Shown here in pieces: positions 1 to 50,439 of a stretch of DNA of 50,439 nucleotides. This stretch comes from Cyclobacteriaceae bacterium (GTDB lineage: Bacteria > Bacteroidota > Bacteroidia > Cytophagales > Cyclobacteriaceae), in NCBI GenBank assembly GCA_036569145.1, contig DATCRE010000589.1, forward strand, positions 1-50,439, given 5' to 3'. The position numbers and the translations under genes are program-made. Under the pieces are notes generated by a model, which was given only the letters and a program-made list of their open reading frames with translations, was not told the DNA's origin and searched no databases. The first letter of the stretch is position 1; each line of letters starts with the position of its first letter.

Positions 1-774
1 TTATTAACGAACATTAGTGACTGGAAAAGTGAAGATGGAGGTTATTCAAACAGCGGGGCAACCAGCAAAGGATTTAATGAGGAGTCAGGTGTTGGTTATC
101 AAAATGTTTGGTTTAAGTTTTTAGCAACTACTAATAAGATTGATATAAAAGTTCTTACCGGAGAAGAGAAAGGTACGCTAAATAATCCGAGAATTACATT
201 ATTTGATAACGATGGCAATATCATTGCAAATAAAGCGGAGGGGGGGCATACCTTAGCTAATCTTACAACATCCTCGCTGATAGTGGGGTCAGATTATTAT
301 TTCTCCATTGATAATGATGGAGGAGCGAACGCAGGAACATTCTCTTTAGAGTTGGGAGGCGGTCTTACACCAAATGCATTATGCAGTAATCTCTATTGTA
401 CGGATAACGGTGGTATTGGAGTAGGAACGGCTGTAGTGCCTACAGGATATTCGCTGGCTGTTAATGGAAAGGTGATTATGGAGGGAGCGAAAATTGAAGT
501 TCAGACTAAATGGCCGGATTATGTATTTGAAAAGGACTACCCAATAACAGATATACCAGCATTAAAAAAATACATTGAAACGAATGGGCATTTGCCAAAT
601 ATGCCATCGGCAAAAACCGTAGAGAAGGATGGTATTGACGTTGAAGAAATTAATGTTTTACTTCTTCAAAAGATTGAAGAGATGTCTCTCTACCTGATTA
701 AAATGGAGGAGCGACTGAAAAAATTAGAACAAGAGAACAACAAGCTTAAAAAGGATAGGAAACCTGTCAATTGA
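1..774 (+). CDS. Surface/secreted protein, 5'-truncated by the window edge: beta-sandwich (pre-peptidase-C-terminal-like) head plus tail-fibre-like C-terminal module
   Basis: Frame 1 is open from nt 1 (my translation: LLTNISDWKSEDGGYSNSGATSKGF..VWFKFLATTNKIDIKVLTGE..RITLFDNDGNII..), so the GTG at 283 in the ORF track is internal. The C-terminal segment from about nt 379 (VPTGYSLAVNGKVIMEGAKIEV..WPDYVFEKDY..HLPNMPSAKTVEKDGIDVEEINVLLLQKIEEMSLYLIKMEERLKKLEQEN) recurs in the next gene. The family label is from memory of Bacteroidota 'tail fiber domain' annotations, not from a search. Confidence 0.7.
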   Translation, partial: LLTNISDWKSEDGGYSNSGATSKGFNEESGVGYQNVWFKFLATTNKIDIKVLTGEEKGTLNNPRITLFDNDGNIIANKAEGGHTLANLTTSSLIVGSDYYFSIDNDGGANAGTFSLELGGGLTPNALCSNLYCTDNGGIGVGTAVVPTGYSLAVNGKVIMEGAKIEVQTKWPDYVFEKDYPITDIPALKKYIETNGHLPNMPSAKTVEKDGIDVEEINVLLLQKIEEMSLYLIKMEERLKKLEQENNKLKKDRKPVN

Positions 775-818
775 AAACTGGTTTTAAAAAGATTGGGCTT
801 ATAAATATTATGACTACA

Positions 819-2198
819 ATGAAAAAGATATTCTTTATACTATTGGTATTTGGTCTTTGTCAAAAAGTGAAAGGACAATCCAATCCTTCCCTGATTAGCG
901 AGTACCATGCTCTAATAGATCTCTATACTGCTACCAATAAATCAGGTTGGCTTAATGAAACAGGCTGGAAAAGTGCAAATCCAAATGTAATTCAGAGTGT
1001 TGAAGGTTGGTATGGTATTGAGGTTGATGAGTATGGACATGTGATAAAACTTGATCTTAGCGCTAACAATTTGTCGGGAACAATTCCCACCTCTATTGCT
1101 GCTTTGAATTACATGACATCGCTAGTTTTAAATAATAATAAACTCTCAGATGTAATTCCTCTTTCCTTTTCAAATCTAACCAGATTAACGGTGTTGCACC
1201 TGGAGAACAATGCATTTACGGGCCCTGTCGATTTTGTTTCAAACCTTACAAAACTTAAGGATCTTTATTTGAATGACAATGCTTTCTACGGAAATATTCC
1301 CTCACTTGCTAATTTAAGAGTTCTTCAGTCAATTTACGCTCAGAATAACAAGTTCGAAAAGCTTCCTACTGATATTTTGACTCTTCCTTTACTTAAGACT
1401 GCTCAGTTTTCAAATAATGTACTGACTACAATTCCTGATTTTAGTAATCAAGTAAATAAAGCTAATTTGACATTGGATTTAGGAAAAAATGCTCTTAGTT
1501 TTTCGCAACTCATGCCATTGGCAAGCGCTGGAATTCAGTCCCTAAATTATCAGCCACAGAGTAAAATTGATGAGATTAAAAATGTGCGGGTTGAAAACGG
1601 ATCTCTAACGTTAACAACAACAATCGATAGATCAACTACTCCCGCAAGCGTTTATCAGTGGTTTAAATCAGTCAATGGAAATCCTTCAGCAATAAGTTCA
1701 GCTACTGAGACAAACTATTCATTTTCAGTCTTGCAAGTTACACCTGATGATGTTGGCGTACAATATTACTATACCATAACCAACCCAGCCCTTCCTGGAT
1801 TAAAATTGATTAGCCAGCTACAAACTTCTGTTGAGCATGTATTTTGTTTGAATATCAATTGTTTTGATAATGGTTCAGTTGGAATCAATACCCAACTTGT
1901 TCCAAGTGGGTATAGACTTGCGTTAAAAGGAAAAATGATAATGACTGGCGCTAAAATAGCGTTAAACCACACATGGCCAGATTATGTTTTTGATAAAAAT
2001 TATAAACTTTTGCCTCTCTCAAACCTTTATGAATATATTACTCTTAATAAACATTTACCTAACATTCCCTCAGCGAGTGCTATAAAGTCCAATGGTATTG
2101 ATGTGGAGGATATGAGTATCAGGCTACTTGAGAAAACAGAGGAATTATCTCTCTACTTCATTCAGTTGGATGAAAGACTTAAGAAGTTAGAAGAGTAA
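819..2198 (+). CDS. Secreted leucine-rich-repeat protein (plant-type LRRs plus Ig-like domain) with the same tail-fibre-like C-terminal module
   Basis: The ORF track starts at TTG 771. I prefer ATG 819 (ATG 810 is also possible), which gives the signal peptide MKKIFFILLVFGLCQKVKGQ. Cap-like ALIDLYTATNKSGWLNETGW..WYGIEVDEYGHVIKLDLSANNLSGTIP, then roughly 24-residue repeats (LxxLxLxNNxLSxxIP, NAFTGPV, NAFYGNIP). Ig-like segment SVYQWFKSVNGNPSAISSATETNYSFSVLQVTPDDVGVQYYYTITN. C-terminal 1839-2198 is paralogous to 379-774. Confidence 0.85.
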   Translation: MKKIFFILLVFGLCQKVKGQSNPSLISEYHALIDLYTATNKSGWLNETGWKSANPNVIQSVEGWYGIEVDEYGHVIKLDLSANNLSGTIPTSIAALNYMTSLVLNNNKLSDVIPLSFSNLTRLTVLHLENNAFTGPVDFVSNLTKLKDLYLNDNAFYGNIPSLANLRVLQSIYAQNNKFEKLPTDILTLPLLKTAQFSNNVLTTIPDFSNQVNKANLTLDLGKNALSFSQLMPLASAGIQSLNYQPQSKIDEIKNVRVENGSLTLTTTIDRSTTPASVYQWFKSVNGNPSAISSATETNYSFSVLQVTPDDVGVQYYYTITNPALPGLKLISQLQTSVEHVFCLNINCFDNGSVGINTQLVPSGYRLALKGKMIMTGAKIALNHTWPDYVFDKNYKLLPLSNLYEYITLNKHLPNIPSASAIKSNGIDVEDMSIRLLEKTEELSLYFIQLDERLKKLEE

Positions 2199-2343
2199 TA
2201 AGTTTAAGCTTCACACAGCGCGCATCCGTTAGCTGAAATGAAATAATTATCCATTAATTAAATGAAACATTTTCTTTGTTGGAGATGATGGGAATTTGTC
2301 TTTCTTTTAATGCAGAATCATTATTAGTTAATATACAGATTGA

Positions 2344-3429
2344 ATGTTGAGACATTTAAGAAAGAGAGTTGAAAGTCTTAAATCTGTGCAAGTTCTTTTA
2401 TCTAAGGATAGAAATTCTTCCATTGATGTATTTAGGGCAGTAGCAATTTTAAGTGTTGTGATCTTTCATTTTAATTACTTACCCTTCGGAAATCTGGGTG
2501 TAGACTTGTTTTTTGTCATTTCAGGATTGTTAATCGGAGGCATCTTGGTGAAAAATATTCAACAAGAACGTCCTGTTAATTTTTTTAAATTCTTTATTAT
2601 GAGAGGGTTTAAAATCTGGCCTTCCTATTATGTTTTTATTTTTTTAGGTAGCCTTCTATCCTTACTTTTTTATAGTTCGATCGCACCTGACCAGACTATT
2701 CCTCTTTGGGATATTAAACGATATTTATTCTTCTATCAAAATTACACGGGGCTACCTTTTCATTGGAGCTTTGATCATGTCTGGTCATTATGCGTTGAAG
2801 AACATTTTTATATCTTATTACCCATTATGTTTGTTATAATACAACGCTTCTTTCTTGATAAGAAGAAGTTTCTTTTCATTTCTGTCTACTGCATTATAGG
2901 TGCAGGGATACTTTTTAAATTTCTTGCGTTAGAATATACACGTAGCAAGGATACATATTCTGCTACACATAATAGAATTGATGCATTAGCCTGGGGCGTG
3001 TTATTAAGTTTAATTATTGCTTACTACCCTGATCAATTAAGAACGACAAAAAAAGTTTTAATTCTTTTTTTTAGTGGACTTGTTCTATTTATTGCTTCCA
3101 TTGTATTTGCAACTCAGACAAGTTCTGTTCTTTATCACAAAGTTTTTCTACATTCAATTATACCTTTTAGCTTTTTTTTAATGATTGGAGGAGCTTATAA
3201 TACTGACTTGTCCAAGTTCAAATACTTAAGAATTGTAGCTTATTATAGCTACAATTGGTATTTATGGCATCCAATATTTGTTATTGGTATTACTTTTCTA
3301 ATTGGAAATAATTTTTTAAGCCTGATGATCTATTTGGTAATTACCTTTTTGGTTGCTGTTCTCTTTACAATCTTAATAGAAGAACACTTTTTGAGCTTGC
3401 GCAAAAAGTATTTGAGTAATGAGACTTGA
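2344..3429 (+). CDS. Acyltransferase family 3 integral membrane protein (O-acyltransferase)
   Basis: 361-aa ORF. Typical N-terminal signature SIDVFRAVAILSVVIFHF..GNLGVDLFFVISGLLI and about 10 hydrophobic helices, with internal WSLCVEEHFYILLP. Confidence 0.85.
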   Translation: MLRHLRKRVESLKSVQVLLSKDRNSSIDVFRAVAILSVVIFHFNYLPFGNLGVDLFFVISGLLIGGILVKNIQQERPVNFFKFFIMRGFKIWPSYYVFIFLGSLLSLLFYSSIAPDQTIPLWDIKRYLFFYQNYTGLPFHWSFDHVWSLCVEEHFYILLPIMFVIIQRFFLDKKKFLFISVYCIIGAGILFKFLALEYTRSKDTYSATHNRIDALAWGVLLSLIIAYYPDQLRTTKKVLILFFSGLVLFIASIVFATQTSSVLYHKVFLHSIIPFSFFLMIGGAYNTDLSKFKYLRIVAYYSYNWYLWHPIFVIGITFLIGNNFLSLMIYLVITFLVAVLFTILIEEHFLSLRKKYLSNET

Positions 3430-3474
3430 TATTAAATTGAGAAGGAGGAGAAATATAGGTAAGAGAAATTCTGG

Positions 3475-6207
3475 CTACATAATTTCATTTTCATGATGCG
3501 TCGTTAACTCATCATCCCCCAACGGCATCTCTATCCTAAATACAGAACCTCGGCCAAGTACTGACTCCACATCAATAGTTCCATTCAAAACATCAAGCTG
3601 GGCTTTGATCAGGTAAAGGCCGAGGCCGCGACCCTCAACGTGAGTATGAAAGCGTCTGTACAGTTTAAATAACTTTTCCTTGTGAAGCTGGGTATCGAAG
3701 CCAAGTCCGTTGTCGGCAATTTCAAGAAAAGCTTTTCCTTCAATAATGCGGCTGCTGGCAGTCACTCTTAGCGCACGGTCTGGTGAACGAAACTTGATGG
3801 CATTGCTCAGTAAATTATAAAAGATACTCTGTATCATAGCACGCACCGTTACAATTTGTGGAAGTAACTCAAAGTTGGCAATAATTTCTTCTTCACCTGT
3901 GAGACTGTCTTGCAGAAGGCTGATGCTCTGCTTCCATTCTTTATCAAATTCTACTACTTCACGGTATTGGTTGGGTTCATTTCGCAGATCGAGAAGCTTA
4001 CTTAAATCTTTAATAATCAAATCGAGATCGGAAGCTGTTTTACTTATCAGGTTAATCCACTCACGTGCTTTGGTAAGTTCTTGTTCTGTCTGTGCGAGGC
4101 CGGATAAACCCAATAGTCGCGCTACAGGGCCACGAAGGTTGTGTGAGACTGTATAGGAAAACTGGAGCAGTTCGTTGTTATAGCGTACGAGTTCTTCGTT
4201 GGTTGTGCGAAGTTCTACTGTTTTTTCAAGCACAATTCTTTCGAGACCCCGATTGAGATCACTCATGTTCTTGTTGCTTTCAGCGAGTTTGTTCGACTGT
4301 GCTTGGATCTCTTCATTCTGTTCAGATACTTCGCGATATAACTGGTTTAGCTCGATGTTTACTTCGTGAAGCTTGTCAGCCTGGGCTTGAATGCGTGTAT
4401 TCTTATCGGTGATGGTTATGTTGAGTATTTTAATGCGCGCATAGAAACGATAATAAACAAAGGCAAGCACAGCGAGTAAAGTAAGTCCGATTAATCCGCC
4501 AATAAGTAAAATAAATTGCTGTCTTAATTTTGATTCCTGTAGTTTGAGTTTGTTTTCGGAAAGCTGTTTGTCTTGTTGCAATACTTTAATATCTCTGTCG
4601 CGTTGTTCAATTTCCTGCATCTTCTCCAGGTTCACAAACCTGCGGGCCAGATCAGTGCGGTGGATCGAATCATTTAACTTACTGGCCATGATTGAATAAA
4701 TGAGTGATTCTTTAAAACGATTTTGTGTCGCCAGTAAATCTCTGCGCGTGTTAAAATTCATAATCAGAATTTCATTGGCATTTATCTGATGTGCGAATTG
4801 CTCTGATTGATCGAGATAGTGAGCGGCATTTTTTAAATCTCCATTTCTAAAATAAATATCTCCCAATCCCCAGGTTGACCACGCTAGTCCATAATAATAG
4901 TTAGATGCTTTTGCGAGCTCAGTACTTTCCTTATACATCGTCAGGGCCTCACTGTATTGTTTTTGTTTTGTTTTCAATGCTCCAAGATTCATTAGAGATT
5001 CACTGATACCACGATTGTCGTGCAAACTTCTGCTAATAGATAACGCTGAGTCCAGGCACATTTTTGCTTTGATAAAAGAACCTATCTCACTTAACGATAC
5101 ACCTTTTAATGTGAGTGCGTTGGCAAGGTCTGCTTTGAGTTGTCGTTTGGGTTTTGAATTGATGGCTTCATCGGCCAGCCGAAGGGCTTGCGTATAATCT
5201 CCCAAATGAAAATTTATCCAGCCGATTCGATTGCGGATAGCGTACGTTTCCGAATCGAAGCCACGAAGTTTGCTAAGCTTCAAAGCAGGGTAGAGATTGT
5301 TGAGCGCCAGTTCGTATTCTCCGCGATCGGAAAATACTTTGCTGATATCCATCAGCAGCGTAACATATTTTCGAAGCAGCGACACTCTGAAATAGTAATT
5401 GCGTGCTGAATCTACCAGGACAGAAGCTTCTTCAAACCGGCCACGATGAAACATGATCAATGCTTTCAAATGGCGAAGATCATTTCTTGTCTCTTCGAAT
5501 TCAGGATTGACCTTTGCAATTCCTTCTATTTCTTTTATGATGGTCTCTGCTTTGCTGATATCACCAGATCTTAACGCATTGTTAGCCTTTAGTGCAAGTC
5601 CTTCCGTGAGAAGCATCTTATCAGGAAGCAGTCTTCTGATAGCAATAGAACGATCAAGATAGAATTGTTGTGTGTCGTATTGATAACGCTGACCATATAC
5701 GGCACTCATGTTACGATAGATTTTAGAAAGAACAGCAGGATTAGCACTGTCTTTAAAAATTTTATAAGCACTGTGAAAGTAAAATAAGGCTGAGTCGTTT
5801 TCAACTTCCTCAAGACTACAGTTACCAAGTTGCAGAAAGATATAACCCTGGTTTGCAGTGTCGCCAACTAGCGTTGATAATCTCAGACCTTTATGCAAAT
5901 CTCTGTGTGCATCCGGAAACTGACCGGTAATGTATTCATATACGCCTTTGTAGGTATATGCAACAGCTTCGCCCTTAGCATAACCAATTTGATTGCTCAA
6001 TGTCAAGGCCTGATTGTTGTAGTTCAGGGCTTTGTTGTTGTCATTCGTTATGAGTTCATAGGTGAGTTGGTTGAGAATATCAACCTTGCTTTCTTTCGTT
6101 GCTGATTTTAATTTTTGCTCCAGGCTGTCCCTGACTTTAGACTGGCCTTTCACAATTGTGCTGAGAAGAAGTAAGCACAATACAAGGAGGCCTTTGCTGG
6201 AAACCAT
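3475..6207 (-). CDS. TPR-repeat sensor histidine kinase
   Basis: 910 aa. Signal/anchor MVSSKGLLVLCLLLLSTIVKGQ, about 500 aa of TPR-like repeats, TM FILLIGGLIGLTLLAVLAFVYY, long coiled coil, H-box FSYTVSHNLRGPVARLLG, N-box LLSNAIKF, G1 DNGLGF, G2 GRGLGLYL. Confidence 0.9.
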   Translation of the reverse strand: MVSSKGLLVLCLLLLSTIVKGQSKVRDSLEQKLKSATKESKVDILNQLTYELITNDNNKALNYNNQALTLSNQIGYAKGEAVAYTYKGVYEYITGQFPDAHRDLHKGLRLSTLVGDTANQGYIFLQLGNCSLEEVENDSALFYFHSAYKIFKDSANPAVLSKIYRNMSAVYGQRYQYDTQQFYLDRSIAIRRLLPDKMLLTEGLALKANNALRSGDISKAETIIKEIEGIAKVNPEFEETRNDLRHLKALIMFHRGRFEEASVLVDSARNYYFRVSLLRKYVTLLMDISKVFSDRGEYELALNNLYPALKLSKLRGFDSETYAIRNRIGWINFHLGDYTQALRLADEAINSKPKRQLKADLANALTLKGVSLSEIGSFIKAKMCLDSALSISRSLHDNRGISESLMNLGALKTKQKQYSEALTMYKESTELAKASNYYYGLAWSTWGLGDIYFRNGDLKNAAHYLDQSEQFAHQINANEILIMNFNTRRDLLATQNRFKESLIYSIMASKLNDSIHRTDLARRFVNLEKMQEIEQRDRDIKVLQQDKQLSENKLKLQESKLRQQFILLIGGLIGLTLLAVLAFVYYRFYARIKILNITITDKNTRIQAQADKLHEVNIELNQLYREVSEQNEEIQAQSNKLAESNKNMSDLNRGLERIVLEKTVELRTTNEELVRYNNELLQFSYTVSHNLRGPVARLLGLSGLAQTEQELTKAREWINLISKTASDLDLIIKDLSKLLDLRNEPNQYREVVEFDKEWKQSISLLQDSLTGEEEIIANFELLPQIVTVRAMIQSIFYNLLSNAIKFRSPDRALRVTASSRIIEGKAFLEIADNGLGFDTQLHKEKLFKLYRRFHTHVEGRGLGLYLIKAQLDVLNGTIDVESVLGRGSVFRIEMPLGDDELTTHHENEIM

Positions 6208-6474
6208 TTTTTGATGTTAGCGTAATGCAAATTTAACGTGAATAGGGCTGAAATGAAAGTGCGCGTTATGGCAAGTAAGTTTTATGCATTGTTTGCTTGA
6301 AATGGAAAAAAGCTATCATTTTTTATAGATAGACGGTAATATTCTTCTTTGTATTTAAATTGAAAAATTGCCGTGTAACTATAACATGCTGAAAATATTT
6401 AAACTTGTGAGCTATCTTGTGAATGCAACAGTTTTTAAGCTCAAGAATTTATAACCTAATAACACAATTATAAA

Positions 6475-7518
6475 ATGGAGTATAGACAATTAGGAAACTC
6501 AGGTTTACGTGTACCTGTATTGAGTTTCGGCACGGCTACTTTTGGTGGCGGTAATGATTTTTTTAAAGCATGGGGCAGTACGCAAGTTGAAGAGGCTAAA
6601 CTAATGGTTAATCTTTGTCTCGATGCTGGTGTTAATCTATTTGATACTGCTAATGTTTATTCCAAGGGAATTTCAGAGGAAATTTTAGGTAAGGCTATAG
6701 TGGGCTCGCGAGATAAGGTGTTGATTTCAACCAAGGCTACTTTTCCTATGACAGATGGCGTGAATGATTTTGGTTCGTCACGTGTTCATCTTATTAAGGC
6801 TTGCGAAGATAGTTTGAAGCGCCTGGGCACAGACTACATCGATATTTATCACATGCATGGTTTTGATGCTAATACACCCATTGATGAAACACTTAATGCG
6901 TTAAACAATCTGATACAGAGTGGTAAAGTTCGTTATATAGCCTGTTCTAATTTTTCGGGGTGGCACCTTATGAAGTCGTTGTCTATTTCAGAACGTTACG
7001 GCTGGTCCAAATATGTTGCGCACCAGGCATATTATTCATTACTGAATCGTGATTTTGAGTGGGAGCTGATGCCATTGGGAATTGATCAGAGGATTGGGAC
7101 TATTGTATGGAGTCCGTTGGCAAGTGGTAAGCTTACTGGCAAGTATCGCAGAAATAAACCTATGCCAGCTGATGCCCGTGTCGCGCAAGGAGGAAATCCC
7201 GTACTTAATACGGCTCAGGATGATGAGCGACTTCATTCTATTGTTGATGTACTGGATGAAATAGCCATAGAGACAGGAAAATCTATAGCACAAATTTCGC
7301 TTAATTGGTTATTACAGCGTCCTACTGTTTCGAATATTATTATCGGTGCCCGAAACAAGGAACAATTAAAACAAAATCTTGATGCAGTTGGATGGAACCT
7401 GACATTGGAGCAAATAAAAAGACTTGATGCAGTGAGTGAAATACTTCCAACGTACCCGTACTGGCATCAACGTCAGTTTCCAATGCTTAATACTGATCCT
7501 AAATTATATGGTAATTAA
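6475..7518 (+). CDS. Aldo/keto reductase family oxidoreductase
   Basis: 347 aa. MEYRQLGNSGLRVPVLSFGTATFGG, LFDTANVYSKGISEEILGKAI (Asp/Tyr context), ISTK (Lys), IDIYHMHGFD (His), SPLASGKLTGKY. Confidence 0.9.
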   Translation: MEYRQLGNSGLRVPVLSFGTATFGGGNDFFKAWGSTQVEEAKLMVNLCLDAGVNLFDTANVYSKGISEEILGKAIVGSRDKVLISTKATFPMTDGVNDFGSSRVHLIKACEDSLKRLGTDYIDIYHMHGFDANTPIDETLNALNNLIQSGKVRYIACSNFSGWHLMKSLSISERYGWSKYVAHQAYYSLLNRDFEWELMPLGIDQRIGTIVWSPLASGKLTGKYRRNKPMPADARVAQGGNPVLNTAQDDERLHSIVDVLDEIAIETGKSIAQISLNWLLQRPTVSNIIIGARNKEQLKQNLDAVGWNLTLEQIKRLDAVSEILPTYPYWHQRQFPMLNTDPKLYGN

Positions 7519-7540
7519 TAAGATAATTTGATTTCTATAA

Positions 7541-7576
7541 AAACAAAGAAGGAGCGATGTGGCTCCTTCTTTGTTT
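7541..7576. terminator. Bidirectional rho-independent terminator between convergent genes
   Basis: Perfect 15-bp stem aaacaaagaaggagc (7541-7555) / gctccttctttgttt (7562-7576) with a 6-nt loop. Flanked by A-run and T-run on both sides. Confidence 0.85.
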
Positions 7577-7603
7577 TAAAATAAGTTAGTGTCAATGCAT
7601 TGA

Positions 7604-7858
7604 TCAACAAAAATTAGGTTGGTCTTGTAAAAAGTCTTCGAAGATTTCTCTGATAATTCTGTCGACAACATTAATATTAGGCAATTCTCTACCAATATAT
7701 TGATCAGGATTATTGATGATACTGGCTTCTACATGAATGACGTGTATGGCCCAATCTTCAGAATTCATCTGATTCCGTTTATGCTCCAGCATCTCCATAA
7801 CAGGCTTCAGTGTTAAACTGAATTGTCTTTTATATTCGAGTGCTTCGTCTTGTGTCAT
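7604..7858 (-). CDS. Small hypothetical protein (about 84 aa)
   Basis: The ORF track gives a GTG start at 7891. The first ATG (7858) gives MTQDEALEYKRQFSLTLKPVMEMLEH... No recognisable motif. Sits directly downstream of the shared terminator. Confidence 0.45.
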   Translation of the reverse strand: MTQDEALEYKRQFSLTLKPVMEMLEHKRNQMNSEDWAIHVIHVEASIINNPDQYIGRELPNINVVDRIIREIFEDFLQDQPNFC

Positions 7859-8004
7859 ATTTATCAGGCATTCCAATTTGAGCAGATACACTACTACATC
7901 TATTGGATTTATGCATCAAAACTAGTTGATATTACAATACCGTTAGCCTTGTTAACAAAAACTTAATATTAGGAATGTGGATTAGAAGAAGGGACTCAGA
8001 AGAA

Positions 8005-9633
8005 TTATTTTTTCAAGCCCGGTAAAGCAAAATAGAATGTTGCTCCTTTGCCAGGTTCAGCTTCGGCCCAGACTTTTCCGTGGTGCTTATTGACTATCCG
8101 TTGTACTATGGCTAGCCCTACACCTGTACCTTCAAATTCAGTTGAGCCATGCAGACGTTGAAAAACTCCAAATAATTTTTGAGCATACTTCATATCAAAG
8201 CCAACACCATTGTCGGCAATGGAATATATAATGTCATTGCCTTTAATTTCTGAGTTGATGATAACATTTGGTTTATCATTTTTTGCTGAATACTTTATGG
8301 CGTTTGATAACAGGTTAACCATCACTTGTCGGAGAAGAGCATTATCGGCATATAAATTATATGTTTGCAATATTTTAAGTTGAGCACTATGTGGCACAGC
8401 GTGACTAAGTTCACCCCACACGTTTTCTACTAATTGTTTTGTATCAATTTCACTTTTTTGAATTTCAGTTCTTTCAATCTTTGAGAATGCGAGAAGATCG
8501 TCAATAAGATTGTTCATTTTTTTTCCGCTTGTCATCACAATCTTTAACATGTTGCGCCCATTCTCATCAAGTACTTGTCCGTAATCTTCATCAATAATAG
8601 TTGCAAAACTAATGACAGCGCGGAGAGGCGATTTTAAATCATGCGATACCGAATAGGTGAAAGCTTCGAGATCATTATTGGCTGTAACCAATTTTGAATT
8701 GGTTTGCATCAATTCTTCATTAAGCTCATGTATCCTATGCTCTGTATTTCGTCTTAGTTTGTCTCGCTCATTTAATATGTTTGAATTGTACCAGATTAGA
8801 CCTATGAATGTAACGATAATCATGACGATAAGTAATGCACTTCCAAATTCAATAGAATAGAAACCACTCCTCTGTCCAAGTAGTCTGAGATAACCTAGTA
8901 GTACAGGTGTAACTATAGCGGCGGGAATTAATAATCGTGCAGTATTGCTTCCTTCATAATCACTGGTAAGTATCAAAATAAGTCCCTGGTCAGGCTTATG
9001 GAAGAGGATGATAAGTGATATCAACAGAAAGCCCAACGCTGTATGAAGTGCCATAGGAATATAAGATAGCACACCATAGAAGGCCTTTACCTCATAAATA
9101 TAGCCAATGACTGAAAGCAGGGATACAAATGTAAGCATCAATGCAATGTATTGTGAGGGCAATAGTTTTTTGGTGCTTTCAAATTTGATCGACAGTAACG
9201 CCAGTCCTATTAGAACAAAATTAAGTGCTGTGTTCGGCGCCATTCTATTGGGGATATTACCAGGCTGATGGACCGATAATTTGTCGGCAAATAAAATCTG
9301 GTCGATGTTACTTTGAAAAGTGAATAGTGTATCACCCAGTTTTAGTAATCCAATTGTTAAAGAGATGATAATTCCAAGTAGAAAAAAAATATTAGAATGA
9401 CCTGATTTGTTCAACACGAAAAGTGACAAGCTGATTATGATAAAAACAGTAGCTGTCATAGGATTCATGGCAACCATGTTAGGCAGGGGAGACTTTAAAA
9501 AGTCAATATTAAATAGCCAGCCTACTAGTACCAGAATTCCAAGTATTAAAACGCAACCTGTAAATATCTTTGATGAGTAAGCAAGTTTTTGAGTGACCTT
9601 ATCATTTAGAATGTTAGCACTATTTCCCATCAT
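8005..9633 (-). CDS. Polytopic membrane sensor histidine kinase
   Basis: 542 aa. About 8 hydrophobic helices in the first ~290 aa, short coiled coil, H-box FTYSVSHDLKSPLRAV, N-box NLLSNAIKYS, G1 DNGVGFD, G2 GTGVGLAIV. Confidence 0.9.
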   Translation of the reverse strand: MMGNSANILNDKVTQKLAYSSKIFTGCVLILGILVLVGWLFNIDFLKSPLPNMVAMNPMTATVFIIISLSLFVLNKSGHSNIFFLLGIIISLTIGLLKLGDTLFTFQSNIDQILFADKLSVHQPGNIPNRMAPNTALNFVLIGLALLSIKFESTKKLLPSQYIALMLTFVSLLSVIGYIYEVKAFYGVLSYIPMALHTALGFLLISLIILFHKPDQGLILILTSDYEGSNTARLLIPAAIVTPVLLGYLRLLGQRSGFYSIEFGSALLIVMIIVTFIGLIWYNSNILNERDKLRRNTEHRIHELNEELMQTNSKLVTANNDLEAFTYSVSHDLKSPLRAVISFATIIDEDYGQVLDENGRNMLKIVMTSGKKMNNLIDDLLAFSKIERTEIQKSEIDTKQLVENVWGELSHAVPHSAQLKILQTYNLYADNALLRQVMVNLLSNAIKYSAKNDKPNVIINSEIKGNDIIYSIADNGVGFDMKYAQKLFGVFQRLHGSTEFEGTGVGLAIVQRIVNKHHGKVWAEAEPGKGATFYFALPGLKK

Positions 9634-10124
9634 ATATGAGAATGTCTATTTGAATATAACGATTTTCCAGCAGGAAGACAACTTTTTAGCGCTATAAGAT
9701 TCAGTTAATTACAGTTAATTTTTGACTTTTACCGAGCTGTAAAATTTTTTGCAGTGCATTAGTCTTTGGTCTTATAATGGTGTTTACCTTTTTGTAATCC
9801 TCTTGTAAACGTTTTTGTCATTGTAAGAATAAGTAGATATAGAAATCACTTTAGCATATTTGATCTTCAATTATTGAATGTCTTTCACGGCGATTAGTTT
9901 CTTCAGATACTTGACAATAGTAGAGCGAATAAGCAATAAAGAAATTGGTTTGTCTGCAATGGTTAGCCATAGGTAGGGCTTTGGCAATCATTTTTGCAGA
10001 CAAGCCATAATATTAATTCCCACCAATTGATCAATATTAACTTCTGAATTTTTAATTGTGCTTGCTCTTTATCTAATGAGAATAATGAGCATTGACTACT
10101 TATGAAAGAACAACAATAATAATT

Positions 10125-10514
10125 CTATTCTGACTGAAGCCATTGTTTTGCAGTATCCACCTCAGTGAAATGCTTTATGGTTATAGGAAGTTTTTTTACA
10201 TCATGGGCTTCTTCCATAGATACCTGGGCAAATACATCATCCGGAACGATAAAGGCAATCGCTCTTATTTCAAGTTTGATAACTTTTGGAAACCAAACCG
10301 TTTTTATAAATTCTTCACCACCAGGAGGATATATACTAATATGACGAAGATTGATGAGACATTTTTTAATGCTGAAATGCTCAATTAATTTAAACTCGTA
10401 TTCACATACCTCTACGAGTTCTTCATAAGTAATGAACCCTGAAAATATTATTTCAAGGAAATTATGTTCTTTATCATGAAGTACTTTTGCATTTGTTCTG
10501 ATTAAATTATTCAT
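10125..10514 (-). CDS. Hypothetical protein, possibly SpoIIAA/STAS-like fold
   Basis: 129-aa ORF with an alternating beta/alpha pattern (FLEIIFSGFITYEELVEV..KKCLINLRHI..AIAFIVPDD..). The fold guess is weak and not searchable here. Confidence 0.5.
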   Translation of the reverse strand: MNNLIRTNAKVLHDKEHNFLEIIFSGFITYEELVEVCEYEFKLIEHFSIKKCLINLRHISIYPPGGEEFIKTVWFPKVIKLEIRAIAFIVPDDVFAQVSMEEAHDVKKLPITIKHFTEVDTAKQWLQSE

Positions 10515-10811
10515 AAAGTTTATTTATTATTTTTTTGGTTTAACGCCTATAAGGCTATTTAATTGGAGAAATCTTGCTGTATAGATGATAACGGCTTTGT
10601 AAAGCTGAGATTAATTACAAAAGTTCCAACTAAACGGAAATAACAAAAAGGTGGACATTAGTATGACAAAAAAGTATACATAAAAGTCTTCGAAAATAAG
10701 GTAGAGCGAGACAAGAGTGCTACATTTCGAAAAATTGTGAAGTACCTGACAATGCAGGGTAGGCAAATTTGGTTGCCTTAAATAAATCTAGACTCTAAAA
10801 ATATATTCTTT

Positions 10812-12443
10812 ATGATCCGGCACATGTGCAGAATAATGATAATTCTATTTTGCATCACCGTTCATTACTCTATAGCACAAACGAAAAAGATAGACAGCCT
10901 TCAGAATCTTCTCAAAAAACTTCCTCAGGATACAAACCGTGTTGACGTTCTTATTGAGCTTTGTAAGGCGCAGGAAAGTTTGAATGCCGACACGGTTCTT
11001 CACACTGCACAAAAAGTGTTAGTTCTGTCGCAAAAGCTTAATTACAAATATGGATTAACGACTGCCTATAATCTTTTGGCATATGCTAATCACCAGAACG
11101 GAAGACTGCTCCAAGCTTCCGAGTATCTTTTAAAGGCTATTAATATTCTTAAGTTAATGAAAGATACATTCGGGGTAGCTTACAATAATAACAATATTGG
11201 CATTTTGTATGCTTCTAGCGGGCAAAAGAAGGAGTCTATAAAATATTTTAAAGATGCTATGGTTTATTTTAGATCTATTTCTGATGATAATGGTGTTATG
11301 ATATCCATGCATAATCTGGGGGATTCCTATTCATCTCTAAACGAAGATTCACTGGCCCTGACTTATCATAATGAAGCATTAAAAATATCCAATAAAACAG
11401 GGGAGTACAATATGAAGTCGGCTATTCTTTGCGGAATAGGAAACGACTATTATAAGTTTGGACGATATAATGAAGCTTTGGAATTTGAAGAAAGGGCTTT
11501 GCAACTTCAACCGAAATCTGACGATCCATCAGTTAAGTATGAGATTCATATTACTCTTGCTAAAATATTCCTGGCTTTAAAATTACCTGACAAAGCCTTA
11601 AAGGCTGGTGAGATCGGTGTGTCATTGGCTAAATCTGCCAACGATAAATTCTCTCTTGCTCAGGGCTATGAGCAACTCTTTAAGATACATCAGGTATTAA
11701 AGAATTTTGAAAAAGCATTTTCTTATCACGTGCAGTATTCGATCTTGCAAGACAGCCTGAAGAGTGCGGATAATGCTATTGCCATCGAGAAACTTAATTA
11801 TAGATCTGCGTTAGAGAAAAAAGAGTCAGAAATTGTACTTCTTAGAGAACGACATCAGACTGATGTCTTCCGGAAAAATGTGTACATCATTGTATTAGTA
11901 TTAGCGTTAATTATTGGATTATTACTCTATAATCGATATCGTTTGATTGTGAAAAAAAGATTGCAATTGAAAAAAACAGAACTGGATTTTTATATAAAAA
12001 GCCTGATTGAAAAATCGGAAACGATAACACGTATTAACCAGGAACTGGAATCGGTTAAAAATAATTTTTCTGAAGGCGCAATTCAGGCGAGTAAACTGGA
12101 TAAAATTTTACAGAGCAATATTCTCACAGAAGAAGATTGGGAGAGTTTTAAGAAAGTGTTTGAGGAAATGTATCCTATTTTCTTTTCGCGTATCCGTTAT
12201 CATTACCCAGAAGTTACGGCTGCAGAGTTAAGGTTATCTGCATTAGTGAAGCTTAATTTATCCATGAAGGAAACGGCAACAATTTTGGGGATATCTCCGG
12301 AAAGCGTAAAAACGGCCCGATACAGGCTCAGAAAGAAATTTCAAATCATGGAGAGTGAAACACTTGAACAGTTCATTGACAGGCTCACCTTCAAAGAGGT
12401 GCAACTCAAAAAAAACTTGTTAATTGATTCAAAGTTCCATTAG
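10812..12443 (+). CDS. Membrane-anchored TPR protein with C-terminal LuxR-type HTH (one-component regulator)
   Basis: 543 aa. Signal/anchor, TPR head (IDSLQNLLKKLPQDTNRVDVLIELCKAQ..), TM VYIIVLVLALIIGLLLY, coiled coil. C-terminal ILTEEDWESFKKVFEEMYPIFF..VTAAELRLSALVKLNLSMKETATILGISPESVKTARYRLRKKF. Confidence 0.85.
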   Translation: MIRHMCRIMIILFCITVHYSIAQTKKIDSLQNLLKKLPQDTNRVDVLIELCKAQESLNADTVLHTAQKVLVLSQKLNYKYGLTTAYNLLAYANHQNGRLLQASEYLLKAINILKLMKDTFGVAYNNNNIGILYASSGQKKESIKYFKDAMVYFRSISDDNGVMISMHNLGDSYSSLNEDSLALTYHNEALKISNKTGEYNMKSAILCGIGNDYYKFGRYNEALEFEERALQLQPKSDDPSVKYEIHITLAKIFLALKLPDKALKAGEIGVSLAKSANDKFSLAQGYEQLFKIHQVLKNFEKAFSYHVQYSILQDSLKSADNAIAIEKLNYRSALEKKESEIVLLRERHQTDVFRKNVYIIVLVLALIIGLLLYNRYRLIVKKRLQLKKTELDFYIKSLIEKSETITRINQELESVKNNFSEGAIQASKLDKILQSNILTEEDWESFKKVFEEMYPIFFSRIRYHYPEVTAAELRLSALVKLNLSMKETATILGISPESVKTARYRLRKKFQIMESETLEQFIDRLTFKEVQLKKNLLIDSKFH

Positions 12444-12684
12444 CTTTTTTCTGGCTCTTTGGTGAATCTTAAGTAGAGCCTTAATAAATTCCATTGAATT
12501 GTACATTCGTCGCAGAATTTGAGACTTTGTATATCCTTCAACAATTTAACCACAGCTTGTCTACCTTTTTGTGCCAATTCGTTATGTCTTAGAACGGCAT
12601 TGATTACTGACATTAGCTCTTAAATATACAATGGAGCGGAAATGACTCCTTTTTCAATGTATAGACAGGCTATAAAAAATTGAT

Positions 12685-13119
12685 ATGAAATTCTTTTATT
12701 CCTCACGTTACCTACTCGTGTTATCATTTGCACTTCTGGCATTATGTTCTGGCAATGTTTTAGCACAAAAGAAGGCTGACCAGGCTAGCGATCTTTCTGC
12801 TGATAGCAATTTTACAGAGGCAACAAATTTTATGTTTCAGGGACTAGTCGATCAGTCCATTTTATCTTTTACCGCTGCCGCTAACGGATTCCAGGAATCG
12901 GGTAATGTGCGACAAATCATAGCCTGCTATATGGGCATTGCGACATGTTATATGTTAAAAGGAGATTTCGGCAAATCACAAGAATTTAATGAAAAAGCTT
13001 TCGCACTCCATAAAGATAAAGTGACGGATGATCCTGAAGGACTTGACTTAATTATAAATAATCTTGCCTTGTGTAAGGAGGCTCAACGTCAAAACAATGG
13101 AGCTATAAAAACGAATTAG
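12685..13119 (+). CDS. Small secreted TPR-like protein
   Basis: 144 aa. Signal peptide MKFFYSSRYLLVLSFALLALCSGNVLAQ and one or two TPR-like helical hairpins (IACYMGIATCYMLKGDFGKSQEFNEKAFAL). Confidence 0.6.
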   Translation: MKFFYSSRYLLVLSFALLALCSGNVLAQKKADQASDLSADSNFTEATNFMFQGLVDQSILSFTAAANGFQESGNVRQIIACYMGIATCYMLKGDFGKSQEFNEKAFALHKDKVTDDPEGLDLIINNLALCKEAQRQNNGAIKTN

Positions 13120-13462
13120 ACTCTGCGTGGGATCTGATATCTTTAATTTTATAAGCTCTTAATAAAAATATTTTCCAGGCATCCGTAAATAATCTAAGCA
13201 TCCTTCAGTAAAAATACAGAGGTTAAAAAGATGTTCTCCGATATACCTTCGGCAAAAAATTAGGGGAGCTAGTAAGCTATTTCGTTATCTGAAGCTATTT
13301 TAAATCTTGTTGGATAAAACCATCATGAATTCGATAGCCAGAAAGATATTACGATCTCCGTCACACAATTTCTCTAACTGTTTTCATTTAGAGCAAAGCG
13401 AAAGAAATGAATTCAGCGTGTATAACCCGGAGATTGTGAAGTTTTAGGTTGAGTAGTATAAA

Positions 13463-14689
13463 ATGTTTATGAAATTGTTTGAGCGTTTTGCCAATATTGG
13501 CATTGTTATAATTTTTGTTTTTAGTTCATTCTATGTTGTGCCTTGTCACGGGCAAAGCGATGTTTTAAAAGATGATTATTTCGTAGTAATCGGTGCATTT
13601 TCAGTTCTTAAGAATGCTGTTTCGTTTACAGATCGTGCCCGTACCAATTTTAACTTAAACGCCAATTTTGCATTTAACACAAGCCGTAATCTTCACTACG
13701 TTTATGTGTACAATACTCCAGACAAAATTCAGGCTGTTAATGAAGCATTAAGACTGCGAGATCAATCTAAATTTTCGGATGCCTGGGTTTACTATGGAAA
13801 TATTGACTACGAAAATCGCCAGCTGACTGGTAGAATACCACCTCTTGAAAATGATATTAATCCAGAGACAGAACAATCAATTGTAAAAGTATCAGCAAAT
13901 GATTTGCCAATACAAACGCAGGTTGAAATCTCATCTGCTGATAATCTCACTTCGAACTCGAGTGTAAAAGGTGATGACGCAATTGAAGGGAAGGATTTTA
14001 TTTTTCAGATGTATAGATCAGAGGATAGCTCGTTAGTAGCTGGAAGTGTAGATGTTATTGATATTGATCGTTCCCGCAAGATGGCAACCTATAAAGGAAA
14101 TACAACAGTTAAGGTGGTATCTCCTTTAAGTAAAAGTGATAGTATACTGGCAGTGTGTAATGTATTTGGTTATCGCAAAACACAACGGGTTTTGAATTAT
14201 GATAGTCCCACGACCGATGACCTAAAAATAAATGAACGAGGTGCTGTCGTAATTCCTTTTGAACTTCAGCGATTAAAGAAAGGAGACATTGCTGTAATGT
14301 ACAATGTTTATTTCTTTAAGGATGCAGCCGTGATGCGTCCTGAATCACTCTTCGAAATAAATAGCCTTTTGGAATTATTGAATGAAAATGAAAAATATGT
14401 GATTAAAATTCATGGCCATACAAATGGAGATTCTTATGGCAAGATTATTTCATCCAGCGATAAGACCAATAATTTTTTCTCCCTAGATAATACCATTGAA
14501 GAATTTGGTTCGGCAAAGAAATTATCAGAAGAACGCGCCATGATGATAAGAAAATATTTAATCTCTAAGGGAATCAGTGCTAAACGCATGCACATAAAAG
14601 CATGGGGTGGTAAGCACCCTGTGCAAGATAAATTTGGCGCTCATGCTCAGGAAAATGTAAGAGTGGAAATTGAAATTCTTGACAACTAA
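13463..14689 (+). CDS. OmpA-family protein with N-terminal SPOR-like domain
   Basis: 408 aa. Signal peptide, SPOR-like DYFVVIGAFSVLKNAVSFTDRAR..HYVYVYNTPDKIQAVNEAL. C-terminal OmpA-like IKIHGHTNGDS..LSEERAMMIRKYLISKGISAKRMHIKAWGGKHPV. Confidence 0.8.
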   Translation: MFMKLFERFANIGIVIIFVFSSFYVVPCHGQSDVLKDDYFVVIGAFSVLKNAVSFTDRARTNFNLNANFAFNTSRNLHYVYVYNTPDKIQAVNEALRLRDQSKFSDAWVYYGNIDYENRQLTGRIPPLENDINPETEQSIVKVSANDLPIQTQVEISSADNLTSNSSVKGDDAIEGKDFIFQMYRSEDSSLVAGSVDVIDIDRSRKMATYKGNTTVKVVSPLSKSDSILAVCNVFGYRKTQRVLNYDSPTTDDLKINERGAVVIPFELQRLKKGDIAVMYNVYFFKDAAVMRPESLFEINSLLELLNENEKYVIKIHGHTNGDSYGKIISSSDKTNNFFSLDNTIEEFGSAKKLSEERAMMIRKYLISKGISAKRMHIKAWGGKHPVQDKFGAHAQENVRVEIEILDN

Positions 14690-14705
14690 GATATTTGATG
14701 ATCTT

Positions 14706-14794
14706 GATTCACCTTCATGTGACGTGTTTCTATAGGGTAGTTTGACACGACATTTTTTTCTGAAGGTGAATCATTTCTTTTGCAGAAAAGAAAT
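14706..14794. terminator. Two adjacent hairpins in a convergent intergenic region
   Basis: Hairpin 1: 12-bp outer stem gattcaccttca (14706-14717) / tgaaggtgaatc (14761-14772), with inner partial pairing (atgt..cgtgt / acacg..acat). Hairpin 2: 9-bp stem atttctttt (14773-14781) / aaaagaaat (14786-14794), loop gcag. Confidence 0.65.
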
Positions 14795-14870
14795 ATCGAG
14801 TTTTATAGATGAAGGAGGGAAGTAAACGATTCTATTTGAAATAGAATGTTAAAGTATACCAACGACAGAT

Positions 14871-15587
14871 TTATTGTTTACTCAGATATTTAGAGAGCAT
14901 CTTGTAAAGATTGGTACTGTTGACTGGTTTGTGAAGAAAATCATTAGCACCTGCTAATAAAGCTTCCCCACACTCTGCGTTTGTATCTGAGAATGTGAGA
15001 CTGATAATGGGGGTATCCTTATTAAATTCTCTTATTTTAGAAGTTGCTACATTTCCATTTAATACAGGCATGTGATTGTCCATTAAAATCAAATCATAGT
15101 CGCTGTCAAGTGCAAGATGAATAGCGTTCTCTCCATTTTCTGTAATGGTTGTTTTGCATCCCCATTCATCCAGAAGACACGAAAACAGCATGGTACTAAT
15201 TTTACTGTCGTCTACCAGTAGAATTCTTTTCGATTCAAAGGGAAGTCTTTCTTTCATTCGTCTGCTAGTGTTATTAAGTTCGAATGATAAATTAATTTTG
15301 TTCTCTTTCTTTTTACTCTTGCTTGTCAATGGCTGACTCGAAAATTCCACATTGACAATCGTAAATTTCTCTGATTTAGTCTTCTGAGTCACTTCAATAA
15401 TTACAGCATTCATTTCATAATACTTTGCTGAAAAATTGAAGATATTCTTAATAGCATCAAGTAATGCCTCAGGATTGCCTAAATAGATGTCATCAAGCTT
15501 AACGTCAATGACTATTCTGGTAGAGCGAAATTGATTAAAATAAAAGACTAAATCTGCACAGACTCCTCGTAAGCTGAATTCTTGCAT
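14871..15587 (-). CDS. Response-regulator receiver protein with a degenerate, truncated HATPase-like N-terminus (remnant of a hybrid kinase)
   Basis: 238 aa. The C-terminal REC is intact: RILLVDDSKIS, DLILMDNHMPVLNG, PIISLTFS, FLHKPV. The N-terminal ~110 aa resemble the post-HisKA/N-box part of a kinase (EFSLRGVCADLVFYF..YLGNPEALLDAIKNIFNFSAKY..FTIVNVEF), but no H-box, G1 or G2 box is present. Confidence 0.8.
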   Translation of the reverse strand: MQEFSLRGVCADLVFYFNQFRSTRIVIDVKLDDIYLGNPEALLDAIKNIFNFSAKYYEMNAVIIEVTQKTKSEKFTIVNVEFSSQPLTSKSKKKENKINLSFELNNTSRRMKERLPFESKRILLVDDSKISTMLFSCLLDEWGCKTTITENGENAIHLALDSDYDLILMDNHMPVLNGNVATSKIREFNKDTPIISLTFSDTNAECGEALLAGANDFLHKPVNSTNLYKMLSKYLSKQ

Positions 15588-15761
15588 AGATTGTTAATTT
15601 ATATATAAGATCTTCTGCAAGTATACGACGTAAATAAATGGATTACATCAGTATAATGGAGACACAGATTTCAGTAGAATTACAGAGTTAAATATAGTAT
15701 TGCTCAGCCTAACTTTCGAATACGTTAATTGAATTGAGGTTATTTTAAGCTCTATTGAGTC

Positions 15762-16349
15762 ATGATTTTTAGTCGGAGAAGTACAATGACAAGTCGGTTT
15801 AACGAAGCTTTTGAGTTTGGCTACTACAAAGCAACTAAACTATTGATGGATATCACCGGCGAAGAAGTTTACTATAATAATTTTCATTACGGTTTACATG
15901 AAATAGGCTCGCAAAAAACAAAAAGATTAGATTCATTAAATGGAAATATCTCCAATATCCTCGTTGCAAGCACAATATCTGTCGAGGAGAGAGGCTCTTT
16001 AGGAAAGAGCCATTTAATCTTATCAAATCGGGATGTAAATATTTTATCCTCTATAGCTAAAAATGGTAAAATACAGACCGATCGTAGTTATGATTTTGCA
16101 ATAGACCTTAACAATATTTTGACTTCATCTATTGTTGAAACAATGAATGAAGAATTAAATCTTGCAGCATTCCAATCTGATACCGCAGTGGAAGATTATT
16201 TTGATGGTGACATGAGCAAAGTAATCCAGGCTGGGTCTGGAGAGAATACAGATTTAATTTACACAAATGCGATTTTTTTTTCGTTTAAAAAGTATCCAGA
16301 TTTGCGTCCCTGTCTTGTTTGGGTATTGAATGGAAACCTTTTTTTATAG
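15762..16349 (+). CDS. Hypothetical protein (weak CheC/CheX-like resemblance)
   Basis: 195-aa ORF, with an alternative ATG at 15786 (MTSRFNEAFEF..). The segment FAIDLNNILTSSIVETMNEEL vaguely resembles the CheC-type helix D/S-x3-E-x2-N-x-x-x-G. Contains a T9 run at 16273-16281. Confidence 0.5.
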   Translation: MIFSRRSTMTSRFNEAFEFGYYKATKLLMDITGEEVYYNNFHYGLHEIGSQKTKRLDSLNGNISNILVASTISVEERGSLGKSHLILSNRDVNILSSIAKNGKIQTDRSYDFAIDLNNILTSSIVETMNEELNLAAFQSDTAVEDYFDGDMSKVIQAGSGENTDLIYTNAIFFSFKKYPDLRPCLVWVLNGNLFL

Positions 16350-16405
16350 TTATATACGCACTAAATTAACAGACTGCGTGTTGGAGGGAAGAAGTGTGAG
16401 TAAGT

Positions 16406-16528
16406 ATGAGTCTAAACATTAAATGGTATAACAAGCGGGCTAAAGTATTTTTAGGCCTGCTGATTATTATTTTAATAATAATTTTTGTTATTAGCGTGTT
16501 CCCAATGATTAATTCTTTAACTCAATAA
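16406..16528 (+). CDS. Possible 40-aa single-pass membrane peptide
   Basis: Below the ORF-track size cutoff. ATG 16406 to TAA 16528 gives MSLNIKWYNKRAKVFLGLLIIILIIIFVISVFPMINSLTQ, which has one clear hydrophobic helix. There is no other support. Confidence 0.25.
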   Translation: MSLNIKWYNKRAKVFLGLLIIILIIIFVISVFPMINSLTQ

Positions 16529-16556
16529 TAATTAATAATTGTAATGTTGGAGTATT

Positions 16557-17372
16557 TTAACTCAATGTGTGTCTTGCCATAGAGCGCACATTGGGTTGAT
16601 ATTCTTTGTCATCATTATAAGATAAAAAAGTATTATTGATCAATGGCATTGATAGTACTTCCTGAAAGTATCGATCACGTTGAATTTTTTTTATCTGGTT
16701 TACCTGTTCAAGGTTATGACAATCACTTCCTAAAATATGGATCATTCCCTGGTCAATAAGTTTCCTTACTGTCCGCTGGGCTTTAGCAGAATAGCCATTA
16801 CCTAATGACCTGATGTTGATTTGAAAAATTGCACCCTGATCAAATATTTCAGTTGCCATTCTCAAATCATTTTGAATATAGGTGTATCGTTCCGGATGAG
16901 CTAACACAGGCACGTAGCCATTTGAAATCGTGAGATCAATAAATTCTTCAAGCCTGGAAAATTTTTCAGAAGGTGATGTTTCAAAGAGCAAGAATTTGCT
17001 GCCAAAGGTAAGTAATGGCTCCTTGTCCTTTACGGCTTTTATAAGTTTACTGTCCAGCATATATTCAGCCGAAGTATCAATGTCAATATCAACTTTCTTC
17101 TCCTTTAAATGATGCTTAAGTGTATTTAGGGCGGTGATAATTTTGGAATTGGAGTTTTGATAGTTGGAATTAATATGTGGTGTCGTAATAATTTTACGAT
17201 ACCCCATTTTTTGAAGATCTAAAATTATTTTCAAGGACTCATCCAGAGATTTAACGCCATCATCAAGTCCGGGTAGCAAATGAGAATGAATATCAACTCT
17301 AAGCGCATTTACATTCTCATTATTATTGAAACGATTAATCTTCTTTAGTTGCTCAACTAGAAATTTAAACAT
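16557..17372 (-). CDS. PHP-family protein-tyrosine phosphatase (CpsB/YwqE-like)
   Basis: The ORF track start is 17426. I prefer ATG 17372 (MFKFLVEQLKK..). Diagnostic VDIHSHLLPGLDDGVKSLDESL, TTPHINS, LAHPERY, ILGSDCHN (metal-binding His/Asp of PHP phosphoesterases). Confidence 0.85.
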   Translation of the reverse strand: MFKFLVEQLKKINRFNNNENVNALRVDIHSHLLPGLDDGVKSLDESLKIILDLQKMGYRKIITTPHINSNYQNSNSKIITALNTLKHHLKEKKVDIDIDTSAEYMLDSKLIKAVKDKEPLLTFGSKFLLFETSPSEKFSRLEEFIDLTISNGYVPVLAHPERYTYIQNDLRMATEIFDQGAIFQINIRSLGNGYSAKAQRTVRKLIDQGMIHILGSDCHNLEQVNQIKKIQRDRYFQEVLSMPLINNTFLSYNDDKEYQPNVRSMARHTLS

Positions 17373-17473
17373 AGAGTAGATATTGACGCTTAAAGTTAAG
17401 CTATTCGATAATTGAATTGATTTCAACTAATACTCAGTATCAGATAGGTGTTTTTACGGATGCAAAGGAGCAA

Positions 17474-20400
17474 TCAATAATTGAAATCTTTAATCTCACA
17501 TTTTACTCTTTTGAGAAAAATTGATAATTCGGTATTAAGGCCGACGATTGTATGGGAGTACGTTTCGTGTATTCGATATTCTTCCAAAAGATTCATTAAT
17601 GAGTAACAGCGAATATTTTTTGCAATAGGAGATAACTTGTGTATCTCAGTTTTTAATCCGTTTAAATCTCTGAGCGTACTGTACTTATTAATGTTAGCTT
17701 CGGTTTTTCGTATGTCATTAATTATTATTCGTTTTATCTCTCTTAATTTTTGCTGATTATTTTCAAAGGCTTCTTCGTAAAAATCGAGTGTGAGAAAATT
17801 TTCTTCTGGCCTCGGTGTTGGACATACCTTGCTGATCTTGTTTATAAGATTATCAAATTGAAAGGGCTTTGTAATCACATCCTGAAAAGCATGCGCTTCG
17901 GTCTTCAATCTTAAATTTTGAGAATAAGCTTCGGCAGTAAAAGCAACTATCGCTGTATCCTGATTTTTTCCGTTCGGTTGTTTTCGGATGGCATCTGTTA
18001 CTTCATAGCCGTTCAGTCCAGGCATTTGAAGGTCCATGAGTATCACATCAAATATTTTGTTGGATGTGTGTTGTAAGGCTATGTTACCATTGCTGGCCAC
18101 AGAACAGTCTGCACCACAATCTTCTAAAAAGGATTTTACAAGTAACTGATTTGACTCGACATCTTCCACATAGAGTATCCGGTAGCCGTTAATCACGCTT
18201 TCTATAGAATTGTTTCCGGCAATGTGCTTTGGAATTATTGGAGTGGTATCTGTATGAATCTTGAATGGTATTGAAATAAGGAACTCAGATCCTTTGTTTA
18301 CTTCGCTTATCACATCAATTTCTCCTTTAAATAAATTGACAAGATTTTTTACAATGGAGAGACCAAGTCCTGTACCACCAAATTCTCTTGATATATATTT
18401 TTCTGATTGATTGAATGCCGTAAAAATCACATCAAGCTTCTCTTTTGGAATTCCTATTCCAGAATCTCCAATTGCAAATAGTAATGTGCCGCTATTGCCT
18501 TCTTCGGATATTGATTTTAGTGAAGTCTGGATACGTACATGACCTTTACGTGTAAATTTTAATGCATTGTTTATAAGATTATGAAGTATCTGATTTAATC
18601 TACTCAAATCACCAATTACAAAATCAGGAATACTGGTGTCTATGGTTATGAGAAAATCTAATCCTTTTTCAGAGGCGATGAGTTGATAGGAGGCCTGTAA
18701 TTGTTGAAGCAATTCTACCGGACTAAACACTGTTTCTTCGAGCTCGATTTTCCCAGCTCTTATTTTATTGTAGTCAAGAATGTCGTTGATAAGAAGAACA
18801 AGATTATCGCCGGAGTGCTTTAATGTTTTGACAATTTCAAGCTGATCTTCGCGTGGGCTTCTTTTCAGTAATAGGTTAGACAGACCTATCACTGAATTAA
18901 GTGGTGTGCGTATTTCATGACTCATAACGGAAAGAAAATCTTCTTTGATAGCAGAAGCTTCTTCAGCCAGAAGCTTGGCTTGTATGATTTCGTCTTCTCG
19001 TTTCTTTTGTAATGTTATATCGTAGCTAAATGAGAAATAGCCAGTGAAATGACCATCGTTCCATATTGGTATTATATTTTTTAGTAGCCAGACCGTCTTT
19101 CCTGACTTTGTCTGAATACACATTTCTCCAGACCATTCTTTGGGCTCCTGAAGAGTGTCCCAAAGGATTTTAAATAATTCAGAACTGCCTGTTTCAGCAT
19201 TATTAAATTCAGGCTGAAGTTGCTGATATGTTTTGCCTATCATCTCTGCCGATGAATATCCAACCACTTCAGTGAAGCGTTCATTAACACTTGTTATGCA
19301 TCCATCCTTATCGAAACTTGTAGTGATCGATATTTTATTTAAAGCGTCTGTCTTTAGCTTAAGATCATAGTATGTTCGCTGCAGGCTATTTTGCGATTCA
19401 ATTAACTTCTGATTCGTAAAGGTTGTTTTAAGCGATTGAACCTCTAACTCTCTTAATGTTGTATTTAATTTTTCATTGAGCGTTTTATATTGTTCCACTG
19501 AATCAATGAGATCTATATTGGATTGATGTACCATTTTTTCATAAGCAATCTCCTTACTTATATCATGCATCATCCAACGAATAGCTATAACATTGTTGTC
19601 GTTATCCAAAATGGCTTTTAGATTCTTTTGGAACCAGCAGTATTCTTTATCGCTTGCATTTCTCTTTACCCTGATTCTGGCTGTAAATGATGATTTAGGA
19701 TTTTCAATAGCCTGCTGAAACAGACTTCTAAATATTTTTTGATCTGTTGACGGTATAATTAATTTTTTACCGATGACATCTTCGGGCGTGTAACCCAGCA
19801 CGGTCGAAAGAGCAGGAGAGACGTATTGTATGATACCGTTTATATCGTATAAGCCAATAATATCATTTCCTGATTCTGCGAGTAACTTATATTTCTCTTT
19901 ATTGGCTTTTAATTCCTGTGTAATAGATTTCGATTCAGTAATATCTCTGGCGATGCCAAACATGGTTGTCTGGCGTGAATCATTTTTTAAAACATCTCCG
20001 GTTAATTGAATCCACCGGATAGCCCCAGATTCTGTTTGTATTCTGTGCTCAATCTTGAAAATTTCTTTCTTCTCAAAGCAATCTTTGGCCTTGGATAACA
20101 CATTCTTCCGGTCTTCAGGATGTATGTATTCTAAAAATCTGGCTTCATCGATCTGATTGCTTTCCGGATTTATGCCAAAGATCTTATAAGTCGTTTCAGA
20201 CCAAAGTAAATTCCCCGATGTATCCCAACGCCAGCTTCCTATATTCGAAAAACTTTGAGCTAACCTGAAGAGTGTTTCCATTTCGTTCAGACTACTTTCA
20301 GCAGTTAGCCGTTCTGTTATATCGACCAATTGATACATCTGACAATATTCGCCATTTAACTGAAGACAACATGTTTGAACTTCGAAAGATCTTAGCTTCT

Positions 20401-21877
20401 GGTTTTTGTCAATGAAATGACCAATGAAAGAAGGAGGGACGCAGTCTCCGTTTCTTATTTTAGTAAGGCGATTATAGATTTCGCGTTTTGTTTCTTTTGT
20501 TGCATGACTGATAACGCTCTTGTCTTTAACTTCAGCAAAGTACTGATAACCGAATTTTTTTAAAATGGTTTTATTGGCATATACAAAGTTATCTTCCTTA
20601 GCTATAACAAGACTTAATAATTCACTTTCAACAACTGTTTTGTATTTTTTCTCGCTTTCCTCTCTTAGCGTCTGTTCGTTTACTAATTTCAAATGTTGTT
20701 TTTCAAACAATCGTCTCTTTATTTTTGCCAACTGCTGTTTGTTAATAATTAGTATGAGCAGAACTAGCAAGATTACCAGCGCCAGCAAAAAGATATTAAT
20801 TTTGGTTCTCTCAATTCTGGTATCATGCAATTGATCAACGATCTGTGTTTGTAGTTTACTCTTTTCGGTATTGGATTTGTGTTTCAAAGAAGCAAAAGCT
20901 TTTTTGTTTTCAGAACTTGTCAGGCTGTCGTTTAGAGATATATACAATGATTGGAATTCAAATGCCTTCTGATAATTCTTTAGCCCCTTATAGGCTTTGA
21001 AGGCTGCGCAATAACCATTTCGTATTTCCTGTTTTGAATTTATCTTCAACGCTGACGTTAATGCCTTCTCTGCAAAGTGTAGTGACTTGTTGTAGTCTTT
21101 TAGCTCTTCATACACCATGCTCAAATCAGAATAAATTCTTGATTGAAGGATCTGGCTGTTTAAAGAAAGCGCTACGATCAATGCGGTATCTTGCAGAGCA
21201 ATTGATTTTTTATATTCTTTCTTTTTTAGATAGATTGATCCGATGGCATTTAATAAACTGCCAATTCGCTGTGGTTCGTTCTCGCTTTTGGCAAGCGCCA
21301 GAGATTGCCCATAGTAACGGAGGGCTATTGAGTCTTTTTGCTCTTTCTTGTACTCGTTAGCAATGTTCTCAAGCGCCATACCTATTCCTGACTTATTATT
21401 GGAGTGAGTCCATAGATTCAATGCTTTTTTAAAATAGATTACAGCTTCAGCTTCATTCTGTGATTGATATATCAACCCTATCTTGTTATACGAATTAGCA
21501 ATTTCAAATGTGTTTTTTGTTTCTTCGTAAAGGGCTAGCGATTTCCAAAGGTATTCGAGAGCCTGCGTACTATTGCCGAGATGATAGTAATAATATGCCA
21601 GGTACTCATTCGCCTGAGCTTCTCCCTTTTTAAAGCCAATTTTTTTTGAAAGAGCCAGGGCCTCGTTGGCTGGTTTGTAGATTTTATTTGTGCAGATAAA
21701 CGATTGCGCCAGGCTGAGATCATTTAGAGTGTTTACCCGGTTGCTGTCTTGTGGAAGTTTTTCAAGAATACGAGATAGACTATCAATTGTATTTTGCTGA
21801 GCGTATGTAAAATTGCTTATGAAAAAAAGCAGCAGTGTCGAAAGGAAATATATCGAGGTTCTTTTTCTATTTTTCAT
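17474..21877 (-). CDS. Hybrid sensor histidine kinase: TPR head, TM, multiple PAS, HisKA-HATPase, REC and HPt-like tail
   Basis: 1467 aa. TPR head IDSLSRILEKLPQDSNRVNTLNDLSLAQ.., TM INIFLLALVILLVLLILII, about four PAS/PAC-like segments (e.g. WRWDTSGNLLWSETTYKIFGI, IGLYDINGIIQYVSPALSTVLGY). H-box FLSVMSHEIRTPLNSVIG (His codon 18917-18919), N-box NLINNALKFT, G1 DSGIGI, G2 GGTGLGLSIV. REC YRILYVEDVESN..DVILMDLQMPGLNG (Asp codon 18032-18034)..ITKPF. C-terminal ~140 aa helical with EIHKLSPIAKNI (HPt-like; the least certain part). Confidence 0.92.
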   Translation of the reverse strand: MKNRKRTSIYFLSTLLLFFISNFTYAQQNTIDSLSRILEKLPQDSNRVNTLNDLSLAQSFICTNKIYKPANEALALSKKIGFKKGEAQANEYLAYYYYHLGNSTQALEYLWKSLALYEETKNTFEIANSYNKIGLIYQSQNEAEAVIYFKKALNLWTHSNNKSGIGMALENIANEYKKEQKDSIALRYYGQSLALAKSENEPQRIGSLLNAIGSIYLKKKEYKKSIALQDTALIVALSLNSQILQSRIYSDLSMVYEELKDYNKSLHFAEKALTSALKINSKQEIRNGYCAAFKAYKGLKNYQKAFEFQSLYISLNDSLTSSENKKAFASLKHKSNTEKSKLQTQIVDQLHDTRIERTKINIFLLALVILLVLLILIINKQQLAKIKRRLFEKQHLKLVNEQTLREESEKKYKTVVESELLSLVIAKEDNFVYANKTILKKFGYQYFAEVKDKSVISHATKETKREIYNRLTKIRNGDCVPPSFIGHFIDKNQKLRSFEVQTCCLQLNGEYCQMYQLVDITERLTAESSLNEMETLFRLAQSFSNIGSWRWDTSGNLLWSETTYKIFGINPESNQIDEARFLEYIHPEDRKNVLSKAKDCFEKKEIFKIEHRIQTESGAIRWIQLTGDVLKNDSRQTTMFGIARDITESKSITQELKANKEKYKLLAESGNDIIGLYDINGIIQYVSPALSTVLGYTPEDVIGKKLIIPSTDQKIFRSLFQQAIENPKSSFTARIRVKRNASDKEYCWFQKNLKAILDNDNNVIAIRWMMHDISKEIAYEKMVHQSNIDLIDSVEQYKTLNEKLNTTLRELEVQSLKTTFTNQKLIESQNSLQRTYYDLKLKTDALNKISITTSFDKDGCITSVNERFTEVVGYSSAEMIGKTYQQLQPEFNNAETGSSELFKILWDTLQEPKEWSGEMCIQTKSGKTVWLLKNIIPIWNDGHFTGYFSFSYDITLQKKREDEIIQAKLLAEEASAIKEDFLSVMSHEIRTPLNSVIGLSNLLLKRSPREDQLEIVKTLKHSGDNLVLLINDILDYNKIRAGKIELEETVFSPVELLQQLQASYQLIASEKGLDFLITIDTSIPDFVIGDLSRLNQILHNLINNALKFTRKGHVRIQTSLKSISEEGNSGTLLFAIGDSGIGIPKEKLDVIFTAFNQSEKYISREFGGTGLGLSIVKNLVNLFKGEIDVISEVNKGSEFLISIPFKIHTDTTPIIPKHIAGNNSIESVINGYRILYVEDVESNQLLVKSFLEDCGADCSVASNGNIALQHTSNKIFDVILMDLQMPGLNGYEVTDAIRKQPNGKNQDTAIVAFTAEAYSQNLRLKTEAHAFQDVITKPFQFDNLINKISKVCPTPRPEENFLTLDFYEEAFENNQQKLREIKRIIINDIRKTEANINKYSTLRDLNGLKTEIHKLSPIAKNIRCYSLMNLLEEYRIHETYSHTIVGLNTELSIFLKRVKCEIKDFNY

Positions 21878-21914
21878 TACAGCTAAGGGCTATTCTTTGA
21901 AGTTCTGGCTAAAG

Positions 21915-22544
21915 TCAAAACTTTATTTTATGTTCTGAAATTCTGGTAACAAGCTCAGTGGTATTCTTTAATCCAAATTTTCCCAGGATGTTAGCACGAT
22001 GTGTTTCAACTGTTCGCCGACTTACATTCAGCATGAGGGCTATTTCTTTACTGGAATTTCCATTCATCAGATTTTTGACAATTTGTTTTTCCTTGAAGGT
22101 TAATGATGGTAAGCCACGATAATTTTTTCGATAAAGACTTTCAATAATAATATTTGAAATTTCGAGAGAATAGAATTTTTCGCCTTCGAGTACTTTTTCA
22201 ATGCCCATGATTAGCTCAGAGGGATCTACGTTTTTATGAATGTAACCGTCTGTTTCAGACTCTAAAGCATTTGTTATATAGAATTCTTCTTTGTGAGAGC
22301 TTAGAATGATTATTTTAATATCAGGGTCTATACTTCTGATCTTGCTGATGGCATCAAGTCCACTTTCCTTTTCGAGTGAAATATCAATTAATGCAAGATG
22401 AGGTTTAATCGCTGATATCATTGGCTCGAAGGCAGCAAAGCTTTTGTATTCTCCCACTATACTGAACAATGGATTTTTAGCTAGAATAGCCGCAAGTCCA
22501 ATTCTAAATAAAACATGATCATCAATCACTACTATCCTTACCAT
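21915..22544 (-). CDS. NarL/LuxR-family response regulator (REC plus GerE-type HTH)
   Basis: 209 aa. MVRIVVIDDHVLFRIGL, HLALIDISL, IIILSSH, then LTFKEKQIVKNLMNGNSSKEIALMLNVSRRTVETHRANILGKFGLKNTTELV. It lies 37 nt upstream of the hybrid kinase on the same strand. Confidence 0.92.
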   Translation of the reverse strand: MVRIVVIDDHVLFRIGLAAILAKNPLFSIVGEYKSFAAFEPMISAIKPHLALIDISLEKESGLDAISKIRSIDPDIKIIILSSHKEEFYITNALESETDGYIHKNVDPSELIMGIEKVLEGEKFYSLEISNIIIESLYRKNYRGLPSLTFKEKQIVKNLMNGNSSKEIALMLNVSRRTVETHRANILGKFGLKNTTELVTRISEHKIKF

Positions 22545-23087
22545 GGTAACAAAATTATCTCAATAACCACATTTAATAAATAGAACAGCTTGTGAACATT
22601 GTGATGTATACCTTTTTGTCTGTCCTTGTTGCACTTCATGAGAGAAGAGATAAAGCTGAGTTTGTACTATAGTCATGCCTGACTGCCATTAACGAGTTTT
22701 GTATTGAAGTTGAAACATCAAGCTTTACTATGAAACAGTGAAGAATGCATCAGAAAATCTATCGATTAGATTGCAGCTTAAAATTCATAAGCTTAGCTAT
22801 GGAGAAAGTATAAAGAATAGATAGTATTTTTTATTGATTTTTTTGGTCTTGCTCAAATCAATATGGCCCGTATTGATATTTGTCAAAGTCATAAATTAAA
22901 AATGAAATTTGGGCTCCCTGAACAAACCTCTCGGCCTGCCCACAACCAACACAACCTAGTCCAGGAGCCCATTTCATTGCATACATGCATAATCTGTATT
23001 GACCTAATACCAGCCAATGCGATTTCTTTGAAGAGAGGGAAATTTTTACTTTATGTATTTACTTCTTGAACTTAACATCTCAAAATC

Positions 23088-23108
23088 CTGATCACTGATC
23101 ACTGATTC
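23088..23108. repeat. Tandem heptamer ctgatca x3 (third copy ctgattc)
   Basis: Read directly: cctgatcactgatcactgattcc. Each tgatca is itself palindromic. Lies about 270 nt upstream of the 23376 gene. Confidence 0.6.
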
Positions 23109-23375
23109 CTAATTCATTGTTGTAATTTGTTTTATTTACTACTTATAAAATCACCAAGGAGTAACTATCATTTACATAGTTCAAAAGTATAATAGAAGCT
23201 TTACTCATTCATTCCGTATAAGTATTCACAATTGAATAATTTAAATACCTATTAAGATCTCCGTATCTATACGGATGTTATTTCGAATGCCGCCCAGTTT
23301 GAGTGTTGTTTTTGTAATCAAATCCGTCGAAATTGAAGTAGGTAGGAAATCTGATGAGGATAAATCTCCTTTTTT

Positions 23376-24647
23376 ATGGAAAACAATGTGAATAAGCGCC
23401 TGATTACCACTGCAGTTATCATTATTACAGCCTTGTTAATATTAAATATTATGGCGACGCTTTATAATAACGGGATAATTGAGGAGAACAGAAAACTTCA
23501 AAAACAGGCAGAGGAAGTTAAAGTAACCATTTCACAGTTTGCCATTGTAATTATCCATAACCTGGATTTAGGAGTGCGCGGGTATGCTCTTTACAAGAAA
23601 GAGAAATATCTGTACCCCATGAAGTTTGCACTGAGAGATAAAGATTCAATACTTCATATAGTCGAGCGGTCGTTGGTCATGCAAAAGTATCCTATGGATG
23701 AGTTTTATCAGCTTAGGGATTCTATCAATGCGTATGCAGATCTATGTATTAACTTATTCGAATTGTTTAAAGCTAATAATATTAATGAGTTTAATCGTAT
23801 TTCCGATCTTGACAAGGGTTATCACCTTTGGCTGCAATATGAGCGATTTGCGAAAAAAGTATATCAGTTTGAAAACAATATTAATGAAAATGCCAAAGCA
23901 AGATATTACTCAGCGATGCAAGATGATTATCTCATCCAGATCTTTCTTTTAGTTATTTGTTTCCCTACATTATTATTCACTGCCATTCACACTAATAAAA
24001 AATTTAAGATAGAAGTCAGATTAAGAGAATCAGAAGCGGAGAAGACTTCAATATTATCCTCACAAAACAAATTGCTTGAATCGATAGTGACTGAACGTAC
24101 CCGGGAGATAGAAGAGAAGAACAAGACTTTGCAAACCCAGTATGAAGAGATAGCTGCGCAGAATGATACGTTGAATAAGCAACATGAAGCATTAGCGCAA
24201 CAGAACGAAGCACTGATTGAATCCAAGAGATTGCAATTAAATCTCTATACACAAAACCTGAAGGAGAAATCAGACATGATCGCTCATATTACCAAAGAAT
24301 TGGATAACGTGAGTAAAAAAGTTGTGCCTGAGCAAAAGCAAATAGAAAAGTTCGATAGCATATTAAATTTTAGTATTCTCACGGAAGATGACTGGGAACG
24401 ATTCAAGAAAATATTTCAAGAGGTGTATCCTAATTTCTTCGCAAAATTACGATACAGATTTCCAGCCATTACTGCATCTGAGTTGCGTCTTTCTGCCTTA
24501 ATCAAAATGAACTTATCACTCAAAGAAGCAGGTACTATGCTGGCTATATCCGCCGACAGTGTTAAGAAATCACGCTACCGTTTAAAAAAGCGGCTCGATC
24601 TGAAGGAAGAAGAATCGCTTGAAGAGTTTATCAGAAATATAGGTTGA
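23376..24647 (+). CDS. Membrane-anchored CHASE3-like sensor with C-terminal LuxR-type HTH (one-component regulator)
   Basis: 423 aa. TM1 LITTAVIIITALLILNIMA, CHASE3-like LDLGVRGYALYKKEKYLYPMKFALRDKD, TM2 LIQIFLLVICFPTLLFTAI, Q/E-rich coiled coil. C-terminal ILTEDDWERFKKIFQEVYPNFF..ITASELRLSALIKMNLSLKEAGTMLAISADSVKKSRYRLKKRL is paralogous to the 10812-12443 C-terminus. Confidence 0.85.
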   Translation: MENNVNKRLITTAVIIITALLILNIMATLYNNGIIEENRKLQKQAEEVKVTISQFAIVIIHNLDLGVRGYALYKKEKYLYPMKFALRDKDSILHIVERSLVMQKYPMDEFYQLRDSINAYADLCINLFELFKANNINEFNRISDLDKGYHLWLQYERFAKKVYQFENNINENAKARYYSAMQDDYLIQIFLLVICFPTLLFTAIHTNKKFKIEVRLRESEAEKTSILSSQNKLLESIVTERTREIEEKNKTLQTQYEEIAAQNDTLNKQHEALAQQNEALIESKRLQLNLYTQNLKEKSDMIAHITKELDNVSKKVVPEQKQIEKFDSILNFSILTEDDWERFKKIFQEVYPNFFAKLRYRFPAITASELRLSALIKMNLSLKEAGTMLAISADSVKKSRYRLKKRLDLKEEESLEEFIRNIG

Positions 24648-24650
24648 TCG

Positions 24651-24676
24651 TACATAGTACAGATCTATGCTATGTA
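24651..24676 (+). terminator. Weak hairpin after the 23376-24647 gene
   Basis: Stem tacatag (24651-24657) / ctatgta (24670-24676), 12-nt loop, followed by aaactttatttt. Short stem, so uncertain. Confidence 0.35.
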
Positions 24677-24970
24677 AACTTTATTTTAAACGTCATCTTA
24701 AAATAACTTCTATATACCTTATTTTTTGTGACGGATGTGTTTACGGTATTTCCGTAGTTGCACGTCTTAATCTAATAATGGTCTTTCCGAGGGATGTGTT
24801 GTTGAAATAGTCAGATCATCATACATCTGTCACTCTTCATTGTAATCAAGTGCATTGCCTTACTTAACAAATGCACGGGTGGCCATGCTATGTGTCTGCT
24901 TGTTTCTTTTGGTTTTCAATTGAATTCAACCAATCTATAAATACTTACTACTAACCTTAAATTTTATTTT

Positions 24971-26755
24971 ATGAAAAAACTACTGTTTAAAACAATGGTG
25001 ATGTTACTGGTTGTGATAACGTGCGTCATCATAAGTTCTTGTACAACCGACGAATCTTTACTTGTCTCAAAATCTCCGAGCTCGCCAGGCAGTTTAAGTA
25101 GCATTCCCGCGAGTACCAATAATCTGATTGCCTATTATGCTTTTGATGCTACGCCAACAGGTGGACAGGCTAAGCTCCCCATAACCTCTTTTACTGACAA
25201 AGCCAATGAAATAGTTATGTTTGAAGGTACACCCTGGGAAGTAGCAGACTCCACGCATTATGGAAGTAGCTCGAGTTATATTCTTACGATTAATGGAGGG
25301 CCTTATAAATACTACAAGCAAATCATTAATGACATGAAGACTATGCAGGCAAGAGGTGTAAAAGTTTTATGGAATATTGACGATGCACCTTCATGGAATA
25401 CCACAACACCTTTCACAGCGTATGATGGTACAAAGATGAGTGCCACGCAATTTGCTTCATTTGTTAAATCAATGGTTATTGATAAGTTGGGATTAGATGG
25501 AATTGCTTTAGATGTCGAGCACATGGGAAGCACAGCAGCGAATTCAAACTACATAGCATTGGTACAAGCTTTTGGAGCGTACTTTGGTCCGAAGTCATCT
25601 AGCCCCACCACAACTCTTTATACCGCTGCTATCTATGATGGTGCACAGGCGGGATTTGCCATCGGACAATCTCCCACAGTTGCAGCGTATCTTAATTTTG
25701 TAATGGATATGGGCTACTTCGAAGACAACACAACACGATTCAACCTATGGGCTAATTATATTGGCGCTGGTAAAACAATGATTGGTGTATCAAATCAATA
25801 CAACAGCTTAAGTAATGCAACAGCCGCTGCAGCATGGCAACCTTCAGGCGCTTTGAAAGCAGGTATTATGGTTTTTGCAGGAAATGTAAACAAGCCTTAT
25901 ACAGATGCTATTTTTGCAGCCGCAGCTCCATCGGCTCCAACGGTTGCCACTAATCCGAGTCCTGCGAATAGTGCAACAGGTGTTATCATTACACCAACGT
26001 TAAGCTGGACTCCGGGAACAGGTGCATCAACTCACAATGTTTATTTTGGTACTTCCAGTTCACCAGCATTGATTGGTAGCCAAAGCGCTAGTACATATAC
26101 TCCTGGTACACTTGCAGCAAATACAAAATATTACTGGCGTATCGATGAACAAAACTCCACAGGTACAACAACAGGAACGTTATGGAGTTTTACAACCGGA
26201 GGTGGCAGTGGTGGCACCCAGATTTCTTTATCATCGGCATTTAATGTAAGCAATGGTGTTGTGGCAGATGGCAGCACGTTTGGAAGTACCAGCGGCTTTG
26301 ATGATCATGGTTATGGTTATTCATCAGCATTTATAGGCACAAGTCTCACCTGGAACAATACGTCATTTAACATTGGCTCGGCGAATACATCGAACACTGT
26401 AAAGGGAACCGGGCAAACCATTACATTAGCATCAGGCAAGTATAGTTACTTACGAATATTGGGCTCTGCTGTTAATGGTAATCAGGCATCTCAATCTTTT
26501 GTGGTAAACTATTCAGATGGCACTACAATAACATTTACACAGGGCTTGAGCGATTGGTATTCTCCACAATCTTATTCTGGTGAAACGAAAGTTCTGGTCA
26601 TGTCATATAGAGACAAGTATGATGGAACTAAACAAAGTCAGACGTTTAATTTATACGGCTACTCGTTCAGTCTTACAAACACTAAAACAATAAGCAGCAT
26701 TAAATTACCAAACAATGCTAACATAAGATTACTCTCCATAACATTAGTGCCTTAA
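24971..26755 (+). CDS. Lipoprotein with GH18-like (endo-beta-N-acetylglucosaminidase/chitinase-fold) catalytic domain, an Fn3-like module and an uncharacterised C-terminal beta domain
   Basis: 594 aa. Lipobox VIISSC. GH18 motif context KLGLDGIALDVEHMG (D-x-x-D-x-D-x-E-like). Module PSPANSATGVIITPTLSWTPGTGASTHNVYFGTSS..KYYWRIDEQNSTGTTTGTLWSFTT. C-terminal ~180 aa with no motif I can name. Confidence 0.75.
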   Translation: MKKLLFKTMVMLLVVITCVIISSCTTDESLLVSKSPSSPGSLSSIPASTNNLIAYYAFDATPTGGQAKLPITSFTDKANEIVMFEGTPWEVADSTHYGSSSSYILTINGGPYKYYKQIINDMKTMQARGVKVLWNIDDAPSWNTTTPFTAYDGTKMSATQFASFVKSMVIDKLGLDGIALDVEHMGSTAANSNYIALVQAFGAYFGPKSSSPTTTLYTAAIYDGAQAGFAIGQSPTVAAYLNFVMDMGYFEDNTTRFNLWANYIGAGKTMIGVSNQYNSLSNATAAAAWQPSGALKAGIMVFAGNVNKPYTDAIFAAAAPSAPTVATNPSPANSATGVIITPTLSWTPGTGASTHNVYFGTSSSPALIGSQSASTYTPGTLAANTKYYWRIDEQNSTGTTTGTLWSFTTGGGSGGTQISLSSAFNVSNGVVADGSTFGSTSGFDDHGYGYSSAFIGTSLTWNNTSFNIGSANTSNTVKGTGQTITLASGKYSYLRILGSAVNGNQASQSFVVNYSDGTTITFTQGLSDWYSPQSYSGETKVLVMSYRDKYDGTKQSQTFNLYGYSFSLTNTKTISSIKLPNNANIRLLSITLVP

Positions 26756-26783
26756 CTGCAATATTGATAAAAATTACTTTAAG

Positions 26784-26811
26784 ATGTCAGGGTCTTGATT
26801 GATCCTGACAT
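26784..26811 (+). terminator. Hairpin downstream of the GH18-like gene
   Basis: atgtcagg (26784-26791) / cctgacat (26804-26811), extendable by G-U, U-A and C-G pairs to about 11 bp with loop ttgatt. No clear T-tract follows. Confidence 0.45.
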
Positions 26812-27197
26812 TGCTAATTCAGTACCTTTTTACTCCCGAAAAATTTGTGAAATGCAAAGCATATTGAAAGAATTTTTCCATCAACATGAAAAGGAATGAG
26901 TTGCCTAAATTAATGAATGCTTTTATGAAATTTTTGTCCTGAATCCAATTTTATTAATGTTCATTGAAAAAGGAGGAAGTGTTGAATTTCAAGTGATAAA
27001 TAGGAGAGAGTTAATTGATAGAATTGCCAATGATGAGTAAATCTTTGAAATACAAATTGTTGTCAAGAGCATACAATGTCTCTATTTTTTTTTGATAATA
27101 AATTATTGAATCGGACTTACACTAATTTAAAATTTGAAAGTATTTTGCGCCCCCGGTTTTTCCGGAGAGAAACTTTTTACACAAAACAAATTATTTT

Positions 27198-27419
27198 ATG
27201 GCTAAGGAAAGTATTGCAAAAGAAAATCCAGTTGTTGATGCGCTGAGAAAATTAAAAGAAGAAGAAACCGAATTATTAACCAAACTTAAACCACTGCAAG
27301 AAGCTATCGGCGCGCTTGAGAAGATTGTTGAAAAATCTGTTAAGAAAACAAAACCATCTGCAAGCACAAAAGAGGGTAGTGAAGAAAACGGCCAGGAAGT
27401 ACTTGAAGAAGCTCAATAA
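27198..27419 (+). CDS. Small acidic coiled-coil protein (73 aa), function unknown
   Basis: MAKESIAKENPVVDALRKLKEEETELLTKLKPLQEAIGALEKIVEKS... A clean terminator follows 40 nt downstream, which supports a real transcription unit. Confidence 0.55.
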   Translation: MAKESIAKENPVVDALRKLKEEETELLTKLKPLQEAIGALEKIVEKSVKKTKPSASTKEGSEENGQEVLEEAQ

Positions 27420-27458
27420 ATAGGTTGAGTTAATTTAAAATTGTGAATTATATAAAAT

Positions 27459-27488
27459 AGGCACAGGAGAACTTGTGCCTGTTTTTTT
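27459..27488. terminator. Rho-independent terminator shared by convergent genes
   Basis: Stem aggcaca (27459-27465) / tgtgcct (27474-27480), 8-nt loop, then gttttttt. An A-rich run precedes it on the other side. Confidence 0.8.
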
Positions 27489-27531
27489 AATGTCTTTTCA
27501 GTATTAACAAATGTGAAGGAAATTGATAATC

Positions 27532-28563
27532 TTAATTTTGAGTCCCGTTTCTTTTAACATTCTTCGGTTTATACTCTGGCACTTTATCCATGCGGGCAAA
27601 TACAGATTCGTCTATGATGCCATCAGTGATTTTTCTATCATACGAGGATGTTAAAGCAAATACACCCGTGCGATTATTGTAAAGTGTGCCGGTTACATCA
27701 GGCTTTACATCAGTCTTGATTGTTTCTTCGTCAAAGCCAATACCTACTTGTCTGGCTTTTTCGATCATCCATTGTAAGGCAATGTCAGACAGGCTTTCAT
27801 CGGGATAGCCGCCACCTACATTGCTGTGGACACCTGCAAACCACCGTTGTTCCATTACTTGTTTAAAATCACGTGGTGTTGGATTAGTGCTCTTCGTCCA
27901 CAATGTTGGTATGAAGTTGCCGCGTTTTTCATCTACCGAAATAGCATGATAAGCATTTTCTATCAGGCTGCTCAGTGTGGTATCATAAAATGAATATTTC
28001 TTTTTGTTATACCATTGAAGAAAGTTTAATGGAAAACCCATTGAGCCTACAGTGTCCCACACGCCAATAAATTTTATCCGGGAAACTTCATAACTGTAAT
28101 CGTTACGGAATTTTTTTACAAGCTCCGAATCAGGCGCAGCATCTTTATTACGATAAAGATCATAGGCTTTATCAAACAATACGAGATCATTCTTTTTTAA
28201 GATGCCGCACTTTCGGATAAGGCCAGCCAGGCTACGTGCAGTATAGGCACCCCGGCTAAATCCAAATAAATATATTTCATCTTCGAAATCTTCACCTTGT
28301 TCGTAATTCCAGCAGATGAACTTATAAATATCGAGAATGTTTTCATCTATACCCTTGCCAGTGGCACCGTTGAATAAACGAGTAACAGTGTTGCCTTCGG
28401 CTCCTATTCCTTCGTCATAGAATTTAATCTGTTGTATGTTTTTGGAATCACGGGTAAGGATGTAATCAAAAAGTTTTTGAACATTAGTGCGAACGATTTT
28501 GCCTTCCTCTTTTGCGTTCGGTTTGTTCCAGGTTCCGTCACTGCAGGTGATGATGCGTTTCAT
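27532..28563 (-). CDS. DUF2235-family alpha/beta hydrolase (Tle1-like phospholipase fold)
   Basis: The ORF track starts at TTG 28587. ATG 28563 gives MKRIITCSDGTWNKPN, the canonical DUF2235 start. GxSxG-type LFGFSRGAYTARSLAGLI, FIGVWDTVGSMG, FAGVHSNVGGGY. No signal peptide. Confidence 0.85.
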   Translation of the reverse strand: MKRIITCSDGTWNKPNAKEEGKIVRTNVQKLFDYILTRDSKNIQQIKFYDEGIGAEGNTVTRLFNGATGKGIDENILDIYKFICWNYEQGEDFEDEIYLFGFSRGAYTARSLAGLIRKCGILKKNDLVLFDKAYDLYRNKDAAPDSELVKKFRNDYSYEVSRIKFIGVWDTVGSMGFPLNFLQWYNKKKYSFYDTTLSSLIENAYHAISVDEKRGNFIPTLWTKSTNPTPRDFKQVMEQRWFAGVHSNVGGGYPDESLSDIALQWMIEKARQVGIGFDEETIKTDVKPDVTGTLYNNRTGVFALTSSYDRKITDGIIDESVFARMDKVPEYKPKNVKRNGTQN

Positions 28564-28835
28564 TTTGCTACGATCTAGTGATAACAAGTATTACATTACT
28601 TTTTGTATTAGCTGCATGTTAGCAAGTTCTAAAATGAAGTGGGTGTAGTCAATACCTCTTTGGTGGTATTCTTTTAATGAAAGAGTAGCAATACGATTTA
28701 GGAAATACCCTGATGGGGGTAGTAGAATCATCCCGATAGGGTATTGATAAAACTACTCAGCCTGTCAAGCTTTGTGCATTGACAGGAAGAAGCCGAAAAT
28801 CCGAAAAAGAGTAGGCAAAAAAAACAAAAAAAATT

Positions 28836-30878
28836 ATGAGAAGACCCTTCATTTTCTTGTTTGCTTTTATCGCGATTGTTGTTAGTTGTCGTGATAAAGA
28901 ACTTAAAAATTCCGCTAAACGGTGTATTGCTGCCGAGAATCATGCGGCATTGATTAAAACAAATCCAAAGATACAAGTCACTGCCGATAGCATTGAACGA
29001 AATATTGAAGCGTACTATAAGCGATTCAATACACACGAAGATGGCGAAGCGTCAGTGCGTGGCGGCCGGTTAATCATTCCGGTTGTTGTACATGTACTCT
29101 TCAATAACAGTGTGACTGATCCAACGAATGTTTCGGATGCCCGAATCAACGAACAGATTGATCGCCTGAATCTGGATTTTCGGAGAATGAATGCTGACAT
29201 TGGGAGTGTGCCCGGTGCTTTTTCGGCGTTAGCTGCCGACAGTCGCATAGAATTTCAACTGTGCAGAAGAGATCCTTCCTGTAATCCCACTACCGGAATT
29301 GTGAGGAAGATGGTTACGGCTACTTCATTTGTGGCACACAATGCCAAGTTTAACACTACAGGTGGTGATGATGCTTGGGACACCAGAAAATATTTAAACA
29401 TTTGGGTTGTGCCTGATCTTTGTATCTCCGTTGGTGATTGTGGATATTTAGGTGCATCTTCCTTTCCTTCTGATCCCTTGAACGAGTATGGGTTTGTAAC
29501 TGGATTTCAATTTTTAGGAAACACTACAGATCCACATTATAACTTAGGCCGAACGGCCACACATGAGTTCGGACATTTTTTTAATCTGATTCATATCTGG
29601 GGCGACGATCAGGATATGAGTTCAGCTTGTCATGCTTCTGCAGAATGTAGCGGAACTGATCATGTTGATGATACTCCCAACCAAGGTCAGATGAATTTTG
29701 GAACACCTACATTTCCGCTTACTGACTGTTGCACAGGTACCAGTCCTGGTGTCATGTTTATGAGTTATATGGACTATGTTGACGACCCAGCTATGCTTAT
29801 GTTTTCACAAGGACAGGTAGACAGGATGATTGCAACGTTGTATACTACGCAAGCCGGATTACTTTCTTCTGATGCATTAATTCCGCCTGCGGCCGGTAGC
29901 ACGCCAGATCTGTTTGTGAAAGATACCCCTGAAGATGTTGGTAATGAGCCCAACAATGAATCAACGGACTTTTATGTAAGCGAAGACATCTGGGTACGTA
30001 ACAACAATGATGGAACAATGAATCAGGAACATCAGAATCCAATTTATCGTCCAGCAGGACCATCTAATTATGTATATGTGCGCGTAAGAAACAGAGGATG
30101 TGCTACTGCCGCCAGTGCCAACGTACATTTATATTGGGCGAAGGCTTCAAGTGGTCTTGGTTGGCCTAATCCCTGGACAGGTGGCATTACTGTTGGCACA
30201 GCCATAATGGGAGGTGAGATAGGTACTCCCGTAGCCAGTGGTGCTGTGGCTGGCGGAAGTTCAACGATACTAGAGTTTGCATGGAACCCGCCAAATCCAG
30301 CAGACTACGCAGCATTCGGAGCAGACAACGCACACTTCTGCTTGTTGGCTATCATTGAGCCGTACTCAACTACAATGACCGACCTGGGTCAGTTTGTAAA
30401 AAACAATAACAATGTGGCCTGGAAAAATGTAGAAGTAGCAACATCAGGTATGCGTGCTGGCAGTCGCGAAGCAACTACCTTGCTGGCTAATTACAATAAG
30501 GAAAAAAATAAATTTTCGCTTGGCTTCTTCGTTCCAAAGCGTGAAGAGTCAGCTTTCTCGTATGGCGATGTCTATGTAAAACTTTCGCCACTGGTTTACA
30601 AAAACTGGAAAGTGAATGGGAGCAAAGGTAATAACATACAAGAGCAGCAAGATGGTACTATAAGGCTTTTAAACGTTGATGCCACGATAGATAACATCTC
30701 GCTCAAGTACCGGCAAATTGAAGCAATGAAAATTACGTTTGTAGAGAGTGAGAAACTGAAGAAGCTAGGCCCTCATATTTACTTCTTTGATGTGAAACAG
30801 TTTTATGATAAGGTTTCACCTGAGACTTTTGTTGGAGCTCAGCGCATTTGGGTTAAATCATTTAACAAGAGGATCTAG
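28836..30878 (+). CDS. M43-family (pappalysin/cytophagalysin-like) zinc metalloprotease lipoprotein with a large C-terminal extension
   Basis: 680 aa. Lipobox FIAIVVSC. Metzincin site TATHEFGHFFNLIHIWGDD (HExxHxxGxxH) and a downstream Met-turn candidate VMFMSYMDY. About 330 aa of C-terminal beta-rich region. Confidence 0.85.
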   Translation: MRRPFIFLFAFIAIVVSCRDKELKNSAKRCIAAENHAALIKTNPKIQVTADSIERNIEAYYKRFNTHEDGEASVRGGRLIIPVVVHVLFNNSVTDPTNVSDARINEQIDRLNLDFRRMNADIGSVPGAFSALAADSRIEFQLCRRDPSCNPTTGIVRKMVTATSFVAHNAKFNTTGGDDAWDTRKYLNIWVVPDLCISVGDCGYLGASSFPSDPLNEYGFVTGFQFLGNTTDPHYNLGRTATHEFGHFFNLIHIWGDDQDMSSACHASAECSGTDHVDDTPNQGQMNFGTPTFPLTDCCTGTSPGVMFMSYMDYVDDPAMLMFSQGQVDRMIATLYTTQAGLLSSDALIPPAAGSTPDLFVKDTPEDVGNEPNNESTDFYVSEDIWVRNNNDGTMNQEHQNPIYRPAGPSNYVYVRVRNRGCATAASANVHLYWAKASSGLGWPNPWTGGITVGTAIMGGEIGTPVASGAVAGGSSTILEFAWNPPNPADYAAFGADNAHFCLLAIIEPYSTTMTDLGQFVKNNNNVAWKNVEVATSGMRAGSREATTLLANYNKEKNKFSLGFFVPKREESAFSYGDVYVKLSPLVYKNWKVNGSKGNNIQEQQDGTIRLLNVDATIDNISLKYRQIEAMKITFVESEKLKKLGPHIYFFDVKQFYDKVSPETFVGAQRIWVKSFNKRI

Positions 30879-30887
30879 CTATAAAAC

Positions 30888-30921
30888 AAACCCGGTCAAT
30901 TAAAACCGGGTTTGTTTTTTT
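30888..30921. terminator. Bidirectional rho-independent terminator
   Basis: Stem aaacccggt (30888-30896) / accgggttt (30905-30913), loop caattaaa, then gttttttt. Lies between the convergent M43 and sensor kinase genes. Confidence 0.85.
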
Positions 30922-30986
30922 AATTGTATTCACACGAATAATGAAGTAACACGCTCTTCCGATATTAACGAAAAGTTGAGGGATTG

Positions 30987-33900
30987 CTACAATTCTGCCA
31001 CAGTCAATTTTGGCTTACGTAAATAAGACCATTTTCCCCAGGGAATTCTGATCTTGGGCTGATTGGTTTTTAACGTTGGCAATATGATTTTAAACGTGGT
31101 GCCTTTATCTGATTCGGAATTCACCGTAATTTTTCCATGAAGCTTAAATATTGTTTCTTTTACAATATACAGTCCTAAACCTGAACCCTGACTGGTGGCG
31201 TGAGCGCGATAGAACATATCGAAAATATTGTCGACGTGTTCTGCAGGTATTCCTATACCATTATCAGAAACAGAAATATAACAGAATGATTTTTGCGTAG
31301 AAATAGTAATCTCCACAACCGATGACGCATTGGGATTTCGGTATTTAATTGAATTGGAAATGAGATTACTCATGATGATTTTTATTCTCTTCGGATCAGA
31401 ATGAAAGAGGTGTGGGGTATTAATAACCACTTTCCATTTTAATTCTTCAAACCCCTTCATGTACTGATGCATTTTGATGCTCTCATCTACAATGCTATGA
31501 AAATCTACCTGTTCAATAAATTTGGTAGCGCGTGAGTTACTGGAGAAATCAATAATGTCACGGATTAATTTATCAAGTAGTTTAACACAGTCTTCAATTT
31601 TTATAATGTAGCTATGAGCCAGTGCCGGATCTTCTTTTCTGGCAAGAGAAATGAGGCCCATCATGGACGACAGTGGAGAGCGTAGATCGTGCGAAGCACT
31701 GTAGACGAAACGATCCAGTTCGCCATTAACTTTACGAAGTTCGAGATTTGCTTTCTCTATGACCCGCACCCTCCATTTATAAATGACAAAAAGTATTGAT
31801 GCTCCAAGCAAAATCATGAGTGTGGTAAACCACCACGTTTGGTAGAAGTAAGGAGAAACGGTGAAGACTATTGATGAAGCGTTTTTAGACCAGGTATTTC
31901 CATCCGTTGAAGCAATGATATGAAAGGTATAAGTTCCTGGATCAAGGTTGGTATATTCTATCTGATGAACTGTGCCAGTATTCACCCAGAAACGATCTAC
32001 ATTGTCAAGTTTGTATTTATATTGGATGGGAGAGATAGATGATACTTCAGGTGTTGTAAAATTAATCGTATAACGATTATTTCCTGGCTTGATTTTAATT
32101 TCAGAATCAGGCGAAAAAATTGTTTTATCTGTCTTAAGCGATTTTATGTAGACAGATGGTATACTTTCATCAGTCACTATTCCATCAGGATTGATGACTG
32201 TTATTCCACTAGGTGAGGGGACCCAGATGCCGGTTGAAGTAAGAAGAGATTTTGCAGCCAGCATTTCTCTGCTGATGATACCATTGTTAACATCAAATAA
32301 TTTTATTTCTACTGACGATATGTTACCTGCTATATATTCTAAAACATCTGGTTTGTACATGCGAACAACACCAGCGTTACTTGTTACCCAGATGTTTCCA
32401 TTTTTATCTTCAATCCAATCATAGAATGAAGCACCCGGCAACGGCGTTTTTAACTCGATATTTTTAAAAGCTTTACCATTAAAATTGTACAACCCAAAAT
32501 TGGTGGTGAGCCAGACTTGTTCGCGTCGATCTTTATGAATGCTATAAATCACAACATCTTTGTCGTTCAACAGGATAGGCCATGTTTTAATTTTCCCCTC
32601 GGCTGTAAGAATGCTCAGGCCGCCACCATTTGTACCGATGTAGAGCGTGCCACTTTTATCAGCTAGCATTGATCTTATGGCGTCGGAGTGAAGACCATTG
32701 GTTGTATTATAAATATTGGAGCAATGATTATTTTGAAATTTTGCCAACCCTTTTGATTGACTTGCAAACCATATACTTCCTGAAGTATCTTCTGTAATTT
32801 TATAAATATCATTGGAGGGCAATCCGTCTGCTGTTGTTAACCATTTTTCTTTTTTATCAGGAGAGATTTTTAAAATACCATGTTGAGTGCCAATCCAGAT
32901 ATTGTTTTTGCTGTCAGTGAAAATATCATTGATAACGATACCCCTGAGTTTTTTAGTAGTGGATAGTGGTGAAAATACTCCATCGATCATCTTTATCAGT
33001 TCTCCATTTTCAGATGCGATGAGTATGGATTGTTGTGGACCACAACCAATTCTGGCGATTGTATTTATGGGTAGGTTTTCTCCTGATCTATAATTGGTGA
33101 TGCCGCGATCTATAATTTGTATTAAACCATTTCTAAACGTACTTAACCAATAGTTACTACCTTCGCCAATGGAAATATTTGTAATTTGAGAGTAGGGAAA
33201 ATTATTTTCATCACCAACTGATTCAACCTTATTGCCATCTTTAACTAAGAGGATCCGTGTTAATCCTGTGTCAGTTCCTATCCATGCCCGTTGTTTTGAA
33301 TCGATCGCTATGCAGTTGATTTGAATATCGGCTAATGAAGCAAGAGATGTAATACGGTTGTCAGATATAATATTTAATCCACTTGAAGTCCCGACAAGAA
33401 TGTTATCATCGCTGGTTACGGCGAGTGCATTAATAAAATTGCTTTGTAAGCCATCGGAAGTTGTAAATTGCTTTAGTGAAGTTCCATTATACGTTATAAG
33501 TCCATTGCCTTCCGTAGCAACCCAGATATTATTCTTGTTGTCCTTTACAATGTCGAGAATAGTGAAGCCTTGCATTAAGGAGTTGCCCACGGCTTGTACT
33601 GTATTATTCGCAATGCGATATAAGCCTTCGTTTGTTGTACCGACCCAGATTGTGTTTTTATCTGCAATCAGAAGACAATGAACTGACTGTAGTTTCGCAT
33701 TTGGTGTTTCAGGAAATGTTTTGAAGACATTGTCTTTAAATTGAATTATTCCATTGGAGTGTGACGTAAACCAAAGTGTGCCGCGAGTATCTTCATACGA
33801 TTTTTCAAACAGGCCTGTTTTTAAAACTGGTACATTATCCTGGTCGAAAAGATCTACATCGTTACCATCGAAGCGCATGAGTCCATGATGTGATGTCATC

Positions 33901-34103
33901 CATAAAAAACCTGATGTAGTCTGAATGGAAGAAGTGATCTCGTTGGAGATTAATCCGTTTTTGCCAGACCATTTTTTTGTGAAGAGAGTAGGAATTGGTG
34001 GTTCCGAAGATTGAGAGAAACAGTTAATTGTTACAACGCCTATAATTACGGCTGTCTTTATTGGTTGCAGGGTCTTTGCAATCCAATTCATTAGATTTTT
34101 CAT
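30987..34103 (-). CDS. Sensor histidine kinase with HTCS-type periplasmic two-component-regulator propeller and Y_Y_Y domains, but no REC or AraC output
   Basis: 1038 aa. About 700-aa periplasmic region with many Reg_prop-like repeats (IWVGTTNEGLYRI, IWVATEGNGLITY, IWIGTQHGILKI, LYIGTNGGGLSIL). Y_Y_Y-like YKYKLDNVDRFWVNTGTVHQIEYTNLDPGTYTFHI. TM WWFTTLMILLGASILFVIY. H-box FVYSASHDLRSPLSSMMG, N-box NLISNSIKY, G1 DNGIGI, G2 GSGLGLYIV. The protein ends about 30 aa after the ATPase domain. Confidence 0.9.
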   Translation of the reverse strand: MKNLMNWIAKTLQPIKTAVIIGVVTINCFSQSSEPPIPTLFTKKWSGKNGLISNEITSSIQTTSGFLWMTSHHGLMRFDGNDVDLFDQDNVPVLKTGLFEKSYEDTRGTLWFTSHSNGIIQFKDNVFKTFPETPNAKLQSVHCLLIADKNTIWVGTTNEGLYRIANNTVQAVGNSLMQGFTILDIVKDNKNNIWVATEGNGLITYNGTSLKQFTTSDGLQSNFINALAVTSDDNILVGTSSGLNIISDNRITSLASLADIQINCIAIDSKQRAWIGTDTGLTRILLVKDGNKVESVGDENNFPYSQITNISIGEGSNYWLSTFRNGLIQIIDRGITNYRSGENLPINTIARIGCGPQQSILIASENGELIKMIDGVFSPLSTTKKLRGIVINDIFTDSKNNIWIGTQHGILKISPDKKEKWLTTADGLPSNDIYKITEDTSGSIWFASQSKGLAKFQNNHCSNIYNTTNGLHSDAIRSMLADKSGTLYIGTNGGGLSILTAEGKIKTWPILLNDKDVVIYSIHKDRREQVWLTTNFGLYNFNGKAFKNIELKTPLPGASFYDWIEDKNGNIWVTSNAGVVRMYKPDVLEYIAGNISSVEIKLFDVNNGIISREMLAAKSLLTSTGIWVPSPSGITVINPDGIVTDESIPSVYIKSLKTDKTIFSPDSEIKIKPGNNRYTINFTTPEVSSISPIQYKYKLDNVDRFWVNTGTVHQIEYTNLDPGTYTFHIIASTDGNTWSKNASSIVFTVSPYFYQTWWFTTLMILLGASILFVIYKWRVRVIEKANLELRKVNGELDRFVYSASHDLRSPLSSMMGLISLARKEDPALAHSYIIKIEDCVKLLDKLIRDIIDFSSNSRATKFIEQVDFHSIVDESIKMHQYMKGFEELKWKVVINTPHLFHSDPKRIKIIMSNLISNSIKYRNPNASSVVEITISTQKSFCYISVSDNGIGIPAEHVDNIFDMFYRAHATSQGSGLGLYIVKETIFKLHGKITVNSESDKGTTFKIILPTLKTNQPKIRIPWGKWSYLRKPKLTVAEL

Positions 34104-34357
34104 AGTTTATTGAAACCAGTCAGTTATCCATCCACACATGAAACGTCTCACTAATCGAAAGTAGAGTAGAAGATATAGGCGAACAAAGATGAATCGCCAG
34201 ATGGACTAATTTGATTGCCCGTTACAGTAGAATAGTCTTTGTAATTATTTTTACACTATATAAAAATTAACTTTAGTTAGAATTGTGTGGATATTATTCC
34301 CCATATAATTAACGAAATAATAAAAATCTGATAGTTTACTTAAATGAAGTATTTACC

Positions 34358-34510
34358 TCATCTACTCCGACATATACGAAAACCTTGGTCAGAACCTTTT
34401 ACGCTTTGTCTGGTAGTGGCAGCATCTTTAAACCAATCTTCCCACCATTCTCTTACATTACCCGACATATCGTAAAGCCCCGGGTTCATTAGGTTTCTTG
34501 TTGCCAACAG
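34358..34510 (-). pseudogene. 3' remnant of a formylglycine-generating-enzyme (SUMF1/FGE-sulfatase) family gene
   Basis: My translation of the minus strand gives ..LLATRNLMNPGLYDMSGNVREWWEDWFKDAATTRQSVKGSDQGFRICRSR*, with the stop at 34358-34360. GLYDMSGNV.EW..DW and the terminal GFR..R are the hallmark C-terminal strings of the family. No start codon or N-terminal domain is in frame. Further FGE-like strings (YNDYNEFLWETGKK, LYWNYEH) appear in shifted frames at about 34590-34700, interrupted by stops (tentative). Confidence 0.7.
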
Positions 34511-34988
34511 TTTTGTTTTAGTCCAAAGGGAAGCTAATAATGTCCAAAGGGAGATGTTAAAGCCTTCCGTCCATTACCTGACTTGGAACACTTTTCCTTA
34601 AAAAGTGCTCATAGTTCCAGTATAAGTCGTCTTCTTTCCAGTTTCCCACAGAAACTCATTGTAATCGTTGTAAAAACGCTTTCAAACGGTTGAAATGAGC
34701 TATTGCTTATGCTCTTTGAGCAATAATTCATACTCGTTTTTTCATTTCCTGAGCAATTTTGGGTTGTCTTTTTGCTGGTTGTGGTGGCTTTTATAAAGCC
34801 TGCTCCATCCGGCAGGGAGTTGTAAAACTAAACCCTAATAACCTATGAAAAATAAGTACACAAAAGTCAGGTCTGGCTGGCAACAGCCGTCGAAGCCGGC
34901 CCGGCCAACGCGTGATTGGGAAATGGCAAGTCCAACGTTGAATTCTAGTAAAGAAGTAGTTCTTCCACCTAAAACCATCCTATAAACT

Positions 34989-37900
34989 ATGAATAGAACA
35001 TTACAAATTCAGAGATCATTATACTGGTCAAGAAAGACATACTTACTCATGTTTTTTCTGATTGGTATTTTCGCCCCAGGCATAAAGGCCTTTGGCCAGA
35101 ATGACAAGCTCATTTCTGGAGTAATTAAAGATGAAGCAGGTGCGGCATTACCCGGTGTTAATGTTTTGATTAAAGGGACATCACTTGGAACAACATCGGA
35201 TAATGATGGAAAATACAGCCTATCTACTCCGGAAGAAAATGTTACGCTCATCTTTTCATTTATTGGTTATACTTCAAAAGAAGTAGCTGTTTCTAATCAG
35301 TCAGTCGTAAATGTTACGTTGACTCCTGATGTTCAATCATTACAAGAAGTTGTGGTTGTTGGTTATGGTGTACAGCGCAAATCAGATTTAACAGGTTCAG
35401 TTGCCTCTATAAAATCCGGCGAAGTGCGTAACATTGGCGGAAGCAACATTGCAGAAGCATTGCAAGGTAAAGCTCCCGGTGTTGATATTAGAAATATGGG
35501 TACTCCAGGTGCTGATCCTGCTGTGTTTATCAGGGGACTTGGAACAAACGGAGACGCTAGTCCTCTATATGTAGTGGATGGAATGATGGTGAGCAGCATT
35601 GGCTTTTTAGCCAGTGGCGATATTGCATCAATCGAAGTGTTGAAAGATGCTTCCGCTACTGCTATCTATGGATCAAGAGGCTCCAACGGTGTTGTTTTGA
35701 TTACTACAAAGCAAGGGCAAAGTGGCAAGCCTGTTGTAAACTTTTCAGCACGTTCAGGTTTTCAATTCCTGACGAATAAATACAATACTGCTAATGGAAA
35801 ACAGTATGCTCAATTGGTTAATCTTTTCATGGCAAACAAAGGTAGTGCAGCAATGTACGATCCTGATACTGTTGGCAGAGGAACAAACTGGTTGAATCAG
35901 GTAACTCAACCTGGTTATGTCAATGATTACCAACTCTCTATTGCCGGCGGAAGTGATAATGTTAAATATAATATCAGCGCCAATTATTTTAAGCAAGATG
36001 GTGTATTGAAGTACACCGGCTTTGATCGTTTAACACTTCGTGCAAACAATGAGTACAAGTTAACGAAGAGGCTAACACTTGGAAATAACATCACATTCTC
36101 TTCTCGTCATTATACTGGAGATTCACAATGGAATGGTGGTCGTGGTTTGAATTCTGTCTATCGCATTTCTCCATTGCTTCCTGTAAAGCAACCTACCGGA
36201 TTGTTTACACCTGGACAAGATGTTGATATCGTGAATCCTTATGCAGCGCTGTACTACAACAAAGACATTAAGGACAATCCAATTGAGTTTGTAGGCAACG
36301 GCTGGTTGAATTATGAGCTTATCAAAGGTCTGACGTTCAGAAGCAGCTATGGTATTGATTACACACACGACTACAGAACTTCATTCTCACCTAAATACAA
36401 TCTTGGTGCTAACCAATCTAATGGTTCCAACACGGTAGGCACTATGTATTCAGATGCTTTCACCTGGTTATGGGAGAATACACTTAATTATGATAAGAGA
36501 ATTGGTGATCATAATTTTAATTTACTTGCAGGTTATACAGCGCAGAATAAAAATACAAAAACACTTGATCTGTTAGGTGCTAATCTGCTTTCTACAGATG
36601 ATAACTACCGTTATATACAGTCGCTTCCAATTACGAGCATAAGCTACAATTCAACAGGTAAGCCAACGAGCGAGTCTATACTTTCTTACTTGTTCAGAGC
36701 TAACTATTCTTTCAAAGATCGCTACCTGTTAACGGGTACATTCCGTGCTGATGGTTCTTCAAAATTTGCAAAAGGAAATCGTTGGGGATACTTTCCATCA
36801 GTAGCACTTGGATGGCGTGTTTCGAACGAGGAATTCATGAAGAACATTAAATGGATTGACAACCTGAAAGTGCGTGGAAGCTGGGGACAGATTGGTAGCA
36901 ATAAAATTTCAAACTACTTAACCTACTCAACACTGGCAACAGATTCATGGTATGATGCTGTATTCAATCGTACATTCTATACCAATGCAACAACAGTGGT
37001 AGCCAACAACCCTAACATTACCTGGGAGGTTTCACAACAAAGCGATCTGGGTTTAGAGTTTGCAACACATAACAATCAATTAAAATTAGAAGTAGACTAT
37101 TATAATCGCAGTACTAAGAACTTGTTGGTTACCGTTCCGATTCCAGGAGGTTCAACAGGCTTTGGTGCTACAGTATCAAACAACGGTACTGTAAACAACA
37201 AAGGGTTTGAGTTCTTAGTGAGCTGGGATGATAAAGTTGGAAGTGATTTCAGCTATGGAATCAGACTTACCGGAAGCATCAACAGAAACAAAGTTACTCA
37301 GCTTGGTGTAGATAGTAAGGGCTTTGGAGATTGGATGTTACCATCAGATCACATGTTTGCACGAAATTATCCAATTGGTGAATTCTATGGATACAAAGTT
37401 CAGGGTATTGCACAAACTCAGGCACAGATTGATGAGTTGAATGCAAAAGCTGTTGAAAAATCTGGCGTAGCGAATAAGCAATACTGGTCAAACCTCAAGC
37501 CTGGCGATCTGATATTTAAAGATGTAAACGGTGATGGTTATGTTGATGTGAATGATAAAACCGATATCGGCAATCCTAATCCTAAATTTGTTGGCGGTAT
37601 TACAATAACGGCAGCCTATAAGCGATTTGATATTGCTATTGATTTGATGGGAAGCTTTGGTGCTAAAATCTACAACGTTACACGTAACCAGTTTATAAGT
37701 TCAGGTCTTTCAAATCTTAATACAGAATGGCTTAACTCATGGACGCCAACGAACACCAACACCAGCATACCACGTTATGCTACGGGTACAAGTGTTTCAG
37801 AAGTATCAGACTTTAACATAGCCAAGGCAAGCTTCATAAAACCAAGATATGTTGAGTTAGGCTACACCTTTAACAAGGACATGCTGAGCAAGATCAAAAT

Positions 37901-38069
37901 TTCAAACTTGCGCATCTACGTAAATGGAAGCAATCTCTTTTACATCACAAAGTACAAAGGTTTCTCACCTGAAGTTTCAAACTCGTATGGTGTAACCACT
38001 ATGGGTGATGATTTCCGCACATACCCCGTTACAGGCATGGTTAAATTTGGTTTAGACGCAAAATTTTAA
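34989..38069 (+). CDS. SusC/RagA-family TonB-dependent outer-membrane transporter
   Basis: 1026 aa. Signal peptide, CarboxypepD_reg-like [37 protein letters not shown], TonB-box-like EVVVVGYG, plug [29 protein letters not shown], C-terminal barrel ending in F. No STN/anti-sigma extension. Confidence 0.95.
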   Translation: [1026 protein letters not shown]

Positions 38070-38081
38070 TTTGATAAAGCG

Positions 38082-39647
38082 ATGAAGAAGATTAAATATA
38101 TATCTATAGCGTTGAGCCTTTTTGCCTTCGCTTCCTGCTCCGACAGTTTCCTGGATAAAGAGCCTCTTGGGGTGTTATCTACAGCCACGTTATCATCAGA
38201 TTCTACTGTATTGAACATGGCTGTTAACAGGCTTTATGGTTCTATCAACTGGCGTGAATATGGTTTAGGCCGCCAGCAATTTGGTACGCATGAAGCATGT
38301 GCCGATGATTTTATTTCAGGAACAACAGTTGATTTCGACCAGGTGTTTGCAAATTATACTTATCTGGCAAGCAATGGTTGGGTGCAGCAATACTGGGATC
38401 GTACGTATCAAAATCTCCACTATTGCAACCTGGTAATTGATAACGCTAATAAATCAAATGCAAAAGTTTCAGGAGTACTGTATGAAGCACAAGGAAAGTT
38501 CTTCCGTGCCTATTACAACTTCGATCTTACCAATGTATTTGGCGATGCACCTTTACGTGATCACGATCCAACACTGGTTGAATATAACATTCCGAAAAGC
38601 ACGCATGCTGAAATTATTGCCCTTGTAATTTCTGATTTAAAATTTGCAATCGATAACCTTCCGACGAGAGCCCAATGGGGAACATCAGGTTTGGGAAGAG
38701 TAACGAAAGGAACAGCGCAAGGCTTGTTGGCAAAAGTTTATTTGTATGAGCAAGACTATGCTAACGCCAAGTTATATGCTGAGCAGGTAATTAATGGGGG
38801 AGAGTACAGTCTTTTCTCAAACTATCGTGCGTTGTTCAGTCCTGATAATCTTTACAGCGCTGAAAACATGATGCCTGGTGGATTTATATTTAATTCATCC
38901 ATCTGGACAGGTCGTTGGTATAGTCCGTTTTTACAATGGCAAGGTTTGAAAAGCTTAGGTGCTAACGCATGCCTTGTGCCATCTCAAAGTTTATATGATG
39001 CTTACGAAAGCGGCGACCCAAGACTTAAAGCTTCTCTGATGATCAAAGGTGTTAATGATACTATTCCCGGATTCAACAACAACGGTGCTGTTGATTTCAG
39101 CGGATCTGGTACAAACACAAAATATGCTAACAAAAAACTTATCTGGCCTTACTCGTACTGGAATAACAGCAACTTCAATTTCCAGAATGTAAATCCTATG
39201 TTCTTACGTTTTGCTGATATTGTTTTGATCGATGCCGAAGCGAGCAATGAATTAGGAAACACAGCCGATGCACAGAAATATCTTGAACAAATTCGTTATC
39301 GTGCACGTGGCAACAAAACATTTGCAGCCTCTGTAGCTGCTGGTGAAAATGGTGGGGCCGGTGTACTTCCCGAAATCACTGCTACCGATAAGGCTACGTT
39401 GCGTCTGGCGATCTGGCATGAACGCAGAGTAGAGTTGGCGATGGAGTTTAATCGCTGGTTCGATTTAGTGCGCTACAATAAAGTTGCTAATCCTGATGGT
39501 ACTGATGGCTCAGGTTATACCTACGCTTTATTACACGATACGTATGGAAGAACCAATTTTGACTACGAGAAATTTAGTCACTTCCCAATTCCTTCAGCGT
39601 ACATTACTTCATCTAATGGTGTTTTAACACAGAACTCCAATTGGTAA
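38082..39647 (+). CDS. SusD/RagB-family nutrient-binding outer-membrane lipoprotein
   Basis: 521 aa, 12 nt after the susC-like stop. Lipobox LFAFASCSDSFLDKEPLG. Typical TPR-like core (YEAQGKFFRAYYNFDLTNVFGDAPL, RAQWGTSGLGRVTKGTAQGLLAKVYLY, WHERRVELAMEFNRWFDLVR). Confidence 0.95.
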   Translation: MKKIKYISIALSLFAFASCSDSFLDKEPLGVLSTATLSSDSTVLNMAVNRLYGSINWREYGLGRQQFGTHEACADDFISGTTVDFDQVFANYTYLASNGWVQQYWDRTYQNLHYCNLVIDNANKSNAKVSGVLYEAQGKFFRAYYNFDLTNVFGDAPLRDHDPTLVEYNIPKSTHAEIIALVISDLKFAIDNLPTRAQWGTSGLGRVTKGTAQGLLAKVYLYEQDYANAKLYAEQVINGGEYSLFSNYRALFSPDNLYSAENMMPGGFIFNSSIWTGRWYSPFLQWQGLKSLGANACLVPSQSLYDAYESGDPRLKASLMIKGVNDTIPGFNNNGAVDFSGSGTNTKYANKKLIWPYSYWNNSNFNFQNVNPMFLRFADIVLIDAEASNELGNTADAQKYLEQIRYRARGNKTFAASVAAGENGGAGVLPEITATDKATLRLAIWHERRVELAMEFNRWFDLVRYNKVANPDGTDGSGYTYALLHDTYGRTNFDYEKFSHFPIPSAYITSSNGVLTQNSNW

Positions 39648-39660
39648 CATAATGATTACA

Positions 39661-39693
39661 AGTAGTCTTTCCGTTGAAACAGGAAAGACTACT
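39661..39693 (+). terminator. Strong hairpin immediately after the susD-like gene (intra-locus terminator/attenuator candidate)
   Basis: Perfect 12-bp stem agtagtctttcc (39661-39672) / ggaaagactact (39682-39693), 9-nt loop. Only a weak T-run follows (cttaactctttcc). Confidence 0.6.
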
Positions 39694-39887
39694 CTTAACT
39701 CTTTCCATATCATTTAATAAAAGATTAACAATCAATCATAATCAGTCAACGTATTTACGAGGAAGTTTCCCTCTGAACATGACAGGATTATGGTCATTGT
39801 CTGGATAGAGAATATCCCGACAAATTCAGATCAGTGTAGCAGGAATATCTTATTCAGTTTATTGATTTACAAAAGAAACCCCATACT

Positions 39888-42689
39888 ATGAAAACTTCAA
39901 CTAAAAGACCAAACCTGGTAATACCCGGAATGGCCACATCTTTTAATGGGTTGGCAAGTGTGCTGTTGATGGTTGTTATGATAACAGCCAATGTATTAAT
40001 ATCTCATGCGCAAACTTTCGTACATCCCGGAGGTTTGCATAATCAGGCCGACCTTGATCGTATGAAAACGCAGGTGGCCGCAGGTGCTCATCCCTGGATA
40101 GATGATTGGAATGTTCTTATTACAGATTCGCAAGCTCAAAACACCTATACCGCTGCCCCCTTGGCAAACATGGGCGGCAATCGTCAACGGGCGTCGAGAG
40201 ATGCACATGCCGCTTATCTCAATGCTATTCGATGGTACATCTCTGGTGACGTAAGTTATGCAGACTGTGCTGTGAGAATTTGTAATGCATGGTCTTCAAC
40301 AGTAAACCAGGTTCCTTCCGGTACGGATATACCTGGTCTGAGTGGTATTCCCATTTTTGAATTTGCAATGGTAGGGGAGCTTCTCCGGATTTATCCCGGA
40401 TGGTCAGCGACTGACTTTGCAACTTTTAAAAACATGATGATTACGTATCTCTATCCTGTCTGCAATGATTTCCTGGTGAATCACAGGGGCGCTTGTATCA
40501 GCAACTACTGGGCTAATTGGGATATCTGCAATATCGGAGCCATCATGACCATTGGTGTTCTCTGCGATGATGCAGCGAAGTATAACCAGGCTGTAACATA
40601 TTTTCAAAGTGGCGCCGGAATGGGAAGCATTGCTAATGCTGTTACCTTTTTACATCCGGGTAGTTTAGGACAATGGCAAGAGAGTGGTCGTGACCAGGAG
40701 CATGCTCAGCTTGGTGTTGGCATGATGGGTTATTTCTGTGAAGTAGCATGGAACCAGGGCCTCGATCTTTTTGGCTATAGCAGCAATCGATTGATGGCCG
40801 GAGCCGAGTATGTGGCGAAAACCAACTTGTGGCGCTATGTTCCCTATCAATATTATAACAACTGCGTGGGGGCGAATCAATCATGGGTTTCTATAAATGG
40901 TCGTGGTCGTTTGGATGATCGTCCTGTATGGGAATTACTCTATAATCATTACGTTGTACGAAAAGGATTAAGCGCTCCCAACATACAAGCCATGGCACAA
41001 TTGATGCGACCTGAACATGGAAGCATAGATCACTTTGGTTATGGCACATTAACATTTACACAAGCTGCAGCTTCATCACCATATCCACCTTCAGCTATCG
41101 CGCCTGTACCTACAGGACTTACAGCGACGGCAGGTGTTGGCCAGGTGTTTTTGAAATGGGCGCCTTCTAACGGTGCCACTGCACAAGGCTATAATGTATT
41201 GCGTGCAACAACAAGCGGCGGACCTTATACAAGCATTGCATCATGGTCTAACAATACTACGGCGCTGTATACAGATGCATCAGTAACGAATGGCACAACG
41301 TACTACTATGTTGTGGCTGCTATTAACCAGTCAGGCACGAGTGCAAATTCTGCCCAAGCAAGTGCTACACCTATTGCCGCGGGGGCATTGCCTTCAGGAT
41401 GGGCAAGACAAGACATCGGTACTGTGAGTGCTACAGGTAGTGCTGCTTATGCTACTGTTTCCAATGGAACTTTTAATGTTACGGGTTCAGGCACAGGTAT
41501 CGGTGGTACTGCCGATTCATTTGGCTACGCATACCAAAGTGTTACAGGCGATTTCACTATTACAGCTAGGCTTGTATCTATTAGCGGCACGTTGAGTAAA
41601 ACAGGTATTATGATGCGTGAATCACTGGCTACAAATGCCATGGCACTGGTGATGAAGCTTGGTGATACTGGTTGGCGTCAGGCTGGCTTTGGCACACGAT
41701 CTTCAACAGGAGGATCAATGACCTGGGCAGCTGGCAACGACTATACATGGACAACAGCCTGGTTTAGATTGCAACGTGTTGGCAATGTCTTCACAGCATT
41801 TGAATCTTCTGATGGTGCAAGCTGGTTTACTGTGGGAACAAGTACGGTTGCGATGGCAACTACGTATTACGTTGGCCTTGCTGCCTGCTCAGGTAGTACA
41901 ACCGGTGCATTAGACACTTCTGTTTTTGACAACGTAGCTGTTATTTCCGGAAGCGCTCAGCCAATCCCTGATGGAACATATAAAATCATTGCACGACACA
42001 GCGGCAAAGCGCTTGATGTAACCAATAACGGTACGGCTAATGGCACGAACGTGCAGCAGTGGACTTTAAACGGTTGTAATTGTCAACAATGGACGTTAAC
42101 AAACCTGGGGAGTGGCCAATATAAAATCATTGGGCTAAGCAGTGGTAAATCACTTGATGTCGCTGGTGTTTCCACCGCCGATGGCGCTAATGTTCAAATC
42201 TGGACTTACAACGGTGGCAATAATCAACGCTTCACCTTCACACCAACAACCGGTGGGTATTATCGCATTACACCTGTGCATAGTGGAAAGGCGTTGGATG
42301 TAGCCAGTGGCTCCACGGCCGATGGTGCCAACGTACAACAATGGACATACAACGGTGGCAACAACCAACAATGGCAACTCGTGCCCGCTACTTCTGTAGC
42401 CAGAGTAGAAACTGCCACCGCTACACCAACTGTAATTGCAAATGAGAATGATGAACAGGTTATCATTTATCCAAATCCGGCAACCGATGAGATTACTGTA
42501 AAGCTGGGACATGATTTTGAATCAGGTGCTACGCTGATGTTCCGTGATGGTAATGGCCGGACTTTGTATTCACTGCAGGTAAAAGGTGCTGAGCATGTAC
42601 TAAAGCTCAATAAAATTTCAGTTGGCTATTATTTCATGGATATAAGCAATGCGAAAGGAAGTATCACCAAAAAACTTATAAAATATTGA
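39888..42689 (+). CDS. Secreted alginate-lyase-fold (PF05426-like) protein with Fn3, ConA-like module, ricin-B lectin and T9SS C-terminal sorting domain
   Basis: 933 aa. Signal peptide. Head FVHPGGLHNQADLDRMKTQVAAGAHPW..RDAHAAYLNAIRWYISGDVSYADCAVRICNAWSS..SNYWANWD..GRDQEHAQLGVGMMGYFCEVAWNQGLDLF. Fn3 at ~41100-41375 (YNVLRATTSGGPYTSIA..TNGTTYYYVVAA). ConA-like at ~41380-41950 (WARQDIGTVSATG..FGYAYQSVTGDFTITARL..KTGIMMRE). Ricin at ~41960-42385 with three QxW repeats (NVQQWTLNGCNCQQWTL, NVQIWTYNGGNNQRFTF, NVQQWTYNGGNNQQWQL). CTD at ~42455-42686 (VIIYPNPATDEITVKL). Confidence 0.88.
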   Translation: MKTSTKRPNLVIPGMATSFNGLASVLLMVVMITANVLISHAQTFVHPGGLHNQADLDRMKTQVAAGAHPWIDDWNVLITDSQAQNTYTAAPLANMGGNRQRASRDAHAAYLNAIRWYISGDVSYADCAVRICNAWSSTVNQVPSGTDIPGLSGIPIFEFAMVGELLRIYPGWSATDFATFKNMMITYLYPVCNDFLVNHRGACISNYWANWDICNIGAIMTIGVLCDDAAKYNQAVTYFQSGAGMGSIANAVTFLHPGSLGQWQESGRDQEHAQLGVGMMGYFCEVAWNQGLDLFGYSSNRLMAGAEYVAKTNLWRYVPYQYYNNCVGANQSWVSINGRGRLDDRPVWELLYNHYVVRKGLSAPNIQAMAQLMRPEHGSIDHFGYGTLTFTQAAASSPYPPSAIAPVPTGLTATAGVGQVFLKWAPSNGATAQGYNVLRATTSGGPYTSIASWSNNTTALYTDASVTNGTTYYYVVAAINQSGTSANSAQASATPIAAGALPSGWARQDIGTVSATGSAAYATVSNGTFNVTGSGTGIGGTADSFGYAYQSVTGDFTITARLVSISGTLSKTGIMMRESLATNAMALVMKLGDTGWRQAGFGTRSSTGGSMTWAAGNDYTWTTAWFRLQRVGNVFTAFESSDGASWFTVGTSTVAMATTYYVGLAACSGSTTGALDTSVFDNVAVISGSAQPIPDGTYKIIARHSGKALDVTNNGTANGTNVQQWTLNGCNCQQWTLTNLGSGQYKIIGLSSGKSLDVAGVSTADGANVQIWTYNGGNNQRFTFTPTTGGYYRITPVHSGKALDVASGSTADGANVQQWTYNGGNNQQWQLVPATSVARVETATATPTVIANENDEQVIIYPNPATDEITVKLGHDFESGATLMFRDGNGRTLYSLQVKGAEHVLKLNKISVGYYFMDISNAKGSITKKLIKY
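42455..42686 (+). other. T9SS type A C-terminal sorting domain of the 39888-42689 protein
   Basis: VIIYPNPATDEITVKLGHDFESGATLMFRDGNGRTLYSLQVKGAEHVLKLNKISVGYYFMDISNAKGSITKKLIKY. The YPNPA..D...V and G.Y......G....K.IK pattern is typical of Por_Secre_tail. Confidence 0.85.
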
Positions 42690-42718
42690 GGTCACTTTAA
42701 AATAATCAATTCATCATT

Positions 42719-45700
42719 ATGATACATAACAAATCAAATATCCCGATCAATCGCAAGAGGAATTCTGGTACAACTGCGGGAGTACTCAAAAGAATTTTCC
42801 TGATACTGTTGTTTGCGGGATCACTATCACAACTGAAAGCCCAGTCTTTTGTACACCCGGGAATTCCTTTCACATCGGATGATCTTAATCAGTTAAAAAC
42901 AAATATTGTCAATGGAAAAGAACCGTGGACCAGCCTGTATGCATCCTTTGCCAGCAGTTCTTACTCTTCATTGAATTATGGTATGCAAGGCCCGTTTGCC
43001 ACTGTTGGACGTGCTCCTGATGTACATCTTACACAATGGCAAAATGACATGCGGGCTATTTTTCATTTAAGCTTGATGTCAGTCTTTACAAGCAACACCG
43101 CCTATGCTGCAAAAGCAACAGCTATACTCGACAGTTGGGCAACAACCAATACGAGATGGGAGGGTGAAGAAACTTTTCTTGCACTGGGAGATTACAGTGA
43201 ATATTTTGTAACAGGTGCTGACATCTTAAAATCAACTTACTCAGGTTGGACAGCTGCTAATACAAGCCACGTAAACAGTTATTTCAATAATGTAATATGG
43301 CCCGAATTAGATGTTCCTAATCCTGTGCGCCCTATGAACCAGGGATGTATCCAATTGAAAGCAGCGTTAAGCGTTGCCGTTTTTTTAGATGATGCAGTGA
43401 AATGGAACCAGGCGATAAACTCATATCGTACTGATGTTGGCGGCGGCTTGTACAATAGTCTTCCTAACGGTCAGATAGGTGACGCAGGTCGTGATGAAGG
43501 TCACTGGAGAGGAGGAGTACAAGCACTGATATGGGGAGCAGAAGTAGCCTGGAAGCAAGGTGTGGATTTGTTCTCAGAAATGGATAATCGTTTGCTAAAG
43601 ATATGCGAGTTATATTGTCGCTATCATTTAAGCACTTCTAATTTAACCTTCATACCTTTCGGTGGACCATACGCATATTATACAGGCTGGGCCGATGATG
43701 GCTCACCAAAATCATTATTCAATGCTTACAACATTATAAGCAATGCTTACACAAACCGAAAAGGAATTTCAACACCATTCACAGACCGGTTTATTGATTT
43801 GAAAGGTAATGACATTTATACTTTCCTTTTTCTTAAAAGTTCAGACAACTCAACGGCTACGCAACCTGAGGCTGTTATATATCCAAAAACAAGCGCCATT
43901 ACTTCGCTCACAAGTGCTGATGTAGGCACTACGGGCATTGCGGGAAGTACGACGTATAACAATGGCGTATGGACTATACAAGGTGCAGGCTCTTTACCAG
44001 TTCCACCCAACTCAAGTGTAGATGCATTTCATTTTTCTTTTCAAAAAGTAACTGACGATGCTTCCATCATTGCGCGGGTAACTTCTATCGAAAATACGGG
44101 TGACAATGTTCGCGTCGGAATCATGATGCGTGAGTCACTTGCTGTTGATGCTAAATATGTAGGATTGTTTATGCCCGCAGGTGGTGGCATGCTTGCTACA
44201 TGGCGTGGTGCTTCGGCCTGGAGTAAAACAAGCACCTCGTGGAATACACCAGCGACTAAAGGCCTCCAAACAAATCCGGGTGGTATACCACAATGGTTAA
44301 AGCTTGTGCGCAGAGGTACACGCGTTGCCCTGTTACACTCGAATGACTCTATAAACTGGTCAGGTGTTGCGGAAGCAGAAATAGCATTGCCCAGTACCAC
44401 TTACATAGGTTTGGTAGTGGCTTCCAATAGCACTTCAAAATTAAATACCTCTACGTTTTCTAATATTTCTATTACGAATACGTCACCTGCAGGATCGCCT
44501 GTTATAAGCAGCAGCCTCGGAGCCTCAGGAAGTGTAGGTTCAGCCTTTAGTTATACCGTTACGGGCACCAATGCTCCTGTATCTTTCGGCGCAACAGATT
44601 TGCCCGATGGTTTAAGCATTAACGCAGCAACAGGAGTTATTTCCGGAACACCAACAGCTTTTGGTACATCATACACCACCATTACAGCAACCAATGCAAA
44701 TGGTACAGCGAGTGCGGTTCTTAAAATTGAAATTGCCAACAGCGTAGCACCATCAGCGCCTCTAACGGTTACTGCTGTTCCGGTAAATACCTATAGTGTC
44801 GGGTTATCATGGTCGGCATCACCAGGCGCGTCAAGCTATTCTATAAAACATTCCGCTGTTTCAGGAGGTCCGTATGCCATTATTGCTTCCAATATCACCG
44901 ATACCACATTTGTTGATGATGCAGCATTGCCCAAAGCTAACTATTATGTAGTCGAAGCGTTCTCAGGCAGTCTTGAAAGTACACCATCAACCGAAGTATT
45001 GATTACGCTGCTCCCTGATATTTCAGATAGCGTTGTCGTTTCAGGTGGAGTTGGCAACGTTACGATCAATTGGGCTGCGGCTGATGGTGCAACGAGTTAC
45101 AATGTAAAACGTTCGTCTGCAACGGGTGGACCCTATACTACAATTGCTACCGGAGTCACGGCTACAACTTATACAGATAATGGACTGACTAACGGCCAGG
45201 TTTATTATTATGTTATCTCATCTGTTTCTGATGCAGGAGAAAGTGAAAACTCTGTAGAGAAATCAGGAACTCCCGGATCAACAACAGTAAAGTGGGCGGC
45301 AAGTCCAACGACTGGCAATTGGAATCTTGGAAGTAACTGGGAAGGATCAGCTGTTCCTCCGACGTATGCAAGTTTAGTCTTTGGTGCATCAAGCTCAGCA
45401 ACACTTACAAATGATATGGATAGTTTAAAAGTATCCAAACTCATTTTTAATGCTGATGCTCCGGCCTATACCATCGGTGGTAATGTTTTAATGCCGGGAA
45501 CTGAAATAACCAATAACTCATCTTCACTTCAGACTATTAACACGCCGTTGACATTGCGTAATGTTCTTGCTGTTAATTCAAATACGGGCAGCACGCAACT
45601 TTTGGGTGCTATAAGCGGAACAGGAAGTATAACCATAAATAACACCACTGCAACGGGTTCTACCATCGGTGGATCAAACACGTACTCCGGTGGAACAACT

Positions 45701-48700
45701 GTATATGGAAGCTGGAACGGCGTATGGGGTACACCTAGTTATGCTTTAAATATCATGGGCACTGGCACTGGTGCAATTGGAGCGCCAACAGGAGGTGCAT
45801 TTGGTACAGGCCCCGTTTATCTTAAGGGTGGATGTCTTGTAAATTCTGGTTATGCCAAAATTTACAATGACGTTTATCTTGCCACTAATACAAATAACTA
45901 TGCGATAACAAATCCAGGTGGTATGGAATTCGCAGGCAGATTTATTGGTGATGGCAATTTCTCTCTTGAGTGTAGCTATGGTTATCCATACTATACTTTC
46001 AGTGGAGATAATAGTGCGTTCACAGGCAAATTCACTACCATCAAGCGTACATCTTTTTTCCGCATGGCCATTACGTCTGCTGCCGCTGGTAGCGCTAAAG
46101 CGAAATGGGAATTTAATCCGAATTTTAGTGCTGACTGTCTGCGACTACAATTTAACGGAACGATAGAGTTTGGTGAATTCGCGGGTGTAGGTTCTATGCA
46201 TGCCTTCGGAGGTGCAAGTCCTATACTCAGCATCGGTGCGCTGAATACGGATGCAACGTATGGTGGTACAGCTTCAGACGGTACTTCATTTGTTAAAGTA
46301 GGAACAGGAACACAACGTTTTGTTGGAGTAAATACATATTGGGGTACTACTACAGTACAGTCTGGTAAGTTTTATGTGAACAATGATTTTGCAAGTCCTG
46401 TAACAGTTAATGGTGGTATCTTTGGTGGAGTAGGTTTAAGCTCTGCTTCTGTAACTGTAAACAATGGTGGAACATTATCACCTGGTGATGATGGCTTGGG
46501 TATATTCACGACTACAAATACACTTACTGCAGCAACAGGCGCAACGTTAGCCATTGAAATCAGCAGCTCGAATGTAACCTCTGATGGAATTGTGGCTAGT
46601 GGTGTTACGCTCAATAATGCTACGTTGAGTTTGACAGATATTAATTCAGGAACATTACCAACAGGTACAAATTTCACACTAATCAATAACACAGGCTCTG
46701 CAGCTGTCGTTGGTACATTCAATGGCCTGCCGGAATATTCTACCATTACGATTGGAAATTATAATTTTCAAATCACTTACAAAGGAGGAACAGGCAATGA
46801 TATAGTTCTTCTTGATGAAAGAACAGTGCCTGCGTACATCACAAGCGCTGCAACAGGAGTGATTTCCGTTGGTCAATCTTTTACATATACACTTACTTCT
46901 AATCGCACCATACTTTCCAGCAGTGCTACAGGACTTCCTCAAGGTTTAACGATTAATAGTACAACCGGGGTTATCAGTGGCACACCAACTTCCACTGGCG
47001 TATATGCTATCGCGATTTCTGCTGTGACTGATAAGGGCACAACAACAGGAACGTTAGTGCTTACTGTAAATACAAACGCAGTACCATCGACACCTGCTGG
47101 CTTAGCAGCTTCAAATGCAGGATTGGCAAAAGCACTCTTGACATGGAATAAACTCAGCACCACGCAACTTGTAACAGGTTATTCAATCAAGCGCAGTACA
47201 ACAAGTGGCGGACCTTATACTACCGTTGCAACAGGCGTTACTGATACAACTTATACGGACACAGGATTGTCGTATAATGTTACGTACTACTATGTGGTTT
47301 CGGCCAGCAACAGCTTTGGTGAAAGCACAAACTCCGGGCAGACTACGGTAACTACATTATCACCGCCAGTACCGTCGGCTGTAAGTTCATTATCTGCTGT
47401 TAATGGCAATGCAAAAATTAATCTCAGGTGGAGTCCTAATAAGTATACTGAAAGCTTCACCGTCAAGAGATCTACAGTTTCTGGTGGTTCCTACACAACG
47501 ATAGCGACTGCTGTAACGGATACATCCTATGTAGACAATACAGTTTCAAATGCAACTACATATTATTATGTTGTCACTGCTAAGAACATCAGCGGAGAAT
47601 CAGCTAACTCAAATGAAGCTGTTGCCACACCTGAATCGACAGCATACAATTGGTGGCCTTTCAATGAAACAACGGGCAGTTCTATAGCTGATGTTTGGGG
47701 AGGTAAAACCGCAACATTGAATGCAGGCACACGTGTACCAGGCATACAAGGTTCAGCCATAAACCTGGCAGGCACCAGCACAAATTATGTTTCATTACCG
47801 AGTGGCATTGTCAGTTCATTAACAAATTTTACCATCTCAGTCTGGGTTAAACCAACCACCATCACAAACTGGATGCGCTTGTTTGATTTTGGATCGGGTA
47901 CAACAAATTACATGTTCTTTGCCATGAGCACTGGCAGCACGCCACGTTATGCTATACGGACACCGTCAGTGGGGGAAAAGGTTATCAATAGTTCAGTAGC
48001 GTTAACAACAGGTAAATGGTCGCACATTGCCATTACACAATCTGGCTCTACCGCTATGATGTATATCAATGGTGTAGTAGTGGGTTCTAATACTGCCATG
48101 ACGCTTTCACCTTCCAGTTTAGGTAATACAACCTTAAATTATATAGGAAAGTCTCAATTCAGCAATGATCCTTATCTGAACGCTTCAGTTGATGATTTCC
48201 GGATTTACGGAAGAAGTCTTACAGCTTCTGAAATTTCTTCGGTTATGAATACAGAAGTGTTGAAGGCACCAACCAATGTAGTAGCGAGTGGCGCTTATAA
48301 AAATGTTTCTGTTTCATGGACAGCGTCTGCTAAAGCTACCGCTTACAATGTAAAACGTTCTACAACAAGCGGTGGCCCTTATTCAACTATCGGTGCTGGT
48401 ATAACAGCAACAAGCTACATTGATACAACTGCGTTGATGGCTAACTACTACTATGTAGTAACAAGTATTTCCGGAAGCAATGAAAGCTTTGTTTCGAACG
48501 AAGCTTCTGTAGCGATAACTTCTGTGCCTAATGTACCAGCCGTGCCTTCAAGCGTTGCTGGCATTCCTGGCAATGCAAAAGTTACGCTTACGTGGCGTGC
48601 TGCTTCTGATGCTGCTGTGTATCGCGTGAAGAGAGCGAGCGTAACAGGTGGCCCTTATACTTTATTAGGTGTGACTTCCACTACGTCGTATGTGGATAAC

Positions 48701-50439
48701 ACAACATCAAATGGTGTGACGTACTACTATGTTGTATCGGCAAAGAATGTTTCTGGCGAGTCGGCTAATTCAGCTGAAGTGAGTGCAACTCCTTTTACGT
48801 ATGCATGGAGTTACTGGCCTATGAATGAAAATACAGGAACGACAACGGCAGACTATTGGAGTACCAGAACAGGTACGTTAAATGGTGGCACTGGAATAAG
48901 CTGGACAACGGGTGTTTCCGGTTCAGGTATTCTTTTCAATCCAGCCAGCAGCACACCTTATGTTTCTATGCCAAGCGGTATTGTAAGCACGCTCACTGAC
49001 TTTACTATTTCAGCATGGGTAAAACCAAATGCATTAAGCACATGGTCACGAGTGTTTGATTTTGGTACGAGTACAAGTAATTACATGTTCCTTTCTGTTA
49101 GCAATGGAAGTGTACCACGCTTTGCTATCCGCACAGCTTCAGTAGCTGAAAATGGAATCAATAGTTCTACTGCATTGCAAGCCGGCAAATGGGCACACAT
49201 GGTTGTTACACAAGCTGGTACTACGGCCATTATGTATATCAATGGTGTAGAAGTGGGACGTAATTCTGCTATGGCTCTTACTCCAAGTAGCATGGGTACC
49301 ACAACACAGAACTATTTTGGTAAGTCACAGTGGGCAGATCCATATCTGAATGGTGTGTTGGATGATATTCGCATTTACAATAAATCATTAAGCACGTCAG
49401 AGATAGTTGCGTTAGTAAATGAATTCGCACCTGCTAAACCATCAACAGTAACAGCTGCGGGTAGCTACAAAAATGTTTTGGTGAATTGGACTAGTTCATC
49501 AGGAGCATCATCATACAACGTTAAAAGAGCAACTGTAAGTGGCGGACCTTATACAACACTGGCTACAGGCGTAACAGCGCTTTCGTATACAGATGCAACA
49601 GCTACTTATGGCACATATTATTATGTAGTAACATCGTCATCGGCAGATAACAAAGAAGGTGTTCCTTCAGACGAAGCAACCGTTCTGCTGCCTCCTGCTG
49701 CCATCGCGAATGCAAGGGCTACGGGATGGAATAGCCGTATAGACTTAAGTTGGGCAGCATCTTCAGGAGCCTCCAGCTATAATGTGAAACGTTCAGATGT
49801 TAGTGGTGGTCCTTATACACTTGTTTCAACTGTAACCACAACGGCATACAATGATGCTACTGTTAGCAACGGCACTGCGTACTACTATAGTATCGAAGCA
49901 GTTGGTACAGGTGGAAGCAGTGTAAGCAATGAACTAAGCGCGACACCAATCAGTAACGCACTATCGAATACATGGAAACATGCTGATGTGGGCGCTGTTG
50001 GAATAACTGGTAATGCACAACCTACTGATAGCACATTTACACTATATGGTTCAGGTTCTGATATATATTTCCAGACCGACATGTTTCAGTTTGCCTATCA
50101 GCGTATCTCAGGTAATGTTGGTATAGTAACACGTATAGCTGATCAGCAAAATACGAGATCGTATGCGAGGGCAGGGGTAACGATTCGTGATACCGTTACT
50201 ACTAATGCCATTCATGCAACGTTAACAAACACGCCAACCAGCATAAAAGAGTTCATTTCAAGAACGGCAACAACGTCTAATGCTGTTGAGGATATTGTAA
50301 GCAATCAACCTGATGCCAAGTGGCTAAGACTGGTGAGAAAAGATACCGTTGTTTCAGCTTACTATTCACAAGATGGCATCAACTGGTTAATGCAAAATTC
50401 GAAGACTATCAAGATGAGACAGAATGCTTATGTTGGATT
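42719..50439 (+). CDS. Giant secreted mosaic protein, 3'-truncated by the window (more than 2573 aa): alginate-lyase-fold head, ConA-like modules, He_PIG-type Ig domains, 8 Fn3, autotransporter-associated beta-strand-repeat region, 2 LamG domains
   Basis: Absent from the ORF track because there is no stop in the window. I translated frame 2 codon by codon from 44402 to 50437 and from the start to ~43700 and met no stop. ATG 42719 gives MIHNKSNIPINRKRNSGTTAGVLKRIFLILLFAGSLSQLKAQSFVHPGIPFTSDDLNQLK.. Head ~42845-43830 (GRDEGHWRGGVQALIWGAEVAWKQGVDLF). ConA-like ~43900-44480. Ig ~44485-44745 (LPDGLSINAATGVISGTP). Fn3 x2 44750-45275. Beta-helix-like repeats 45280-46830 (TGTQRFVGVNTYWGTTTVQSGKFYVNN..GIFTTTNTLTAATGATLAIEI..ITYKGGTGNDIVLLDE). 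Ig 46835-47065. Then [Fn3-Fn3-LamG] x2 and Fn3-Fn3-ConA-like to the window end. Confidence 0.9.
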   Translation, partial: MIHNKSNIPINRKRNSGTTAGVLKRIFLILLFAGSLSQLKAQSFVHPGIPFTSDDLNQLKTNIVNGKEPWTSLYASFASSSYSSLNYGMQGPFATVGRAPDVHLTQWQNDMRAIFHLSLMSVFTSNTAYAAKATAILDSWATTNTRWEGEETFLALGDYSEYFVTGADILKSTYSGWTAANTSHVNSYFNNVIWPELDVPNPVRPMNQGCIQLKAALSVAVFLDDAVKWNQAINSYRTDVGGGLYNSLPNGQIGDAGRDEGHWRGGVQALIWGAEVAWKQGVDLFSEMDNRLLKICELYCRYHLSTSNLTFIPFGGPYAYYTGWADDGSPKSLFNAYNIISNAYTNRKGISTPFTDRFIDLKGNDIYTFLFLKSSDNSTATQPEAVIYPKTSAITSLTSADVGTTGIAGSTTYNNGVWTIQGAGSLPVPPNSSVDAFHFSFQKVTDDASIIARVTSIENTGDNVRVGIMMRESLAVDAKYVGLFMPAGGGMLATWRGASAWSKTSTSWNTPATKGLQTNPGGIPQWLKLVRRGTRVALLHSNDSINWSGVAEAEIALPSTTYIGLVVASNSTSKLNTSTFSNISITNTSPAGSPVISSSLGASGSVGSAFSYTVTGTNAPVSFGATDLPDGLSINAATGVISGTPTAFGTSYTTITATNANGTASAVLKIEIANSVAPSAPLTVTAVPVNTYSVGLSWSASPGASSYSIKHSAVSGGPYAIIASNITDTTFVDDAALPKANYYVVEAFSGSLESTPSTEVLITLLPDISDSVVVSGGVGNVTINWAAADGATSYNVKRSSATGGPYTTIATGVTATTYTDNGLTNGQVYYYVISSVSDAGESENSVEKSGTPGSTTVKWAASPTTGNWNLGSNWEGSAVPPTYASLVFGASSSATLTNDMDSLKVSKLIFNADAPAYTIGGNVLMPGTEITNNSSSLQTINTPLTLRNVLAVNSNTGSTQLLGAISGTGSITINNTTATGSTIGGSNTYSGGTTVYGSWNGVWGTPSYALNIMGTGTGAIGAPTGGAFGTGPVYLKGGCLVNSGYAKIYNDVYLATNTNNYAITNPGGMEFAGRFIGDGNFSLECSYGYPYYTFSGDNSAFTGKFTTIKRTSFFRMAITSAAAGSAKAKWEFNPNFSADCLRLQFNGTIEFGEFAGVGSMHAFGGASPILSIGALNTDATYGGTASDGTSFVKVGTGTQRFVGVNTYWGTTTVQSGKFYVNNDFASPVTVNGGIFGGVGLSSASVTVNNGGTLSPGDDGLGIFTTTNTLTAATGATLAIEISSSNVTSDGIVASGVTLNNATLSLTDINSGTLPTGTNFTLINNTGSAAVVGTFNGLPEYSTITIGNYNFQITYKGGTGNDIVLLDERTVPAYITSAATGVISVGQSFTYTLTSNRTILSSSATGLPQGLTINSTTGVISGTPTSTGVYAIAISAVTDKGTTTGTLVLTVNTNAVPSTPAGLAASNAGLAKALLTWNKLSTTQLVTGYSIKRSTTSGGPYTTVATGVTDTTYTDTGLSYNVTYYYVVSASNSFGESTNSGQTTVTTLSPPVPSAVSSLSAVNGNAKINLRWSPNKYTESFTVKRSTVSGGSYTTIATAVTDTSYVDNTVSNATTYYYVVTAKNISGESANSNEAVATPESTAYNWWPFNETTGSSIADVWGGKTATLNAGTRVPGIQGSAINLAGTSTNYVSLPSGIVSSLTNFTISVWVKPTTITNWMRLFDFGSGTTNYMFFAMSTGSTPRYAIRTPSVGEKVINSSVALTTGKWSHIAITQSGSTAMMYINGVVVGSNTAMTLSPSSLGNTTLNYIGKSQFSNDPYLNASVDDFRIYGRSLTASEISSVMNTEVLKAPTNVVASGAYKNVSVSWTASAKATAYNVKRSTTSGGPYSTIGAGITATSYIDTTALMANYYYVVTSISGSNESFVSNEASVAITSVPNVPAVPSSVAGIPGNAKVTLTWRAASDAAVYRVKRASVTGGPYTLLGVTSTTSYVDNTTSNGVTYYYVVSAKNVSGESANSAEVSATPFTYAWSYWPMNENTGTTTADYWSTRTGTLNGGTGISWTTGVSGSGILFNPASSTPYVSMPSGIVSTLTDFTISAWVKPNALSTWSRVFDFGTSTSNYMFLSVSNGSVPRFAIRTASVAENGINSSTALQAGKWAHMVVTQAGTTAIMYINGVEVGRNSAMALTPSSMGTTTQNYFGKSQWADPYLNGVLDDIRIYNKSLSTSEIVALVNEFAPAKPSTVTAAGSYKNVLVNWTSSSGASSYNVKRATVSGGPYTTLATGVTALSYTDATATYGTYYYVVTSSSADNKEGVPSDEATVLLPPAAIANARATGWNSRIDLSWAASSGASSYNVKRSDVSGGPYTLVSTVTTTAYNDATVSNGTAYYYSIEAVGTGGSSVSNELSATPISNALSNTWKHADVGAVGITGNAQPTDSTFTLYGSGSDIYFQTDMFQFAYQRISGNVGIVTRIADQQNTRSYARAGVTIRDTVTTNAIHATLTNTPTSIKEFISRTATTSNAVEDIVSNQPDAKWLRLVRKDTVVSAYYSQDGINWLMQNSKTIKMRQNAYVG
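47068..49420 (+). repeat. Tandem in-frame duplication of a ~1.17-kb coding unit [Fn3-Fn3-LamG] (47068-48250 and 48251-49420). A third Fn3-Fn3 pair follows at 49421-~49950
   Basis: The protein-level alignment is visible by eye, e.g. PSGIVSSLTNFTISVWVKPTTITNWMRLFDFGSGTTNYMFFAMSTGSTPRYAIRT vs PSGIVSTLTDFTISAWVKPNALSTWSRVFDFGTSTSNYMFLSVSNGSVPRFAIRT, and YINGVVVGSNTAMTLSPSSLGNTTLNYIGKSQFSNDPYLNASVDDFRIYGRSLTASEI vs YINGVEVGRNSAMALTPSSMGTTTQNYFGKSQWADPYLNGVLDDIRIYNKSLSTSEI. Confidence 0.85.

What the first reader, a model, noticed from the sequence alone, without database searches (positions are those of the whole stretch)
42719..50439. Giant ORF missing from the ORF track: an enzyme-like head fused to an adhesin-scale array
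Seen: frame 2 stays open from ATG 42719 to the window edge (7721 nt, 2573 complete codons). All ORF-track entries in this span are short minus-strand shadows.

Domain order, from motifs I read directly:
- signal peptide
- lyase-fold head
- ConA-like module
- Ig (He_PIG-like)
- 2 Fn3
- about 500 aa of autotransporter-associated beta-strand repeats
- Ig
- [Fn3-Fn3-LamG] x2
- Fn3-Fn3-ConA-like, continuing past the window

Established knowledge: the beta-strand-repeat regions form beta-helices typical of adhesins. From my recollection, they are common in Verrucomicrobia and Proteobacteria and are not typical PUL cargo.

Inference: this may be a cell-surface 'enzyme on a stalk', or a polysaccharide-capturing adhesin with catalytic activity. 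Its C-terminus (possibly a T9SS CTD) lies outside the window.
Basis: partly seen in the sequence, partly recalled or inferred. Interest (0 to 1): 0.65.

Follow-up and report, generated by a model that had tools for sequence, protein, structure and literature searches.

The report
Giant secreted lyase-like PUL protein
This is a real but truncated gene for a very large secreted surface protein of a soil Bacteroidota bacterium: a polysaccharide-lyase-like head followed by many sugar-binding modules, encoded in a polysaccharide-utilisation locus; it belongs to a widespread family that nobody has characterised, so it is not a one-off oddity.

Summary
Frame 2 is open for all 2573 codons from ATG 42719 to the window edge.

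The gene is cut by the end of the contig, not broken. A Cyclobacteriaceae MAG carries a complete 3245-aa ortholog that is 89.8% identical and collinear with one gap. dN/dS is 0.04-0.20 in every domain. The ortholog ends in He_PIG, two Ig-like modules, two CBM3 and a T9SS C-terminal domain.

The head folds as an (alpha/alpha)-toroid polysaccharide lyase resembling PL5, PL17 and PL38 (pLDDT 92.5). It keeps the carboxylate-binding Asn and Arg. The canonical His/Tyr pair is replaced, and the family has its own invariant His262 and Tyr344.

The 520-aa beta-helix is closest in structure to CBM89, a xylan-binding module. Its C-terminal third is homologous to autotransporter PATR repeats.

The core HEAD-DUF1349-Ig-Fn3x2-beta-helix-Ig-Fn3-LamG recurs in more than 100 Bacteroidota proteins. 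These usually lie beside SusC/SusD or a sensor kinase, and in several genomes among GH28, GH88, GH95 and lyase genes.

Best reading: a T9SS-exported, PUL-encoded enzyme that captures and probably cleaves an acidic polysaccharide. Catalysis and substrate are not shown. It is a new member of a known kind, of moderate interest.

The parts
42719..50439 (+). 5' 79% (2573 of about 3245 codons) of the giant gene, cut by the contig end
   Evidence: No stop in 2573 codons. The ortholog in L019 is 3245 aa, 89.8% identical and collinear. dN/dS is 0.094.
42719..42841 (+). Sec signal peptide, aa 1-41. Predicted cleavage is ...LKA|QSF, leaving Gln42 as the first mature residue.
   Evidence: Read from the sequence. 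Gln at the aligned position in 103 of 110 family members. No signal-peptide predictor was available.
42842..43894 (+). HEAD, aa 42-392: (alpha/alpha)-toroid, polysaccharide-lyase-like. Invariant N207, R258, D259, H262, Q280, D283, R291, E297, Y344.
   Evidence: Pfam Alginate_lyase 21.2 bits, below the cut-off of 22.2. AF2 pLDDT 92.5. Foldseek hits to PL35, PL39, PL38, PL17 and PL5, TM 0.56-0.68. Residue alignment to A1-III. Invariant columns.
43904..44494 (+). DUF1349-like ConA-type jelly-roll 1, aa 396-592. It is the obligate partner of HEAD across phyla.
   Evidence: Pfam DUF1349 17.2 bits, below the cut-off. 31% identical to the same module of the neighbouring gene. Profile hit to 3MEP at E 0.004. 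The HEAD-D1349 pairing is seen across phyla in most of the fetched loci and in nearly all of the 120 homologs.
44501..44755 (+). He_PIG Ig-like domain 1, aa 595-679
   Evidence: PF05345, 46 bits.
44750..45271 (+). Fn3 pair 1, aa 678-763 and 766-851
   Evidence: PF00041, 29 bits; self-built HMM, 104-108 bits.
45275..46834 (+). Right-handed parallel beta-helix, aa 853-1372. CBM89-like fold; the C-terminal third is homologous to PATR/autotransporter repeats.
   Evidence: TIGR02601 22.6 bits, above the cut-off of 19.85. Pfam PATR 19.6 bits, below the cut-off. AF2 pLDDT 91.6, all-beta. Foldseek top hit 7JVI, E 6.8e-7. Profile hit to Ssp 8E7F, E 5.4e-16.
46835..47089 (+). He_PIG Ig-like domain 2, aa 1373-1457
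   Evidence: PF05345, 45.6 bits.
47084..47629 (+). Fn3 pair 2, aa 1456-1545 and 1552-1637
   Evidence: PF00041, 31-39 bits.
47699..48268 (+). Laminin_G_3 (LamG/ConA-like) module 1, aa 1661-1850
   Evidence: PF13385, 120.4 bits.
48263..48790 (+). Fn3 pair 3, aa 1849-1932 and 1940-2024
   Evidence: Self-built Fn3 HMM, 101-106 bits. Pfam fn3 is weak at 17 bits.
48860..49435 (+). Laminin_G_3 module 2, aa 2048-2239. 58% aa and 64% nt identical to module 1.
   Evidence: PF13385, 115.6 bits.
49430..49945 (+). Fn3 pair 4, aa 2238-2323 and 2326-2409
   Evidence: Self-built HMM, 98-106 bits.
49970..50437 (+). DUF1349-like module 2, aa 2418-2573, cut by the window end. In the ortholog it is followed by He_PIG, 2 Ig-like modules, 2 CBM3 and a T9SS CTD.
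   Evidence: Pfam DUF1349 27.7 bits, below the cut-off. Ortholog C-terminus.
39888..42689 (+). Upstream short paralog, 933 aa: HEAD-Fn3-DUF1349-2x RicinB-T9SS CTD. Its stop codon is 29 nt before the giant's ATG.
   Evidence: Alginate_lyase 40.2 bits, RicinB 133.7, Por_Secre_tail 38.3. Head 24% identical to the giant's, E 2e-25.
38082..39647 (+). SusD-like lipoprotein
   Evidence: SusD_RagB 120 bits, SusD-like_3 79 bits.
34989..38069 (+). SusC-like TonB-dependent transporter
   Evidence: CarbopepD_reg_2, Plug and TonB_dep_Rec_b-barrel.
30987..34103 (-). Divergently transcribed Reg_prop/Y_Y_Y sensor histidine kinase, the likely regulator of the locus. It lacks receiver and AraC output domains.
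   Evidence: The same kind of kinase lies next to homologs.

Best explanation
The ORF is the first 79% of an intact gene from a Cyclobacteriaceae-like Bacteroidota bacterium. It is the last gene of a same-strand SusC-SusD-(short lyase-like paralog)-giant cluster, which is a polysaccharide utilisation locus.

Proposed mechanism:
1. A Sec signal peptide takes the protein to the periplasm. Cleavage leaves an N-terminal Gln.
2. [quoted passage not shown] This domain lies outside the window but is present in the ortholog. The protein is then probably attached to the cell surface.
3. The N-terminal (alpha/alpha)-toroid head, together with its obligate DUF1349 jelly-roll partner, is the candidate catalytic unit. 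It is a distant relative of the PL5/PL17/PL38 uronate lyases. It keeps the Asn (N207) and Arg (R258) that bind and neutralise the uronate carboxylate. In place of the canonical His/Tyr it has a family-specific invariant His262, Tyr344 and acidic residues.
4. The head most likely cleaves an acidic (uronate-containing) heteropolysaccharide by beta-elimination.
5. The remainder is a chain of glycan-binding modules spaced by Fn3 pairs and He_PIG Ig domains: a CBM89-like beta-helix, two LamG, a second DUF1349-like module and, in the ortholog, two CBM3. This chain holds a complex or insoluble substrate multivalently at the cell surface.
6. The fragments are taken up by SusC/SusD.

Shown: reading frame, domains, folds, conservation, selection, synteny, and the CTD in the ortholog.
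Inferred: lyase activity, substrate class, surface anchoring and operon structure.
For: - ORF intact over 2573 codons.
- Complete ortholog of 3245 aa, 89.8% identical with one gap and the same synteny.
- dN/dS is 0.094 overall and 0.04-0.20 in each domain, at dS 0.57.
- Repeat units are at most 64% identical in DNA, with no exact repeat of 20 nt or more.
- Head: AF2 pLDDT 92.5. All 50 listed Foldseek hits are (alpha/alpha)-toroid polysaccharide lyases.
- N207 and R258 align to the catalytic N191 and R239 of A1-III.
- Nine polar residues are invariant in all 22 aligned heads, including distant ones.
- Ortholog C-terminus: CBM_3 at 93 bits and Por_Secre_tail at 41 bits.
- The neighbouring paralog has its own Por_Secre_tail.
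- Gln follows the signal peptide in 103 of 110 homologs.
- Beta-helix: pLDDT 91.6; the top structural match is the xylan-binding CBM89, 7JVI.
- The core architecture is conserved in nearly all of the 120 best homologs.
- PUL linkage: 20 of 41 loci have SusC/SusD and 31 of 41 have SusC/SusD or the sensor kinase.
- Homologs sit among GH28, GH88, GH95, GH2, GH43, GH42, GH30 and Hepar_II_III/ulvan-lyase-like genes in Flavobacterium and Mucilaginibacter, and beside GH97 in Chitinophaga. GH88 acts on the unsaturated products of lyases (established knowledge).
Against: - The canonical PL5 catalytic His192 position is Gln/Lys, and the Tyr246 position is Gly/Val.
- The Pfam Alginate_lyase score for this head is just below the gathering cut-off (21.2 against 22.2).
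- No member of the head family has a solved structure or an informative name, and no paper was found on it.
- The window's own PUL has no GH88/GH105 or other downstream enzyme within the sequence available.
- The neighbourhoods of homologs are heterogeneous, so no single substrate can be named.
- The CTD is seen only in the ortholog.
- The promoter and terminator scans say nothing about operon structure.
Confidence: 0.62

Rival explanations
1. It is a non-catalytic surface glycan-binding protein (SGBP-like) or polysaccharide-capturing adhesin. On this reading the lyase-fold head has lost catalysis and acts only as a uronate-binding module. The whole protein tethers substrate, or the cell to substrate, while other enzymes cut it, for example the short paralog, whose head scores better against Alginate_lyase.
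For: - Canonical His and Tyr are replaced.
- The giant's head scores below the Pfam cut-off, while the paralog scores 40.2 bits.
- Most of the mass consists of binding-type modules: CBM89-like beta-helix, LamG, DUF1349 and CBM3.
- The founding CBM89 is non-catalytic.
Against: - Nine polar residues (N, R, D, H, Q, D, R, E, Y) are invariant across heads from several phyla, including the paralog, which lacks the canonical His/Tyr too. This pattern is more typical of an active site than of a binding surface.
- The head has one of the lowest dN/dS values (0.067).
- The head is always at the N-terminus and always paired with DUF1349.
Confidence: 0.25
2. It is a motility, biofilm or cell-cell adhesin, like SprB/RemA T9SS cargo or autotransporter adhesins, with no role in nutrient acquisition.
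For: - Size, Fn3/Ig arrays, and a PATR beta-helix homologous to autotransporter passengers such as Ssp, Hap and Ag43.
- One homolog shows a weak SprB Pfam hit.
- T9SS cargo include gliding adhesins (established knowledge).
Against: - Recurrent placement directly after SusC/SusD and among GH/PL genes.
- CBM3, CBM6 or CBM35 tails in the ortholog and in homologs.
- A lyase-fold head.
- No autotransporter beta-barrel. The ortholog ends in CBM3 and a CTD.
Confidence: 0.08
3. It is a pseudogene, or an assembly chimera of repeated modules.
For: The gene is truncated and repeat-rich, and the contig ends inside it.
Against: - No stop in 2573 codons.
- An independently assembled ortholog is collinear with a single gap.
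- dN/dS is 0.09.
- Repeats are too diverged to collapse: at most 64% nt identity and no exact 20-mer repeat.
Confidence: 0.02

Closest known systems
PL5 / PL17 / PL38 (alpha/alpha)-toroid uronate lyases (A1-III 1QAZ/4F13, Alg17c 4NEI, BoPL38 3NNB/9FI1); Pfam Alginate_lyase PF05426
   Same: The head has the same fold (Foldseek probability 1.0, TM 0.56-0.68). The Asn and Arg that bind the carboxylate are aligned and invariant. It has an N-terminal position in a secreted, PUL-encoded protein.
   Different: Identity is only 11-17%. There is no phmmer hit to any PDB sequence. The Pfam score is below the cut-off. The catalytic His is Gln/Lys and the Tyr is Gly/Val, with a different invariant His, Tyr and acidic set. 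The head is always followed by a DUF1349 jelly-roll rather than the Hepar_II_III beta-sandwich of PL17. Activity is untested.
CBM89 (CapCBM89, PDB 7JVI), the beta-helix xylan-binding module of a Bacteroidaceae GH10 xylanase (PMC8810776)
   Same: It is the best structural match to the 520-aa beta-helix (E 6.8e-7, TMq 0.46, TMt 0.55). Both are non-catalytic-looking right-handed beta-helices inside Bacteroidota PUL CAZymes.
   Different: Identity is 17%. The family profile does not detect it even at E <= 10. Here the module is internal, not N-terminal. The binding residues (Y62 and E82 of CapCBM89) were not compared. The ligand is unknown.
Autotransporter (type V) passenger beta-helices with PATR repeats (Serratia Ssp 8E7F, Hap, EspC, Ag43, pertactin)
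   Same: The C-terminal third of the beta-helix is homologous in sequence to Ssp residues 428-588 (E 5.4e-16). TIGR02601 scores above its cut-off. The fold matches.
   Different: There is no C-terminal beta-barrel translocator. Export is by T9SS, as shown by the CTD in the ortholog. The host is Bacteroidota and the context is a PUL.
Multimodular T9SS-secreted CAZymes of Bacteroidota (for example Flavobacterium johnsoniae ChiA and Cytophaga hutchinsonii cellulases; from my own knowledge and PMC11611037, PMC12860637 as listed)
   Same: A signal peptide, a catalytic-type module, Fn3/Ig spacers and CBMs, and a type-A CTD. The function is polysaccharide use at the cell surface.
   Different: It is much larger, at about 3245 aa. 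The core order is fixed and conserved. The head belongs to an uncharacterised family.
Database homologs annotated 'autotransporter-associated beta strand protein' (JGI) or 'LamG-like jellyroll fold domain-containing protein' / 'cellulose binding domain-containing protein' (NCBI), for example in Chitinophaga sp. YR573, C. filiformis, Niastella, Mucilaginibacter, Pedobacter and Flavobacterium
   Same: The same HEAD-DUF1349-Ig-Fn3-Fn3-beta-helix-Ig-Fn3-LamG core, at 41-50% identity for those with this core.
   Different: The window protein and its ortholog have an expanded tail, with a second [Fn3-Fn3-LamG] unit inserted ahead of the [Fn3-Fn3-DUF1349-Ig] unit that its closest homologs share. None of these homologs is characterised.

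Membership tests
Pfam Alginate_lyase (PF05426) / CAZy PL5-type lyase | Score at or above the Pfam gathering cut-off (22.2 bits) | tested here: not met
   17.0 bits for the whole protein and 21.2 bits for the isolated head. The neighbouring paralog passes at 40.2 bits.
Pfam Alginate_lyase (PF05426) / CAZy PL5-type lyase | (alpha/alpha)-toroid fold | tested here: met
   AF2 model pLDDT 92.5. All top Foldseek hits are PL5, PL17, PL38, PL39, PL35 or PL15 toroids, TM 0.56-0.68.
Pfam Alginate_lyase (PF05426) / CAZy PL5-type lyase | Catalytic Asn-His ... Arg ... Tyr set (A1-III N191, H192, R239, Y246) | tested here: not met
   N207 and R258 are aligned and invariant. The His position is Gln/Lys/Trp and the Tyr position is Gly/Val.
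Pfam Alginate_lyase (PF05426) / CAZy PL5-type lyase | Beta-elimination activity on a uronate polysaccharide | not testable with these tools
   This needs an enzyme assay.
CAZy PL family assignment (dbCAN HMMs) | Significant match to a CAZy PL family model | not tested
T9SS type-A cargo | N-terminal Sec signal peptide | tested here: met
   Read directly: a basic n-region, a hydrophobic core (IFLILLFAGSL) and LKA|Q. Gln follows in 103 of 110 homologs. No predictor was run.
T9SS type-A cargo | C-terminal Por_Secre_tail / TIGR04183 domain | tested here: inconclusive
   The C-terminus lies outside the window. The 89.8%-identical ortholog has Por_Secre_tail at 41 bits against a cut-off of 27, as do most homologs.
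T9SS type-A cargo | T9SS machinery in the same genome; secretion dependent on it | not testable with these tools
   Only one 50-kb contig is available. The adjacent gene also carries a CTD, which implies that the organism has a T9SS.
Polysaccharide utilisation locus (PUL) | Adjacent SusC-like and SusD-like gene pair with co-oriented glycan-active genes | tested here: met
   SusC 34989-38069, SusD 38082-39647, paralog 39888-42689 and giant 42719-, all on the + strand. The same order is found in L019.
Autotransporter (type V secretion) | PATR / autotransporter-associated beta-strand repeats in a beta-helix | tested here: met
   TIGR02601 22.6 bits, above the cut-off of 19.85. Profile hit to Ssp at E 5.4e-16. 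Pfam PATR itself is below its cut-off (19.6 against 27).
Autotransporter (type V secretion) | C-terminal 12-stranded beta-barrel translocator domain | tested here: not met
   The ortholog's C-terminus is He_PIG, Ig-like x2, CBM3 x2 and Por_Secre_tail, with no autotransporter domain.
CBM89 | Right-handed beta-helix resembling CapCBM89 (7JVI) | tested here: met
   Foldseek rank 1, E 6.8e-7, TMq 0.46, TMt 0.55, 430 aligned columns.
CBM89 | Sequence-level relatedness to the founding member | tested here: not met
   The beta-helix profile (A2) does not find 7JVI at E <= 10. Identity in the structural alignment is 17%.
CBM89 | Carbohydrate binding | not testable with these tools
   This needs affinity gels, ITC or similar.
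Laminin_G_3 (PF13385) | Score above the gathering cut-off (27.6) | tested here: met
   120.4 and 115.6 bits for the two modules.
He_PIG (PF05345) | Score above the gathering cut-off (24) | tested here: met
   46.0 and 45.6 bits.
DUF1349 (PF07081) | Score above the gathering cut-off (32.4) | tested here: not met
   17.2 bits for module 1, and 18.5 (segment scan) to 27.7 (whole protein) bits for module 2. A family profile finds the DUF1349 structure 3MEP at only E 0.004. I treat these modules as DUF1349-like.

The most novel reading that the evidence does not exclude
The HEAD+DUF1349 pair may found a new polysaccharide-lyase family. It has about 1400 clusters at 50% identity, spread across Bacteroidota, Verrucomicrobiota, Planctomycetota, Kiritimatiellota and some Actinomycetota. 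It would use a non-canonical catalytic set (Asn207 and Arg258 for the carboxylate, His262 and Tyr344 as base and acid) on a substrate for which no enzyme family is yet assigned. In Bacteroidota it is permanently wired to a CBM89-like/PATR beta-helix, which would then be a second, divergent beta-helix CBM lineage derived from autotransporter-type repeats.
Probability: 0.3. Interest if true: 0.65.

Novelty: new member of a known kind. Interest (0 to 1): 0.42.

Why it matters
Giant proteins like this are among the largest genes in soil Bacteroidota, and automatic annotation reduces them to vague names.

The analysis shows three things:
- A roughly 1800-aa architecture is conserved as a unit and is tied to SusC/SusD loci.
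- It is headed by an uncharacterised relative of uronate lyases. That head family is large, with 1392 clusters at 50% identity (E <= 1e-30).
- It contains a beta-helix whose nearest solved relative is the recently founded CBM89.

If the head is active, it would define a new lyase family and give a handle on how soil Bacteroidota attack complex acidic plant or microbial polysaccharides. If it is not active, the family would be a clear example of a lyase fold recruited for binding. Either way the next experiment is simple: express residues 42-592 and screen substrates.

For the genome scan, the 'missing ORF' is only an edge effect of the ORF lister.

Tried and rejected
- Exact-sequence look-up of the complete neighbouring protein, to extend the contig: not on record. 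The window is the whole contig.
- phmmer of both heads against PDB sequences: no hit. Profile and fold searches were needed instead.
- BLASTP of the protein against itself, to map repeats: the internal hits were swallowed by the self-match. It was replaced by HMMs built from single units.
- NCBIfam on the head and the DUF1349 modules: nothing.
- Sigma-70 promoter and terminator scan of 34000-43200: no more hits than in shuffles.
- The Bacteroidota TAnnTTTG motif is absent from all four intergenic regions, so operon structure remains an inference from the spacings of 12, 240 and 29 nt.
- Literature searches for the family found nothing relevant ('autotransporter-associated beta strand' with T9SS; DUF1349 with polysaccharide lyase; new PL family with toroid).
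- Source names of simpler head-family members: only 'hypothetical protein', plus one evidently wrong 'cellobiosidase' label on fragments.
- DUF1349-like profile against PDB: only an uncharacterised structural-genomics protein.
- Misassembly and pseudogene: considered and rejected.
- Autotransporter: considered and rejected, because there is no beta-barrel.
- I could not inspect the model coordinates, so the spatial clustering of the invariant residues in the head cleft was not checked.
Full report
**1. The observation**

Translating window 42719-50437 on the + strand gives 2573 codons without a stop. An in-frame TAA at 42698-42700 makes ATG 42719 the first available start, 29 nt after the stop of the upstream gene. 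An open frame of this length cannot arise by chance.

The ORF lister omits ORFs that run off either end. That explains why only two short minus-strand ORFs (44041-44400 and 46372-46746) appear in the span. The protein's own entry in the protein collection reports a longest contig of 50439 nt, so the window is the whole contig and the gene is cut by the assembly end.

**2. Anatomy**

Pfam and NCBIfam scans of the whole protein and of ten segments, plus HMMs built iteratively from single units, give this map in residues:

| Residues | Module | Support |
|---|---|---|
| 1-41 | Signal peptide (cleavage ...LKA\|QSF) | read from sequence |
| 42-392 | Head | Alginate_lyase 21.2 bits, just under the 22.2 cut-off |
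| 396-592 | DUF1349-like jelly roll | weak |
| 595-679 | He_PIG | 46 bits |
| 678-851 | Two Fn3 | |
| 853-1372 | All-beta region | TIGR02601 22.6 bits, above cut-off; Pfam PATR 19.6, below |
| 1373-1457 | He_PIG | 45.6 bits |
| 1456-1637 | Two Fn3 | |
| 1661-1850 | Laminin_G_3 | 120 bits |
| 1849-2024 | Two Fn3 | |
| 2048-2239 | Laminin_G_3 | 116 bits |
| 2238-2409 | Two Fn3 | |
| 2418-2573 | Second DUF1349-like module, cut by the edge | |

The repeated units are old duplications. The two LamG modules are 58% identical in protein and 64% in DNA. The Fn3 units are 36-56% identical in protein. No exact DNA repeat of 20 nt or more exists in the gene. Repeat collapse or chimeric assembly is therefore unlikely.

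**3. Integrity and the missing end**

A scan of reference genomes with the head alignment found locus L019, contig DATJHZ010000615.1 of a Cyclobacteriaceae MAG. It has the gene order SusC (1022 aa), SusD (521 aa), a 934-942-aa lyase-like protein and a complete 3245-aa gene.

The 3245-aa protein aligns with the window protein over all 2573 residues at 89.8% identity with a single gap. Nei-Gojobori dN/dS between the two is 0.094 overall at dS 0.57, and 0.04-0.20 in each of the domains. The gene is functional, and every module is under purifying selection.

The ortholog's extra 672 residues complete the DUF1349-like module. They add a He_PIG domain, two Ig-like modules (one scoring 27.3 bits on HL_N-beta), two CBM_3 (93 bits) and a Por_Secre_tail T9SS C-terminal domain (41 bits). 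The window organism is therefore most likely a Cyclobacteriaceae-like member of the Cytophagales.

**4. The head**

An AlphaFold2 model built on 22 aligned heads is confident (pLDDT 92.5, pTM 0.91) and almost entirely helical. All 50 listed Foldseek matches in the PDB are (alpha/alpha)-toroid polysaccharide lyases acting on uronate polymers. They include a PL35-type chondroitinase, PL39 Dp0100, PL38 BoPL38, PL17 Alg17c and PL5 A1-III/AlgL, with TM 0.56-0.68 and 11-17% identity.

A family profile aligned to A1-III gives these correspondences:

| A1-III catalytic residue | Position in this family |
|---|---|
| N191 | invariant Asn (N207 in the precursor) |
| R239 | invariant Arg (R258) |
| H192 | Gln, Lys or Trp |
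| Y246 | Gly or Val |

The family has its own invariant polar set instead: D259, H262, Q280, D283, R291, E297 and Y344. These are conserved even in heads of only about 25% identity and in the adjacent paralog.

The fold and the carboxylate-binding half of the machinery are kept. The base/acid pair is not the canonical one. Catalysis is plausible, with His262 and Tyr344 as candidates, but it is not shown.

**5. The beta region**

The model of residues 853-1372 is confident (pLDDT 91.6) and all-beta. Its best PDB match is 7JVI (E 6.8e-7, TMt 0.55), followed by the autotransporter passengers Ssp, Hap, EspC, Ag43 and pertactin.

7JVI is CapCBM89, a non-catalytic, xylan-binding beta-helix at the N-terminus of a GH10 xylanase from a Bacteroidaceae MAG. 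It is the founding member of CBM89 (PMC8810776).

At the sequence level the family profile does not detect 7JVI, even at E <= 10. It does detect residues 428-588 of the Serratia autotransporter protease Ssp at E 5.4e-16. The module is therefore a genuine PATR-type beta-helix whose nearest solved fold is a carbohydrate-binding module. It is not part of an autotransporter, because the ortholog has no beta-barrel.

**6. The family**

The protein has 269 relatives with E <= 1e-10 among the 8000 candidates scored. The best complete ones are 47% identical.

Mapping my module profiles onto the 120 best shows a fixed core, HEAD-DUF1349(x1-2)-Ig-Fn3-Fn3-beta-helix-(Ig)-Fn3(-Fn3)-LamG, in nearly all of them. 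It is followed by a variable tail (more LamG, DUF1349, CBM3, or CBM6/CBM35 by the precomputed Pfam) and usually a CTD.

In 78 genome loci, the giant form is confined to Bacteroidota: Chitinophaga, Niastella, Filimonas, Mucilaginibacter, Pedobacter, Flavobacterium, Dyadobacter, Ohtaekwangia and Cyclobacteriaceae. Verrucomicrobiota, Planctomycetota and Pontiella instead carry proteins of about 960 aa, HEAD-DUF1349-Fn3-X-Ricin, often in tandem.

HEAD and DUF1349 occur together in the great majority of these proteins, which marks them as one functional unit. A full-library profile search finds 1392 clusters (50% identity) with E <= 1e-30 for the head. None of those sampled carries an informative name.

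**7. Context**

In the window the gene closes a same-strand cluster:
- SusC (34989-38069).
- SusD (38082-39647).
- A 933-aa paralog (39888-42689), with the order HEAD-Fn3-DUF1349-2x RicinB-CTD. Its head is 24% identical to the giant's, E 2e-25.
- The giant gene.

A Reg_prop/Y_Y_Y sensor kinase is transcribed divergently upstream (30987-34103).

Of 41 genome loci with the giant form:
- 20 have SusC/SusD within 10 kb.
- 19 have the same type of kinase.
- 31 have one or the other.
- 15 have a short HEAD paralog.

These are lower bounds from single-sequence profiles.

Individual neighbourhoods:
- Chitinophaga sp. YR573: SusC-SusD-giant-GH97-HTCS.
- Dyadobacter: ECF sigma/anti-sigma, SusC, SusD, giant.
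- Flavobacterium: GH42, a Hepar_II_III lyase, GH28, GH2, GH43, GH95, GH30 and GH88 in one genome. A second has HTCS-SusC-SusD-SGBP-like-giant-GH2-GH95-ulvan-lyase-like-GH28.
- Mucilaginibacter: HTCS, GH43, GH28 and a HEAD-Ricin paralog.

GH28, GH88, GH95 and PL company is what one expects for acidic, pectin- or rhamnogalacturonan-like or similar heteropolysaccharides. GH88 specifically consumes lyase products (established knowledge of these families). The rest of the window holds sensor kinases and unrelated genes, and no further CAZymes apart from an EndoS-like TIM barrel.

**8. Interpretation**

The best-supported reading is a T9SS-exported, PUL-encoded surface protein. Its lyase-like head, with its DUF1349 partner, attacks an acidic polysaccharide. 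Its many binding modules are spaced by Fn3 and Ig domains: a CBM89-like helix, LamG x2, DUF1349-like, and CBM3 x2 in the ortholog. They hold the substrate at the cell surface for uptake by SusC/SusD.

The main rival is that the head only binds and the protein is an SGBP-like capture device.

An adhesin role unrelated to nutrition is unlikely. A pseudogene or chimera is essentially excluded.

**9. Comparison and novelty**

The protein works like the multimodular T9SS CAZymes of Bacteroidota. Its head resembles PL5, PL17 and PL38 but fails two membership tests, the Pfam cut-off and the catalytic His/Tyr. Its helix resembles CBM89 in fold only.

The architecture is already present in many database entries under uninformative names, and I found no paper on it. 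The gene is therefore a new member of a known kind of system, and it belongs to a large uncharacterised family.

Interest is moderate. The specific open question is whether HEAD+DUF1349 is a new lyase family with a non-canonical catalytic set. That question can be tested directly.

Noticed in passing
window 27532-28587 (-): A 351-aa protein with a strong T6SS Tle1-like phospholipase catalytic domain (PF09994, 287.7 bits). It lies between an M43 peptidase and an EndoS-like gene. No T6SS structural genes were noted among the window genes scanned with Pfam.
   Followed up: no
window 30987-34103 (-): This Reg_prop/Y_Y_Y/HisKA/HATPase sensor kinase is only 1038 aa. It lacks the receiver and AraC-HTH output domains of classical hybrid two-component PUL regulators. 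The same short form (1123-1140 aa) sits beside the closest full-length homologs (L001, L006, L007), whereas other homologs have the full ~1350-1400-aa HTCS.
   Followed up: partly
window 39888-42689 (+): The short paralog has the order HEAD-Fn3-DUF1349-2x RicinB-T9SS CTD. HEAD-Ricin proteins accompany the giant gene in 15 of 41 loci. This suggests a two-enzyme set.
   Followed up: partly
L052, L056, L058, L062, L072 (Verrucomicrobiota); L063, L074 (Planctomycetota); L073, L076 (Pontiella): These loci carry proteins of about 960 aa, HEAD-DUF1349-Fn3-[about 150 aa unassigned]-Ricin, often two or three in tandem. The 150-aa segment matched none of my module profiles.
   Followed up: no
window 24971-26755 (+) and 28836-30878 (+): An EndoS-like endo-beta-N-acetylglucosaminidase TIM barrel (45.8 bits) and a 680-aa M43 (pappalysin-type) metallopeptidase lie upstream of the PUL. 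They may be a separate glycoprotein-targeting pair.
   Followed up: no
window 3475-6207 (-), 10812-12443 (+), 17474-21877 (-): A cluster of TPR-containing signalling proteins. It includes a 1467-aa TPR-PAS-HisKA-HATPase-receiver hybrid kinase with several PAS-family hits.
   Followed up: no
protein P0121 (2287 aa): This is the best hit of the head profile (718.8 bits), and it matches in four separate stretches. It may carry several head copies in one polypeptide.
   Followed up: no
giant protein, aa 42 (nt 42842-42844): Gln is the first residue after the predicted signal-peptide cleavage site in 103 of 110 family members, and in the paralog. From my own knowledge, this fits the reported N-terminal pyroglutamate formation on Bacteroidota secreted proteins.
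   Followed up: partly
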